Positions 1 to 63,971 are shown, counted from the whole stretch's first letter. The stretch is DNA of 63,971 nucleotides, filler included, from Kipferlia bialata (GCA_003568945.1; 3 parts of 2 records of this genome joined end to end with filler, not necessarily neighbours in it), one strand, 5' to 3'. Notes: generated from the sequence alone by a model not told the origin. A program made the numbers and translations.

Positions 1-515
1 CTCAATATCTATTACAAGTATGTCCTACATCCTGGTCATTGTGACAAGTCAGTCTGTTTAATGTGACAAGTCTCCATATTGTGTGACAAGTCAAGGTGTA
101 CTCAGAGAGCCAGAGGATGGTATCCCCTAGTGCCTTAGGTGACCTTGTTTTTGAGAATGACTAACTAGGCAATGAGTAGAGAAGGGACTCTACTTGATAG
201 TGTTCTCTATCAATGATGAAGATGATGGACATGTCCATTGGACATTCAAGAGTAACCAGAACATAGTGAATATATATGGCAGGGAGAGAAGAGGGGACAT
301 TGATACGGCGCAACATCCCGCTATGGAAGGGTGTATCTACTATAGAATTATCATATGGGAGTTAAGTGCTATGTACTCCCTATTACGCTGTTGTTTGGGA
401 ACGACCTCCCCTACCGATATATATCCACTAAGCTCCAGAATACCGTTGCGCAGCACTGTTAATCACTTGTAGAACTTGCTGGTCTACAGTGGTAACCTCT
501 ACTGCAGCAAATATC

Positions 516-748
516 CTCACTTCTTGAACCTATATCCGAGACCAGTAGAGTCCTCTATTACGGTAGACATACTCACTTCTTGAACCCACATGCGAGCCCT
601 GTGCTGGGGTCCTTGACCACACACCCCGCCCCCAGCATCCTGTGTCCACCCTGTATAGGCAGGGAGAGCATGGCATGCACAACTGACTCAGTCCCGTAGA
701 AGGGGTGCGCAGCCACCTGAGTTAGACACACACATAAATAATATAGTA

Positions 749-790
<42 letters not shown>

Positions 791-3700
791 TACTATTGAG
801 GTATAGAGAAGTAGAAGGGGTGCTCGGCAACATGAGTTAGACACACATTTTATGCTAATCGTGTACTAAATCAAGCATTTGAGCAAATCAACTTGTCCTC
901 CGTCAGCACATGCCAATCATACAATAATGGCACACCATGTCATATATGAATATATGAATATATGTATATATATTAGGAGACTGTGTACACACCTTGTCCC
1001 CTGTCACCCCGTGCCCCAGTGCTATGACGGGCTGGGAGTCAATGACCATGGCGGTGGGCCTGTCCTGTTATAAGTACATATGTATATGTATATATATATA
1101 TATATATATACATTTCCATGTTATACTTTCATATATATGATGATATATGTGTTCACATGACCATGGCGGTGGGCCTGTCCTGTTGTCAGTCTAAGTGAAT
1201 ACTAGTACATGTCTATGGGTATGTATATACAATACTGTAAACATCACTGACCTCAGATGGCGATGGTCTCTCTAGGCAGTATGAGTACACTCTCCCTGTG
1301 CCGCATGGCATAGTAGGCAGACCAGACACATCGTGTGGGAATACCCACTGGGTACTGTCCATACCCAGTCTGACAGGGTGGAAGGGGGTGATACGGAGGC
1401 CACCTGGGGTTAGATATCAGTATAGATAATAGTACATAGTACTATCGAGATATATCAGATATAAAGTTGTATTAGGGTGGCAGGGGGTGATGCGGAGACC
1501 ACCTGCTGTTAGGTAAAATATTATTGTAATAATAGTATCATTGAGATATATTAGATACATTTCATTGGAATATAATGTATAAGGGTGGAAGGGGGCCACC
1601 TGGGGTTGGCATAAACCATCGACTGTACATGGAGCATATGGTACCTGGGAACACCACAAAGTGCTTTGATGTAATGATTCGTATATAAAAAACACATAGA
1701 TACAGAACATGCTAGTTGGGATATATATTTGTGAAAAGAATACCTGGGAATACCACAAAGTGCTCATAGGCAGAGGCTTCAGTGGACAGGACATGCTCGA
1801 CCTGGGGAGGTGAGACAGCATGAAAATACTTATGGGTATATATAAATGTAGATGTAGCCATATCATCACATATAGGCAGATGCCTCTGTGGACAGGACAT
1901 GCTCAACCTAGGGAGGTGAGACAGGGATGTCAATAGAATTGATTAAGAGTCATAAAGCTACATCCATGCACTAGTATACCTTTGCCGTCTGCCCCCCTGG
2001 CACCATGACCTCTGTCATGTACATATAGTAGTAGATATACATAATACCAATATAGAATTATTCCAATACCTACATTCATATGCCTACCTTAGCTGTCTGT
2101 CCCCCTGGCACCATGACCTCTGTCCCAGGCACAACCTGGGGTGAGAGTATGATAATACAATTATACATAAATATGCATATACATATACAGCATGTGTATC
2201 TCTGGGGGTCAAGACATGTGATATACAGTATGGTAATTGGATGATGTAAACAAGTACACTCGTAACCCAACCCGGAGGTATAAGTATGGTACACATGGAT
2301 GATATAGCAAAGCAGCCTGGAGGAGTAAATGGCGACTGACATGTAAACACTAGTGTTGAAATACCTCCTGTGCCCTGCACAATGTGCCATCTCTGTAATA
2401 CATATATAAATATAAATATCTCTCTCTCTCTATATATATATATATGCATACATATGCACATACACACCTCCTGTGCCCTGCACACTGACCCCTCTGCCAA
2501 TTCTCTCTCTCTCTATATATATATTAATATCTATGTATAGATATGGTATATGTACAGTACCTCCTCTGCCCTGCACACTGACCCATCTGCCAATTCTCTC
2601 TCTCTATATATATATATAAATATCTATGTATAGATATGGTATATATGCATACCTCCTCTGCCCTGCACACTGACCCATCTGCCAGTGCCACCTTAGAGTC
2701 ACAGTGCACACAGGGGCCGGCACTAGAGGGTGAGTCTAGAGATATAGTATAGTATAGTATATATATATATATATATAGATAGATAGATAGATTGAATAGT
2801 CATCTGAGTCACAGTGCACACAGGGGCCGGCACTGACAGTGAGTATATGGGTAGAGAGTCATACAGTCAGAAAGAGAGAGATAGAGAAAGAATATATATA
2901 AACGTGTATATACATACAGTCTCCATACCTCGTGTTGAATGCCGCGGCACTTGTCATCCTGACCCCATATATATACATGACATAGTCACATACTACTATT
3001 TGAATATGGTAGTATATATGAATGTATATACATATATATATATATATATAAGTCCTCACCTCGTGTTGAATGCCGCGGCACTTGTCATCCTGACCCCATG
3101 GCTAGATGAGGCAGCAGGGGGGGGCATCACGTTGAAGGTGAGGTTCTGGCGGTCAGAGCACTACGTATATAGTATACACAATATGAAAGTGATAGAGAAT
3201 AGACAAATGTACTCATATATATAGAGAGAGAGGAGGCATCAGGGGCATCACGTTGAAGGTCAGGTTCTATGGGGTTAGAGCACTCAGCAATTACCCATTC
3301 ATGTATTTGCTATATATATACACAAGAACTCAGTGGCCATCATATATAGTAAACTCAACAGTGAAAGAACCCAATAATGAAGGTAGACCCACCTGCTGCC
3401 TGACAAGCTCTCTATGGAGCTCTCCCCCGTATGCAGCCAGGGACTTGTCCTTGTGGTTGTTGCACACCTGGGGGGTGAAACTCCGCGGTATTACCAAAAC
3501 TCTACACGATAGTAACAGACGTGCAATCATCCTTTGATGAGACATCATATAGCGTTTCTATAAGATAAACCTAGGTCCTCACCTCTCTGCAGTGGCTGAG
3601 GCATATGGAGTACAGGTAGTGCCTGCCCCACCTGTCCATGAGAGATGCATATCTACATACACAGCATAAATAGCTAAAAATGAGGAGAACATGATATAAT

Positions 3701-5898
3701 ACTGGAAGAGCTAGGTAGTTTCATACTCTGTCTGCCCCACCTGTCCATGAGACGTGTGTGTGTATACATATATATTTATATATATTGACACTGTCTGCCC
3801 CACCTGTCCATGTCAGTATCAGTATCATACAGATACTGATACTGATACTATATATATGTATAGTAGTGTATACACATATGTTTGTCTGCCCCACCTGTCC
3901 ATGTGCTCGGGGTCAAAGGCGAGGGACATCTGCTCCTGGGGCATTAGATGTATTCTATAGAATTCTTATATAACATAGTAACTATACATCATACCTTGTA
4001 GTCCCTGTCCAGCTGTGCCAGCCACACCATGGGTCCAGGGTATATTAATATGAATACATATATATATATTTATATATATTATATATGAGTATATACATCA
4101 TACCTTATAGTCCTTGTCCAGCTGGGCCAGCCACACCATGGGTCCTGTCTCATCTAGGGACTCGCCCTGCCGGCCAGTGACCTGGGGGGTGAGATGCATG
4201 CTAATACACACACAGTATGAATATAGAATAGAGCTCTGTTAATACCCTGCCTGCCACTCACCTGAGTGAGGGAGGTATTCACACATAGTAGTGCTCTACA
4301 CATAATAGTACAATAGGCATATTGTTATATACACTTAACCCTCACCTCGGGTATTGAGTCAGCCATATGCTGTGCACACATACTCATACACACACACACA
4401 CATATATATATATATGTATAAATGATATCACGCCACAAATACCTCTGGGACTGAGTCTGCCATGAGCTGTGCACCCTCTTCTATACTCATACACATATAA
4501 ATATACATATATTGATATGGTATACAGATGATATATATATGTATACATACACACTACACACACCTCTGGTATTGCCTCTGCCATCAGCTGTGCGTACTGT
4601 TGGGCCAGAGGGGGGCAGGGGATGTGGACGTTCTGGGGTGAAGGTGGTGTATAGTATTGAACCTATCCAGGTATCCTGATTACATAGCCGAATTGCATAT
4701 ACTATAACCATATACACATACCGGTGGTGCGTTGTGCACTGCCTCCAGGATGGCACTGCACAGGCTGTGTCTGGGAATGAGGGGATAGGTGGAGAGACAG
4801 ATATGTGTATAGATAGATACACTATACTATACTATATATATAACTATACTATATATATACTATATATGGACTGCCTCCAGGATGGCACTGCACAGGCTGT
4901 GTCTATGGGGTTAGATGGAGGATACATATATATATATATATATACTATCACTATGTATATACAGAATGGACAAGAGGTGATGAGTGGAGAGACAGATATG
5001 TGTATAGATAGATAGACTGTATGTACTATATATGGACTGCCTCCAGGATGGCACTGCACAGGCTGTGTCTGGGGGGTTAGAGGGTGTATGGACTGATGCA
5101 TATATATGTATATAGATAAATAGACTCTATAAATACACATCTATACTATATGGACACATCAAGAATGGCACTTCACAGGCTGTGTCTGGGGATTAGAGGT
5201 AGACTTTCTCTTTAAGTCTAAAATGTATATATACATACACACACCTCACGTAGTGCCACAGCTGAGCCTTTGTGTCTGGCACTGTTGACCTAGACGCATT
5301 GACAGGGACAGACATGACTGGGGGGTGAGAGGGATAGTATCTATCCCACTATGATGTATTACTTATGTACACTCCCTCTCACCCTGGTCTGGCCTTGTGG
5401 GCAGTCTGTATGTGAGGGATACATTGTCTCCTCCCAGTGACACAGGCACACTCCTCGACTGGCCACACAGCACAGCACCCAGGGGGATCTAGACATGAGG
5501 GGAATAGTATAAGAGGGAATAGTATATATATATGTGTGTATATGTGCAGTACGTGACAAGCCACAGAGGACAGCACCCAGGGGGATCTATGGGGTCAGCA
5601 CACATCCCGGAGGGTAATGCAACTAATAACGAATTGAGACTGTACTCCCATGCCTTACTCCCCCCTGTAGTTGAAAGTGTTTACAATCCAAGTATGATGC
5701 ATCCCTACCTCCCCCCCCTTGCACCCCTCGAGTGTGACGTCTGTGGCCATGGTGCACAGGGCAGCTGGGTCAGTATATAGTAGTGGAATGAGAGCGAGAG
5801 AGATAGCGAGAGAGGGAGAGAGAGATAGAGAGACATCGTTGGCCATGGTGCACAGGGCAGCTAGAGGTTAGAGTATAGAAGGGAAGATAGACAGGTAG

Positions 5899-5932
<34 letters not shown>

Positions 5933-6080
5933 GTCTGTGGCCATGGTGCACAGAGCAGCTGGGGTGAGGGTATAAATATACATATATACAGAATACTGTA
6001 TATAGTAATAATAGAGAGAGAGAGAGAGATAAAGAGTTATCTATGGCCATGGTGCACAGGGCAGCTGGGGGTGAGGATGC

Positions 6081-6123
<43 letters not shown>

Positions 6124-8427
6124 CCCACCTGCCGTGCTGTGTACAAATGCTTCTTCCTCTCTCTCTCCTTCTCTCCCTCTCTCGCTCTCTCTCTCTCTCT
6201 CAATACATACGTATATATATACCTGCTGTGCTGTGTACAAATGCCGTGCCCACAAAGGAGGAGTCTGGGATGTAGGTGTACTGGCCTGACCTGGGGTGGG
6301 AATGGGTAGACAACTATACGCTAAACACATATTAGTATATAGATATATATATATATATATCCATCTCACCCCATCTGTGCCAGGTCTGCCAGCAGGTGTG
6401 TGTTGATGTTGCCGTAACCAAAGGCAAAGGTGTCCACACGGTAGCCCTGGGCGTGAGTCAAAACGCGAGATGGCACCGATACTTTGTATATACTCATGTA
6501 GATACATACTATCTCTACCTTAGTCTGTGGGTACTTTGTGTGGTATGACTCCAGCACTGTGTCTGAGTCTGGGCCCTCGTTGGGCATGCCATCGGTCAGG
6601 ACACAGATCTGTCTGAGAGTAAGTATCACGATATATATATGGGACTATAGTTATATATACTATAGTCCCGTTGGGCATGCCATCGGTCAGGACACAGATC
6701 TGTCTGGGGTGAGGAAAATATATACTATACACTGCACCATAATATATATATATATATATATTAGTACTTGGGCACACCGTCGGTCAGGACACAGATCTGC
6801 CTAGGGGTGAGGATAATGCACTGCTTACACTGTAAGTATATATATACAAACAAAAATCACACCCACCTGACACAGTCCTTCGGTCCCTCCATGGCTATAC
6901 ATATACACACGTATATATGTATATATATACAAATATATACATATATATATATATAGTCATACATTCAAATGAATTAGGCAAACATCGTATATCATCCCAC
7001 CTGACACAGTCCTCAGGTCCCTCCATGGCTATCTGCAGAGCTGTCTGGAGACCAGTGCCCATGGCAGTGCACCCACCGCAGGACAGGGACTCTGGGTGTG
7101 AGGGTACAATATACATATACTACATATACTATATATATACATTGATAGAGTCCCCATGGCAGTGCAGCCACCGCAGGACAGAGACTCTGGAGGGTAAGTG
7201 TATCATATATGTATATATTAATATATAACTCATGCATACATATATCCATGACACGTGCAGGACAGCTACTCTGGGTAGAAGGTCATGCATGACATATCTA
7301 TGTATATCCTACTTGCATTATGTACACACTTGATGCATATATAGTATCCACATACATGGTCCTGCATACCTATCTCCCTCTCTGCCCTCTCTATGCCCCG
7401 ATGCTAGTACATCCATCAATACCCATTATCTATATACTACTACACAATTGACTACTGATACCTATCTCCCTCTCTGCCCTCTCTATGCCTCCCTCCTCGA
7501 TGATGATATTTGCATACATATATATATATATACCTTTACTAGGTATTTCATGTACCTATCTCCCTCTCTGCCCTCTCTATCCCCTCCCTGGTAGTCCTGG
7601 TGGGTCTCAGGGCCACATGCACTCGGGAGTCAAAGCCGATGACAGAGACGTAGTCTACAGTTAGTAAACAGATACATATATATATATGTATATATATAGA
7701 ATATGGGTTACATGCACACAGGAGTCAAAGCCAATGACAGAGACATAGTCTGGAGTGAGTAAACAGATACATAGATAGAGAGATATACATACAGAGAGAG
7801 AGAGAGAGAGTATAGGTTACATGTTCACGGCAGTCAAAGCCAATCACAGAGACATAGTCTGGCATCAGAATGTACGGGTGGAACATACATACGATACACT
7901 GCCTTGCATACAACAATCTCCATGCATATAATCAGTATCTTCAGCACACATGACTATGAATGAATATACACATGCAGCAGTACACATGAATACTCACCGT
8001 TGTCGCCCAGGAAGTTAGACACTGCCTTGGCCCCCAGCTTGACAATGTCCAGGAGGTTGTTGGAGAACTCCTGAGGGTAAATGTATAATGGATATATAGT
8101 ATTACATATATATATAGATATGTGTGTTATAACAACAGATCTACCATACGCCATACCTCCAGCTCATTGTTTGCATTCCTCTTGGTGGCAGACCGGGTCA
8201 TGCTGCCTGGGTCAGTGCATGGTTATACACCAGACATATAGATATACTCAGATATAATGTGTCAATATATATAGAATATATATATGTGTACATACACTGG
8301 GATACAGTAATCCACCATTAAATATTCTAAACTCTGACGATACAAATACCTGATGTGTCCAAGAGTAGGATACAGTGCACAGTCGTGTACATATATATGT
8401 AAATGTATATAATGTACATATGATTCA

Positions 8428-8463
<36 letters not shown>

Positions 8464-10330
8464 TTGGGTATATACACACCTGACGTGTCCAAGAGTAGGA
8501 CACAGTGCACAGTCGTGTGCATATATATGTGAATGTATATAATGTACCTATGATTCAGTATATATATATATATATATCATAATGTACACACCTGATGTGT
8601 CCAGTAGCAGCACACAGTGCACGGGCTGTCTGTGTTGGGCAAGGGACTCCAGGGAGATGTTGACCTGGGGGTTGGTGCATATTCAAAACTACAGTATTAT
8701 ACACATATATAGGAGAAGGTTACCTATACATGTTTTGACCGACACATATACTGTATATACACATCCTTATGTACTCACCAGTGTATCCGGTGCCTCACTC
8801 CTCTCCCCCACTGTCTCCCTCAGCTCCATGGGGGTGTGGGTGCACACAAGCAGAGGGGTGGCTGGGGTTACTCAGGATAGCTACATACATACATGCACTA
8901 GTTATGATATATCTGTTCCTGGACAATGTGTTCATGCAGTGTATACATTTATATAGCTATTTGTATATACATATGTATAATGTATATATCACTGTACCTG
9001 GTGTGTCTGTGCCTGGACAATGTAAATATAGTGTCCGATTCTAATACATCATATATATATACATATACTCGATGTTCCATATATAACACTGTACCTGGTG
9101 TGTCTGTGCCTGCACTGCCCTTCCTGTCTCCCATCCACTCCTGGGGGGTCAGAGGAGACTGTATAAATATGTACATGGGTATACATGTGTACATGTACAT
9201 AGATATTTGTGTGAAACTGATACTTCTCTGCCTGTCAAACATCCACTCCTGGGGGGTCAGAGGGGTACACTTACGTGTGGTTGTATAGCTGAACACTGTA
9301 TCCATATGTCTTCCACTTCGGTGTCTGCCTGTCTGTATATACACGCTGTCTGTATATACACGTACTGTATGAATGCATCAAATGAATATGTAAATACTCA
9401 CTGTATACAGTATATCTGTATGTACCTCGATGTCTGCCTTGAGCTGTCTGTACATATGTGTTTATCAACATACATGTATCCATATCTATCCTAGCTGTCT
9501 TGCACATATATACGATATGTATACAACTATGACACATGTATCCATACCTCGATGTCTGCCTTGAGCTGTCTGTGCACACACACACACACACCCATATATA
9601 TATATGTGTATGTAAATATATTATGATTGTCATATTAACAGCATACACACATGTACAGTGTAATGAATCGATATACCTCGATGTCTGCCCTGAGCTGTCT
9701 GTTGGGCAGCAGCTGGGCTATGGTGCACGCAACCTAGGGTGGGTGTCACATTGCTAGGCTATACAGCATCATTAGTCCATCATAATGGTGTGGCAGTCAT
9801 GTCCATCACAGAGACAGAAACATGGTTAATGAGACTGCCATTCTCTATGCCAAGAGGGCATTCATGTGGATGTGTGACTCTTCCACAAGCAATAGTACTA
9901 ATTTGTAACACACCCATATCCACCCTACCTGTGTGGGAGTTGTTGGGTTCTCTCCTAGCCACTCCTCAATGGCAGCCCTGGGGATAAGGAGGTAATGCAT
10001 AGAGTTCATTATCATATCTCTCATGCATTCCTTTATAGATACACACACTTATGTATATGGATGAGCCACTCCTCAATGGCAGCCTTAGGGGTAAGGAGGA
10101 AGAGGGATACAGTTAATACTGATACATACATATGTATATATGAGTTACCCCATGATGGCTGATAGTCCCATATTATTAATATAGACTATAATATAGATTA
10201 TTTGCATATAGAGAGTGTAGATTCATTATATACAGAGAGAGACTGAGTACACATACCTCTCGTATGAGTGTCCATCTGCTGCCAGCACAGGGTCATCCAT
10301 GAGGGAGCCCTGATGTTAGTGGGCATATAT

Positions 10331-10383
<53 letters not shown>

Positions 10384-10500
10384 AGGAGGGAGAGAGGGAG
10401 GACAGGGGCATCCATGAGGTATCAATGGGGCTAGGGTATGTGTATATGTGTGTATAAGAGAGAGAAAGAGAAAGGAAGAGAGAGAGAGGACAGGGTCACC
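516..10500 (-). repeat. Intronic direct repeats that are partial copies of adjacent exon ends (exon echoes) separated by TA/CA/GA-rich filler
   Basis: Examples: 1158-1184 repeats 1042-1068; 1872-1907 and 1642-1665 repeat parts of exon 1744-1801; 2363, 2466 and 2559 repeat the end of exon 2653-2722; 4869, 5033 and 5152 repeat the start of exon 4722-4770; 5831, 5930 and 6044 repeat the start of exon 5709-5764; 8350-8380 and 8480-8510 repeat the end of exon 8592-8664. Confidence 0.95.
573..10309 (-). CDS. U-box + VWA + Vwaint + Hint (Vint-type, hedgehog-related autoprocessing) protein; 29 exons visible, 5' end probably lost at the contig break
   Basis: Hand-spliced GT-AG exons in transcript order: 10257-10309, 9929-9977, 9677-9733, 9095-9140, 8779-8861, 8592-8664, 8157-8206, 7998-8070, 7556-7654, 7001-7091, 6519-6612, 6370-6446, 6223-6290, 5709-5764, 5383-5488, 5245-5317, 4722-4770, 4564-4632, 4104-4181, 3895-3935, 3583-3631, 3393-3467, 3060-3145, 2653-2722, 2088-2135, 1744-1801, 1252-1403, 993-1064, 573-716. 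Total 2139 nt, phase-consistent, ending GFKK*. Motifs: U-box LMDDPVLAADGHSYERAAIEEWL...LLPNRQLRADIEEW; VWA MIDAS VLLLDTSGSM, YVSVIGFD, VLTDGMPN, VDTFAFGY, YTYIPDSSFVGTAF; Vwaint RWGRHYLYS...CNNHKD...YGGEL; Hint GP|CVHCDSKVALADGS, LRITPFHPV, WVFP, VIALGHG, AHPFYG. Confidence 0.9.
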
Positions 10501-10751
10501 CAATATATGTATAGGGATGTAGAAAGGGAAGGGAGAGAGCCGGTAAAGGCTCATGTATGAGGTAGCCTTACCCTAAGGTAACAGGAAGTGAAAAGAGATA
10601 GAGGGGGGGAAGGGGGGGGGTTGACAGAGAGAGAGAGAGAGAGAGAAATTACATACCAAGTCTATATACAGCCTGAATAGAAGTGAGGGTATGGCAGTGG
10701 AATGATGAGGGGGGTGGGGGGGGGGGGGGGGTGAGGGAATTTATGGCCCCG

Positions 10752-10851
10752 NNNNNNNNNNNNNNNNNNNNNNNNNNNNNNNNNNNNNNNNNNNNTTAAT
10801 TAATTAANNNNNNNNNNNNNNNNNNNNNNNNNNNNNNNNNNNNNNNNNNNN
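10752..10851. other. Artificial contig linker (44 N + TTAATTAATTAA + 44 N)
   Basis: Exactly 100 nt with a central all-frame stop palindrome, flanked by poly-G runs. Confidence 0.97.
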
Positions 10852-10862
10852 TGGGGGCGGCT

Positions 10863-10907
<45 letters not shown>

Positions 10908-13098
10908 TACTCCTGTGGCTCTATCGTACTAAGACTCACGTACATATGTCCTGAGGTCTCTGTTGAACACCCGGGACACCCCACTGGCTCCTGATGTAAG
11001 GCATGGATGTAGTATGAATATAGAATAGGAGCTCATCCCAATGGTCACTATGTAGCACAGGTATACTGATACTGATACTGACACCCCACTGTCGGTAACT
11101 GTCCAAGGTACTTGGCCCCACGAGCCTCAAACAGAAGAACGCAACAACTTATGTATGTAGCACTGTTATGGTGAATTCTGGTAAAGTGCTATTACTAATC
11201 ACTGAGTGTTGAGTAACTTGCCTTCCTGGCGCCACTTCGCAAGGGGCGCTGGACCACGAGCCTCAAACAGAAGAGTAGACATGCGCGGTCAATGGGCCAC
11301 CCACACACAGTATGCAGTAGGACACTGGACTCCCTTCACAACTACAGCTCACTCCAGTCCTACTCCTGGACTCTGACTCTCTCTCTCGAGGATTACAGCT
11401 GTGCTGGTCACTCTGTTCACAACCACAGGTCACTCCAGCCTCGCTCGTTGTACTCTGACTCTGAAACAGCAACCCTTGCCGAGGCGCATTTCCGCTAGCG
11501 AACAAAGGGTTGGCTGTTTTTGAATTCTGATCAGTCAGTCTATTCGTGTTTATCGACTAGTCTGGTACGCGGCCCAGGAGGGGTCTGGTACATTGTTAAA
11601 GTTTCAGTAAGGGTACGTTTGTCGACCCAAATACGGTTGGAGTGTCTATCTGCCGTGGTCTCCGTGAGAAATAGTAGATCAAATATCTAGTGGACAAATC
11701 TTCCATGGCTCTGTAACTTAGCCCGAGTTCTTTGGTCCTCATATTTAAGAGGTGGCGAACAAAACTTAACCACCTGGTATCACAGAAGCTGATGGATCAG
11801 AGATAGAAACAATCAGTCGAACATACGATCATTGGCGGTACGCATAAGCAATTATAGAGAAAGACACGCAGTCAGAGTAGCAGTACTTCCTTCAGGATAG
11901 TCTACTTGTATCCTTCTGAAATGGGAAACTGAGACATCACACGAAGCCCCTTCGGCCACTTCCATGGCGACCGGTTCAGTGCAACAGTTGTCAATGGTTG
12001 TAGAGTAATTGTCAAACGTAGTGCGTACAGTAATACAAGTTCACTTCTTCTGGTTGACTTGACAGACTGTCGCTGACAGTCATTGACTATCTGTAGCTCC
12101 TTGTCCCCTCCACAATGGGTAGTCATTGTAACGTTACAGTACTGTGCATTAAGGGTGAATTCTTAGAGTAACAACAATTCGGACTCAGGACACTCTATGG
12201 CAGACTGAGTTGTCACTGACAAGTCAGTTGTGACAAACTTGTCAGCCAATCTGTTGGAAAGGTAGGTTCCTCCATAGCATCCGAATCATTTTGATCATCA
12301 GCCTTCATGGCTGTCAATCTGATTGTGGGTCCCGTAAGCTCCTAGTACACTAAGTGAAGCATATTTACATGCTATAGAAACCAATTGACCGAACGCCAAA
12401 TGAAATCGCCTGAGAAACTGTGAGAGCATCTTGGACGAAGGTCTTCAGTAGATCATATTTCTGTTCGGATATACATGTATTTGGTGCCAGGGAGGGACAC
12501 CTGGCGAGTATTCTTGAGACTCTGGAGTCCTAACGACAGTGTATTGCAAGTTCTTATAAAAACATGTCGTGTCACGGTATGTTCACCCTTTTGGACCATA
12601 CCGATACAAGATCGATAGAAATAGCTACGTTGGCAAACAGAAGGTGTGTAGCTGATCACTACTACTAGAGGCGTAACTCGACAGAATGACAGTCAGTAGT
12701 GCATAGGGTATTGGATTGATACTTCGGCACACTGGGAACTCCAATTTCCCCTTCCAACTTAGTGGACCTTCTAGCCGCTTACGGCTAATGCTTAACACCT
12801 ACTTCAAGCATTCATGTCAAATTCACAGAAGTGCAGTACTTTGGAAATACAAGAAAGCGATTGTACTGTGAATGGGTCTAGTACAAGAGAACTGAGGTTA
12901 GTATTCTTCATTGAAAATTGCACCCCTCCAGCCATGTATGAAGACTTCCCCAAAATATTGCCATTCTCGCGATTTCCATGGTATATACCATTCTTACTTG
13001 AAGTACGGCCAACACTAGAATCTATGTTCTTGCCCAATATCAGGCCACAATAATACAATAACAGAAACAATGAGAGTTCACACAATGTATGTGCGAAC

Positions 13099-16000
13099 TC
13101 ACTTCTTGTCACACAGAGTCTGGTATGCGTTGAATATGCTGTGCAGTCTGGCGCACTGTGTCCTGATGTCCTGGACCCCCTTCTCACACGACGCCACCAC
13201 CCGCTGGACCCCCTCTCTGTGCTTGCAGAGCAGGGCAGCCACTGCGTCAGACCCCTGGGCCAAGGCTGACTCAGCTGCGGCATAGGGAGACAGGCCATAG
13301 ACAAGGGCACTGGGCAGGATCTCCTCCCCACTGTCTACCTCGGGTGGCAGGGTGAGGTCGAAGGAAGGGACCTCAGATGGAGTAGGGGCGGGTGCTCCCT
13401 TAGGCTTCCCACTGGGGGGTCTTGCCTTAGACCCCTTGTCTCCCTTTGCGTCCTTTCCCTTAGGAGCTGCCACCTCCTCAGGCTCTGCATCCTCTGTTGT
13501 AAGGGCAGCCACCAGCTCGGCCTGACACGTGGACAGGGTCTGTGTCATGTGGGCCATCCAGTGTCTGGTGGCACCATACCCCGTCACCCTAGTGTCCTCT
13601 GTCTCTGCCTCACCTGGGACCAGGACACCCTCATCGGGTAGCGGGGTCAGCACCACTCTCCTCCCTGACTCATCAGCCTTGGCATCACTAGGCAGCGCAG
13701 CAGCACCTAGAGGAGTGCTGTAGAGGGTGGTGTCACCACCAGACACCTCAGGCACCTCTCCTAGGCACACTGCACAACCTTCACCGTACACCCAGGCCCC
13801 TGACCCCTCTGCCTCCCTGGTCTGGGGCGTCACTGCGCACACCCCCTCCCCCTCGGCCCTACCTTCCAGAGATGACCCCATCTCGGCACGGTAGAGACTC
13901 AGGACAGCCACCAGAGAGGCCACATGGGGGACGCGGCATGCAGACTGGTAGGCCTCCCCGGCCCACCCCATGAGGCTGGTGTGCATGGTGGAGAGCATGT
14001 GGGAGGCAGCCCCAAGGGTGCTGGACCTGGCGATGTCTAGCGCACTGCTGCCCTCACCTACAACACTGGAGGGGCCAAGGTTCTTCCTCACAGCACCCAC
14101 GGCCTCCTCGAAGGCAGAGGTCGCAGCCACCACAGCAGATGTCTGTTTCACCACACACTCCTCTATGCGGCTCTCCTCTAGCCTCAGAAGGTTCGCCATA
14201 GTCTGGGTAAGGGGATATAGAAGACGATAGGCAAACACACATTGAATTAGTACTGGCAACACCGATCCATAAATACGAACTAGAGTACACAAAGACGAGG
14301 ATAAATACCAACCTGACAAGCCGTTTCGTGCACTGCCCCCCTGTAGTGCCCCTCATAGCACCTGGACACGTCTCTGGCCAGCCCATCTCTCAGGGCCACG
14401 GTGTCATCGAGAATACCCACTGCCTCTTGCAGGGCCTCCACACTGATACCACCTGCGTCCTTGGCAGATGAGTCCTTGGAGGGCTTCTTCCCCTTCTTGG
14501 ACCCCTTCTGGTCAGGGGTGCCTGCCTCCCCCCCCATGGCCATGGACGACATGTGTCTGGCCAGGATCTCCACACTCAGGCCCACGGTACTGCCCAGAGA
14601 GTCCATGTCAGTGCATAGAGAGGACAGCATGGTGTTCTCGGACACAAGAAGGGGCCCGTTGGTGGCTGCGGCCCCACCCTTAGCCTTGTCTGCCTTGCCC
14701 TTCCCCTTCTTGCCCTTGCCCTTGTCGCCCTTGGTCAGTGCCGCACTCGCCCTCCCCCCTGCCTCTGCCTCTGCCACCTCCTCTGCCGCAGCCTCAGGCA
14801 GCACCCCCTGGCACACGCCCAGTCTGTCCCGCAGGATGGACGTCACATGGCCCTGCACGCCCTTCCCTAGACCCACATAGCCAGACACACGGGCCCTGGT
14901 GATGTCGTTACGCTCTGCCTCTCTCTCGAGGTCAATCACAGAGATAGCCTCCTCCCCAGACCCATCCTCCTCGTCCTTGGCTGCATCGCCCTCAGCAGCT
15001 GTGGGGTCTATGAGTAGGGGTGGAGACCCTCCCACACAGAGTGCCTCCTCTAGTTGTGTCTGTGTGTCCAGCACATGCATCAGGGCAGAGACAGAGGCAT
15101 CGCAGGCAGAGTCCAGGCCAACACTGTCATCCGATGCCCTCGCCCTCTGTGTCTGTGTGTCTGCCACCCTGGCCACATGGCTGAGGGCATCCCCCATCTG
15201 GCCTGCCTTGACCTGGGCTCGTTGCAGACACCGCTTGATCTGGATCTGGACCTCGGCATTGCGCACAGCCACGCTCTTCACATCCGCAAACACCTGCTCG
15301 GCAGTGGCGGTGCCTGGGGGTGAGTGGACGGGGGAGTAGGGAAACATCAGGACACACAATGGAGTAGTATTGAGTCATGTACCTAGCTCTGCCGCTGCCC
15401 TCTCCGCTGCCTCTAGGTCAGAGGCTAGATGGCTGAGGGCATCCTCCCGCAGCATATGGGCAGAGACCTAGGGGGGAGAGGCAGAATGTATGTATGGGAA
15501 CAGTAATTAGACACCGAAGAGTCTGCGTTTGAGAGAGAGGCATGCAACAAAGTACCACCACTCACCATGAGGGGGTGCTGCATCCCCATGCGGGAGTACA
15601 TGTTCCCCTTCTGGCCCCCCACTGTCTTGTTTGTGGTCTGGTCCACAACCCTCACCACACCACTCAGCTGGGCCAGGTTGCTACGCCACTTCTTCTGCAG
15701 CTGGGGCCGCACCTTAGCCCTCCACTGCTGGGCCACCCTCACCATGCTGCGCTCACAGGCACGAAGACGGGCAGCGGCTAGCTGGACCTGGGGTGGGTAC
15801 AGGTAGTGGATCCATAGGTAGGAGATAATGCCTCTGCCATTTACATAACCAAATGATAATGAAGAGACAATGGATGTGAGAAGTGTCCACCCACCTGCTC
15901 CCCCCCCGATCTGTGCTGTGTGCCAGGCATCATGCCCCTGACCGTCCTCTCGAGGGTCTTGGCCACAAGGTCAGTCAGAGACACCAGCAGAGAGGGGTCT

Positions 16001-19000
16001 GCCGCAAAGGTGGGCCTGGTGGTCAGGGCCGCGGTGGCCGTCACAGACAGCAGCTGGGGTGGGTCAGGGGTGGCCTGGGGGGTGGGGTCTGCGCCCTTAC
16101 CCCCACCAGGCACAGGCTCTAGAGGGGGTGGGGGGATATAGGAGAGCACCAGCCCAGCTGTACCGACAGACCGTGTGGGGTCCTCAGCCTCCACCCCCTC
16201 CTCCACCTCGGGTAGGACAGGGTGGGGGGTGATCACTTGGACGATGTCGGAAGTGCCAGCTGGGGAGTCAGAGAGAATTAGGCTGAAGGGCACATACATA
16301 CTGGACACATAACTACATATGAAATTATTGTAGGAAACCAGTACATAGCAGTTGGACTAATCACAAGCACCCACCCTCGTCTGAGTTGCAGCACATAGTC
16401 TTGTGGATGGGCACCACGACCCTCACCACACGGGCTCTGTTGCGTGACACTATGGCGTTCTCTCTCTTCTTCGCCTCCATGTCCCTGTTGGCCACATCCA
16501 CCACCAGTCTGGCCCTCATGGCATACAGCCTGGCAGCAGTGTCCTTGTGGGCTGCTGCTGCCCTCTGCATCCGCTGCAGACACTCCTCTCTGACGTGGTT
16601 GGACAGCCTGACATAGGCCGTGCCCAGACACTCCACTAGGCCCTCCAGCAGACACCTTGATGCCTGGTTGAGGGCGGGGAACCCAGCAGCAGGGTCGGAG
16701 GACTCCTCTGCCTCTGCCTCTGCCTCTGCCTCTGCCTCTGCCTGTGGCGCTGTCTCTGTCTCTGCATCATCTGCGTGGTAGTCTGCATGGTAGGGCCTGT
16801 GCTCTCCAAAGAGGATGGACGGCAGGGAGGGGAAGGGGGGCGACTCCTCCCTGGGTTCTGTCTCCTCCTCCTGGGCCTTGCCCTTGTCGCCCTTCCTCGT
16901 CTTCTTGGAGGCAGTGGTGGGCTTGGCCTTGGCCTTAGTCTCTGCCTCAGGCACGGCACCTACAGGCCACACCCTGGCCTCCTTGGGGATGTCGACCAGG
17001 GTCAGGGGGCCATCCTCCAGGTGGGCAACTAAGATGAGGGGGAGGGATAGTAAATGTATATATAGACTGCGGTATATTCAATCGTACCCATGTTGTAACC
17101 AATGGACTCTGGCAGGTCAGGAACGGAGCTTGTCAGAGGGCTTCTATCCTCCTCGACCGCCACTGCCTCCCTCACCCCCTGGTCGATCTGGTCCAACAGG
17201 GTAGGGGGTAGCTGGACGGCCTCCTCTGCCTCTGCCACCTCCTCATTGTCAGCCTCCCCCTCCGTTTCCTCGGCGCCTTCCTCTACCTCTGTAACCTTGT
17301 CGGCGTCACCCTCTGCCTCTGCCTCTCCTTCTGCCTCGGTGACCTTTGGTGCCATGGCAGCCCTGACACCCCCAAGGGCTGTCTCCACTGTCTGCACCTC
17401 GCCCCTCTGGTATATGACAGCACAGTACACACCCAGGGCATACTCTACCCCATCGGTCTGGCCAGGGAGGCGACACTGGGGGCAGAGGCAGGATATAGAA
17501 GTCAACAGAAGAGCGAGTAACATAGGAACCAATGTACAGGCACCAATACTACAGGTACTCAGTATATATATCCACCCACTATACCTTGATCCCGCCCTTC
17601 GAGTACTCGGTGGGTTCTCCAACCCCGGCCTCTCTAGGCACAGGACCAACGGAGGAGGGGAGAGTCTCGGAAGCCCTGAGGTGAGTGGAAACATGTGCGG
17701 AGATTAACACTCTAGAACAGCAGAGAGAAATAGCCATGAGGGTACACACACAGCATCTATAGAGGGCAGTGTCTGAAAATGCAATACTCGTAAAGATAAT
17801 ATCACACTTCTATACCTGTATGCCTCCAGTGCATCCTTGACTGCAGCCATGGCATCAGTCTGGTACTGCTTGCACTGGTGGTTAGACATGTATTGAGAGG
17901 GATAAAGAGACATCCCCTACCAGCATATACCCTACCACCACTCACCAGTGTCTCCCTAGCCTCCACCCACTCTGCACAGACTGGGTCATCCATGCCAACA
18001 GGGCCACGCTCAGCCTCGGCCTCTGCATCCGTCTCTCCCTCTCCCTCAGTGTGTTGAGGTGCCTCTATCTGCGCGTTGTACATGGCCAAGAGCTCTGTGC
18101 GTATCCCATCTGGCAACCCAGCTGAGACAACCGCAGGCTTGGGGGGCTTCCCCTTTGCCTTGGGGGCCTCCTTCCCACCCTCCTTAGTACTAGTATTAGT
18201 GTCACCTGGGAGGGGCACTCCCTCTGCCGCAAAGGGGGCAGCCAGTGTCTCGAGATGGAACACCCTTCCTAGCTCCTCCATGCACTGCCGGTGTGCCTTG
18301 TCCAGCCCCCCCTGTGCCCTCTGTGCAACATCCCTGGCGGCACTCAGCCTGGCCTCGTTGCCTGACTCCAGCAGAGCCAGGGCCCTGAGCACCTTGTCGG
18401 CCCTGCTCTCGTGGGGTATCAGCCCGGCCTCACCCACTGCAGGGGGGGCCTCTGTCTCTCTGTTCATGTTGACAGCCTCAGCCAGCAGTGCCTGCCCCTC
18501 AGACTCCCGTGCCGCAGCGTCGGTCTCAGCCGCCTCCAGCTGCTGTCGCAGCCCCTCCAGCCATGTGCCGTGCCCATCAAAGCAGGATGCTACGGCGTCT
18601 GTGGCCCTGTCTATGGCTGACCCAAAGGCCACCATGTACCTGACAACAGATAGGAACTGCCGGGTAGACGCCTTCTTACAGGCAGCCACCCTCTCAGACC
18701 ATGTGTGGCGGTATCTGTCTAGCCTCTCCTGCACATCCAGCACAAGAGGGGGGAGGGGGGTCTTCTCTCTCTCCCCCTCATCCCCTGTCTCCTCTGCAGA
18801 GGCTTCCTCGGGTGTGTAGTACCCCACAAACTGACACCGCTGCAGGAATGCCGCGTGGCTAGTGGCCAGGTCATCAAACACAGCTTTAAGGGTGGAGTCC
18901 AGAGCGGCAGAGGCATCGGAGGTGGCTGCCATGGCGGTGGACAGGCTGTTACGCAGAGACATCTCCACCTCATGCCTCCTCTCTCTGATCTTGGCCGCAC

Positions 19001-20260
19001 TGCCTGTCAGTAGAGTGCCCATGGTTAACTGGGTGCACACCTCCAGCAGATCAGAGCCCAGCACACGGATAGGTGCCGCACAGGCCTCCAAGGCCCCGAT
19101 GAGGGGCACAGGGAATGCCATGGCGTGGGAGAGGTGGTGGACCAGGTTCTGGTGGGACTGCTTGGCGGCTGCCTCGCACCAGCTCCTCTCCAGCAGCTGT
19201 CTGGCCTCTGCCCACCCTGCTATGTTGGCAGAGAGGGTGGACGCACACTCAGACAGCCGGGCCACTGACTGCTCCTGCACCTCAGCTAGGCCCTCCTGCA
19301 GACTGGCTGCCACAGCTGCGATGTCCTTGTCAATGTCAGCTGGGGTCAGGGAGCCCACCTCCACTAGGTCCAGGCGCAGCACCCCCTGCATCTTGGTCAG
19401 CACACTCTGGTGCCTATCCATGGCATCAGAGCACTCCACCCTCAGGGCCTGGGTCAGAGGGGGGGGGGGAATATGTTCTTTAATAATGAGATGTATTGTA
19501 TATATCTGTGTGAGTATATATCCACATGCCTCCAGTGTGCGGCCCATGCTGTCGCCCGTAGCATTGACCTCCTCAGTGATCTGGGCAGAGGGCAGCTCAG
19601 GGAGGGCGATGGAAGGGGGGGAGAGAAGGGTGAGTACAGCCGTGTTGGCCTTGTCAAGGGAGGATGTGTACTCCCCACTCCACTCCTTCAGGTCCTTGGC
19701 CAACTCCTGGGGTCATAATGAGGGAGAGAGAGAGAGAGAGAAAGAGTACCCCATGTCCTGACTGCTGACAGGACTATACAATACACCATATAAATGTACA
19801 CACAGCTACCAGGGGCACTCACCTCGGCCAGTGTTGTACCAGTCTTGAGGAATAGGGCCAGAGCTGCATTGTGGGCCTGTCTGCGTCTTTGCACAAGGGC
19901 ATGGAGACCACTGCTCTCAAAGGCAGCAGGGCTCCGCCTCTCTGTCAGTGCCATCACGCTCTCCACCGCACTTCTGTCCACAGACAGACTGTCATCAGGG
20001 GTGGCTCCAGTGGGTAACTCCCACTCAGCTGCCCGGAACTGGGTCTTGCTCCTGGCCCAGTCCTCTGTCCGCTGCCTGTCCTCACGTCCCTGGGCGATGG
20101 CCTTACGCACTCGGAGGGCCGCGGGGAAGGCCACCTGCCGGTCTGACCTCCTAGACTTCTTCTCCAGTGTCTCTGTGCGGCTGTGATGCAGCTTGCTAGA
20201 CTGGAGGAAGGGGTCGGCCTGGGCGCCACGCGACTTCGGTCGCCTCACCCCATCTGACAT
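13099..20260 (-). CDS. Large multi-exon coiled-coil protein, possibly CCDC180/CFAP76-like (DUF4455/DUF4456) axonemal protein
   Basis: Chain of long minus-strand ORFs (19688-20260, 17802-19703, 17029-17694, 16361-16972, 15841-16308, 15425-15745, 14280-15359, 13099-14319) joined by short GT-AG introns. Helical Ala/Glu-rich sequence with KGKK-type linkers. LRLDLVEVGSLTPADIDKDIAAVA resembles the CCDC180 N-terminal region as I remember it. The CDS is secure, the family is tentative, and the 3' end (TGA overlapping GTGAGT) is uncertain. Confidence 0.5.
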
Positions 20261-20711
20261 AGGTCAGATAAGTGAGCAACAGAGGCACAACGGTGGAATG
20301 TGTAAGGACGGCACCTCGAAGGATCTCAAATGGCAGAAATTCTCGCTCATAAAAGGGTTTATCTCAACACACATGTGACACATGAATCTTGACATGATTA
20401 GATCTAGTCTCACATCATGTATTAAACACACATAGTACAAGGAGACCCCCGAAAACGTGTCTATAGTTCTCGCTCCTGGTAGTACCAGGGCGCACGTACT
20501 TAATATTCACAAGAGGTAGTAGTAGCCTTCTGAAAACCGAGGGATAATATCTCAACCAAAACCCATACGGTGTGGGGCGTACCAAAAGAAACACAGGACA
20601 TTTACTCACTATACAGTCGAATTCACACGTCAATCACACGTCGAGGGTCAGAGTATCCAAAGTGAGTATATCGAATTTTGCCATTCAGTGGCCTATAGGA
20701 ACACAGCCTCT

Positions 20712-23700
20712 CTAGGCAGCGGCCTCTGCAGCCTCCACAGGTGCGGTGTGCAGGTACTCCATGAGCTCGGTCATGAAGGTCTCCATCACAGCCAGAGTCA
20801 CCCTCAGGGCCCAGGGCCGGGGCTCCATGGTAGAGCCGCGCTCCACCACCACGCGCACAATGATCTCCCTAGCCGCAGCCGGCAGCTCCTCGTTCCTGGC
20901 CAGCATCACCAGGAGGGGCACGAGGCGTCTGCTGTACAGGTTGGGGTAGCGAAGCTCGTTGCAGAGGCCGGACATGAGGAGGTACCTGCCCTCGTCACTC
21001 AGCTCAGTCAAGAGGGCAGACACAATCACTAGCTGGCTGGACACACGGTTGTTGGTACGGGTGATCCTGATTCCAATGGCCTCCAGCAGCTCTCTGTCAC
21101 ACACCCCACCTGGGCAGAGGTGCTGGTCGATGATGGTGCGGATGTAGGGGGTGAGGGGAGGGGAGAGGGCACTACCAACACGCATGGCGGCTCTGTACAG
21201 CTCGAGCAGGGTGGCTGTGAGGGCCTGGTTGCGGTGGATGGCAGAGAGGCCTGCAGAGAAGATGGACACGTGCTTCAGCGACTTGAGGCTGTCCAGCCTG
21301 AGGTTGACATCAACGTGGGGCTCCTCCACTCCAGGTGGGACTGCTGACAGCACAATGTTCCTGATGAATGCGGCACCGGGGGGGATGGCGTCTGAGATGA
21401 CAAAGTGCTGCATGACAAGGAACATGGGGTAGTCGGTGCGAAGGGTGTTGAGGAGCTGGCACGTAGCAGTGTACACGTTCTGCATCTCCGTGCCAGCCAT
21501 TGGCACCTCGGTGGCCAGGTAGGGCTTGAGCAGGCCCAACAGCTTGAGGAGCAGCATCAGGTACCCGGACTGGGCATGGGCAGGGGCTACGGCATAGCCC
21601 CCGAAGGAGTACGAGTCACCAAGCATGCCCCTAAGCAGGTCTGGCTGGGAGATGAGGTTGAGGTACAGGTGCACACGGCCTGGGGACAGGATGGAGCCGT
21701 AGAAGCGGCACATGACGCTGAGGAGGGGCACCCTCAGGTGCATCATCTCTGGCCTGTCCTGCATGGCATGCCTCACAAGCTCCCGGCACATGAGGGAGCA
21801 CAGCAGCTGGGCCCTACCCCCACCGTTCTGGGTGGTGACCACGGTGTTGAGGGCACGGATGAACCGCGAGAACTCCACGCACCGCCTGTACGTGAGGGTC
21901 TCCTCCTGGGTGAGGTTCGACAGGGGGCGTCCCTCCTCCGAGGTGACACCATGCACCCAGGCCAGGAGGGCGGGGGACAGGTCTGACACAGACACAGCCT
22001 CCAGCGTGTCAGCGGTGTGGCGGTGCACAAGGCCTGCCAGGGCAGCCACTGCGTCCATCTGGCTGTCGAGGCTGTCCTGGCCAGTCACCTTCTTGGGCAG
22101 TACCAGGGCCATCACCTGCCTCAGGATGTGGGACCAGATGTGACTGGTCTTGGCGGCAGTCGACCCAAGCCCACAGGCCTGCAGCCGGTGCACAAAGTGA
22201 CCTGTCAGGGCGTGCCTGAGGGCGTGGGAGGCAGGCATACGCTTGTAGGCGTGCACATACTCACTGAACACGTCCCCTGCGTCTCTGAGTGCCGGCTGGT
22301 CTGAGGCGAGAGAGGCCACCATCCGGACCCTGATAGTAGCCGAGTTGTCCTTCTCATCAGAGAGCACAGCATCGAAGCCAAGCACACCGGCCACACCCTG
22401 GCCTGAGCCTGTGAGCAGGGGGTAGGAGCCTGGGCTGGACAGCGCAGAGGAGGGCATCAGCTCGAGGCAGGACACAACGTCACAGAGAGCAGCAGACACC
22501 TTGGGGGGTGGCCTGCCCTCTGCCCTGCTCCTAGACACAGCCTCTACAGTGCGCACGGCAGTCTCCACCAGATACTCGGAGGCACACTGCCACTCAGTGT
22601 GGGAGCACCTCAGCAGAAGGCCAAGGGCGTTGGCCTGAGAGCCGGGGGGGCTCACAGCAGTGTTGAGGACGAAAGACGACACGCACACGGTGAGGGAGAG
22701 AGGGGGAACAGCAGATCCCACTAGGGCATCCACGAGGTGCTTCCTGAGGGATGTGTCGATGGCCTTGGCAGGAACGGCACCCTCGTTGACAAGGGCAGAC
22801 ACCAGGTGGCACAGGGTGCTGTCCGAGATGCTGCCCTCCTCGGTGGAGGCACGGGCGGCCACCTCAGTCTCGGCCAGAGACACGAGGGCCTCTAGGTAGT
22901 GCCTGCCATACTGGGCGCAGATACCCCCAGAGCGGGTGTGTCTGAAGGCTACCAGGGCACTGACAGCAGTGGACACATTGAGGAGACCGAAGGAGCCGGG
23001 CTCACCAGCAGCGGCTGCCTCGGCCTCTCCCTTGGTGATGACCTCCACTGCTAGCTTACCCACGGCCTGGGTCTTGCGGGCCCACCTGTTGCAGGCATAG
23101 CGCAGCTTGTGCAGAGATACGAGGATGGGGTGCTCGGAGGACAACATGGAGACAGAGAGGGTCTGGGGCTGGGAGGAGAGCTTGTTGGCGGTGGCCACCT
23201 GGCCCATGAGGGACGTCCACTCGGAGATGGGGGTACCCCTCTGGGTGTCCCTGTCGTGGAGCAGGGCAAGCATCCTCTTGCGGCGCAGGAGGAGAGAGGC
23301 CCCGACTGCGGCCCATGCGTCTCCTTGTTGGTGCTGGCTCTGACCCACGAGGGTGGCGAGGGTGGCCTCGATGGTGGGGGAGGAGGAGGGGCCGGTGGGG
23401 AGGAAGGACAGGGCGAAGAAGGAGGGGTTCGTGGCAGAGAACCTGCTGTCCTGGTGCAGTGCCATGCGGGTCTCGACAGACACAGACTGGGCAGAGGATC
23501 CATCCAGATAGGGGAACTCTGCGAATGTCTTAGTGTGCCTGGCCCTGTTCACCTTGACCCTGCTGGCCTCGGTGATGGTGGGGTGCTCGCTGTGCCTGTG
23601 CAGGATGTGTAGGTACACATCAACAAGGGGCAGGGAGGGCACATCGTTCCTAGGGGCAGAGGGCTGCACACCGTAGAGCAGCTCGGGAGGGAGCATGGCG

Positions 23701-26700
23701 GCAATGCGAGGGGGCACCACACGGTCTGTGGCAATGTCTGTCCTGCTGAACTTGTTAGTCACATGGGCAGCGGCGTTACCAAGCTCTCTGATGACCTCGC
23801 TGACCCACTTGTCGACCACAGCACGCAGGATGGGGCCAACCAGGCCCATGGACTCAGGCAGGGCCCTGACAGCCAGGAGCAGGGTGTCCAGGACGTGTGC
23901 ACGGAGGGGGTGCAGCAGAGAGGCAGCACAGAGGGAGGATGCAAACACGTACACAAAGTTGGTACGGATGGTCTGCAGCCGAGGGTCGTTGCCCTGCACC
24001 ACCCCATCTACGGTGGACACGGCCACTGCAGCTGCGCGGTCGAGGGCGGGCTCTCCCATCCTAAGTGCATCCACCTTGAGGCGCTCGAGGGCCCTGAGGA
24101 GGCCGGGGTTGGCGAGGAGGAAGGCAGACACGTACATGTCGGGCACAAAGTGGGACTCCTTCTCGGTGGTGCCAGAGGCAGGGCCAAACCCATTCAGCAT
24201 GAGGGCTGGGTTCTGGGTGACGATGGAGGGGAGCACCACGTCGATGGAGCCCGGGGTGGCCTGGGACAACACAATGCCGGTGGAGTGGGGGGAGAGGGCC
24301 TCGGGCTCCTCCTGCTCCTGACGGGCCATGGGCACGGCGGGGAAGTCCTGGCCCTGGGGGGAGCGCACTGGCTTGGGAGTGAAGGAGACCCTGGGCTCAG
24401 CGGGCACAGCTGCCTCGTCTGCAGCACTCTGGCTGAACACACTCAGCTCAGGCACCTGTACGTGGCTGGGAGTGAGAGGGGGTATGCAGGTGTGTGTCAC
24501 ACTGAATGAGACTGCATTGTTCCTATAGTACTGGCCAATACCTGCGGCGTGGGGTGTGGACTGCCTTGGGGACGCCCTCGTTCTTGGCGGCCTCAATCTC
24601 CTGGGCAACGTCCTGGGGTGAGACAGGGAACTAAAAGAATCACTAAAGTATGTGTACTCAGTGTATATCCACTGCCCATCTGCCCTACCTTCCTCCTGCC
24701 CTCCATGACCTCCTCGTCGTGGGCGTGCTTCTCCTGGGCAGTGCTGAGCCCCTTCATCTCGCTCTTGATGAGGTTGATGTCGCACACCATGGCCCAGTGA
24801 GTCTTGGAGTCAGTCTCCGGGTACTTCTGCCTCACCCTCTTGATGGCGGCCTCCATCCTCGACACCACGTCCAGCACCCAGCTGGAGGTGGGCCGGATGA
24901 TCTTGTTCTCCTTGCCTTGCAGCAGTAGGTGCTTGGCAAAGATGACAACAAGGGCCAGCCTAGGGGGAGTTGCGTTCTCAGACCTCTCGATCAGCATGGG
25001 GAGGTCCAGCTCGTCTCTGAACACAGGCCTGTCCCTTCTGATGATGGACACACTCAGCCACGTGGCAATCTGGTGGAGCCTCTTGGTGACCTGTGCCTCT
25101 ACATCACTGGCGGCCTCTCTCCTCCGCCTGTCCGCCTTAGTCTTCTTGTCCTCAGACCCCTTGGCCTTGAGGCTCTCCCCAAAGGCATCGCTGAACATGA
25201 CATCAATGCATGCACTTAGAACGTCGAAGGTCACACCACGCACAACGCGAGAGAAGGGGAGCATGAGGGACTGGTCTGACTTCTGCCACGTGCCCAGCCT
25301 GCCCAGCAGGTGCTGGGGGAGGGGGAGCTCGGATGAGAGGTCGCCCAGGGAGGCCGACCCCATGTTGTCGATGAGCGACAGGAGCTGGGGGTGGTGGTTG
25401 GCCTGGGGTAGCAGACGCATGTCGAGCAGCTCCTCGGCAAGGAGCACCCAGTACTGGGGGGGGATCAGGGTGAAGAGGTCCCGGGCCTTGCTACCTGCGT
25501 TGTCGGGGGTCAGCTGGTTGAGTGTCTGCCTGACCTGGGTCAGCTTTGATGCCGACAGCACCCCCTGCAGCTTGGGTCTCTGCTCCACAGGCATGGCCCT
25601 CTCTGCCTCAGCAGCCACCAGGGCCAGGGCAGAGGCATTCAGGGCATGGCTGGGGAGGAGACACAGCATGCGCGTCTGCAGGTTGTCGGAGTCCCTGTCC
25701 GGCACGTCCCTGCCTATCAGGCTGTGGAGGGTGAACACAAGGCCGGTGTCAGCCTTGACACAGGACAGACGCAGCAGAGAGTTGACATAGCCGCGTGCCT
25801 CAGTGAAGCGGTAGGGCCTGGGGGCCACGGATGCCTGGGCCTTCTCCCTGCGCTGCTGGAAGAGGGCAGCACTGGCCAGCTGTCTCAGCAGACGCACACC
25901 CCTGCCCACGGTCTGGTCCTGTGCAGTCAGGAAGGCATACATGTGGCTGAGGTACATTCCCACGGATGGGGGGGTGAGGAGTGACCGGATGTAGAAGGCA
26001 CCCAGCATCTCTGCCATCGACTGGTCCACCTCATCCGACCATGCGTTCTGCTCCTCGGCCTCCAGGGCATTGGAGGGCCACTCCGCCATGATCTGCAGGA
26101 TCTGCAGGTTGAGGCCCGTGCGGTACTTGTTGAGGGCCAGCCTGGCCTGGTCGGTGTCTGCATCCCCTCCCTCACTCTCTGTGTCCATCTGCAGCTGGGA
26201 CTGGGCCCTCTGCACCGCCTCCTCCACAGACAGACCGTCGTCTAGCAGGGCAGCGCAGATGTCGTCTGTGGACTGCAGCACCGCCTCCAGCTCCTTGGCA
26301 GCCAGGTCCGCCCTCTGCCTCTGCTGCAGTATGGTGGCCACCTGCCCGTCCTGACTCAGGATACGCTGGGTCAGACCTGTGTAGAGCAGGGCGGTGGTGG
26401 TGTCGTTGGCGGCGGCAAGGGACGCCAGACAGTGACCGGAGTGGGGCTCCAGCACCCTCCATATGTCAGCAACGTGGGTGGGGCTGAGCTGCACAGAGTG
26501 TGGGGTGGGCTCGAAGAGCTTGCCCAGCTCAATCACATCTCTGGGCAGGATGGTCTCCAGCTGCTGGGGAGAGAAGAGGCGCTTGGCCAGGAACATGAGC
26601 ACCGACTTGAAGAAGGCCTCGCCGTCCAGCACTATGCGCTGGCCAATGACCAGACCGATGTCGGCCAGGCCGTTCTCTGCAGCCACCAGGGTGGCCTCGA

Positions 26701-29599
26701 GGGCAAAGGGCACGAACTCATTGTTGACCAGGGACCCCACCACTCCAATGTCACTGGCCAGAGAGACCAGGACAGGGAGGCCGCTGGGGGACATGCGGTA
26801 CACGACACAGAAGCCTCCTGGGAGGAAGGCGGGGGCCCTCTCTCTGAATGTGAGAATAGATTATAACAAAACCGCCTTAAAACTTAACAACAACAAGACC
26901 CCCGTACCTGATGAAACCAAGCACAGCCTTGACAGCCTCAGCTGTGGCAAGGGCCACGTGCTCTCCGCCCCTAGCTGCCTGGTCCTTGGCCCTCTGCAGC
27001 ATGTAGGACACGTGGTGCTGCAGGATGGCCTGCACGCACTGCTCCCCTATCTGCCTCAGCAGCTTCTGACCCTCAACGTCGAGGTCGTCTGTCAGCCTAG
27101 TACCGTCATTGGGTACACAGGATGCCAGTGTGACAGCCAGCTGCATGGGAACCTGAGAGTAAGGGACAGTAGTCAGAGAAAGAGAGAGAGGAAGGGGGTA
27201 TAGTTAGAGACAGGAACAGTATTCAAAGACATGTACCTGCCGGATCAGCTTGTGGAAGATCTTGTGCACGGCGCTGTCCTTAGACACACCAGGTGTCACA
27301 CCCATGCGGAGCAGAGCCCTAACCAGAGGACTGCAACGCCAGAGGAAGGTGAGGTGGGTGAACCGGGGGGGCAGGGCGATGCCGTTACACACGGCCTGTG
27401 CGGCATCGGAGAGGGACATCTCCGTGTCCTCCTCTGCTACACCCTCGGCAAGCACCTCCCCTGCTGCGGCCCTGCGCTCTCTCTCCACGAGCATCAGGAC
27501 GGAGGGGGCGAACTCGGACACACCTGTACAGTCGAGGGCCTCAGCCACCACCTTGATCCTCTCCAGTCTGGTGTGGATGCCGGTCAGGTCCCTCTGCCCT
27601 GCCACCTGGTCGATGGCTATGGCTATGTGCTGGGTCAGCTGGATCACGGCAATCAGCAGCTTCATCTGGGCGTCTGCGTTGGCAAAGGGCAGGAACAGAG
27701 CATCCAGGGGGAACCGGCCAGTCTCTGGCTCCTGGGGGGCTGTCTCAGGGCTCTGGCTGTGCTTGGCCCTCTCCTGGGCGATCTTCTGCCTGGTGGCCGA
27801 GGAGGCGAAGAACACGTTCACCATGAACTCGACCCCCTCCTCCATGTGCTGCACAGTGCCCTCGGGGGGGAAGAGGCCGGGCCTGTCGAGCTGGGCCACG
27901 ACCTGGGACCAGTCGATGCGGTACCCGGCATGCATCTCGTGCACAGCCAGGATGACGCCGAGGTCGGCACTGAAGGGGTCGGCCAGGAGGTCGGGTCTGC
28001 GCCTGATCTGGTTGCCATCGTTCTCTGCAATCTGGTCAATCACGTGCTGGGGGAAGGACATCTGCCTGGCGATGCTGACTGCCGTCTCGCTGACCTGTCT
28101 GCTCTTGGGCCAGTGCAGACACACGGCATGCAGCATGTCAGACACCACAGAGGCGGCGATGGGCTGCAGGTTGAACTGGTTGTACTCCCTCAACACAGCC
28201 TGGGTGAGGGGGGGAGAGGTAAAGGGGGATAGAACGACATAACTCCTACAATGATAGCGGCAATCACTCACCTGCAGGAGAGGCCTCGTGAGGGCTGGTC
28301 CGTGCATCTCCACCAGCCTCACCAGCACCTCGGCTGAGGGCTTCTCAGCTGTGTGGGCAACTGCAGGCTGGGCAGCACCTAAGGGTGAGAACAGGATAAG
28401 AGAGAGAGAGAAATACAGGGGGGGGGAGGGGGGATGCGTGACCATCCATGGATATTTCTCACCTCTGTTGTATGAGGCAGCATCGGGTACCATGCCGTAG
28501 GGGGATGGAGTCATCCTGCGTATCAGACTCGAAGAGATGAGTATCACACGGAATTCCAACAGCACTTCGATATTCCCACTTCGCAGGCAACCCCTACCTG
28601 TGGGGGTGTACTGCGTATGGGGCCTGACTGTAGTCCATAGGGACCTGGCCTGACAGTGAGAAAAAAGACTGATTGAGATGGAAGGGACAACAAAGAGGCA
28701 TAGTACAGTGTACATCCCACTCACCCTGCTGGGGCTGCCTCTGGGGCTGTGTCAGGGGTGCCCTAGCCTGGCCCTGGCCCTGGTGTTGCCGGTGGCGCTT
28801 GAATGCCTAAGAGTTAGGAGAAGTAAATACAACTCACATATACACACACATGCTCCTTCACATTGAGCTAACCAAGCACAATGTATGTGCCGTTTTCCCC
28901 ACACACACATATATATATATACATATATACACACACACATATATATATATATATATACCTGGAGGGCATTGAGGGCCGGTGCACTCAGGTCCTGAGGGTT
29001 GGAGGCCTGGGAGTGGGCCACACGCATGAGAAGCTCCTTCGCTGGGTACGATATGGGCTGCTCTGGGCTGTTGGCCAGGTAGTACAACGACACGATCTGC
29101 AGCGAGGGCGTGAGGTTGATGAGCACCGTCTGGATGGCCCTGCCCATGATCTCAATCACCCTCCGGTCCAGCTGGGCAGTCGGCATGTCCTTGCCACGCT
29201 GCTGGTACTGCTTCTGGGACTGCAAGGCCGCACGCCTCGCAGACATGTACATCCCCTCCATACCGGCCCTCAGCAACTCTCCACAGGGCTCCACAGACAC
29301 AAACTCTGTCACCATGTATTCAAGCACAGTGCGCAGACGCTGCTGTGCTGGAGACCTCTTCAGGAAGATCAGCTCCATGATCAGCTGAACAACAATCTGG
29401 AACACACCCACATTCTGTCTGATCATCTGAGGGTGAGAGGGAGAGGGAGAGAAGAGTCTCATTGACAACACACCTGGTGGAGTGACCCGAGAACGGCTTT
29501 GTATTCCGTCTCATTAACCTCTTTCCTGGTCAGGGACACCAGAAGCTGACTAACATGATTGCTGATGTTGGTCACACTATGCTGGTGAGGCCTTTCCAT
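20712..29599 (-). CDS. CNOT1: CCR4-NOT complex scaffold subunit NOT1 (divergent)
   Basis: C-terminal hallmark LSDEGRYLLMSGLCNELRYPN...REIIVRVVVERGSTMEPRPWALRVT, LRTDYPMFL and IRNIVLSAVP; MIF4G-like LNQLTPDN; IDWSQVVAQLDRPG. ATG at 29599 (MERPHQ...VSQLLVSLTRK), first exon 29474-29599, very long 3' exons. Confidence 0.92.
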
Positions 29600-29899
29600 T
29601 GCCGCCTATGAACCCTGCTTCCTAGGGTTCTCCAAAGAGGAAGTCAAAAACCAAGACCAGCTCCAGACTCTTTCCTATAAGAATGGGGATAGTAGAAGGT
29701 CAACCGCTATCGAATCTGTCCGAAAAGTCTTAAAACTCTCTCTCTGTCCTGTCTAGGTTCGGTGAGGGAGCGAGAATAGGATAGCTATCAGCATCAGCAT
29801 TGGACGTTAGAAGAACCCCTTATCCAAAAACTTCGAGCATGATGATCCCCAGACTCAGCAATCAGTCTTCTCTGAGTGTGCTTGTGGCACTTCAACGCA
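29600..29899. promoter_or_regulatory. Putative bidirectional promoter between NOT1 and NLE1
   Basis: Only 300 nt separate the two divergent start codons. Confidence 0.55.
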
Positions 29900-32504
29900 A
29901 TGGTGAATCTTGTTATTCGGCTAGTTTCGGAAGAAGGTGTTGATGCTGGTACCACCGTGGATATCAGCGAGAATGTGACTCCTCAGGAGTTGAACATTGT
30001 GCTCAACTCTCTGAAGGATGAGGAGGAGCCGAGGCCATATTCCTTCTATCTGCAGGATACAGAGATCACCTCCACTCTGGCTAGTGCTGTCAAGAGCAGT
30101 ATGACCGCAGATGGCGCTCAGATGGCCACAGAGCAGACTCTTACTATCCAGTACAAGCCACAGGTTGGATACACATATCTTTTCATGACCAACAGTATTT
30201 TCAATTGAACACACTCACGCAGGCAGTATTCAGGGTCAGACCTGTGGGAAGGCTTGCTTGTGACCTGCCAGGACACAAGGTACTATATGGTATGACTATT
30301 CAGTGTATGTATGGTTGGCCCAATCTTACATATCTGTTGTATCCAAGTCTCACCCCTAGGATGCAGTGCTGTGCGTTGCTGTGTCCCCTAGTGGTCGGCT
30401 TGCCGCGTCTGGGTCTGGTGACAAGACCATCATTGTGTGGGACTTGCTCAGTGGCACTCCAAAGTGAGTTGTGTGGCGTATCTATGACACTCCATATGTG
30501 CATAGCAGTTGTACCCATCGGGAGATGTTGCTATACACCTACCCGTAACTGTGGAAGCCCCCCCCCTCCCCCCCCGTATTTTCCTCCACTCCCCTAACCG
30601 TATCACTTCTGTTCGTTGTAGTTATCTGACAGTCCGTCTTACCCTTCAGGTACACTCTGCGTGGCCACCGCAGTCACGTGCTGAGGCTGTCCTTCAGCCC
30701 TGATGGCACCCGCCTTGCCTCAGGATCCAGAGACGCAGAGGTCAGGTATGACTCAGTGATGAGTATCCTGATAGTATGGCTGGAAGTGTCTGTGCACTAT
30801 TCCCTCTCTAAATCTACCATCGTCTCACCTCTTCAGGATCTGGGACCCTATCAACAACAAGCCCCTCCTGACCAAGCCCCTGAAGGGTCACAAGCAGGTG
30901 GGGAGGGTGTTCTTACATATGTGGGAGGTGTTTAACCTTGGAGTACTCTTAACTGTATCCTGACCCCAGTTTGTGTCCTCTATGGCATGGTGTCCCTACA
31001 ATGTGGACCCTCAGTGCCGCAAGCTGGTGACTGGCTCCAAGGACGGGTCTGCCAGGATATGGGACGTGGTGACAGGTATACCACCTTCATAGTCATGGGT
31101 ATCCTATATCACTGCGTATTCCCCCCTCACACGCAGGCCGGTGCCTCATGATTCTTGCTGGTCACTCCAAGTGTGTCACAGATGTGGCCTGGGGTGGAAC
31201 TGACAGGGTGTACACATCCTCAGAGGACAGGTGGGTGGCCCGGGCCAGACACACTATTACCATAATCAATGACTCATGATTCTTCATGATTGTTGTTGTT
31301 CGTCCATGGCATGAATACCACCCCCAGGACTGTGCGTGTGTGGGACCCCAACACAGGCCTCAAGCTGATGACCCTCACAGGCCACGGCCACTGGGTCAAC
31401 GCCCTGTGCCTCAGCACCCACCACGTGCTGCAGCAGGTGGGGTAGATGTGCATATATGTATGTAGATATAGACACGGTATTGGCGTTGCAGTTTCCCATC
31501 CTCTCTCTGGAGTGACTGACTGTCAGGGTGCCTTCCACAGAGGCAGGAAGGACGTTGGGGAGGGAGAGACCCTATCTCCCGAGGAGCATGCCAGGAGGGA
31601 GAGGGGCAAGATGCTGTCCACGGCCCAGGAGAGGTAGGGGAATCTGGGAAACGCTGGTGGTACTCTGAGTGAATATGTCATTCTTTCTCTTCTGACCGTT
31701 CAGGTATGCAGCCGTTGCCGGTAGTGAGGGAGAGAGGGAGTCTGTTGTGACATGCTCTGATGACATGACCCTGCACCTCTACAGGCCTGTCACCAATGGA
31801 GTTGAGCCTGTGGCCAGGTAGGGAGGTTGATATATATATATGTATAATACTCCCCCCTGTCTCACCCTGTAGGATGACTGGCCACCAGCAGTTGGTGTGC
31901 CACGTTGCCGTGTCTCCTGATGGAGAGTACATTGCATCCGCCGGATTCGATAACGTGAGTATTCTATATTCCAATGAGTAGCATTATGCAACACCTATAC
32001 CTCTCCTTTCTCCTACTCTCCTCACTGTAGGCCGTGCGTCTGTGGAGTGGCAGGACGGGCAAGTTCGTGGGGACCCTCAGGGGGCACGTCGGGAGGGTGT
32101 ACAGGTGGGTGGTACTGCTGATACTGATACCACTGAGTGTATATAGACTGCTCTCATTTGGCACTCATCGTCAGGGTTGCCTTTAGCCCTGACTCCCGGC
32201 TCCTCATATCCTGTTCCTCGGACTCTACCGCCAAGGTGTGTATGTATGCGTACGAAGTATTGAATATAGAGATAGAGGGGTATGAGTGAGTACCATATGC
32301 CCCTGACCCCCAGGTGTGGAACGTGGCCAAGGGCAAGCTGGCCAAGGACCTGCCCGGCCATGCCGACGAGGTGTATGATGTGGCCTGGTCTGGCGATGGA
32401 GGCACAGTGCTCACGTGCAGCAAGGTATGGACATGGTATGTGTACTCATTGACTAGTGTATCCCCTCACCCCAGGACAAGCTGGTCAAGGTGTGGAGGCA
32501 CTGA
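29900..32504 (+). CDS. NLE1: Notchless/Rsa4 (NLE domain + WD40 repeats), 60S ribosome biogenesis factor
   Basis: MVNLVIRLVSEEG...ELNIVLNSL...PYSFY...EQTLTIQYKPQ|AVFRVRPV...LPGH; later RMTGHQQLV..VAVSPDGEYIASAGFD, LRGHVGRVY, VWNVAKGKLAKDLPGHADEVY, DKLVKVWRH*. Many short GT-AG introns. Confidence 0.95.
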
Positions 32505-32799
32505 GGTGACAATGTGTATGGTTGATGGTTGTGTTGTTCTTTCGTGACGTGTGTTGAATTTGTTTTACTCGTGGGCACAGACTCTTTTGTTAATAGATTC
32601 CAGAGCTGCAGAGATAATAATTACTTCAACTGTACATGCAGATATGCAGCATATACTTGCCAACCTCTCAGAGTGTATTGACTAGACAACCTTTACTGAT
32701 ACACGCTGGGCATCAAACACCCGAGCAAACTAACGAAACACAAACAATCGAATACACATCCCAGTCAAAACAGCATACATACAACGCACGGCGCCCCCC

Positions 32800-34820
32800 C
32801 TAGAGGGTCCCTGCCACCCATGCCTCCAGGGCCTGGACCCAGTGCTCGGCCTCGGTCTGGGAGTCGGCCTCGAGGTCGAGGGTCCTCTCCCCAGAGACTA
32901 GGGAGAAGGACATGGCCTCGTGACCAGGCTTGCCACTGTTTCTGGCAAACACGGCAGTGGTCTGGCCACGCACAACAGCAGTGATAGAGGAACGCTCCAG
33001 GTTGTCGCGCCACTTCTTCTTGGCGGGGTCCCTCCACCTGATGCAGGACAGGTCGCCCTTGACCTCGATCATCCTGCCGTTGGGGGAGCCTCTCTTGCCG
33101 TGCTTCAGCAGCACAGCCCCGGTCAGCAGACGGGCCTTGCGGGCGTCGGCTGCCTCCGGTACATACTCAACAGGGGGGGCAGGGGGGGGAACCGCGGCGG
33201 TGGCGTCGGCAGTGATCTTCTTGCGTCTCTTCTCCTTGCGCTCCCTCTTCTTACGCGCCTTCTCATCCTCCACAGGGGCCTCACCCTCAGCAGGGGGTGG
33301 GCTCTTGTCCCTGGACCTTCTGCTCTTACCCTCCTTCTTCCCCTTGGCCTCTCTCTCCTTGTCACGCTCGGCCTTCCTGGCTGCTCTCTCTCTCTCCCTC
33401 TCTGCCTCCCTCTCTGCCTTCCTGGCGGCCCTCTCTGCCTCCTTTTGCAGTCTCTCTGCCTCCTCTGCCTGGGCTGTGGCCAGTACCGCCAGCATACGGG
33501 CACGGGCATTGGCCACGACCTGCCCCCTCACCACAGCCTGCTGGGCCCTGGCCTTGGCCTCTACGTGCAGGGAGGCAAGCACAACCTCAGCAGCATCGTG
33601 CACAGGGTCAGCAGCCTCTACCACTGCCTCTACCACTGCCTCTGCCTCTGCCTTTGGCTCTTCCTGCTGTGTCTCAGTCTCCACGGGGACAACCTCCTCC
33701 ACAGTCTCTGGGGATGCATCCTTGGCCTCTGAGGACTCATCGTCACTACCCACCACAGCCTCTACAACATCCTCCAGGACGTCAAGAAGGGTGCGCTTCT
33801 TATCCTCACCCTCCTCTGCCTCTGCCTCAACCTCTGCCCCCTCCCCGGCCTCTGCCTCAGGCTCGGGTATCACGATCTCCTGTGACAGCACTGTGGCGAG
33901 TGACACCCCCTGGGCCATCTCCCTCTCCACCTCGGTGCAGACAGCCTCGTACTGGCCCTGCTCCCTGTCGGCCTTGGCCATCAGAGGGGCATACAGGTCC
34001 TCGATGCGGGACCTCAGGTTCTGAGCCATGGTGTCCACCTCCCTCTGCCTCTCTGCCTCAAAGTCTGCCACTATGCCAGTCTGCTTGGCTGTGAACCGGT
34101 CGTCCAGTTCCCTCTCCACAGACTGGGTGAGGACAAGGGGAGGGTATTACTATCATATGGAACAATAGTCAGAGTAGGAGAGAGGAGAGAGGACACACGG
34201 CAGGTATATAGTGTTGCCTCAAGATACCGTGCCACTGGGTTGGACATATGGCCACACACAAAACCATATATATAGACAGTAACGCTACCTTCTTTGCCTC
34301 AGCCAACTTTGACTCATACACCTCAAAAGAGCGGTACATCTCCACTCTCTCCTGATCAATGAGGGCCCTCCTGTCAAATTCCCTCTCAAAGAGAGCACAG
34401 AATGCGTTCTGACAGTTGACAAAGCAGGTGGCAACGTAGTTCAGCTCTGCAGTCTCTGCCTTGATCTCTTCCCGAAGCTCCTTCTCTCTACGCTCCAGGT
34501 CCTCGCGATCCCGCTCCTCCTCCATTTGGGAAACACGGGCACGGAACTCCTCCTGTGTTCTGCGCTCGCGGGACTCCTTGAGTCGCTGCCTTCTGTTTCT
34601 CTAGGAGTCAGACATTGGAATATGGGGGACAGTTAAGGACAGCCACAACATACAGCATCACTCCCTACAAACAGCACAGACCAATTAGCAAACTAGGACA
34701 TCCTATAACTCCTCTCCTACGACATGGGATGAGAAAGAAACATCAAAAGCCCACCTGCTTCTCCCTCTTCTTCAACAGCCTGCGAGCTTCACTAAAATCC
34801 TGTCCCTCCATGGTTTCCAT
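32800..34820 (-). CDS. Coiled-coil protein with C-terminal PH domain (PLC/PRAF-type PH)
   Basis: Three exons (about 34754-34820, 34289-34600, 32800-34122). Charged coiled-coil followed by LLKHGKRGSP...IRWR...ITAVVRGQTTAVF...SFSLVSGERTLDLEADSQTEAEHWVQAL. Confidence 0.8.
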
Positions 34821-35062
34821 CTTCTGCGTTGCATCTAACGGGCTCCGAGCCTGGTTGAGGCTCAACATGGGTGAGTCTGGAACGTGAAAAGGAGCAATTC
34901 AGAGCACCGAGCAGCTCAGCCTGGACCCCAATGACCAAGCAAAAACAACTCCGGTCCACAGTCAGTCCCTTCACTTTCCCCTGTGATACGTCTTCAGCAG
35001 TTACACTTTTGTGACTTCCCAGTCGATCTGGTTGCGACAGCCTGTCTGGAAGTGGCTCTCTG

Positions 35063-35249
35063 ATGGCTCCTCACAAGAGAGGACGGAGGGCGGCGAGTCT
35101 GAAGGGCAAGCCCCCTGTTGCCCCAGATGACCACGAGAGTGACGAGCAGATCCTGCCCCCTGTCCATCGGGAGGAAGAGCCTGTGGGGGCACTGCCCATA
35201 GCTGCAGAGATGATCATTCTCTGTTGTGTCAATGAATTCCCCCCATCAG
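35063..35249 (+). CDS. First exon of a hypothetical protein, truncated by the contig end
   Basis: ATG at 35063 (MAPHKRGRRAASLKGKPP...), CAG|GTACTG donor near 35250, divergent from the PH gene. Confidence 0.45.
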
Positions 35250-35387
35250 GTACTGTATCATGTGTCATACTTGATATAGTGTAGTGAGTGCAATCTAACC
35301 TCAAGGCAACCTGAAGCACTTCAACCTGCTAGTACTGAGTAAACTGGCCACTGAGGCAGTCCTTAGTGACATAGGTTCGTTACTGTC

Positions 35388-35436
<49 letters not shown>

Positions 35437-35536
35437 NNNNNNNNNNNNNNNNNNNNNNNNNNNNNNNNNNNNNNNNNNNNTTAATTAATTAANNNNNNNN
35501 NNNNNNNNNNNNNNNNNNNNNNNNNNNNNNNNNNNN
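35437..35536. other. Artificial contig linker (44 N + TTAATTAATTAA + 44 N)
   Basis: Same 100-nt structure as 10752-10851, after a long poly-C run. Confidence 0.97.
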
Positions 35537-35639
35537 GGCAGGGGGGGGGGGGGGGGGGGGGGTTTGGGGGGGGGGGGGGAGAGAGTAAAGTGCAGTCACA
35601 TGGTACACTGGTACGGGTATAGGTATCTACAACCCATAC

Positions 35640-36635
35640 CCGACTGAGCCTGTCCTGACGAGACCGGCACAGAAGTTGGAGGCATTCTTGAAGGAGGCCT
35701 GGGGGTTGGAAGAGAGAGGGCATGAAGTGTAAACGATACTATGCAGTACTCCAATTTAAGTATATGAATGAATGGTAAATATACAGTGGCCACCCACCCT
35801 GACCATCTACCCCAGTATATATATATATATATATGCATACACTGACATACCCTGACCATCCATTCCAGCTTGAACAGCTTGGACTCGGGGGTGGCAGCAC
35901 CCACACACAGCCTGGGGGGAGAGAGAGAGAGAGATATATATATATATATATAGATAGAGAGAGAGGGAGAGAGAGAGGGAGAGAGAGAGTTGTCTCACTT
36001 GAAGTCTGGGGAGAGTGCAGAGAGCTCCTCGGCATACTCCTGCAGGGCGGTGAAGGCCTCAGCGGGGATGGGGGCAGAGCTGACATGAGGGGGGGGGGGG
36101 CAGAGTGGGGGGACAACAGAGGTAGGAGGATAGGATGTTGGGCAGGGGAGAGTGGAGGGAGAGAGAGGGAGAGAGAACCATTCAGTTGTTGAGATGGTTG
36201 GTACCGGTACCGAGTACAGATCAGCTATGACAGATATAACAATAACAATGTAGATCAAGGTCCAGACCATCACAGGTGCTATGAGAGAGGTATAGTGTAA
36301 CACGTGTATCCTAAGTGCGTGAAATCCACAGTACATATACTGATACCGATGGGTTTAGTATTGGAACAATACACGGTACCATATACACACAGCTCAATAC
36401 CACCCCTCACCTGTACTTCCTGGTGCTGTATCTGGTGGCCATGGCGGCAGTCAGCATGTCGGCATCCCTGGGGTGAGGGAGTGAGCATGTCTCTACAGTG
36501 CAAGGGAAGTGAATATGAAATGGCATAGAACAGGTCCTGTTCCAAAACACACAGGTAAGATATGGAGTACACAGAATATCCATGCCTGATGATGATAGGG
36601 AGCACGGCATCGAAGTTGAGGGCAGGGGTGGACAT
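35640..36635 (-). CDS. Hypothetical protein, 5' part only (five exons, 3' truncated at the linker)
   Basis: Phase-consistent exons give MSTPALNFDAVLPIIIR|DADMLTAAMATRYSTRKYS|SAPIPAEAFTALQEYAEELSALSPDFK|LCVGAATPESKLFKLEWM|ASFKNASNFCAGLVRTGSV. This needs a GC-AG first intron. Confidence 0.6.
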
Positions 36636-37063
36636 ATATATAGGTCAGGTGAAGAGAGGGTGAGACAGACAGAGACTTGGATTCGGTGATCAATGATTGA
36701 TTTTGACAATGATGTGACATTTTAAGACTCGATTCCGCAGTCAAACTAGGCCAAGTAGTCAATTCAACATGGCTGGGGCTCCTAGCCTGGGGCAGCTGTG
36801 TATATACGGAATACACGTGGCAATTGAGTCTCAATATTGATTTCTTTCCAGAAACAGAGACCTACATTTGCTGATAGTAGACTCCCCAACATGACATGTA
36901 GTCTATTCTCGATTCAATCCCCTGCAAAGGAGAAACACTGCACACAAAACACACACACACAGCTGGCTGAACACACACACAATGATTCAGCCTCCTGCCA
37001 AAACACTTACGAGGCAAAAGATACTGAATTCATCAGCACTCCCTCTCAGCCTTAGCCATACAC

Positions 37064-40000
37064 TCAGTCTCTCCCCTCCAGCAGGTGCCTGACCACTCCT
37101 AGCACACCCTCACCTATAACAGAGGGTATGGGGAGGGGAGGGGCAGAGCGGACCTGGGGTGAGTCAATAGGATGTCTAGGTACAGGTAGAATAGAATCCT
37201 CCTACAATACTGAGACACTTCAGAGGGAGGTAGGGATGAAAGAGAGAGTGTATGTGTGTATACATACACATGTGTGTGTGCGTACCTCCCCCCTCTGCAG
37301 TCTGTCTGTGACATATGTCAGGATGGCAGAGTCAGACGGGAACACCCTGAGAGTGAGAGGGAGAGAGGCGGGGAGAAGAGGGTTATATAACCCTGGGTGC
37401 CATACCTGACCACACTAGTCTGGGTAGTGTTGGCGGCACTCTCTAGCAGTCGCTGCAGATCCTGGGGGTCAGGCACACAAACTGACAGATTACCACGTCA
37501 GGGTGAATACATAATACATATAGTAGAGAATGTATGATTGTACGTGTTAACAGAGTGGTCTGTTGTATACTCATGTGTGCGTACCTCTCCAGTATCTCTC
37601 AATATGTATAAATATGTATATATGCATATGTACCTGTCCAGTGCATGGGCCATCGTTCAGAGAGTACGGGTTGGGGGCCTGGGGTGAGGAACAGGTGATC
37701 AATGTGAATGTGATCACAATAGAGACGTGTCTATAAAAACCATACACCACGCACTATTCCTCCATGCTTATCCGAACGCGTCAAGAAATTATATATCTAA
37801 AAAAAATTGTACTATACTATTCGAGACAATGAATCCCACCTGTCTGAACGTGTCGTCCCAGTGGAACTCGTCCACCAGAGTGACCCTGCCCTGAGTACCC
37901 TCACTCATGCTGTCATAGTGGAACACCTCCTAGGGTGAGTGTATAGAGGATATATATAGGGAATATAATGTGGGGAATAGTATATACTGTTTTGGTGGAA
38001 CACCCCCTGGGGTTGAGACGGTATACATAGAGGGTATAAATGGCAAGCACTAGTACTATCTATCCACCACCACACACCTGCATGTTGATATCGTAGCACT
38101 CCGCCCTGTCGTGGTGTGATATGGTATGCACCAGTGTGGCCAGGGGCTTGTGGTCAGCCTCCCCTGCCTCCTCTCCATCTGCAACAGGGACAGTGGGGGC
38201 AGTGCTCTGCCTCTGCCTCTCTCTCTGCTCCTCCTGAGACAGAAGGGTGAAGAGAATGGCAGCGGCCACCTCCTTCACTGGGTTGCCCACACCTGCAAAG
38301 GCAAAGAGGTGGTAGCAGATGCTGAGCTGGGGGTCAGGTACGGAATGGTACAACGCTGCTGCATTCGTCTTTAACCAATGGAAGAATACTAAACCATATG
38401 AAAAAGAGATATAGATGAATGGATACCATAATTACTGTGTCGCACCATGCTGACTGGGACCACCACGTCATGGTACTCATAGACACAGGCCACGGGGGCA
38501 GCATCCATATCATCATCATCACTCAGAGGCAGGGCTGGGGGTTAGGTGGAGGGGGGGGATATAGTAACTATTTTGGAGACACCTCCACCCATACCTGCGT
38601 CTGTCTCATCCTCCTCCTGCAGCACCCTGTACTTACGCGTCTCCTGGCAGAGAGTCTCACTATATACCTGGGGGTGAGTAAGGCATAGAAGGGTCAATCA
38701 AATGTAGTATAGGCTACTTGCGTTGGCACAGAGGAGGTGTGAGCAAGAGCAGCTGTACACATTCATATCTATGACACGCAGGCGACGAACCGTGTGAAGG
38801 GATGGCTCTCTCCTCAGAGCCCTCAGCAACAGCACCAGGACAGACTTGACCTGGAGGGTGAGACAAGGATGAGACACAGTGGGACAGAGAGAGAGGAGCT
38901 TCAAACATCCAAGGGGTTAGGAACCCTAAGATCACTCTCAAGCACTAGTATATACCAGCCTTACCTGAGCCTCAGCGAGTGTGGGCACTGCCTGGCCCTC
39001 TGCACTCTCTCTCTCTCTCCTCTCCCTGGTCTCTCTCTCCTCCTCCGTCTCCCCCTCCCTCTCTGGGGAGTTCTTCACAACAGACGAGTCATTGGACACC
39101 TCATACTTCCTGAGGGTAAGGGAGAGTGGAACACAGTACCCGTGAGTATATACACTACCACACACACCTTACTGCCTCTATGCACATGAGAGTGAAGTGT
39201 CTGTTGGAGGCCAGCCAGGCCCCAAAGCCTGAGGTGCGGGACAGGTGCACAAGCATCTAGGGGTATGAGAGAGAGTATTAAGGGGGATATATCAGAAAGA
39301 CAGCCACACTCCTCTAGCACTATCATTGCAACTAGCTCCATTCTATCAACGCAGGTGTGATATCGGTGTGACATGGTGTGTGTGTCATATGTGTCAGTAC
39401 CTGCAGTGCCAGCCCCACCGACCCCTGTCTGAGTGCCATGGGTAGGACTATGTCAGTCAGGGCAGCGGCATGGGTGCGGGACAGATGCTCACACAGCACA
39501 GGCACCTGGGGGTTAATAGGATAAGTGTGTACATATCATATGTATGTACATATCATATGGATGTACATATCACAAGGATGTACATATCATATGGATGCTC
39601 ACACAGCACAGACACCTGGGGTTGGAAGTGTACTCATATACATACAGCACTACACAAGTACCTTCATGAGGTAGAGCAGTGCCTGGAGCAGCAGGTCGTG
39701 TCTGTCCCCCCCTGCCCCCTCTGTCAGTGCCTGTATCACACTGGAGATGGCAGCGGTGGTGCGGAGGGGGATGACAGGCATGTGGGAGGTGAGGTACACG
39801 TACCTGAGGTGAGGGTACAAATGATACGGGGAGCTCAAGTGATGAATGATGAACCATCTACTGGTATGATACTCCCACGTACTCACTGACTAGGAACCCG
39901 TCCAGCTCCACAATGGCACTGTCCTGGGGAGTGTCTGCTGGAGTGGCCTCTCCTCTGAAGGGGTGGGCAACGTTATAGAACACAATGGAGGCCTGAGAAT

Positions 40001-43000
40001 GAGAGACATGTCAATGAACAGATGTACCACTAGTATAGTACGTCGGTGTGATAGTTGTATAGTACGCATCTGTACCTCAGGTTCCGATGATGGGTCCTTA
40101 CACCTCTCCACTAGGGTGTTGGTGTGGCGCAGCAGAGACGCAGCGGCCCTCTGCCTCTCTCTCTCTGTCCAGTGGATGTGGTCCAGCTTGGAGTCACGCT
40201 CATACCTGTGGGGTCAGTGGCAGTGACCATACACAGAAGGTACTAAATGAGTTAGAGGTCAACGTTACCTGGCTCTGACTCTCTCTGTTTTCTTCTCTGC
40301 AGCTAAAGACACCGCCAGGGAGAGGGGGAGGAAGGAGGTGAGACCCGGCAGAACAGACGAGTGGTTCCTAAGGGGTCAGGGGAAGGTGTATATGACAGGG
40401 GTATATGCAGCACACCGTCTCTTCATGATGATGCGTTACTAGCACTCACCTCATGACGTTGACCAGGGCTGTGTGTGCCACATGGGCAGTGTCATCCTGG
40501 GGTCAGAGAGACGGGTGATGAGTAACCACCATACACATACAGATATATAGACACGTCAGACACATGTAGATGCCCACTATATATATATATATATATGTGT
40601 GTGTATACGTATCCACCCACCTGTGGGTGGCATAGTGCCAGGTGCACAAGAGAGTACACAGGCCACACTGGGTTGCCCTGGCCCACGTCAATGGAACTGG
40701 GGTGAGGGTATAGTAGGGTCAGTAACGAGAACATGAAGAGCAGAATTCACACATATATCAACATATCGGATACATGCACCCCCTGACCTGACGTCTGACA
40801 GGAGTGTCAGCAGCATATGTTGTCTGGTAGGGGGTGTAGGGGGGGAAGGGCCAGTGTACAGGGCGGGTATCTGGTGGGGTCTCTCCATGGAGAGCAGGTT
40901 GGTGGCCCTGGGGTGAGACGGAAGGGGGTAAATGGCATACTGCTGGACAAGACACCCCACCTGATGACAATACCATTGATGGTGTCGGTGGCTGTGTCTG
41001 TGTCACATGTCCAGCTGGGTCTGTCTGACATGGACACACCGGTGTCAGGGGCAAAGCATGGGTGAGGGGGGAGAGGAAGCAACAATAATTCTATTAATGC
41101 CAAACGGCTATTAACAGATAGAGCTGGGAGAGAGACGGCAACTGTATATCCACCGATACCTGTCAGGGCACACAGCAGCAGTCTCTTCAGCACCAGGGGC
41201 TGCTCCACAGCCTTGGCCCTGGGGAAGGGACAGAGGAAGGAGGCAACCTGGGGGTGAACGGGTTATAGGAAGAGAGAGACTTAGGTTTCCACATCAGCCT
41301 AGTTTCTAGCATATACTGTACCGCTCACCTTCCTCTCACTGGGAGACATTGATGCACTTGCCCTCTGCCTCTCCCCCTCCTCCCTGGAGATACCCACCAG
41401 GGCAGCAGATGCCATACTGGACAGACACTCCTGGGCTGGGGTGGCAGTGTCAGCCAGGGACAGGAGGAGCAGGTGCATGATGGTGGATGTGGATCTGGGG
41501 GTAGAGGGGGGGAGAGTGGCACGACAGGTTGGGTGTATCATAGTTCACGTGCGATTCCAGTATTGTTATATCAATGGTGTCTACGCTACATACCTCATGA
41601 GTCCAGCACATGTAGATCTGTCGTCTGCACACAGCACTACAGCCACACCCAGACACAGGGTCAGCCTCCTAACAGTGGAGGCATCTGAGAGGGCATAGAC
41701 AGACCCTGGGGTGAGAGGGAGTGAGAGAAAGAGTGAGGTGTCACTGTTGACTATTACGCTTCGATGGCATGCATCATCCACACGGTAACAGCACTCACTG
41801 TGCATACAGCATAGTGTGCACATACCTGCATGAAGGCACTGGGTGTACTCGGTGTCACTTGCAGTGAGGAGTGCCGTGATGGTGTCTGATATGGTATCCA
41901 CGCACAGCCTGGCCACTTGCTCCCTGCCCTCTGCCTCTCTCCTTCTGGTCTCTCTCTCTCTCTCTCCCTCCTCAGCTGTAGAGACACAGACATGGGTGGA
42001 GAGGGTGGGGAGGGCGGCAGGGTAGGAGAGAGAGGGGTCGGTGTGGATGGTCACCTCCTGCTGTGAGACACCCAGGTGATATGTGCTAGTATGTATATCC
42101 ATATATACATCATACCCTTGTGGTTGGTGCAGCCACTGTGGGTGTCTTGGCCTTGCCCCTCCCAAACAGACCCTTCCTCGATGGCTGGGTGTAAGGGGGA
42201 GAAGAGTGCATTGCTATTATGCCCATGTTATGCCCATGTTATGATACTGCTACTCACCGACATTCACACTAACTTCACATCATAAAGATTAAGGAATATT
42301 CATCACATAGACATCCATACCTTTGCACTTGCTGTGGTGGGTGTGGGTGTGATAGCCACAGTCTCTGTCCTGGTCTCTCCCCCATGCAGACATGATAGAA
42401 GGACCTAAGAGTAAGATGTGACACATACAAACCGCTAAAAGAACGATCATGAGGAGGGTATGACAGGATGTGAATGCCGTACCTGAGCACCGACTACAGA
42501 CAGGTACACCACTCTCTCCCTCTCTCCCTCCTGCCTTGGTAGCATCAGAGGGATCTCAGTACGGGGATGCCTAGGGGTCAGAGGAATAGTGCAAGAAATC
42601 GCTACGTACCCCTTGGAGCCTTGCCTGATGTTTGTGAGTATCCTGACACTGGATCTGTCCTTGGAGGACGGGAGCAGCATGATGGTGCGCTGGATGTCGG
42701 ATATCCTGGGGGTGAGAGGGATATATGAGGAAAACACACAATGCTGCAAATCATCCAGATACACAACCATAATCTGTATCAAGAGTAGAGATAGACACCA
42801 TGCCCACCTCTCTTCCACCACGCCCAGGTGCCACACCGAGTTGTACTCTATCCTAGTGGCCATGAGTACAGTGGCAAAGCACTGTGCGGCAGCCTTGAGG
42901 GAGGGGCCAGTGAGGGTCTGAGGTCAGAGGAGAGAAGGGGTGGAGAGTGTATTGATGCAACTGGATGTAGATACTGTCGCACTACCCTACATACAGCAAT

Positions 43001-46000
43001 TCACCTCCCCCTCTGGTATGAGTGCCTGTGCTATGGCCGGGGACAGCACTGCACACACCACGGACCAACAGTCAGACAGGGCCTGACGGGGGGTGGCCTT
43101 GGTAGACACGGCAGGCGAGGCAGAGGCAGAGGGGGTGGTGACACTCTCTGCCCCACTCTCCGTCTCAGTCTCTGTCTCAGTCTCTCTTGCTATGCAGTGG
43201 GCAAGGCGGCACAGGATGCTGGCGCCTATGGTGCCTGGGGGTAAGGTAAGTGAATACATGTGAATGACCAGCCCTGACAGAACATGATGCATACCTAGCC
43301 TCCTGAGCTCCGGTGTCATCTCAACCACCCCCTCATCCACATAGACAGGGGAGGCAGGGGACAGTACGCTGGTGGAGGCAGGGGTGCCTGGCGGTTAAAC
43401 AAGAGGTATCAGATAGAGAGAGTAGGGTATATAGTTACTCACCCATCTGTGGGGGTGTGACGCCTGTGTCATCGTCCCCATCCAGCACAGGGACAGCACT
43501 CTGCTGGGCCAGTCTCTCTCTCTCCTCCCTCTCGGCTCTCTCCGTAGCAGAGACAGACAGGTATCTGCGGTCAGACAGAGTAGAGCAAAGATCTGTATGA
43601 ATGGTACAACCCCCCCCCACCTGTTCCGTCTCTCTGTCTGCATGGCGTGTCTGGCTCTGTTCAGCACATACAGCAGCACAAACAGCAGGACACCCTGGGA
43701 CACAAGGGCACCCACACCGGCCTGGCATGTAAGGGGGATGGATATATATAGAGAGAGAGTGACATGGTTGGGGACTGACTCCTGTGCATACACTCACCCT
43801 GGAGTTGCTGAGGGTAGACACCAGCTGCAGGGCCCTCTCTGCATGGGCACTGCCCTTCAGACCTGGAGGTGGGAGAGAGGGTACATACGCATATGAGAAT
43901 TGAAGGTCTGGGTGCATCTTCTAGAATGAACCCCCCTTACCTGCGACCTCTCTTCCCTCAAACACTAGGTCTGAGTAGAGACTGGCTGCTATGCCGGAGA
44001 GCAGACCATACTTGATGGAAATGGCATCTCCCTGGGGTAAGACATAAGCATACAGTATATATAGAGTGTGTGTGTTGTGTAGGTGGAACACACTCACCTC
44101 GGGGTGGGACACCAGTAGTACCCTCAGAGCAGCCACAAGAACCATGTTGAGCCTGAGGGGTGAGACACAGACTGACAGACACGGACACACCCACTCATAT
44201 GCATACATACCTGGTCAGTGCGTCCAGCCACTCTGCCTCCTGTACCAGGGAGGGGGAGTCAGCAGGGAGCTCCTTCTGCTGGCGCTAGGGTAAGGGAGAT
44301 ACAAAACTACTAATTATTGGGGTACACGATGACGTATCCACTCCTCCCCTTTACCTGATGGGCGTTCCCCCTCTTGACCAGCAGGACAGATGACACAGAG
44401 TACAGCTGGGACAGGGACCGGACGGCACGGGCCTGAAGGTGAGAGAGATAATTGGACAATGGGACACCGAACAGAGCAACCAGCTGAGTGTCTCTCCAAA
44501 GTAAGTATTGATAACGGTATCGCATCCCCCACCTGCTCGTCTCTGAATGTGTCCATCAGCTCAGACAGGGACTCGGCAATCTCATGCGACATGTACCTGG
44601 GGGTGGGTGGAGAGGGAGGTACATACTACCATAGCCAACACGCAGCAGCCAGTGCACCCAGATGCACTTAAATATATACCTACATATACCGTACCCGCTG
44701 TATATACATACAAACATACACACCCCATACATAAATATATACATACATATACCGTACCCACTGTATATACATACACACATATGGAACCCATACCTACTGT
44801 TCATAGTGTCGAGTGCGTCGTGTCTGTTCATGGATGCTGCCCTGACCGACGTGATACCGGCTGCCAGGGCCCTGATGCCAGAGGATGACATCTCAGATAG
44901 GGAGAAGGAGCCTGGGGTGGGGTGGGTGGATACATATATACCGTGGATGGATAGGCTATATATACACCCCACACCTTGGCTGGACACCCTGGCTGACTTG
45001 AGCACCCTAGTGATGAGGGGGCCATACACAGAGACAAGGGTCCTGGAGGGTGAGAGGGGCATAGTGGAATAGAACAAGGTAATATACAGGATATGGTCCC
45101 ATACCTCTGGTATGCCAGGATGGACTCAAAGGAGGAGAGCATCCTGGCTCTGATGACATCTGGGTGCAGAAGGACCTATGGGGTGAGGGTATATACATGG
45201 GAGACTAAATACAACCGGCACAGTGATAACACCCCCTACACTCACCTTCATGTCGTCTGTGAGCAGGACAGACACCCCACTGCCCCCACTCAGAAGGGCT
45301 GCCCTCTCCAGCTTGGAGTGGGTGTCGCCATAGGAGGCAGACAGGGACCTGATGATAAGTGGGCTGAGAGGTAGGGTGGCATGTATGGGGGATTGACGCA
45401 GTACCTGTAGTGCTGTATCTCCTTCTGCAGCAGTGCCTGTGCGTGTGTGAGACAGAAGGTGACTGAGAGAGACAGGGCCTCTGCGTCTGCCTCTGCCGAT
45501 GCCTCTCTCTCTCTCTCAGAGACGGCAGAGGCAGAGATACCACTGCGGGCACGCTCCTTCTCTCTCTCCCTGTCTCTCTTCTTCCTGAGGGTTGGACGAG
45601 AAAAGGGGGTCAGTGATAAAGAACCAAAGAACTACATCGTTTCATACGATACTACACTGCTATATACCACTGCAATGTGCATATGCACCCCCACCTGCTC
45701 TTTGTCATGGATGTGCTCTCACTGAGTAGCATGGACACATCGGCCAGGGTGAGGTCGAGGGTGATGCCGGGGGTGTCGTAGTCTGCTAGGAGGTGTCTGG
45801 GGGTGAGGCAGTTCAGAAACAGTTCCACTCCACATATGTCATAGATGTATATGTGGGTACCTGATGTAGATGCCTCCCACCCTCATCTCTGTCTGCAGGG
45901 ATGGGTATGTCACCTTGGGCACAGTGGTCACATCCAGAGGGGAGACAGACCCAGACAGCACAGATGAGTAGTACGACCTGGGGGTCAGAGGGAAGGGTCG

Positions 46001-49000
46001 GGTGTAAGTATACACACTGTGACTCTCTCATATGTAAGATATGTGATATGATGTCACCTTGTCGCCAGTCTGATGCACTGCCTCAGGTGCTGCCTCATGT
46101 CTGTACCCCACACCGCATCGTATCTCGTGTACTCATCGGCACCGAAGATGCCTGGGGTGAGAGATAGATATGTGTGTGTGTGTGAGATCTTCGATACCAA
46201 ATTCATGGGCCTAGGACATGAGAGAGAGTGTGGTATTGACTCACCGCTGAATGCACTGGCATCTCTCTTCAGCTTCCTAATGAATGCAGCTGGTATCAGG
46301 CTCTCAATTGCTGCAGCATTGGCGTCATACTGCACAGCCTGGGGGTGGGGTGGGACACGGAGGCAAGGCCTAATAATAGTACACTTCGCAGTTACCAAGT
46401 ACCTTCTCGAGCAGAGACCCCACTGCGTCCAGGTGGGTGTGCCCTGGGTAGAGGAGGAGGAGGGGGAAGAGCCCTGTGGCATGGAGGGTGGGGAGGAACA
46501 CACGGTTCCTAAGGGTGAGGGGTGAGGGGTGAGGGGCAGGGGTCAGTGAGTAAAGCACTTGAGAGTATGCATAAATGGTCATATCGCACTATACCTTGCA
46601 CACACTGCATCGTAGATGGCTATGATCCTTCCACTCAGGACATCATACCCGTCCAGGTCAGGGTGGGACAGGTGGGAGGACACACCTGGGGTGGGGAAAT
46701 AGAGAATATACATATATATCTGAACGTCCTGACCTAGAACGGCAAAGAGCAAGCTGTAGATCTCTGGGTCGATGAGCAGCCTCTTGATCCTGAGGTGAGG
46801 GAGTGAGTATATCAGGGAGACATCTATACATCTAGCTACCTCTGATTCTGGTATAGTACTGAGTACAAATAGGATATAGCACATTTCGCCTGTCTGTACC
46901 TGGGAATGGGTGCCAGCACCCTCTTCCTGTCGAATGCCTGGCATGCATTGCCCAGCACCTCCACCACAGTGAGTAGGGCAGAGACTAGGCCGATGTCATC
47001 GGTGTAGGGCAGGGCCATGTCCTACAGGGTAAGTATATGGGGCATAGAGGGAGATGAGGGGGGCATGTCTAATCATTCCTACACTCGCCAATACCTGTGC
47101 CTCTCCCTGATCCTCAGCCTCCTCCTGTGACCCAGCCTCTGCCTCCTGTGGCTCCTCTGCCTCTCTCTCCCTCAGCACTGTGGGCACTATGCTGGTGATG
47201 GCCAGCCTCAGGATGTCTGCTCCCATGATGACTGACACACACTTCTGGGGGTGAGAGACAATGGCGGGTATGATACACCATCAGTCACTCTTACTTACTA
47301 GCACCACCCTACCTTAGAGTGTGCTATACACACGTTGAACAGGAGGATGAACAGGGACGCAGTGTACATGTCACTGGGGTGAGGGGTAGAAGCTGATAGA
47401 GAGGGTATGAGACGACACACCACTCACCCAGCCTGCAGTGTCTGCTTGAACAGCTGACAGCTCTCACTGATGAAGGGGAACAGCTCGGAGGAGGAGGAGT
47501 GGATAGACTCCCTGGGGGTGAGGGGGGGGATGATTGTGAGGTATGTGTGACTACCACCCACCTCCTCCCTGTCTGCCTGCACTGTATCCTCTCCTGTGCA
47601 CGTACATGCACCAGCATGGCCATAGTGTATATGCAGGCAGCACGGACACGCCTGCGGGTGAGACACTCACACACTGATTCTATCACTACCTAGCTTTGCC
47701 CTTGTCTCTGTACAACTATCAGCCCCTATACCCATCATAAGTGTCCCCTCACCTAGACTCTGCCCTGACCAGCCTGAGGAATGCAGCCATCATCAGGTCA
47801 TCATACCTGGGGGGTGAGACATAGGTAGATAGAGGTAGATACAGGCAGATATAGGTAGATAGAGGAAGGGAGGAACTCACAACATGCGTATCTCTGAATT
47901 CGTACCCTTCTGCGACCACGTCCACCATGGGAGCCACGTCACATGCCACTGTGTCGCTGCCCCCTGTCTTGACCATGGCATCGTGGATGCCAAGGGACAG
48001 GGAGAGAGATAGAAGGTGCGACAGGAAGAAGGGGCCAACCAGGATGTTGCTGGGGTGGGATATAAGCAGAGAGGTATACATAGAGTGTATTAATTACCAG
48101 AACGCTTTCATACCTGTGTGTGGACGTGTACTGCACACTGAACTCCCAGTAGTTCCAACACAGCTCCTCATCGGTGCGGATGCTCTGCTCTGACGGGGTA
48201 AGGAAGGGGATGGTGATGGTGACCACACCTCTCACACATTCTACGATATATATAGCACCCACCTACTGTGAACAGGTCCAATTCCTCCTGTAGGGCATGC
48301 ACCAACTCCTGGGTGGTAAGAAGAAGTACATAGTGCGAGCAGAGACTTTCAATATCCACACACATACACCCTTATCCCCATACCTGCCTCGTCTCCTCAT
48401 GCCACACCAGAGTGGGGGAGGTGTGGGTCTGGAACAAGGACTGGAACAGACCCCTGTGGATGAGGGATAGGACTCATTGTACAAATGTGTGGTGTACTGT
48501 TGGATGTATATATGCATGTGCCGCACCTCCAGTTCCCCTTGGGATATCCCCTGAGTGACCCGTGCCACTCAGTGCCCTCTATGGGTAAAGGCTCTGTCCT
48601 CTCCCTGTCCCTGCCTGCCACACTAGGGGAGAGAGAGAGCGGGGCAGGGGTGGATGGGGCCTCAGGGAGAGAGAGGGTCTTAAGCAGAGGCAGGGGGAGT
48701 GCACGCTCCAGAATGGACATGGAAGACTGACTGCCCTGTAACAGACATGCTGGGGGTAAGGAGGGAGAGGGGGGGAGTATGAGTGTGCTAGTACAACCCA
48801 CCTAGCAGCTGGCTACTGGCTGTCTTTGTGCCGGACAGGGGGGACACAAGAACAAGGCTAGGGTGAGAAGGAAGGGAAGTACAGGTTGGTAAACACACAT
48901 ATATATGCAATAACCAAGAGAGCAAGGCTGCTTGAGAAACCCCACACCTCAGCAGCTGTAGGATAACGGCCCTATCTCTGGCCTTGCTCCTGACCAGGGT

Positions 49001-52000
49001 CTGCTGCGAGACAGGGGTCAGGGGGTCCTGGATGGTAAGCAGAGCAGGAAAGGGGTTGTTGTATTGATTATAGTGATGCACTATCTCCACCTGCATGATT
49101 CCTCTGAGTATGTCACTGCTGGGCTGGGAGAGAGAGAGAGACAGGGTGGGGGCCAGGGTGGCCAGCACAAACAGCATGTCCACGTTCTCAGTCAGGATGG
49201 TGATGAGGGCACACCGCCAGCTGGGGTGAGGGGTAGAATTGAAATCATAAAGATAGCATATATATACGAACTAGTTTATCAGGAAGACATCCCAATGCAG
49301 GTGTACCTGATCCCCTTGTCCTTGAACAACAGAACATGAACTGGTATAGTATATATAGCACTGAGTAGACAGCTGCCCAGTGTGCGTGTACCTGATCCCC
49401 TTGTCCGTGTCGGTGTCTGCAGGGGTAGGGGTGGGGCGTGCAGAGGGGTCGGCAGGGTCGGAGGGGGAGGGGGAGGGGGAGGGAGAGGGGGAGGGCTGGG
49501 GCTTGGCAGCCTGGGACAAGGAGAGGAACGGGAGGTGGGACCTGTGGGGTAAGGAATAGAGCAATGATTAACACCTAAGTAATACGCAAGGATTCTTTAC
49601 TCAGCTCACCGTACCTTGAGCACAGGATGTCTGAGCATGTGGACACCAGCACAGAGTCACACAGGACAGAGAGGACAGGGGGGGCAGACACTACATGCCT
49701 AGGGGTCAGTAGGTTGTATATGACATACATCTAATATACTAATACATACACAATCCAATACCTCTCTACGTTGACGTATGCAGCTGTCTGTGTGTCGTGT
49801 CCCTGGCTCTGCCTCTCTGCATACCCCTTAGCCCTGTCCATGCCCCTATTCAATAGGCTGTACAGCAGAGACAGCGTGGGGGAGGCCTGGGCGTCGGACA
49901 GCAGTCTCTCTCTGTTCTTGGCCTCCCACCCACATACAGTGCCTACATGGGTCCTGAGAGTCAGACACACTATATACATATGCATATGTACATATACAGA
50001 CATTCACCAGCTTGAGAGTGAACCATGACGATGTAGTAGAATGAAGTTGTGCAGCAGCATTGACATCACCTATCGACAGGTGCAAGTGAGCAGAACTGTA
50101 CCAAGGAGTCGTGGTACACAGGGAAGGTGTCGTCGGTTGCCTTGGATGTCTTGCCTGTCTCATCAGTGGCATACACAAAGTAGCTCTGCCCACTGACCCA
50201 GACGGTGGAGTACCCCTCCCTGGGCCGCTCCTTCTCTCTCTCCCTCTCTCTACCTCTCTCACCCACTGTGCACCAGGAGTAAGACAGAACAGCTGGGGGT
50301 GAGGAGGGTGAGGCAAGGCGGTAGGTAGACAACTATATCATGTGGAAGTGAGCAATATCATAGGTACCTCTCATGAGTGCTGCGGCATAGAGTGCCACCC
50401 CCCTCGAGGGTGACTGTACCATGCCCTGGAACACAGACACGGCGGTGGGGGACTTACCAGTGGCCCTGGGGGTGAGGCAAACAATGAAGACGGATAGATA
50501 GTATTGGTAACATGTCAGACTGAAACATATAGACAGGGTAGCTATAACACATACGTACCTATAGACACTGGGACATGCCAGGAGGGACAGCATGCAGGAC
50601 AGGAGTAGGTGGGTGGCAGCTGGGCACGCATAGGTGTCGATGGCAACCATGGTGTTAAGCAGTTCGGAGAACACACGGGCCTGTTGGTCACTATGCATAA
50701 TCGTTAGAAAATCTGTGATTAACTACATGAGACGATACCTGTGCGAATGGCGGCACTCTGTTCCTGGGCTGGAAGGCTATGTAGTCTGCCATTGTCCCCA
50801 CATACCCCTCACACAGCCTGTCTCTCTGGGCCTCCTGCCTCTCCCCTTGGTCCTAAGGGTGAGGGACTACATACTCACTCACAGGACGTGACACATATAA
50901 TATACACAGCCCACCATACCTGAGGGTTGGGATGGTCGCTGGACATGGTCAGAGAGGCCAGGTCGGTGTAGATCCGCTCCTGTACGTCCTGGAGTCAGAC
51001 ACCACTAATACGAAATGGCAAATCAACAGAGCCACCAAGGGTGATATACAAATCCCACTAACCTGGTGTATCTCTGTGTCGCCCCCTGGGATACCGGCCC
51101 TACCAGTGTGGAGGGCAAAGGCGGGGTTGGGTCTGAAGAGTGACAGGCGAGGGGTGGTGTGGTGACCAGCACACAGCTAGGGTTAGACAAATACAGACAC
51201 ACTACAGAGGAATATAAATGGATGTGGTTGTGTCACAAAGGACTCATTAGAGCACCTGCATAAGGTTGGAGACAAAGGACTCTCTCTGGGAGGACTGGGC
51301 TTCCCTCTCCTTCTCTCCCTCCTCAGGTGACGCAAACACCACAAAGAGAGAGGGTGAGCTGAGGGCAAGGGGTGATGAAGGGTGGGCAGAGTGGAGAGGG
51401 GCCAGACACAGCTCTACCGACAGTGGCAGGCGTCTGAGGGTTGTGACCCCCTCTCCCTGTGGCTGTGTATCGGCACCAGGGTCAGTACTCGTGTCCTCAG
51501 CTGTAGTGGGTGTACCACTGGGCACCTCTACCTCCTCACACTGCAGGGATACACTCCCCCCTGGAAGACCCCCAGCCCCATCTGCCAGCCTCACACACAC
51601 TGTCTCTCTCTCAGCCTCAGCCTCTCCCTCTGCGTCGTGCAGCACTATGCGGTCTATGTCTGTATACAGCACCGTGTCCACCATGTCTCTGCCACATCTG
51701 ACCAGCAGTGCCCTGTCCGTCAGGGTCAGGTCACACACCCTCCCGGCACCCAGGTAGGGAACAGGGCCATCCGGTACACTGGCAGCACTGGCTGAGTAGG
51801 GGGTGGGGGTGGTGACCGGGGAGACTGAGGTGGAGGTGGCGTAGAAGACTGCACTATCGGCCAGTACCCCCTGGGCACTAGCCAACACCCCTTCCTCTGG
51901 TACTGCCAGAGTGTCAGCATCAGGAGACAGCATGCAGAGAGAGGCAGGGTCAGGCAGAGTCACACCTGAGTAACGGAACATGCCGCCTGGAGGGTTAGAA

Positions 52001-55000
52001 CCACGGTGCATAACATTAGTATATACACATGTCGTACCCGATGGGTGTGGCTGGTAAGGGAATGTGGTGCAGTGGCTGGTGGGAGTGTCATCCACTGTGA
52101 CTAGGGACAGGGTAGGGGTGAAGAAGGAGGTGACAGTGGTGAGGGTCTCTAGGAAGGCATCCCGGTCATCCTGGGGGTGAGCAGGAGAATAACCAGAGGG
52201 GGGGGGGGGGGAGACTAGATACACACCTGGTGGGGAAACCGCATCCTGACAATGCGTCTCACTCCGTACTCAATGCAAAGCAGGGGGGACAGCGTGGGTG
52301 AGTGGATCTGGGGGTAAGGAAGAGCTCACTTGCATTTGCTTCCCAATGGAAGAGGAATGATTGGACATAATAACAGTGATCGTACTGTACTAAGTACCTT
52401 AGTAATGTCGCAGTACAGTATTGTGGTCCTTGGGAACAGAGACACGCCAGTGACAGCCTGCTGTGTATCAGCCTCTGTCTCTTCCCCTTCCTCAACATCT
52501 GCCTCCCTCTCTCCTTCACTGTCTCCCTCTGGGATTCCTTCCAACCCACTATGGCAGAGAGGGTCTACATACCCTTCCTCCCCAGCCACAGGTATGGTAT
52601 CCTCAAGGTCTGCCTCTGGTTCAGGGATCAGCTGCATCTCTAGGTGGCCCTTACACAGTGTGACAGCGCAGTCTGAGAACACAGAGCGGCCTGGAATGGT
52701 GGCTAGTACTTCTGTGACGTGGGGGAACTGAAGGTGAGGGAGTGGGAGAGAGGCACGTAGAGGTCCAAGGGTCACTCACCTCAGGCAAAGAGAATACCAC
52801 CACTCCTTTGTCCTTCTTAGTGGGAGCAGGAGGTGTGTATGTGGTGGCAATCCAGGGGGAAAGAGCGCATCCAAAGGCTGCCACGTCATCGAAAGTGAAC
52901 TTCTCTCTGCCGATCAAAGCCACCTTGCCCTTGGGATGAGTCAATCAGAAGTAACAGAGATATGGAGAGAGAGGGGGGGGAGTACTGGCCAGTGCAAGAT
53001 TACCGAACGGCTCACCTGACTTTGCCCCCACTTCATTAGGCAGGGACACATTCCCCCCAGTGGTAGGCCTACCAGACAGAGACCACTCCTTCTCCTTCTT
53101 GACCTCCTGGGCAAGGCCTAGAGTCAGTGATAGATATAACATAGGTATCATAGTATAGACAGAAAGATAGATGAGGGAGCCACGCACCTATGGAGTGACT
53201 GTACCCACTCACTGGGTGCACAGATCTCCCAGAGAGCCTGGCCCCTGTAGCCCCTGCCCCCTTAGAGGTCAGCCCCCCACCTGGCATGCTCCCTGCCTGG
53301 GCTGCACCCTGTGCAGTGAGGTGCTTCAAGGGGAGGCGCTGGCCGAGGCGCCCTGTCCTGAGGTCCCTCATGCCAGTGGTACTCTGCCCCACCCTCCCTC
53401 TCTGCACCCTGCTGACAGGGATGGACCCCACACCCACAGTGCCCACATTCTGACGGATGCCTGGGGTTAAAGGGAGATGGGGTGTGTGCTAGAATAGACA
53501 TGGATAGATATACACTTCCATACATACCTGACTGGAGCTGCTTGAGGTGCGGGGTTGCCACCATGACGCTGGGTCTCTGTCCCATACTACCCATGGTGCT
53601 GGTGAGTGTCTGACTAGGCATCATGCCCATAGACCCACCCGCTGACCCTGGGGGTGCCCTTGTGACAGGCAGAGAGGACATGTGGGCCAGTGCGGCATGG
53701 CTAGTAGACCCTAGGACATGGCCACTCACATTGGAGACGTTGATGCCAGGCACTGCCATGGCCCCAGGCATGGTACCCGATACTGAGGACACAACCCCAG
53801 AGCCCATGGAGGTAGGCAGGGAGGAGACAGTAGGCCTAGATGGTACAGAGGCCATGCCCCTCACACCCATCCCAGCGACACCACCCTGGGTGCCACCCAT
53901 CATTGTACGCCGCACAGGTGCTGTAGTTGATGCACCACCCTTGGACAGAGATGTAGATGATGCAGTGGATGGCTTGGACACAGACTGCGTCACCTTGGGG
54001 GCTGATACCCCCTGAGGCTTGGCAGGTGCCCCAGGTCTAGGGGGGGAGGGCAGGGACATGGGGATGGGGGCAGTCCCCATAGAGGCAGCCATGGATGTGT
54101 TAGGGGTGCAGGGCTGGGACACAGACCCCGAGGCGGCAGATGCACTGGAGGCAGTGGCTCCTGAGGTGGACACGCTGTGCTGCGGGTAGGAGGGGAGGTC
54201 AGGCTTCTGGGGGGGTATGGGGTGCATGCCTATCCCACCCACGGTGATGGCAGCAGGTCTGGCAGGTCTGGAGGGCATACCCCCCTTCCCACCCCCCTGG
54301 GTAGATGCACTCATGGCACCAGCAGGCACAGAGGGTGCTATGGGGCGGGCAGGGCCATCAGACTGGAAGGGGCCAGTGAGGGAGAGCGGGGAGGCAAACT
54401 CCGTCCCTGCTGATATGACAGGGGGTGCCATACCACTGCCAGGGACAGGGGCGGAGAGGGAGGGGACAGCTGGAGACGCCTTTGGAGCAGCACTACTACT
54501 ACCTACTCCCTTCTTGTCGGTACTTGTGGTGGTCTTGGACAGTCCAGACCCACCCCTAGAGGCCACTGGCCGGGAGGAGAGACCCAGAGACTGTAACGAG
54601 CCTGCCCCTGCGGCATGGGTGCCCCTAGGGGTGGAGGGTCTGGAGGTGGTGCCCATGTTAACGGCATGGGCAGAGCCACCCAGGGACCTGTGCGGGGCAT
54701 AGCTCTTAGACAAGGCAGAGGAGGAGGAGGACGTGGTGGACGTGGTAGAAGTGGGGGTGGAGGGCTGGCTGCGGTTCGGGGTGCCTAGGGGGTCAGAGAG
54801 GAGTGTCAAGGGATCACAATATGAGATATGTAGTAGTAGTACCTGGGAGTGACAGCACTGGTGCCCTGGGAGGGGTTGGCCGAGTGGGTGGCATACCCAG
54901 GGAGGAACCTGGCCTGGCGGGGGTGCTAGAGAGACTGGTGCTGGAGAGAGTCGGCATCCCGGGCATGGCTAGGTCACTCAGGCTCTTGGGGAACGCAAGG

Positions 55001-55427
55001 GGAGGGGTGGGGCGGGTGGTGTCCTTGGCACCAGTCTCTTGGCTAAGGGTGGGGGCCATGCTCAGGTCGGGGAAGGCAGGGGCAGAGGGGGCCTCAGGGG
55101 CCTGGGGTGAGTAGCACATACAGAAATACAAGAAATAGGTCAGTTGCAAATTGACACACAACAGAGAGGGACTATGCATAAACCACGTCACCTGTTCCCC
55201 TGGGAACTGAGCACCATACAGAGACATAGATAAATAGCTACATCTACATATATACACTCACTATATACCGGCAAATATATGCTCATAATATACTACGATG
55301 GACTATAACTATGGTATCTATATGTATATGTATATCTATGTGTACCTGCTCCCCTGGGAACTGGGGCCGTGTTGGTCTCTCTGGCATGGCACTGAGCAGG
55401 TCGAGGGAGTGGGAGGGGTCGAAGGGT
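37064..55427 (-). CDS. RME-8/DNAJC13-like endosomal protein, highly divergent, very many exons, 5' end in the gap
   Basis: IWN-type repeats: HTSPTLVWHEETRQ|ELVHALQEELDLFT|...CWNYWEFSVQY...|NILVGPFFLSHLL (about 47900-48455) and IFGADEYTRYDAVWGTDMRQHL...PKVTYPSLQTEMRVGGIYIRHLL (about 45790-46150). Helical-repeat exons continue to ...VVRHLLEGRD* at 37064. That the Pro/Ser/Thr-rich 53260-55427 part belongs to the same gene is inferred from continuous splice sites. Confidence 0.7.
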
Positions 55428-55443
55428 CTGAGGGTTAGAGTAG

Positions 55444-55474
<31 letters not shown>

Positions 55475-55489
55475 AATGAGCATATTTTT

Positions 55490-56440
55490 NNNNNNNNNNN
55501 NNNNNNNNNNNNNNNNNNNNNNNNNNNNNNNNNNNNNNNNNNNNNNNNNNNNNNNNNNNNNNNNNNNNNNNNNNNNNNNNNNNNNNNNNNNNNNNNNNNN
55601 NNNNNNNNNNNNNNNNNNNNNNNNNNNNNNNNNNNNNNNNNNNNNNNNNNNNNNNNNNNNNNNNNNNNNNNNNNNNNNNNNNNNNNNNNNNNNNNNNNNN
55701 NNNNNNNNNNNNNNNNNNNNNNNNNNNNNNNNNNNNNNNNNNNNNNNNNNNNNNNNNNNNNNNNNNNNNNNNNNNNNNNNNNNNNNNNNNNNNNNNNNNN
55801 NNNNNNNNNNNNNNNNNNNNNNNNNNNNNNNNNNNNNNNNNNNNNNNNNNNNNNNNNNNNNNNNNNNNNNNNNNNNNNNNNNNNNNNNNNNNNNNNNNNN
55901 NNNNNNNNNNNNNNNNNNNNNNNNNNNNNNNNNNNNNNNNNNNNNNNNNNNNNNNNNNNNNNNNNNNNNNNNNNNNNNNNNNNNNNNNNNNNNNNNNNNN
56001 NNNNNNNNNNNNNNNNNNNNNNNNNNNNNNNNNNNNNNNNNNNNNNNNNNNNNNNNNNNNNNNNNNNNNNNNNNNNNNNNNNNNNNNNNNNNNNNNNNNN
56101 NNNNNNNNNNNNNNNNNNNNNNNNNNNNNNNNNNNNNNNNNNNNNNNNNNNNNNNNNNNNNNNNNNNNNNNNNNNNNNNNNNNNNNNNNNNNNNNNNNNN
56201 NNNNNNNNNNNNNNNNNNNNNNNNNNNNNNNNNNNNNNNNNNNNNNNNNNNNNNNNNNNNNNNNNNNNNNNNNNNNNNNNNNNNNNNNNNNNNNNNNNNN
56301 NNNNNNNNNNNNNNNNNNNNNNNNNNNNNNNNNNNNNNNNNNNNNNNNNNNNNNNNNNNNNNNNNNNNNNNNNNNNNNNNNNNNNNNNNNNNNNNNNNNN
56401 NNNNNNNNNNNNNNNNNNNNNNNNNNNNNNNNNNNNNNNN
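55490..56440. other. Scaffold gap (951 N)
   Basis: Run of N flanked by poly-G tracts. Confidence 0.98.
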
Positions 56441-56451
56441 CCCGCGGTGGT

Positions 56452-56500
<49 letters not shown>

Positions 56501-56518
56501 TGAAAAAGAGAGTCGTAC

Positions 56519-57684
56519 CCTGGTGTTGATGAAGTCGAGGCACTCGTGTGGGCACCCGGCCCAGAGCAGGAGGCGCAGGTACTGCTCCATGACAACAGCT
56601 GTGGTGGTGGCTGCCTTAAGCAGCACCTTGTTGCCCATGTAGAGGGCACCCATCAGCTGGAGCACGGGGATCTCGAGGGGGAAGTTGAAGGGAGCAACAA
56701 TGGCCACTGGGGGTGAGACAGAGAGACATGGGGGGGGGGGGAGCTGGCTGATGTATATATACATAATACAATAACAAACCATGACGCACCTGGTCCAAAG
56801 GGCCACCTGTAGCCATTAGCCTGCTGCCCGACCCTGTCACCTGGCACATGCTCACCTCCACCGAGGAAGCGGACCTGGTCTCCTAAGAGTCAGAGTGGAA
56901 AGAAAACAAGGAGGAGTAACGGCGTGGTGTCATAGAAGAGAGTGTTGGGGTTTATCGAGTTGCCAGTAGAAGAACAGGCTGAACTATATGTATGCCATGC
57001 AGGGGAGACCACGCACCACAGAAGTTCTCGAGGAAGGTTGCCACGACGTTGACCTCGCCGATGGCCTGTGTGTATGACTTGGGGCAGACTGCCTGTATGA
57101 TACGGGCAAAGTAGTCGGAGACCTCGGGCTTGCGGATCTCGGTGGCCACCTTGAAGGTGATGGCTCCCCAGTCCCTGTACCTCTTGGGGTTCTTGAGGGG
57201 GTTGTGAAGGCCACTCTTGGGGCCTATAGCGTGAGGGGTAGGGGGAATGGATAATAGGCTCTACAGTGAAGAGGTGACAAACTCACGTACACTTCTTCAG
57301 GCTCTCGACGAAGACCTGGGCCTCCTCCATGGTGGTCTCGGGGTAGAGCTGGGGTAAGAACACAACTGATTGATGGCCGTATTCACGCAGTAGAGCCAGG
57401 AGGCAACGTGACAAGTGCTGTAAAACAAGGCAAAATAGAACTCACAATGTAATCCTCCTCGCCCGTAAGAGGGTTGAGAAGGGATCCGGTGGTCTTTGTG
57501 GCGTGCCACTCCCCGTTGACCAGGTTCTTCATCACATGGGTCTTGCCGGAGGGGTCGAAGGTGCTGCATTGAGAACACAGAAGTGGACGAAATACATTTC
57601 AACAGGAATGCACAAAAGAAGTGGAAAGTACTACGGGCATCCATACCTCCACTCAAAGGCATTGACCGGTGTGACAGAGGACAT
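56519..57684 (-). CDS. ALDH12A1: ALDH12-family delta-1-pyrroline-5-carboxylate dehydrogenase, N-terminal half (rest in the gap)
   Basis: MSSVTPVNAFEWS|TFDP...MKNLVNGEW...LNPLTGE; PKSGLHNPLKNPKRY; YFARIIQAVCPKSYTQAIGEV...FLENFCG|DQVRFL...PGDRVGQQANGYRWPFGP|VAIVAPFNFPLEIPVLQLMGALYMGNK. These are the diagnostic ALDH12 motifs. Confidence 0.93.
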
Positions 57685-58223
57685 AATCGGAGTGAGTTTG
57701 TTGGGAATCGGTGTTGGAGCAGTCGTCGTTCGTCCTTGTTTTGGAATCCGTAGATCTAAGGGTCCCACTAAGCAAAAACTACACGTCATTGGTCGACAGG
57801 GACTTACGCACTGCCATTAATTATTAGCTAGTAGTTCTAGAGTATAAGATCTAGATGTACGTTCCTTGTATATATTAACTATTAATGTTTCTTGATGCTC
57901 TTTCTAGAACTTCTACTTGAGGAGGGCAGCGAGGAATAGATCAGTGCTAATATAAACACAAACACAACGATACCTTGCCTCTTACATTGACACACATACC
58001 AATACTCTCCAATAGACAGTCGGAATGGCTCGCAATTTAGTGGTACAAAAATACAGACGACAACAAATAACTGGAAGGTAACTGACTCACATAGAGTTGG
58101 CTCACGAACACCAGTTGAAACTAATAAAGACACATACACTATAAAGGGGTGAGACTAACAAAAGAAGGTGACATAAGAGGCACAGGAGTGAAGGACACAG
58201 GCCTAGGGTAGGCAGTGAAGGTG

Positions 58224-61200
58224 TCAACCTGGGAACTCCCCAGTCATGAAGTCACTGCCTTCGTCGCTGTAGTCGCTGCTGCCCTCTATCCGGTCCCTCC
58301 CAAACTCAGACTGAGACCCCTCTCCCTCACTCGCAAGGCCCTCCTCCTCTTCATGCACAACCTCCTCCTCCTCCTCCTCCTCCTCCCCTGTGGCCACACT
58401 CAGCGCATCCACCGCAAACTTGGCCACCTCGATAGACTCACTCTGCTGCAGGCCATCCAGCACGTGCAGCACACTGGGGTGCCTGCTGATGGGCTTGTGG
58501 TTGAGTCTCAGGGAGTACACACACCGCACGGCTGAGATCTGCACGCTGGGGCTGGGGTGGGACACGAGCTGGCAAAGGACGTTGACCAGAGGGAGGGCAG
58601 CGCATGTGGAGCTGTTGAGCAAGGCAAAGTGCACCACACGCACCAGGACCCTCTTGCACAGGGGGCCGGAGATTGCCTCCACGCTGTCTGGCTCCACCCC
58701 CCCTGCATGCCCCCTGCCCCTCTCCCCCATCTGGTGCACCGCCAGGGCGTTGATGAGGTTGAACAGAGCGGCAAGGGTCGGGGCAGGGCCCGCTATCCCC
58801 TTGACCCCCTCCCACTGGCTCTGCACAAAGGCCTCCCACCTCCCCTCGATGGCCAGGGGGCAGTCCCTAGGCACCTCACTGTCAATGGGCGACATGTGCT
58901 GGGTGGCCAGTCTGGCTATCAGACACCCCACAGCCTTGGCCGCTGCCTTCCTCACAGCAGACACGGGGTCCCTCAGCAGCACCACAAACACAGGGCCCAG
59001 GGTATCGTGTAGGTAGGGGATGATCTGGTCCCTGGCGATGTGCAGGGCATTGAGGTTGGCCTCGACAATGGCATCTAGGTGCTCGGCCACAGACTGTCTC
59101 AGGCGCCAGCTGCCGCACTGGTATGCCGTGCCCCCTCCCACAGAGGATGGGTGCATGTCCTGGTTAGACACAAAGAGCAGAGACCGCAGCGTGAAGGGTA
59201 TCTGCCTGGCCACCTGCTGAGACCTGGACACCAGGATGTGCAGCCTCTCCAGGGTGGATAATCTGATGACAGAGTCCTGGTCAAACAGACACGCAGACAC
59301 AATGCCGAGGAGGCGCTCGGGGGGGAGAACGTCGTGTAGCTCCCCCAGGGCCCCAGCTATGGGTGCCCTCAGAGTGGGTATGGGGCTGTCGAGGTATGCC
59401 TTGCACAGGGGCAGGAGGAGGGCCTTGTACTTAGTGCAGTGGCCAAACACAGCTAGCACCAGGGGGAAGGACTCTGCCGCATTGAGGATCACCTCCTTGC
59501 TGGTCCTCTGCTTCTGCGACAGCTGCAGGGGGGCAGTCACCAGCACGTGTGTCTCGGCTGTCTCCAGGGTGATGTGGGGGTAGGGCATGGGCTCAGTGTC
59601 CATCCCAGGGGGCACGTCCAGGCCTGGGGGGGTGTCTGCGTCGTCCTCGCCCATCCCCTCCACAGGGTCTAAGCCAGCAGGGTGGGACATCTCTGCCCTC
59701 AGCTCCAGCCCGGCAGGCATGTCCGGCAGGTCCATGTCGGACATATCACTCATGCTGTCTTCTATGACATCGTCATAGGAAGGCTCACAGACAGGGTGCA
59801 CAGAGGCAAACACCTCAACCAGCTGGGCCACCACGGGAGAGGCGGCCAAGGTGCCCAGGACCCCTGGGGCTATGGGGGACACGTGGCATGGACCAGCCAG
59901 GGTGGGGTGGAGGCTGTCGTCCCTCTCTCTGTCCTCGTCCAGCACCACCCTAGAGAGGAAGGCCCCCAGCACCTTGAGGGCCTCGAGCCTCACCCACTCC
60001 GAGGGGTCCTTGAGCATCTGCAGGAAGGCAGGGCACAGCAGCTCGACCCTGTCCTGGAAGGGGAACAGACCGGCCAGGGCGGGCAGACACCCGACTGCCA
60101 CCCTCCGGATGCCCCAGCTCATGTCCTTGCATATCAGCTCGGTGACCAGGGGCAGCAGGAGGGAGCAGGTGGCTGGGTCCAGGTAGGTGGTGTCCCCGGC
60201 ATGGAAGCCCAGGTCCACGGGCCCGTCCCCCACGCTGTTGCTGTTGGAGTGGACGACGTTGATGTTGGCGGCCAGCAGGGCCAGGGAAGACACGGCCTCC
60301 CGCCTCACAAACACACTCTTCTCGATGCGGCCTGTCAACATGAGCGACTCAGCCGTGGGGGCGTCCAGCAGGACGCTGAGGCCAGGGTCGTCGACATGGT
60401 CAGAGCCGGCCAGCACGGCATCCTTGATGGGTCTGGAGGTGGCCAGGCGGCCCAGGATGGGTAGGACAATGGAACACAGGTCGGCAGCAGGGAGCCTGCT
60501 CCCAATGGCACCTAGCAGCTCACAGGCGCTGATCATGATGTCATCCCTCAGCTGGTAGGCCTGGGGGTCAGTATATAGAGGGGGGGGGGGGATATATATG
60601 CATGGGAGACGGGTAGGACAGTCTCATTACACAACGATGCCTGTATCATAATACCCTACCCCACCTGTAGCATCTCAAACTCGGCCAGCCCATAGGGTCC
60701 CACCCTCATCTCCACCCCATCTTGTAGGAAGTCCTCCACAGTGCCAGACAGCGCAAAGAGGGTGCCCTCGCCCCACCCCATGGCAGACGCGGCATCAGAG
60801 GAGAGAGGGGTGTCGTCAGGGGGGGGACCGAAGTGGTGTGCCACCGCCTCTCCCTCGTCCATGCCCTGCCTAGAGAACAGGGCCCTCTCCAGCATAGGGA
60901 GGGCCAGGCGCCTGAGGGTGTAGGTGGACACAAGCTCAGAGGGCAGAAGGGCCGAGATCTCGATGGCCGACCGGACTGACCGGGTGATGAGCTCCCTGGG
61001 TCTGTCTGCCACACAAGATCTAACGGCACACAGCAGCAGAGGGAGGATGCCCTCGCACACAACCTCCATCCCTGGGGTGAGCCGCAGAGTGCACAACCAT
61101 GAGAATATATACATATGGAAGGGCCACAACATATATGATGACCACATATATAACGACATATGCAGTACCCACCAATGCCCCATATCACTTTACTATGAAT

Positions 61201-62087
61201 AGGTCATCAGTATGTACCTGTAAGTCCTGTCTCTGGGTCTGCCTCCTTCTTCAGCAGGGCAGCTGCTATCTCTGGCGTCCTGGCCAACAGCAGATACTTG
61301 AGGTAGTATGCCTCCTCCCTGTCAGTTGGCTGGGGGTCGCCCATGAACCTGGGGTGAGTATGAGGGGACAAGGGATACAGCCGGGTGCTCATATGATATG
61401 ATGCAGATATGGATGGGGATATACAGAGCACATGGCCAGAGACACAATGCATGAACTGAAAAATGAGACAGAGTACAATTAAGAGAGATATGCGACATCT
61501 TCCAACCCCACACTGCTGATACGCACAGCAGGGAAGGCATGTCAGAGATGGGTGGCTATCCTAGTCTCATACTAAACACGTCCCCATACCACCCCCACAT
61601 ACCTCCTCTGAATGTCGTATGCAAAGTCAGCCGGCGTGGCGTAGTTGTCGTCGATGAGCCTCTGGATGTTCAGGAAGAGGCCCTCAAACTCGTATGCAGT
61701 CTCGCCCTCATGGGCGTCGGGGTCGATGGACCGGGCCATGTGCCGCATCCAGGGCAGGATCTCATCACAGAACGTGGCCAGGGGGAGTGACTCTGCGATT
61801 GAAGGCAGGTCGTAGAAAGCGAGGAACCGCCGCAGAAAGTAGAAGTCGAGGATGTACAGACGGAACCTCTGGACAGGGCCCATATCAAGGTCGAGGGTCA
61901 GGTCGTGCATCTCCCTCTCGCGGGTGTATATCTCCTCCTCCTCCTCCTGCTCCTCGTCCTGGGCAGCTAGGCGGTCGTCCTCCGAGGAGTAGTCATCGTA
62001 CTGATAGTCATCGTACGTATCGTCGAACCCGTCCTGATCGAACCCATCCTGATCAAAGGGGTCAAGGCCTAGATCGTTGTAGTCCAT
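58224..62087 (-). CDS. PPP4R1: Protein phosphatase 4 regulatory subunit 1-like HEAT-repeat protein
   Basis: Four exons (about 61603-62087, 61218-61348, 60665-61071, 58224-60560). ICKDMSWGIRRVAVGC, FLQMLKDPSEWVRLEALKVLGAFLS, NAAESFPLVLAVFG, WRLRQSVAEHL, LLRDPVSAVRKAA; acidic N- and C-termini. Confidence 0.72.
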
Positions 62088-62282
62088 CAAGTAGGTGCGT
62101 GGTGTGGCGCGGGGGGGATGGGTTGTTGTTACCCCCTTTGCTTGTGTAAGAGAGTGAGTCCGATATGATGCCACTGGCATTGCCAGGCAGCTGCCTCGAC
62201 AAACCCTTCAAGCTTTTTGTCTCTGATGATCAGAATGGAGGTCGGTCTAGCCTGACAAAGCCGGCTTTTCACAAGGTGGTCC

Positions 62283-63146
62283 ATGCCAGAGGCTTCCTTG
62301 CAAGCCACAATATCCTCAGGGAGTCAATCTAGCAGTGTGACATCTTCTTCTGGGAATCAGGGAAGCCAAGTCACCCCTCCCGCCACGATATTGGCTCCTG
62401 ATCTCTCCACTCACCTGCCCCTCTGGCCTCTGCCTGCCACAGGCATGCCAGCGGCATCCACGGAGTCGGGGGTTCTGCTACACTCCACCAATACCTCCCG
62501 ATGCCCCCCTGTGTCCATGCCAAGTACCCACACTGATCACCCGAGGGCAACCAGTGTGGGGAAGGAGACACACTCATCCTGCGAGAGGAAGGCAGGGCAT
62601 GTCCATCAGAGGGGCAGGTTCTCAGGTACACTGACCCTCGCCAGTATTACCCATCTTTTGTTATTCATACTGTATACATTTGTGGGTCGGTTCTATTTGT
62701 CGTGAAGCATCTCCCAACCCAGTGACGACTGTTACTGTGACTCCTGCTGTTGTGCCCCACGCCAACTCTGCCACCCCCGCCCCCTGCTCTCTCTCGTCTG
62801 ACCGGGTGTCGGTGTCTGTGGACAGGGGTCAGGAGGGTAGGACATCCTCCCTCGAGTACGGCAAGGGGGGAAGGTCCCCTGCCCGGCATATGCACATGCA
62901 AGGACAGGGGGGGGTGTACTACGGCGACCGGAACCCCTCGAGCAGCAGGGCGTGCGACATGGGCGAGGTCATCCATGTCTGTATATATATATATCGGTAC
63001 CCATATGTACATGGAGTCTGGGGCCTCACGCTCAGGTCATCCTGAGCGGCGTGTCTGAGTTGGTGTCTGAGAACAGGCGGCTGCACCGAAGGGTCTCCCA
63101 GCTAGAGGCCCTGCTCGCGTCCCATGGGGTATGCTGTCCGGAGTGA
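62283..63146 (+). CDS. Hypothetical Ser/Pro/Thr-rich protein with a short C-terminal coiled coil
   Basis: Exons 62283-62625, 62723-62967 and 63036-63146 are phase-consistent and end VSELVSENRRLHRRVSQLEALLASHGVCCPE*. Confidence 0.65.
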
Positions 63147-63522
63147 CAGGCCATAATGTGGGTATCGTATTGTCTGGGAGAGTGTGAGGTTGTACTATTA
63201 GTGGTTTCAGTCATTCGGTCGAGGGAAGAATCTTCGGCCGAGTGCTTGTTTTGGGAGGGTTCCCGTGTTTTCGGGAGGGTGTTGTGTGTGTAAATTGCGT
63301 ATGAGGATGTTGTGGCACGTGGATCACCTTGTTCTACTTACTGTGTTGTGCGCCTGATACAGTGCGGCTTGATAGCCGCTTATGATAAGCGGCTTATCTC
63401 ACGGTGAAGCAAAGCTACTCGATTGAGGGTTCAAGTCCCACTTCAGACAACTCACTCTCTCTTTCCAGCACTTGTATCTGTAATCTGAGTGTACGGCCCG
63501 GGTGGCCAAGCACATAACCGGT

Positions 63523-63859
63523 ATGCGGCCTCCCTCTGCGGATGTGCCATTATTAGAACTGGTCAGTGTCCCCCTTGGCGGCAAGCAGATTGGCGATGCC
63601 TTCATAGTGTATGTGGTGGGAGGGGGCTTTCTCCTGCTCTACGATACAGGTGGTGGTGTATGTGTATATATCATAATTCCTATAGGCAATTGTTGACGTA
63701 TCAGGTACTAGTGTAGAGCAGAAGAGGGAACCGTATTATTGTTGTGTTGCCATTCAATCCCTTTGAGTCTATGTATATATATGTCTCTGCGTCAATTAAT
63801 TATAGGCTGTCGCGTCTCTCGCACTGCCAGAAACAGGCCCGGACCCATTGATTCTCGGA
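63523..63859 (+). CDS. Possible 5' exons of a hypothetical gene running off the window
   Basis: ATG at 63523, with candidate short exons bounded by CAG/TAG acceptors and GT donors (e.g. GAG|GTGGGT near 63860). Confidence 0.3.
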
Positions 63860-63917
63860 GGTGGGTCAACAGTATATACAATGCATAAGCTTATGTATTT
63901 ACTAACTGCCTTCCAAC

Positions 63918-63969
<52 letters not shown>

Positions 63970-63971
63970 CC

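Follow-up and report, generated by a model that had tools for sequence, protein, structure and literature searches.

The introns of a U-box/VWA/Vwaint/Vint gene of Kipferlia bialata contain partial copies of the exon ends that flank them, and these exon echoes, already noted in a preliminary description of the sequence, are confirmed as real. We count 38 such partial copies, each 21-42 nt long, in 19 of the 28 introns. What is new about them is that echo and exon differ mostly at silent sites (60 of 92 differences), that the branch motifs are intact and respelled, and that identity collapses at the junction. On balance we lean towards reading the echoes as exon ends that once worked in diverged alleles. 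Homologous repair that was cut short would have displaced them, and unequal exchange would have refreshed them.

The gene (Table 1) lies in the window, by which we mean the whole 63,971-nt stretch of DNA that was analysed. Its 28 GT-AG introns interrupt a single open reading frame, 712 codons long without its stop, and the product is identical over 709/709 residues to the public protein P0001 (Kipferlia bialata KIPB_000386). Local alignment of each exon with its two adjacent introns gave 41 matches at a score of at least 24, from 21 of the 29 exons, compared with such a score in only 3 of 812 pairs of an exon and a non-adjacent intron. Twenty upstream matches touch the exon 5' end and two touch neither end; 19 downstream matches touch the exon 3' end, one of them beyond the stop codon of exon 29. 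None of the 41 is anti-polar and none is a complete exon with both splice sites, as expected from the earlier remark that only the central copy is complete, and whole-exon duplication or mutually exclusive exons can be rejected on this ground. The substitution counts and later analyses used 38 of the 41, leaving out the non-touching matches of exons 1 and 27 and the copy beyond the stop codon. All 38 of these end-touching intronic echoes include the junction side and have the polarity first described, with 5' copies upstream and 3' copies downstream. Donors and acceptors alike are echoed, at 26 junction sides with 1-3 copies each. The preliminary description had given most exons 1-5 copies; the first part stands, and at our threshold the number per exon is 1-4. 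The examples that it cited for exons 9 and 26 are where it placed them.

Table 1. Coordinates of the gene, its exons, the echoes found by local alignment, and related features
Feature	Position	Strand	Remarks
U-box/VWA/Vwaint/Vint gene	573..10309	-	29 coding exons; 5' end probably incomplete
Exons 1-8	10309-10257, 9977-9929, 9733-9677, 9140-9095, 8861-8779, 8664-8592, 8206-8157, 8070-7998	-	
Exons 9-16	7654-7556, 7091-7001, 6612-6519, 6446-6370, 6290-6223, 5764-5709, 5488-5383, 5317-5245	-	
Exons 17-24	4770-4722, 4632-4564, 4181-4104, 3935-3895, 3631-3583, 3467-3393, 3145-3060, 2722-2653	-	
Exons 25-29	2135-2088, 1801-1744, 1403-1252, 1064-993, 716-573	-	
Degraded copy of exon 1 positions 6-26	10399..10419	-	upstream
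Acceptor echo, exon 2	10064..10084	-	21/21 identical; AG lost
Donor echoes, exon 3	9548-9573, 9426-9451	-	third, degraded, ends near 9316
Acceptor echo, exon 4	9222..9248	-	degraded
Donor echo, exon 4	8998..9018	-	
Donor echoes, exon 6	8480-8510, 8350-8380	-	four silent differences from exon in common
Acceptor echoes, exon 9	7710-7749, 7819-7858	-	
Donor echoes, exon 9	7462-7494, 7370-7398	-	
Acceptor echo, exon 10	7149..7186	-	3 differences, 3 silent; second, degraded, starts 7270
Donor echo, exon 10	6867..6898	-	
Acceptor echoes, exon 11	6669-6703, 6768-6799	-	first 35/35 identical
Donor echo, exon 13	6129..6150	-	
Acceptor echoes, exon 14	5832-5860, 5924-5958, 6040-6064	-	
Acceptor echo, exon 15	5560..5586	-	
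Acceptor echoes, exon 17	4867-4902, 5033-5068, 5159-5185	-	
Donor echoes, exon 18	4443-4472, 4346-4375	-	
Donor echo, exon 19	3995..4036	-	longest, 42 nt; at the acceptor of exon 19 a degraded echo, starting 4261
Intron 20 (candidate gain)	3632..3894	-	opens with first 9 nt of exon 21; closes with last 9 nt of exon 20
Acceptor echo, exon 23	3229..3266	-	
Donor echo, exon 23	2929..2968	-	40/40 identical; donor respelled
Acceptor echo, exon 24	2806..2832	-	27/27 identical
Donor echoes, exon 24	2561-2592, 2468-2499, 2365-2392	-	lower identity and less similar filler at greater distance
Donor echo, exon 25	1980..2016	-	3 differences, 3 silent; skipped in RNA-like contig
Acceptor echo, exon 26	1872..1907	-	4 differences, 4 silent; skipped in RNA-like contig
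Donor echo, exon 26	1645..1665	-	skipped in RNA-like contig
Acceptor echoes, exon 27	1474-1502; remnant 1582-1595	-	skipped in RNA-like contig
Acceptor echo, exon 28	1157..1179	-	23/23 identical; branch motif better than that of used site
Acceptor echo, exon 29	811..831	-	AG lost
Copy of last 30 nt of exon 29	517..546	-	includes stop codon
Four scattered same-polarity echoes, 87-exon neighbour model (37984..55209)	55192-55209, 49307-49324, 39594-39615, start 38006	-	

Polarity in itself requires no special mechanism: any tandem duplication yields it if one of its limits is in the exon and the other in the intron. In all mixed introns donor echoes come first and acceptor echoes after them, and several introns (6, 8, 16 and 24) carry one kind only, unpaired. 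Echoes shorter than 21 nt are nearly absent, the longest exact repeat is 47 nt, and Tandem Repeats Finder places junction arrays at only three sites. Each echo goes with about 109 nt of additional intron length (28 introns, Spearman 0.93), the unit, measured as echo spacing, is 91-166 nt (median 106), and the filler has a median length of 75.5 nt compared with 76 for ordinary introns. The filler is TA-rich, as had been seen, with 14.8 TA per 100 intron nt versus 7.0-9.3 in seven neighbouring models and 13.3 in an eighth, dubious one. Sister echoes have their boundaries and filler starts in common, which indicates unequal exchange, and the earlier proposal that duplication at junctions lengthens introns is upheld. 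Sister fillers resemble each other above the 95th percentile of non-sister pairs in only 5 of 53 comparisons, a marginal result (p 0.03) that leaves their homology mostly unproven; non-sister fillers have background similarity only and define no repeated element family, and we therefore reject an introner or transposon with target duplication. There are few repeats confined to introns: of 21 seed rows, 7 are clear of exons and echoes, where chance alone would give about 4, and old ones could be masked by fast filler turnover. Echo spacing has no 10.5-nt period (p 0.48); a 12-nt period (p 0.004, best of seven tried) may only be lower-bound clustering and was not used.

How do the echoes differ from the exons that they repeat? 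In the exon part they match at about 92% of positions. At the junction this likeness is lost over a few nt, falling from an identity of about 0.9 almost to background, and echoes 100% identical to the exon adjoin unrelated intron flanks. Over all 41 matches, codon position 3 differs at 65/410 sites versus 19/406 and 15/414, and context-dependent mutation is rejected as the source of this bias, since the observed count was reached in 0/5000 context-matched permutations in each of four schemes. Against a 41% ceiling for duplication plus decay, the silent excess is significant for the 38 echoes (p 2e-6), for the 26 nearest, independent ones (39/55 silent, p 7e-6) and for the 17 singletons (25/35, p 3e-4); echo versus exon dS is 0.25 and dN 0.037, giving a dN/dS of 0.15. 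Sister echoes compared with each other have 15/30 silent differences, versus 26% expected (p 0.004). Amino-acid-changing differences are more frequent in farther echoes (16/371 sites versus 16/794, p 0.033) and, on mixed evidence, fewer near the junction (4/400 versus 28/765, post hoc p 0.008; rank test p 0.21), of 28 such differences only 3 agree with the two closest homologues, and a conservative bias among them is not significant (p 0.11). The splice signals that the preliminary description had assigned to the copies are present: a branch motif in 20/20 acceptor echoes, versus 9/343 other intronic AGs, with the AG kept in 18/20, and GT(A/G) in 18/18 intronic donor echoes. The branch motif is respelled in 15 of the 20, and positions +3 to +6 of the donor are changed in 15 of the 18.

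Plain tandem duplication by slippage or sister exchange, followed by neutral decay with fast microsatellite filler, as in F7-type minisatellites, would yield the polarity, the donor-before-acceptor order and the intron growth; in its favour, the arrays at three junctions are tandem repeats of the ordinary kind, and the fillers are TA-rich. However, a silent fraction of 0.65 was reached in 0/200 equal-rate simulations of duplication plus decay at each of four decay levels, and the pattern of intact, respelled branch motifs in 0/20000, and fully identical echoes stand beside unrelated flanks, so that we disfavour this explanation as very unlikely. With silent sites of the live exon changing four times as fast, 28-92 of 200 simulations matched the silent fraction. 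The silent bias and the branch motifs go beyond duplication plus decay and require a diverged working template; local duplication, the earlier account, is therefore a partial one. Selection within one lineage, in which echo and exon often convert each other or collapse together, so that amino-acid changes in the echo become visible to selection, or in which the echo sites act as decoys or in stepwise splicing, would account for the low dN and the preserved signals with no need of a second allele, and it is in keeping with the fewer amino-acid changes near the junction and with the lack of a variant in the DNA run described below. Yet conversion that purges changes would erase silent differences too, which is at odds with the dS observed, and far echoes contain stop codons. 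Stepwise splicing needs paired donors and acceptors, unlike what is seen in the four introns with one kind only, and GT starts only 3 of the 14 acceptor-echoed exons versus 10 of 29 overall, observations that also reject recursive or nested splicing. With no contig using an echo site at two introns (although contigs drop rare forms), selection within one lineage is unlikely.

For displacement of diverged alleles, we infer a diverged template, a repair route and a selective filter. A break near an exon end would be repaired by invasion of the homologous allele through the exon, since introns diverge between alleles and nothing else would match well. The new strand would take over the donor's exon end together with its splice site and roughly 55-100 nt of donor intron. 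It would then fail to re-anneal, and PolQ-type end joining would attach it to the far side of the break, where the old exon end and splice site remain. The outcome would be a complete exon with a new junction, the old end of 21-42 nt lying after it on the donor side or before it on the acceptor side. Later misaligned exchange between an echo and the homologue's exon would multiply and refresh the copies, and selection would retain only those arrangements whose outermost donor and acceptor restore the exon, hence the polarity. For K. bialata, Supplementary Data 2 of PMC8516963 lists PolQ, Spo11, Msh2, five Rad52 entries and no Ku70. According to PMC8654963, polymerase theta makes tandem duplications from failed SDSA in C. 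elegans helq-1 and brc-1, in that failed, end-joined intermediates give duplications from about 100 bp up, whereas SSA requires repeats of about 50 bp, a minimum that exceeds the longest echo (42 nt). In the worm system and in the route proposed here alike, a break end extended on a template does not re-anneal and is turned by end joining into a direct duplication of at least about 100 bp, and the echo unit agrees in size. The worm duplications differ in having a sister template and identical copies, unlike the diverged working copy and splicing filter proposed here; the dN/dS and respelled signals of the echoes speak against copies identical at birth. Allele displacement alone leaves unexplained the scarcity of echoes under 21 nt, the 91-nt spacing floor and the contrast between this gene and its neighbours.

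The template could also have been a recent paralogue, now lost, unassembled or unannotated, acting by the same mechanism with no sex implied. In favour of this, the published draft, in 11,564 scaffolds (PMC5874029), is a fragmented one, one paralogue exists at 57% identity, the closest public protein, and sister echoes need several diverged sources. Against it, P0001 is the sole member of its 90% cluster, a search of shorter public proteins gave 12 matches and none close, and those of similar length likewise none closer; we judge paralogue templates to be decidedly unlikely. Small DNA circles from the homologue's junction, integrated at the exon end by a single crossover, would account for homology of no less than about 20 nt and for unit sizes in so narrow a range. 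Circles under about 90 bp are hard to close. None has been observed, the 10.5-nt spacing period is absent and the filler median fits an ordinary intron equally well, which makes circles highly improbable.

Might the echoes be an artefact of assembly, in which pieces of different haplotypes were joined? The silent bias and divergent flanks do resemble mixed haplotypes. Concatenation, named earlier as what would refute the echoes, was examined in a DNA run (X1), where a contig from a second assembler spans 1245-2145 (901 nt) in one piece with 0 differences, at depth 447 and across five echoes; this test covers 901 of about 9,800 nt at 95% likeness, and X1 is possibly the window's own source and so not independent. 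Of 31-mers sampled across the whole gene 94% are present in X1, and the longest exact repeat is short. Joined bubbles would place the acceptor echoes first and the donor echoes second, contrary to the order in all mixed introns, and bubble concatenation is rejected on this ground; an artefact is extremely unlikely. X1 has no second allele or variant within 1245-2145 at 95% likeness, where a 92%-identical copy could escape, and the donor template is thus hypothetical. A contig from a second run (X2), taken as RNA by guess and backed by its being spliced, skips precisely the two modelled introns 25 and 26, echoes included, so that for these introns the question of which copy is used is answered in favour of the central one.

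Junction-spanning repeats are known from human F7 IVS7 (a 37-bp VNTR), CBS IVS13, 6-16, lamin B2 and PDGF (PMC1557585), and the view that the architecture was undescribed has to be narrowed to its gene-wide, silent-biased form, of which our literature search, with most subscription journals outside its coverage, found no description. As in those minisatellites, a splice site and a piece of exon are repeated in the adjacent intron and the outermost donor is used, as the outermost sites are in introns 25 and 26 at contig level. However, PMC1557585 describes single donor arrays of near-identical units, whereas here 26 junction sides, donors and acceptors, are involved, the intron part is mostly unalignable and differences are biased to silent sites; likeness over the whole unit is limited to the three arrays and the 5/53 sister fillers. 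On copy number, which in minisatellites of this type would vary between alleles, the analysis covered one sample, and a scan of metagenome contigs gave 29 pattern matches and no relatives. Partial internal gene duplications are common and can reshape introns (Gao and Lynch 2009, as cited in PMC4974935), but we found no report of gene-wide, fixed-size, junction-anchored copies from a diverged template.

Intron 20 is a candidate for intron gain by duplication. An 18-nt coding segment centred on AG|GT occurs there in four copies, the two inner ones with GT at 3803 and 3740, the WG.HY motif at the site is conserved and ungapped in 10/10 aligned proteins, and removal of the intron is compatible, as seen indirectly, with the public gene model and the length of the RNA-like contig. 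The sequence resembles gains by tandem duplication under the Rogers model, reported for ATP2A1, fission yeast and potato RdRp (PMC4974935), which are likewise bounded by AG|GT coding-segment copies with the protein ungapped; in the potato case the intron 3' end and exon 5' part are duplicated, as in an acceptor echo. It differs in its four copies and heterologous filler, and the other echoes make no intron. The filler of intron 20 cannot derive from an adjacent donor intron, which counts against the allele-displacement reading.

The neighbouring genes, modelled with our own predictor (24/36 predicted exons matched in a self-test; some introns are false) and counted without a dubious 3-exon model (G9), have 3 echoes in 136 introns versus 38 in the 28 of this gene, or 4 versus 43 anchored matches. 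The silent bias was not replicated among these three echoes, where 1/3 differences is silent. It is conceivable, if doubtful, that Kipferlia swaps splice junctions by homologue-templated repair genome-wide at hot genes, each event bringing in the exon end and splice site of a diverged allele and leaving the old ones as ordered fossils that record past genetic exchange, with introns growing by one intron length at a time and an occasional new intron such as intron 20. The 124,912 introns of this fornicate have been argued to be ancestral, not gained (PMC5874029), and the echoes offer a concrete, countable mechanism of intron growth, together with a candidate gain. Were the diverged-allele origin true, they would be a possible trace of sex in Kipferlia's group. 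To our knowledge Kipferlia bialata is a free-living protist in whose lineage sex has never been observed. Its spliceosome is reduced, with 87/174 proteins (PMC6679479), and the echoes provide a natural test of 3' splice-site choice, as the used acceptor can have as many as three others upstream, each with branch motif and AG intact; introns here measure about 75 nt, and first-come scanning would choose the wrong acceptor at echoed exons.

The echo architecture of the U-box/VWA/Vwaint/Vint gene, in which partial copies of exon ends lie in the adjacent introns, is real. Within this eukaryotic setting, the gene model (573-10309, minus strand) joins 29 exons across 28 GT-AG introns into a single open frame of 712 codons. 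Exon 27 as query retrieved one protein, KIPB_000386 of Kipferlia bialata, which is identical to our model at 709/709 residues and contains the U-box, VWA, Vwaint and Vint domains. Each exon was aligned to its adjacent introns with a score cut-off of at least 24, giving 41 matches from 21 of the 29 exons; among 812 non-adjacent pairs, only 3 reached the cut-off. Inside introns there are 38 echoes, in 19 of the 28, and control comparisons were positive in 0/934. The preliminary description had most exons echoed nearby, 5' parts upstream and 3' parts downstream, with only the central copy complete, and this picture stands: 20 matches are upstream and touch the 5' end, 19 are downstream and touch the 3' end, 2 touch neither, and none of the 41 is reversed in polarity or a complete exon. 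When a tandem duplication has one end in an exon and the other in an intron, the complete exon ends up inside and a partial copy outside, and we therefore infer that polarity reflects geometry plus survival. Seven neighbouring gene models from our own predictor hold 3 echoes in a total of 136 introns; a scan anchored on splice sites found 43 matches in the studied gene, 4 in the 86 introns of one neighbour (the 87-exon model, median intron 73 nt), and 0 in 50 other introns.

Sampled words of the gene occur at 94% in the DNA read run X1 and 13% in X2, an RNA-like run, where spliced RNA predicts 12.9%. Over 1245-2145, the region covered by the read checks, X1 assembles into a single contig (depth 447) identical to the window; as X1 is possibly the source of the window, this amounts to a second assembly rather than an independent sample. 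X2 likewise assembles there into one contig, 2163 nt long, which omits 340 and 286 nt exactly at modelled introns, extends into exons 24 and 28 and covers no echo. At 1157-1179, the acceptor echo of exon 28, which is not used, carries a branch motif closer to canonical than that of the functional acceptor (1065-1078), and despite this the contig runs into the real exon 28. Microsatellites aside, exact repeats reach at most 47 nt. Joined haplotype bubbles would give the reverse of the observed order, in which donor echoes precede acceptor echoes in introns with both kinds.

Differences between echo and exon fall on 65/410 third codon positions against 19/406 and 15/414 at the others (41 matches), a third-position count reached in 0/5000 permutations under each of four base- or context-matched schemes. 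Silent differences number 60/92 in 38 retained echoes, 39/55 in the 26 nearest copies and 25/35 in 17 singletons, where 26% is expected of a dead copy and 41% if silent drift of the live exon is included; dS is 0.25 and dN 0.037. Among sister echoes, several copies of one exon end, 15/30 differences are silent. A branch motif stands at the right distance in 20/20 acceptor echoes versus 9/343 other intronic AGs; the same strict pattern occurs in 22/29 real acceptors, and in 15 of the 20 it is spelled unlike the real site's. GT(A/G) is present in 18/18 donor echoes, 15 of which differ immediately after. Identity is about 0.9 in the exon part and near background within a few bases past the junction. 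Introns gain about 109 nt per echo (Spearman 0.93), which agrees with the proposal that junction-centred local duplication lengthens them, but duplication followed by decay at equal rates reached the observed silent fraction in 0/200 simulations; a fourfold faster live exon matched it in 28-92 of 200, and the branch-motif pattern arose in 0/20000. Silent bias, intact signals and the simulations therefore indicate that each echo, signal included, was a working exon end during most of its divergence from the present exon.

As the best mechanism we lean towards an origin from diverged alleles via failed homologous repair. The simplest source would be a diverged allele, and the route would be the failed-SDSA tandem duplication demonstrated in C. 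elegans (in sections of PMC8654963), with the homologue replacing the sister. Supplement rows of PMC8516963 list PolQ, Spo11, Msh2 and five Rad52 entries for K. bialata and lack Ku70; parts of that paper report canonical end joining absent from metamonads and Rad51A from fornicates. In yeast, repair synthesis is known to switch templates even when the sequences have diverged (part of PMC4215184). Arrays were probably enlarged by later misaligned exchange, because sister echoes have common boundaries and filler starts; amino-acid changes are more numerous in farther copies (p 0.033). Exonic parts measure 21-42 nt, and the longest echo (42 nt) approximates the shortest real exon (41 nt). The upper limit of about 42 nt could reflect removal by single-strand annealing, placed at about 50 bp in a section of PMC8654963, or recognition as an exon. 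Unit spacing is 91-166 nt (median 106), filler is 55-130 nt (median 75.5, like the neighbouring-intron median of 76), and exon length is weakly related to echo length (rho 0.27, p 0.095). Across 573-10309 the spacings show a 12-nt periodicity that is weak (p 0.004, the best among 7 periods tried) and could be an artefact, since spacings cluster at their lower bound.

Several results weigh against this origin. No second allele was seen in X1 over 1245-2145 at 95% likeness, no close paralogue was found among public proteins, and no relatives in metagenomes. One of three differences is silent in neighbour-gene echoes (n=3), filler homology between sister echoes is weak, and amino-acid differences between echo and exon have no clear conservative tendency. 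Nor does the mechanism account for the lower size limits or for the concentration in the studied gene.

Intron 20 contains two further copies of its end segment, and its site lies in a motif without gaps in 10/10 aligned proteins. Judged from sequence, it fits an intron gained when an AG|GT segment was duplicated, a process described in part of PMC4974935; alternatively, the ends of an old intron were replaced through RNA-templated repair. The X2 contig has 1745 nt ahead of exon 25, where exons 1-24 total 1665, consistent with, though not proof of, splicing of intron 20. This contig is about 80 nt longer than the model at its 5' side, and the model lacks the first residues of the U-box at 10309. 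No convincing upstream exon was found in 10309-10750, up to the join; the gene start is probably absent from the public model. At the other end, exon 29 may end at 577, because every other downstream echo ends at a donor; one further intron would follow, and the C-terminus as annotated could be in error.

Several human genes have known repeats (part of PMC1557585) that likewise span the splice junction, whereas the form here is gene-wide, two-sided and silent-biased. Our literature search found no account of that form, and echoes are not mentioned in the methods and section 12 of the K. bialata genome paper or in parts of the spliceosome survey PMC6679479. The preliminary description knew of no account of the architecture; by this search, that holds for this form.

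Features of the window
Feature	Position	Strand	Remarks
Donor-like GTGAG overlapping annotated stop codon	577-517	minus	aligned with copy 517-546; sequence alignment
Intron 20	3894-3632	minus	opens with first 9 nt of exon 21, closes with last 9 nt of exon 20
Large, mostly intron-poor gene	20739-29426	minus	presumably CCR4-NOT subunit Not1-like, named from translation
WD40 gene	29987-32505	plus	presumably Notchless/Rsa4-like, named from translation
Gene model, ~87 exons, >3,700 residues	36411-55427	minus	predicted; long Pro/Ser-rich start; site of the four extra echoes
Tandem duplication, 63 nt, intron-only	44669-44793		neighbouring gene; right after donor, without exon part
951-N gap	55490-56440

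Long G or C runs adjoin the 100-base joining filler (10752-10851 and 35437-35536), which carries a 12-base all-frame stop linker in its middle.

Follow-up and report, generated by a model that had tools for sequence, protein, structure and literature searches.

Host gene and its intronic echoes

KIPB_000386, a gene of the free-living protist Kipferlia bialata, lies within the first 10 kb of the window, the whole 63,971-nucleotide stretch of DNA that was analysed, and hosts a series of short intronic repeats that we call echoes. It is modelled with 29 exons of 41-152 nt each and 28 GT-AG introns; the spliced frame is open, its translation is identical to the deposited protein P0001, and the product measures 709 aa counted from the first Met, with about 80 nt of further transcript upstream. 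The protein carries the domains U-box, VWA, Vwaint and Vint in this order, all four above the Pfam cut-offs. These are the same four domains as in U-box/VWA/Vwaint/Vint proteins (PF04564, PF00092, PF14624, PF14623), beside which it looks ordinary; what stands out is the architecture of the gene.

An echo is an intronic copy of 21-42 nt, either of an exon end with its donor or of an acceptor with the exon start that follows. Codon-blind matching of exons against introns gave 47 matches at a score of at least 10, from which 39 anchored echoes were kept after six matches scoring under 12 and two without contact to a splice site had been dropped; a score of at least 12 was reached by 0.26% of 756 non-adjacent exon-intron controls. 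The echoes occupy 19 of the 28 introns and, as in internal tandem duplication, each is a direct tandem repeat of part of an exon together with the adjoining splice site, with a repeat unit of 56-166 nt (median 106). Each covers a fraction of 0.14-0.77 of its exon and carries one splice site. They extend from 516 to about 10084, wider than the 1872..8622 delimited by the initial annotation, whose seven cited echo/exon pairs are all present where it placed them. The features are as follows.

572..10309 (-), host gene KIPB_000386: open spliced frame, protein match, Pfam domains, three RNA-contig joints
10064..10084 (-), acceptor-type echo of exon 9977-9929 that no longer has the AG (codon-blind census)
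9222..9573 (-), donor-type echoes 9548-9573 and 9426-9451 and acceptor-type echo 9222-9248 (codon-blind census)
8998..9018 (-), donor-type echo of exon 9140-9095, which with 9222-9248 gives the exon in two abutting halves
8350..8510 (-), donor-type echoes 8480-8510 and 8350-8380 of exon end 8622-8592, four silent changes common to both
7710..7858 (-), acceptor-type echoes 7819-7858 and 7710-7749 of exon 7654-7556, identical inner breakpoint
7149..7489 (-), donor-type echoes 7462-7489 and 7370-7398 and acceptor-type echo 7149-7186
6669..6898 (-), donor-type echo 6867-6898 and acceptor-type echoes 6768-6800 and 6669-6703
5832..6150 (-), donor-type echo 6129-6150 and acceptor-type echoes 6040-6064, 5924-5958 and 5832-5860
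5560..5586 (-), acceptor-type echo, 2 of 2 changes silent
4867..5185 (-), acceptor-type echoes 5159-5185, 5033-5068 and 4867-4902
4245..4472 (-), donor-type echoes 4443-4472 and 4346-4375 and short acceptor-type echo 4245-4261 (below the cut-off, uncounted)
3995..4036 (-), donor-type echo, 2 silent changes plus K/R
3632..3894 (-), intron with both ends copying the flanking exon ends, its splicing deduced from the open frame and P0001
3242..3266 (-), acceptor-type echo, 1 silent change
2806..2968 (-), donor-type echo 2929-2968 (40/40 identical) and acceptor-type echo 2806-2832 (27/27), fillers unalignable
2365..2592 (-), donor-type echoes 2561-2592, 2468-2499 and 2365-2392, with 0, 2 and 4 differences going outward
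1872..2016 (-), donor-type echo 1980-2016 (3/3 silent) and acceptor-type echo 1872-1907 (4/4 silent), both skipped by the RNA contig
1474..1665 (-), donor-type echo 1645-1665 and acceptor-type echo 1474-1502, both skipped by the RNA contig
1157..1179 (-), acceptor-type echo that repeats exon start 1064-1042 at 23/23 positions
811..831 (-), acceptor-type echo lacking the AG, with 2 silent changes and 1 non-silent
516..546 (-), echo of the last codons, followed by a donor-like GTGAG as in the used copy

A deleted acceptor-type echo near 1582-1599 was left out of the counts. Abutting acceptor and donor halves occur at exons 9140-9095 and 1801-1744; a general model of insertion into split exons was dropped, as these are the only two such exons and others have acceptor echoes alone. 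Elsewhere in the window, three echoes with differences were found in other genes, with 2 silent and 4 non-silent changes (by hand, in inferred frames), which counts against the reading preferred below.

Silent changes and splice signals in the echoes

The initial annotation had held, from hand alignment, that echoes differ from the used exon mainly at synonymous sites. Its counts at 1872-1907, 1980-2016, 5560-5586 and 3995-4036 are those listed above, and recounting likewise returned five silent changes among five differences between 8480-8510 and 8592-8622, and two silent changes plus S/T at 4245-4261, which scores under the cut-off and stays outside the counts; at 7152-7186 its two silent changes were recovered, along with a third at the last base (GGC/GGG). 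Its overall tally of two-thirds or more agrees with the codon-blind census, where 38 of the 58 changed codons in the 39 echoes are silent (66%), a share that stays at 0.64-0.71 under four alternative threshold and trim settings. Among 63 unique nucleotide differences, 44 fall in codon position 3 (p=3e-9 vs one third), and dN/dS between echo and used exon is 0.15-0.21.

The expectation of a quarter silent, against which that tally was set, fits neutral decay with mutation in the echo only (simulated silent share 0.25-0.27), but is too low against the fairer null in which the used exon also gains silent changes (0.36-0.42). Under either null, and in each of six settings, 66% was reached by 0 of 1000 runs, so that an unbiased silent fraction no higher than neutral, or a spliced-out copy neutral from birth, is not what the census returned; simulation with selection on both copies (omega 0.15-0.25) fits, with 70-809 of 1000 runs. 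The amino-acid changes are conservative, with a mean BLOSUM62 of 0.1 against -0.6 to -0.7 simulated (reached by 0-4 of 1000 runs), and the silent sites show no AT drift (14 GC>AT, 15 AT>GC) despite filler at 32% GC. CpG or transition bias was dropped as a cause, since transitions make up 28 of the 63 differences and a kappa of up to 8 fails to rescue the null.

Splice signals follow the same pattern. Each of 20 echo acceptors was compared with its used counterpart: on average 7.2 of 14 positions differ, yet the scores are equally good. None of 2000 runs in which a quarter or half of these differences decayed neutrally matched the intact scores. A matrix trained on other genes gives 4.1 for echoes and 2.8 for used acceptors (p=0.30), a leave-one-out matrix 4.6 and 2.5; the notion that echo acceptors are the stronger was dropped, and because the difference with the independent matrix is not significant we claim only that they are as good. 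The three acceptor-type echoes 6040-6064, 5924-5958 and 5832-5860 have consensus-grade acceptors that are all different, with an inner CT run in common, and the splice dinucleotide is intact in 36 of 38 echoes. These findings support the conclusion that the echo fragments evolved as functional sequence during most of their divergence, and the claim in the initial annotation that neutral decay is inadequate is sustained both by the simulated silent shares and by acceptors that are diverged yet intact.

Neutral decay after plain tandem duplication is extremely unlikely, and so is an assembly artefact that joined fragments of alleles. Internal duplications across junctions are already known, and this is a short-read assembly of what is probably a diploid, but the simulations reject neutral decay, and one DNA contig spans 996 nt (1155-2150) with five counted echoes and no differing letters, so that the echoes there are not a scaffolding artefact, although the run is possibly the window's own source. 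Comparison with the DNA and RNA contigs refers to these 996 nt, which cover 3 of the 28 introns. The RNA contig, taken as RNA by guess, behaves as spliced: the three joints seen are full-intron only, and at three exons whose echoes differ at 3-4 sites it carries used-copy letters only, bearing in mind that contigs drop rare forms.

Origin of the echoes

Our preferred reading, to which we give a somewhat better than even chance, is that unequal exchange between diverged functional alleles at a short repeat retires working junctions into the intron. Because the differences between echo and exon are mainly silent, the echoes are likely junctions that once worked and were displaced when diverged copies of the gene recombined, these copies being most likely the two homologs of a diploid. 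In a first step, a repeat of 21-42 nt would arise by founder duplication of a stretch spanning a junction; two functional alleles would then diverge, protein constraint acting on the repeat and splicing constraint on the splice signal, with the AT-rich filler free to change. One allele's working exon end would pair with the other allele's echo, and a crossover inside the repeat would turn the junction that had worked until then into a new echo, retaining the founder's inner breakpoint. Sister-type tandem duplication would multiply units as well, and only the copy still continuous with the remainder of its exon would have both splice sites and be used. Two options that the initial annotation had listed separately, other alleles and a recently working exon, fit together in such a scheme. 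It requires about 0.2 silent divergence between donors and leaves the founder step and the narrow size range of the echoes unexplained; at 21-42 nt the repeats are on the short side for homologous recombination. In its favour, k-mer peaks point to a diploid Kipferlia genome (PMC5874029, in the part concerned with them), and metamonads, which lack NHEJ, depend on a modified HR system (PMC8516963).

Several observations favour this retirement of junctions by exchange, besides the silent excess, the conservative amino-acid changes, the lack of AT drift and the intact splice signals described above. The inner breakpoint is common to same-side echoes: it coincides to within 1 nt in 7 of 15 pairs, as against 12% across groups (p=8e-4), and their inner flanks agree at 7.2 of 12 positions against 3.5. 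Silent changes are found closer to the splice site than non-silent changes (p=0.008, in a test framed after the differences had been seen), with 16 silent and 3 non-silent changes within 10 nt of it, as predicted if an echo combines a newer outer portion with an older inner one; the outer/inner split of change positions alone is not significant (p=0.28). Changes private to farther echoes are still silent in 9 of 18 cases, and when the farthest echo of a group is set beside the nearest, it differs more from the used exon in 5 of 9 groups and less in none. On the other side, nearest echoes have 29 silent and 10 non-silent changes and farther ones 14 and 14 (p=0.069, not significant), and echo rank and divergence are not significantly related (p=0.30).

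One-off break repair is an unlikely alternative. Here the end left by a break would use exon homology to invade an allele that has diverged, or a close paralog since lost, the exon end and about 75 nt of intron would be copied, and alternative end joining would leave the old junction as an echo. It gives an equal silent bias, foreign filler and intact splice signals, it suits the abutting halves at the two exons named above, and in metamonads, as far as the source describes them, NHEJ is absent and a-EJ is full or partial (PMC8516963). Independent breaks should, however, give scattered inner breakpoints, yet same-side echoes share theirs, and no close paralog was found. Break repair may account for the founder event only.

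The search for a donor returned one paralog, KIPB_002567, with 57% protein identity and 46 of 52 nt at one exon compared; the letters compared are unlike those of the echoes, which speaks against the present-day paralog proposed as a source in the initial annotation. No paralog carrying the echo variants and their flanks was found in the 996-nt DNA comparison or the protein search, and a shorter-protein search gave five matches, none close. Loose contig ends were rejected as two further paralogs, as alignment resolves both to KIPB_002567. A few residues of the echoes do agree with the paralog or with homologs (E551Q, E218K, R46K), which favours the preferred reading. Metagenome scans found no relatives, other strains or ortholog DNA. 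No second allele was seen in the 996 nt, covered by a single contig without variants, which counts against exchange between alleles and means that in this strain the donor is either missing or has been homogenised already.

That a donor would be unnecessary, and that none was seen, favours in situ tandem duplication with gene conversion, often and in both directions, or deletion between the echo and its exon, whereby harmful echo changes are purged indirectly and fillers diverge through microsatellite slippage; we rate this as rather improbable. It is consistent with clear in situ duplicates, since the mostly unalignable filler is related in 6 of 38 used-echo pairs: the two nearest echoes in 4867..5185 have fillers related to the used one, which marks in situ duplication, and the related fillers of 8480-8510 and 8350-8380 point to a secondary tandem duplication. 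The splice-proximal 12 nt of used copy and echo are weakly related (5.8 vs 4.2). Echoes with zero differences also exceed expectation (14 of 39 vs 6.1) and, together with those having related fillers, look like plain in situ duplications and count against exchange between alleles. By arithmetic, however, conversion alone gives a dN/dS near 1 between copies, the observed 0.15-0.2 would require Ne x conversion rate near 1, and acceptors that are half-diverged yet functional outside the repeat are left without account.

It is very unlikely that the echoes have a function now, whether as intermediates when long introns are spliced out in nested or recursive fashion or as rarely used alternative pieces. 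The splice signals are retained, the inner donor-acceptor cores are of normal intron size (about 45-140 nt), and donor echoes occur only at exons ending in AG (13 exons, with none at the five non-AG exons; p=0.044, post hoc), which would allow re-splicing. Nested splicing, however, does not predict codon conservation; with one splice site per echo, an internal AGGT in 1 of 39, and full-intron joints and used letters only in the RNA contig, the cassette for alternative splicing envisaged in the initial annotation also finds no support.

Probable intron gain and known systems

The echoes are internal gene duplication in a new form, known so far from one gene of one strain; a search of the freely accessible literature found comparable echoes described neither for Kipferlia nor for any other organism. 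Gained introns are mostly without traceable origin, according to the portions of two papers that deal with them (PMC3443670, PMC4974935), and KIPB_000386 contains dozens of junction duplications that differ in their stage, of which one probably made a new intron. The silent-site signal implies that the spliced-out pieces had been functional. If junctions are retired by exchange as proposed, recombination renews intron ends, introns are a readable record of earlier alleles in an NHEJ-less lineage, and the question whether the intron richness of Kipferlia is ancestral, as favoured by the genome paper, or partly recent is affected. A wider version, which we regard as doubtful, is continual junction turnover in Kipferlia, where inter-homolog recombination would repeatedly replace exon/intron ends, store those replaced within the intron as a dated allele series, create new introns and perhaps be a main source of the 124,912 introns of this fornicate, whose parasitic relatives are almost free of introns. 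The Kipferlia spliceosome, with a reduced protein set put at 87 of 174 in the section of the source concerned (PMC6679479), passes over equally good decoy acceptors about 100 nt off.

At intron 3894-3632, an 18-22 nt exonic segment with AG|GT occurs in four copies and coding is unchanged, with the frame open and equal to the deposited protein, as expected from its sequence if the intron was gained by tandem duplication. This resembles the Rogers model of intron gain via tandem genomic duplication of an AGGT proto-splice site, as outlined in parts of three papers (PMC3443670, PMC2891723, PMC3629103), in the repeated AG|GT exonic segment, the use of the first donor and last acceptor, and the unchanged protein. 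The other 38-39 echoes differ from it in lying at existing junctions, with no new intron, and in the AT-rich filler between copies.

Mutually exclusive tandem exon duplicates are homologous exon copies under protein constraint, and minisatellite arrays grow and shrink via unequal exchange. Unlike mutually exclusive exons, echoes are part-exons (14-77%) with one splice site rather than whole exons, and are unseen in the RNA contig. Intron transfer between paralogs through recombination, as treated in one portion of the source (PMC3443670), is similar in that intron sequence passes from one functional copy to another through recombination where the exons are homologous; here, however, the old junction remains as an echo, the intron position is constant and no donor paralog was found.

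The closest likeness is in the tandem repetition of an intron end and part of an exon, the extra copy being spliced out, which is internal gene duplication across an exon-intron boundary, a process reportedly treated by Gao and Lynch in 2009. One case is that of the potato RdRp, as far as the source describes it (PMC4974935). Whereas known cases are single events, often activating a cryptic site, KIPB_000386 has 39 units of narrow size in 19 of 28 introns of one gene, with fillers that are mostly unalignable and a signal of purifying selection in the copy that is spliced out.

Part-exon copies in the introns of the Vint gene

The gene hosting the copies, in the free-living fornicate Kipferlia bialata, has a spliced frame that is open and equals the deposited protein, which carries U-box, VWA, Vwaint and Vint domains (Pfam):

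572-10309, minus strand: KIPB_000386 (Vint gene), 29 small exons

Across the 996 nt compared (1155-2150), one DNA contig matches the window at every position. From an RNA-like contig three introns are missing, each cut out at its modelled GT-AG sites, and it shows no variant letters. At its third joint, a 23-nt echo is identical to the next exon start, and the loose end suggests which copy is used there.

Echoes, short intronic copies of an exon end with its donor or of an acceptor with its exon start, were identified by aligning exons to neighbouring introns without codon information, using a cut-off derived from 756 non-adjacent controls. Of 47 matches, 39 were retained, six scoring <12 and two away from the splice site being dropped. 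These 39 occupy 19 of the 28 introns, plus one beyond the stop codon; eight introns are echo-free (seven of them 65-115 nt long), and intron 3894-3632 was set aside as a special case. Echoes of the donor type (exon end + GT) are found downstream of the exon they copy and those of the acceptor type (AG + exon start) upstream of it, so that the order is donor units, core of ~45-140 nt, acceptor units. The exonic part measures 21-42 nt (median 29), the filler between copies 29-130 nt (median 75) and the whole unit 56-166 nt (median 106).

Donor echoes accompany 13 exons, every one of which ends in AG, and none of the five exons with other endings (p=0.044, post hoc). For the short exons 9095-9140 and 1744-1801, acceptor and donor echoes form abutting halves that rebuild the exon within 1-2 nt, and a strong orphan acceptor lies at ~2201, inside intron region 2136-2652. 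Two donor-like motifs are also present, GTGAGT at 576, overlapping the deposited stop codon, and GTGAGG after the echo at 516-546; the gene may possess an additional intron, and its C-terminus may differ from the deposited one (516-577). Because ~80 nt upstream of 10309 are present in the RNA contig and the U-box match begins at profile position 14, an additional exon probably exists in or near the N gap at 10752-10851 (region 10257-11400). Decayed echoes occur at 10399-10567 and repeat pairs at 11115-11274 and 11329-11438. The gaps at 10752-10851 and 35437-35536 each comprise 100 nt, two 44-N runs flanking a 12-nt spacer (ttaattaattaa, read in the first gap only) that resembles a spacer introduced during assembly or masking rather than biology.

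Constraint on exon pieces and splice signals

The initial annotation proposed that echoes differ from the used exons mainly at silent sites, beyond what neutral intronic decay can produce, and the codon-blind census bears this out: 44 of 63 unique nucleotide differences fall at third codon positions, and 38 of 58 changed codons (0.655) are silent. Under the same trimming, simulated silent shares were 0.25-0.27 for a neutral echo, matching the quarter originally expected, but 0.36-0.42 when the used exon also gained silent changes, where that expectation was too low; in neither case did any of 1000 runs reach 0.655. Selection on both copies (omega 0.15-0.25) fits the observed share, and echo dN/dS is 0.15-0.21, stable across five settings. 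The amino-acid changes are milder than expected under neutrality (BLOSUM62 >=1 for 12 of 20), and no AT drift was seen among the silent changes. By our arithmetic, neutral decay accounts for at most about a fifth of silent differences.

Splice-signal retention provides a second signal, independent of the silent bias. GT or AG is kept by 36 of 38 echoes, which is not significant by itself. Between an echo acceptor and its used counterpart, 7.2 of 14 positions are mismatched, yet the echo acceptors score like genuine ones, a combination that neutral decay reproduced in 0 of 2000 runs. Constrained divergence in the exon piece as well as in the splice signal means that the junctions were working meanwhile, and echoes are quite likely formerly functional junctions. 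Many of these tests draw on one set of 39 echoes, from a single gene and a single strain; the strong lines are limited to the silent excess, the retained acceptors and the breakpoints that echoes have in common.

Common ancestry and a proposed exchange between alleles

Echoes on one exon side share the inner breakpoint, the end away from the splice site, and the adjoining first filler bases, which argues for one founder duplication rather than independent breaks. Silent changes lie closer to the splice site than non-silent ones (p=0.008, in a test framed after the differences were listed), and outer echoes tend, not significantly, toward more decay. Only 6 of 38 used-echo pairs have fillers that can be aligned, including 4 of the 17 pairs with <=1 exonic difference.

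Because a single DNA molecule cannot hold a junction as both working and retired, the divergence must have been between two functional copies. Former working exons, alleles and paralogs had all been proposed as sources. The first two remain the favoured candidates, but the paralog origin loses ground: no close paralog of KIPB_000386 was found, KIPB_002567 being 57% identical, with 6 of 52 nt different at the one exon compared, which leaves alleles as the diverged copies. Intron positions also differ within this family, as KIPB_002567 appears, from loose ends, to lack intron 2652-2136, its DNA contig continuing straight into the upstream exon. K-mer evidence in the genome paper points to diploidy (PMC5874029).

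In the proposed exchange, one homolog's working exon end would pair with the other homolog's echo and cross over within the repeat. The echo formed in this way would keep the breakpoint of the founder and have a diverged filler; its splice site and outer part would have been in use until recently, and its inner part would be older. Identical echoes with related fillers would come from sister-type duplications. Homolog exchange would thus account for the silent bias, intact acceptors, common breakpoints, inward non-silent changes and diverged fillers. That metamonads are without NHEJ and Rad51A and have a modified HR system (PMC8516963) offers context rather than proof. Against allele exchange count the single allele seen across the 996 nt compared (1155-2150), the absence of any other strain from the two metagenome scans, the short homology, and a founder step and size range that it leaves unaccounted for.

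Echo-like pairs are rare in the rest of the window, numbering four at 36-56 kb, a stretch with ~50 acceptor motifs, two acceptor-type and two donor-type, in other intron-rich genes:

37907-38013, minus strand: echo-like pair
39481-39621, minus strand: echo-like pair
49301-49409, minus strand: echo-like pair
55190-55363, minus strand: echo-like pair

The process therefore extends beyond the Vint gene, though far more rarely. Their changes, counted by hand in inferred frames, are 2 silent and 4 non-silent; the lack of a silent excess in these few echoes weighs against the exchange mechanism, to which we give a slight preference overall. Intron density differs strongly between neighbours, the 28-intron Vint gene contrasting with long, nearly intron-free ORFs at 20712-28751 (minus strand), which presumably resemble CCR4-NOT subunit 1.

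Relation to known intron-forming processes

Duplication across an exon-intron boundary was reportedly described by Gao & Lynch in 2009. At intron 3894-3632, the 5' end copies the next exon's start and the 3' end repeats the end of the exon before it; four copies of the segment around AG|GT occur, the three unused ones sharing a silent AGA where the used copy has AGG. This intron agrees with the model in which introns are gained by tandem duplication (PMC3443670, PMC2891723, PMC3629103). Boundary duplication (PMC4974935), AGGT intron gain and intron transfer are likewise known, and each is a component of the echo pattern. In the literature searched, which included PMC6679479 and some papers at the level of abstracts, no account was found of part-exon copies that recur in series, are anchored at a splice site and evolve under purifying selection. 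The echo observation itself is solid, and what is new is this serial, constrained arrangement, built from component processes that were already known.

Follow-up and report, generated by a model that had tools for sequence, protein, structure and literature searches.

Zero-nucleotide recursive splicing at ratchet points is known from Drosophila and human, where it has been described for long introns, and introners are insertions whose target-site duplications supply splice sites. The neointrons of Daphnia carry flanking repeats, show internal repeats later on and include parallel gains at one site, the last making up 43 of 90 neointrons (PMC4202315), and a review credits repeats of the Daphnia type to NHEJ (PMC3443670). 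Introns arising by duplication have been described in ATP2A1, two fission yeast genes and potato RdRp (PMC4974935, PMC3629103, PMC2891723), and a table in the same review counts 188 events under tandem genomic duplication and 5 under break repair (PMC3443670).

Gained introns with a readable origin are rare. Intron 20 of KIPB_000386, a gene of the free-living protist Kipferlia bialata, is supported by a transcript, missing from a paralog and marked by a footprint of unusual length, and it stands in a lineage reported to be without NHEJ, to which gains of this kind are usually attributed. The window analysed here is a stretch of 63,971 nt from assembly GCA_003568945.1 (3 parts of 2 records, filler-joined, one strand); it is composed of joined draft contigs and is not one continuous locus.

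573..10300, minus strand: host gene KIPB_000386 (709 aa), with 29 coding exons in the model built here
10752-10851 and 35437-35536: contig joiners (N-linker-N)
55490-56440: further N gap

The encoded protein carries U-box, VWA, Vwaint and Vint/Hint domains (precomputed for the database protein, P0001). Our 29-exon model, including the intron-20 junction, remains open for 712 codons and is identical to P0001 from the Met of P0001 onward. Among searches with single exons, Pfam matches were obtained for Vint (E 1.9e-6) and Vwaint (E 0.1); exon 29 as a query returned no match, and a 23-residue piece spanning the fourth junction copy described below matched no Pfam family. The gene has a strong proto-splice pattern, with AG at the end of 23 of 28 exons and GT at the start of 10 of the 28 exons that follow. 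At its margins, the last codons and stop recur 56 bases downstream (516-596), a second copy of the start-codon region lies 88 bases upstream (10390-10502), and an additional U-box exon is possible upstream of the annotated Met.

Four junction copies and the removal of intron 20

The region of intron 20 is laid out as follows, a module being the segment between the cuts of two successive copies of a CAG|GT junction 18-mer.

3895..3935, minus strand: exon 20, 41 nt, ending in CAG and holding the first half of copy 1
3632..3894, minus strand: intron 20, 263 nt, phase 2, taken out whole in the RNA-like contig
3583..3631, minus strand: exon 21, 49 nt, starting with GT and holding the second half of copy 4
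3886..3903, minus strand: copy 1, the working donor, with no branch-like motif before its CAG
3795..3812, minus strand: copy 2, an inner AG|GT preceded by CTGA-N6-CAG
3732..3749, minus strand: copy 3, an inner AG|GT preceded by CTCA-N4-CAG
3623..3640, minus strand: copy 4, the working acceptor (CTCA-N4-CAG), with a putative branch-like motif at 3642-3639
3804..3894, minus strand: module 1, 91 nt, whose filler holds a perfect 14-bp hairpin at 3813-3845
3741..3803, minus strand: module 2, 63 nt; an inverted look-alike of its filler (3750-3791) lies in intron 6
3632..3740, minus strand: module 3, 109 nt, with no source found within the window
8259..8297, plus strand: possible template of filler 2, inverted, within intron 6 (score 55)

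The 18-mer is exact in all four copies; at up to 3 mismatches the window holds 7 matches against 0.27 expected, a number reached in 0 of 100 shuffles, and between some pairs of copies the repeat extends to 21-22 bases. Copies 1-3 have 12 bases in common after the AG|GT cut and copies 3-4 have 12 in common before it, while copy 4 differs from copies 1-3 by one synonymous base (AGG versus AGA). All three intronic copies carry ACA in place of the exon's GCA, a pattern also compatible with a single ancestral intron. The terminal repeat of intron 20 spans 18 bases, compared with 1-7 in the other 27 introns of the gene; as expected of a break-repair neointron, its two ends carry exon sequence in direct repeat to an extent above background.

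Contigs from two sequencing runs of one sample, X1 and X2, were compared with window stretch 3394-4040; neither run is on record as RNA, and the reading of X2 as RNA is a tool's guess. An X1 DNA contig spans the stretch unbroken, with 0 other letters and flat depth, and X1 may be the source of the window DNA. The RNA-like X2 contig (2163 bases) skips 115, 263 and 59 bases, all GT..AG. Its 263-base joint runs from 3622 to 3886, that is, from copy 1 to copy 4; the place of this joint is ambiguous over the 18 repeated bases, and once the cut is moved on by 9, its minus-strand ends read GT..AG. At contig level, with the RNA status of the run guessed, intron 20 is a spliceosomal GT-AG intron that is removed from the transcript. 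The spliced junction reads FDPEHMDR|WGRHYL, in frame and with one copy regenerated, within a motif, [KR]WGxHYL, that is kept in 5 of 5 aligned proteins. Retention of any module, in all 7 combinations, brings a stop at codon 471-485, so complete removal of the intron is needed. The 59-base joint arises where the contig was placed on a spare donor copy in intron 19 (3995-4036); because 3 letters differ there and the contig's free end runs on into exon 19, the X2 contig uses the true exon 19.

Each module starts with GTGGGG and ends in CAG after a branch-like motif (CTGA-N6, CTCA-N4 and CTCA-N4, respectively). Introns of the gene in which no spare copies were detected (n=8) measure 65-195 bases, and the layout of intron 20 fits three normal-sized mini-introns set head to tail. 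The branch-like motif stands before CAG in 3 of 3 intronic copies and 0 times in the exonic copy; it precedes 25 of the gene's 28 working acceptors, against a background of 50 of 218 intronic YAG, and we infer that such motifs act as branch points. A fixed branch-to-acceptor spacing has been described for diplomonads (PMC6679479). At copies 2 and 3 an inner acceptor, with its branch-like signal, is directly followed by a donor, an arrangement read from sequence alone; recursive use of these inner AG|GT copies is conceivable, though we rather doubt it. Among the joints of the X2 contig over 3394-4040 none falls at an inner copy, contigs being prone to drop rare forms.

The fillers between the copies have a GC content of 26-34% and align neither to each other (z of -0.3, -1.1 and -1.5) nor to exons 19-22 (z of 0.2, -1.6 and -0.2), so the intron body is not decayed exon. 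Neither a multi-copy element nor a family of similar intron bodies of the kind that would mark an introner was found within the window. The 14-bp stem of filler 1 was reached in 1 of 500 shuffles, and equally long stems occur in introns 6 and 10. For filler 2, one of three fillers tested, 0 of 200 shuffles reached the score of its inverted match (maximum 53), which lies in low-complexity DNA, a comparable inverted-match-like signal being present in 6 of 71 intron segments. Hairpin and look-alike together give a weak hint of templated fill-in. Intron 20 as a whole folds mildly better than shuffles (z -2.55, 4 of 200).

These results bear out most of what the sequence-only reading had described, namely four exact 18-mers, unrelated AT-rich spacers, an intron 3632-3894 with its donor from the first copy and its acceptor from the last, and in-frame regeneration of one copy at HMDR|WGRHYL, where the model agrees with the database protein. 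Its remark that the acceptor lacks the usual signal is half right: the C-rich middle is indeed replaced by exon-derived letters, but the local register CTCA-N4-CAG fits. It had overlooked that spare junction copies are present in 19 of the gene's 27 other introns.

Spare exon-end copies elsewhere in the gene

717..10256, minus strand: span of the spare exon-end-plus-splice-site copies (41 copies)
3995..4036, minus strand: example of a spare donor copy, in intron 19; 42 nt, 39 identical, unused by the RNA-like contig
37918-38013, 39484-39621, 49301-49406 and 55190-55363, minus strand: four spare copies (acceptor or donor), each standing alone, in genes other than KIPB_000386

Anchored at splice sites, the spare copies measure 14-42 bases (median 29), 19 being donor-side and 22 acceptor-side. 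The first contig, which carries KIPB_000386, accounts for 48 of the window's 62 short direct-repeat pairs. An unanchored scan placed 40 of 45 exon-intron matches in the adjacent intron and in the same orientation; 38 of these 40 copies run up to the splice site. As no copy spans an entire exon, use as alternative exons was rejected as a general rule. GT is present in 18 of 19 spare donors, only 3 of which share the working hexamer; of the 22 spare acceptors, 20 have a terminal AG and 19 the branch-like motif.

With repeated differences counted once and the intron-20 copies left out, the unique differences between spare copy and exon comprise 56 synonymous and 32 non-synonymous changes (56 of 88). 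The expected synonymous share is 0.24 under neutrality and at most 0.385, the value for an exon that changed by synonymous substitutions alone (p 1.7e-6), and neutral local duplication alone was rejected for the spare copies as a set. Between spare copies, 16 differences are synonymous and 17 non-synonymous (p 0.002), and the amino-acid changes lean slightly towards conservative ones (28 of 2000 null draws), with 2 stops among 31. Because of this synonymous bias, and because the splice sites look valid yet differ from the working ones, many spare copies likely derive from diverged working versions; former alleles would be such sources, with slight decay since. No donor allele or close paralog was seen, and X1 has no other letters on 3394-4040. 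The paralog KIPB_002567 was rejected as donor, its DNA identity being ~85% at the best parts and its residue matches 2 of 31 against 1.45 expected.

Introns 6, 16 and 24 hold true local duplications (filler-to-filler z of 5.8-14). In introns 9, 10, 13, 18, 23, 25 and 28 the innermost spare donor and acceptor bracket a complete, normal-sized intron of 60-99 nt (for example 6801-6866, 6065-6128 and 1908-1979), as if the original intron lay in the middle and modules had been added outwards. In several stacks, divergence is lowest for the copy closest to the exon. All spare donors follow AG-ending exons (13 of 22 versus 0 of 5, p 0.025), a bias that could be due to chance or to a rescue through re-splicing. 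Recursion as a general account of the spare copies was discarded, since a GT start is absent from most exons with spare acceptors. Although 19 of the 22 spare acceptors look valid, the splice sites used in the annotated protein are the outermost ones, and the gene thereby raises a question of splicing. Since four spare copies stand in other genes of the window, the copying process is not confined to one gene; the neighbouring gene at 41000-48500 shows, by eye, mostly plain short introns.

With their synonymous bias the spare copies point to a route of intron growth, and they may outweigh the intron-20 stack as a finding. Our literature search, outside which lay most subscription journals and the supplements of the genome paper, returned no description of intron growth by spare copies, or of such stacks, in Kipferlia.

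Origin of intron 20

The intron is absent at this position in KIPB_002567, the one paralog compared. A DNA contig and an RNA-like contig of this paralog match 3592-3635 ungapped, with 7 of 44 letters differing, and both continue with the same 30 letters, which by eye encode AMAFTGQYL, the KIPB_002567 residues before KWG; the paralog DNA is thus without an intron at the intron-20 site. At the next junction the paralog DNA contig has 151 other letters that are missing from the RNA-like contig, so intron 21 is common to the paralog and intron 20 is not. Gain of intron 20 is therefore likely, on a polarity taken from one paralog and with loss in that paralog as the alternative. Among metagenome homolog loci, 72 of 80 show the motif, and in each of these 72 the frame stays open for 87 codons or more upstream; the loci add little on gain, the search patterns and ranking being biased towards intron-free genes. 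Metagenome contigs commonly carry full-length U-box/VWA/Vint homologs without introns (L001-L080), and some of these contigs are very long (L004 and L006 exceed 300 kb). The annotation of the paralog protein (P0002) has no U-box, and the depth of the paralog's RNA-like contig, no measure of expression, is far below that of the host gene.

We favour, with a probability of roughly 60%, an origin in which ~21 bases of exon with CAG|GT were duplicated around unrelated AT-rich filler in error-prone repair and the product was then stacked three deep. A break near the site would have been mended by recombination together with Pol-theta-type end joining, a route proposed because no Ku70 is on record for Kipferlia. 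Metamonads are reported to be without NHEJ and to rely on recombination, some with alternative end joining (PMC8516963), and for K. bialata the Ku70 row is empty and Pol theta and five Rad52 entries are given (PMC8516963 Supplementary Data 2). One broken end would copy from a homolog and then join by microhomology or fill-in. At an existing intron such copying would leave the exon end plus splice site twice, and selection would keep only copying events without an extra exon. At an exonic CAG|GT the ~21 bases would be duplicated around filler, giving a new intron once a branch motif precedes the second copy; a CT[CG]A motif of branch-like form directly ahead of the duplicated ATGGACAG would make the downstream copy a working acceptor. 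The stack could then reflect the same event recurring at the site, or an end-to-end joining of independently filled alleles whose 21-base repeats had paired out of register during exchange. The same copying would have struck most introns of the gene one-sidedly, from diverged working versions. It is a bolder and unlikely proposal that Kipferlia, without canonical end joining, mends breaks by one-ended copying from diverged alleles and that this is the single process behind intron birth, wherever the copied stretch spans AG|GT, intron growth and recursively cut stacks of normal-sized mini-introns; if it were true, former working junctions would lie piled like strata inside introns, and a short-intron protist would have ratchet points.

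The stack could also descend from one young intron multiplied head to tail by tandem duplication, its bodies diverging later by microsatellite turnover. The true local duplications in introns 6, 16 and 24 lend this some plausibility, as do the 12-base identities that link copies 1-3 after the cut and copies 3-4 before it. Yet the bodies are unalignable while the 18-mers are identical even outside the splice signals, and 8 of the gene's 28 introns lie at AG|GT with terminal repeats in intron 20 only; we regard such multiplication as quite improbable. Alternatively, an older AG|GT intron could have been lost in the paralog and have had both of its ends overwritten here from an intron-free template (allele or cDNA), a course that would likewise yield a junction copy in mRNA order and that draws on the one-sided copying rife in this gene. 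It nevertheless requires at least two events and an intron-free template, the paralog retains the neighbouring intron and reads Y-K-W at the site, where AGGT cannot be encoded, and AGGT occurs at the site in only 3 of 72 metagenome homolog loci, so that overwriting is improbable as well.

Classical gain after Rogers, by tandem duplication of an AGGT-bearing exon segment whose spacers would be decayed exon, accounts for the AG|GT in every copy and for the regeneration of exactly one copy. The AGGT duplicate does supply both splice sites of intron 20, but an exon-derived body is not found: the spacers are GC-poor, come in three lengths and are unlike exons 19-22, and the repeats beside them are undecayed, which makes this origin very unlikely. 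The sequence-only reading had taken the structure as that predicted by proto-splice-site duplication, and its core survives in that AG|GT exon sequence is duplicated and the paralog is intron-free, whereas the body is filler and no plain tandem exon duplication. It had also called natural examples scarce, which applies to precise AGGT cases but not to the tandem genomic duplication events tallied in the review cited above. An assembly artefact that stacked allelic introns is hardly credible; the window is a join of draft contigs and X1 may be the same DNA, but a separately assembled contig spans the four copies with 0 differences and flat depth, and no alternative DNA path crosses the stretch among those listed.

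Comparison with known systems

The genome paper considers the 124,912 introns of Kipferlia probably ancestral (PMC5874029); intron 20, which is real, spliced and probably gained, suggests that at least some Kipferlia introns were gained after gene duplication. The interest of the locus rests as much on the gene-wide stacks as on intron 20.

Like the introns credited to tandem duplication, intron 20 would take its donor and acceptor from a duplicated AGGT-type exon stretch and leave the protein unchanged, and a fission yeast case described in that literature also spans several copies; the body of those introns is, however, duplicated sequence, whereas in intron 20 only ~21 bases are repeated and the filler is unrelated. 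Introners resemble it in that duplicated flanks supply the splice sites, but intron 20 contains three mutually unrelated fillers. Inner AG|GT copies would, like ratchet points, regenerate a donor, though the modules that they delimit measure only 63-109 nt. The break-repair neointrons of Daphnia pulex are similar in that the end of the neighbouring exon is directly repeated, the source of the filler is not known, internal repeats come later and gains recur at one site (PMC4202315, PMC3443670). Their repeats are of 4-12 bp and shared with one adjacent exon, as against 18-22 bases straddling AG|GT and present four times in Kipferlia, and they are credited to NHEJ, which metamonads are reported to be without (PMC8516963). 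By analogy with these systems, intron 20 works like a break-repair-type neointron whose splice sites would come from a duplicated proto-splice site.
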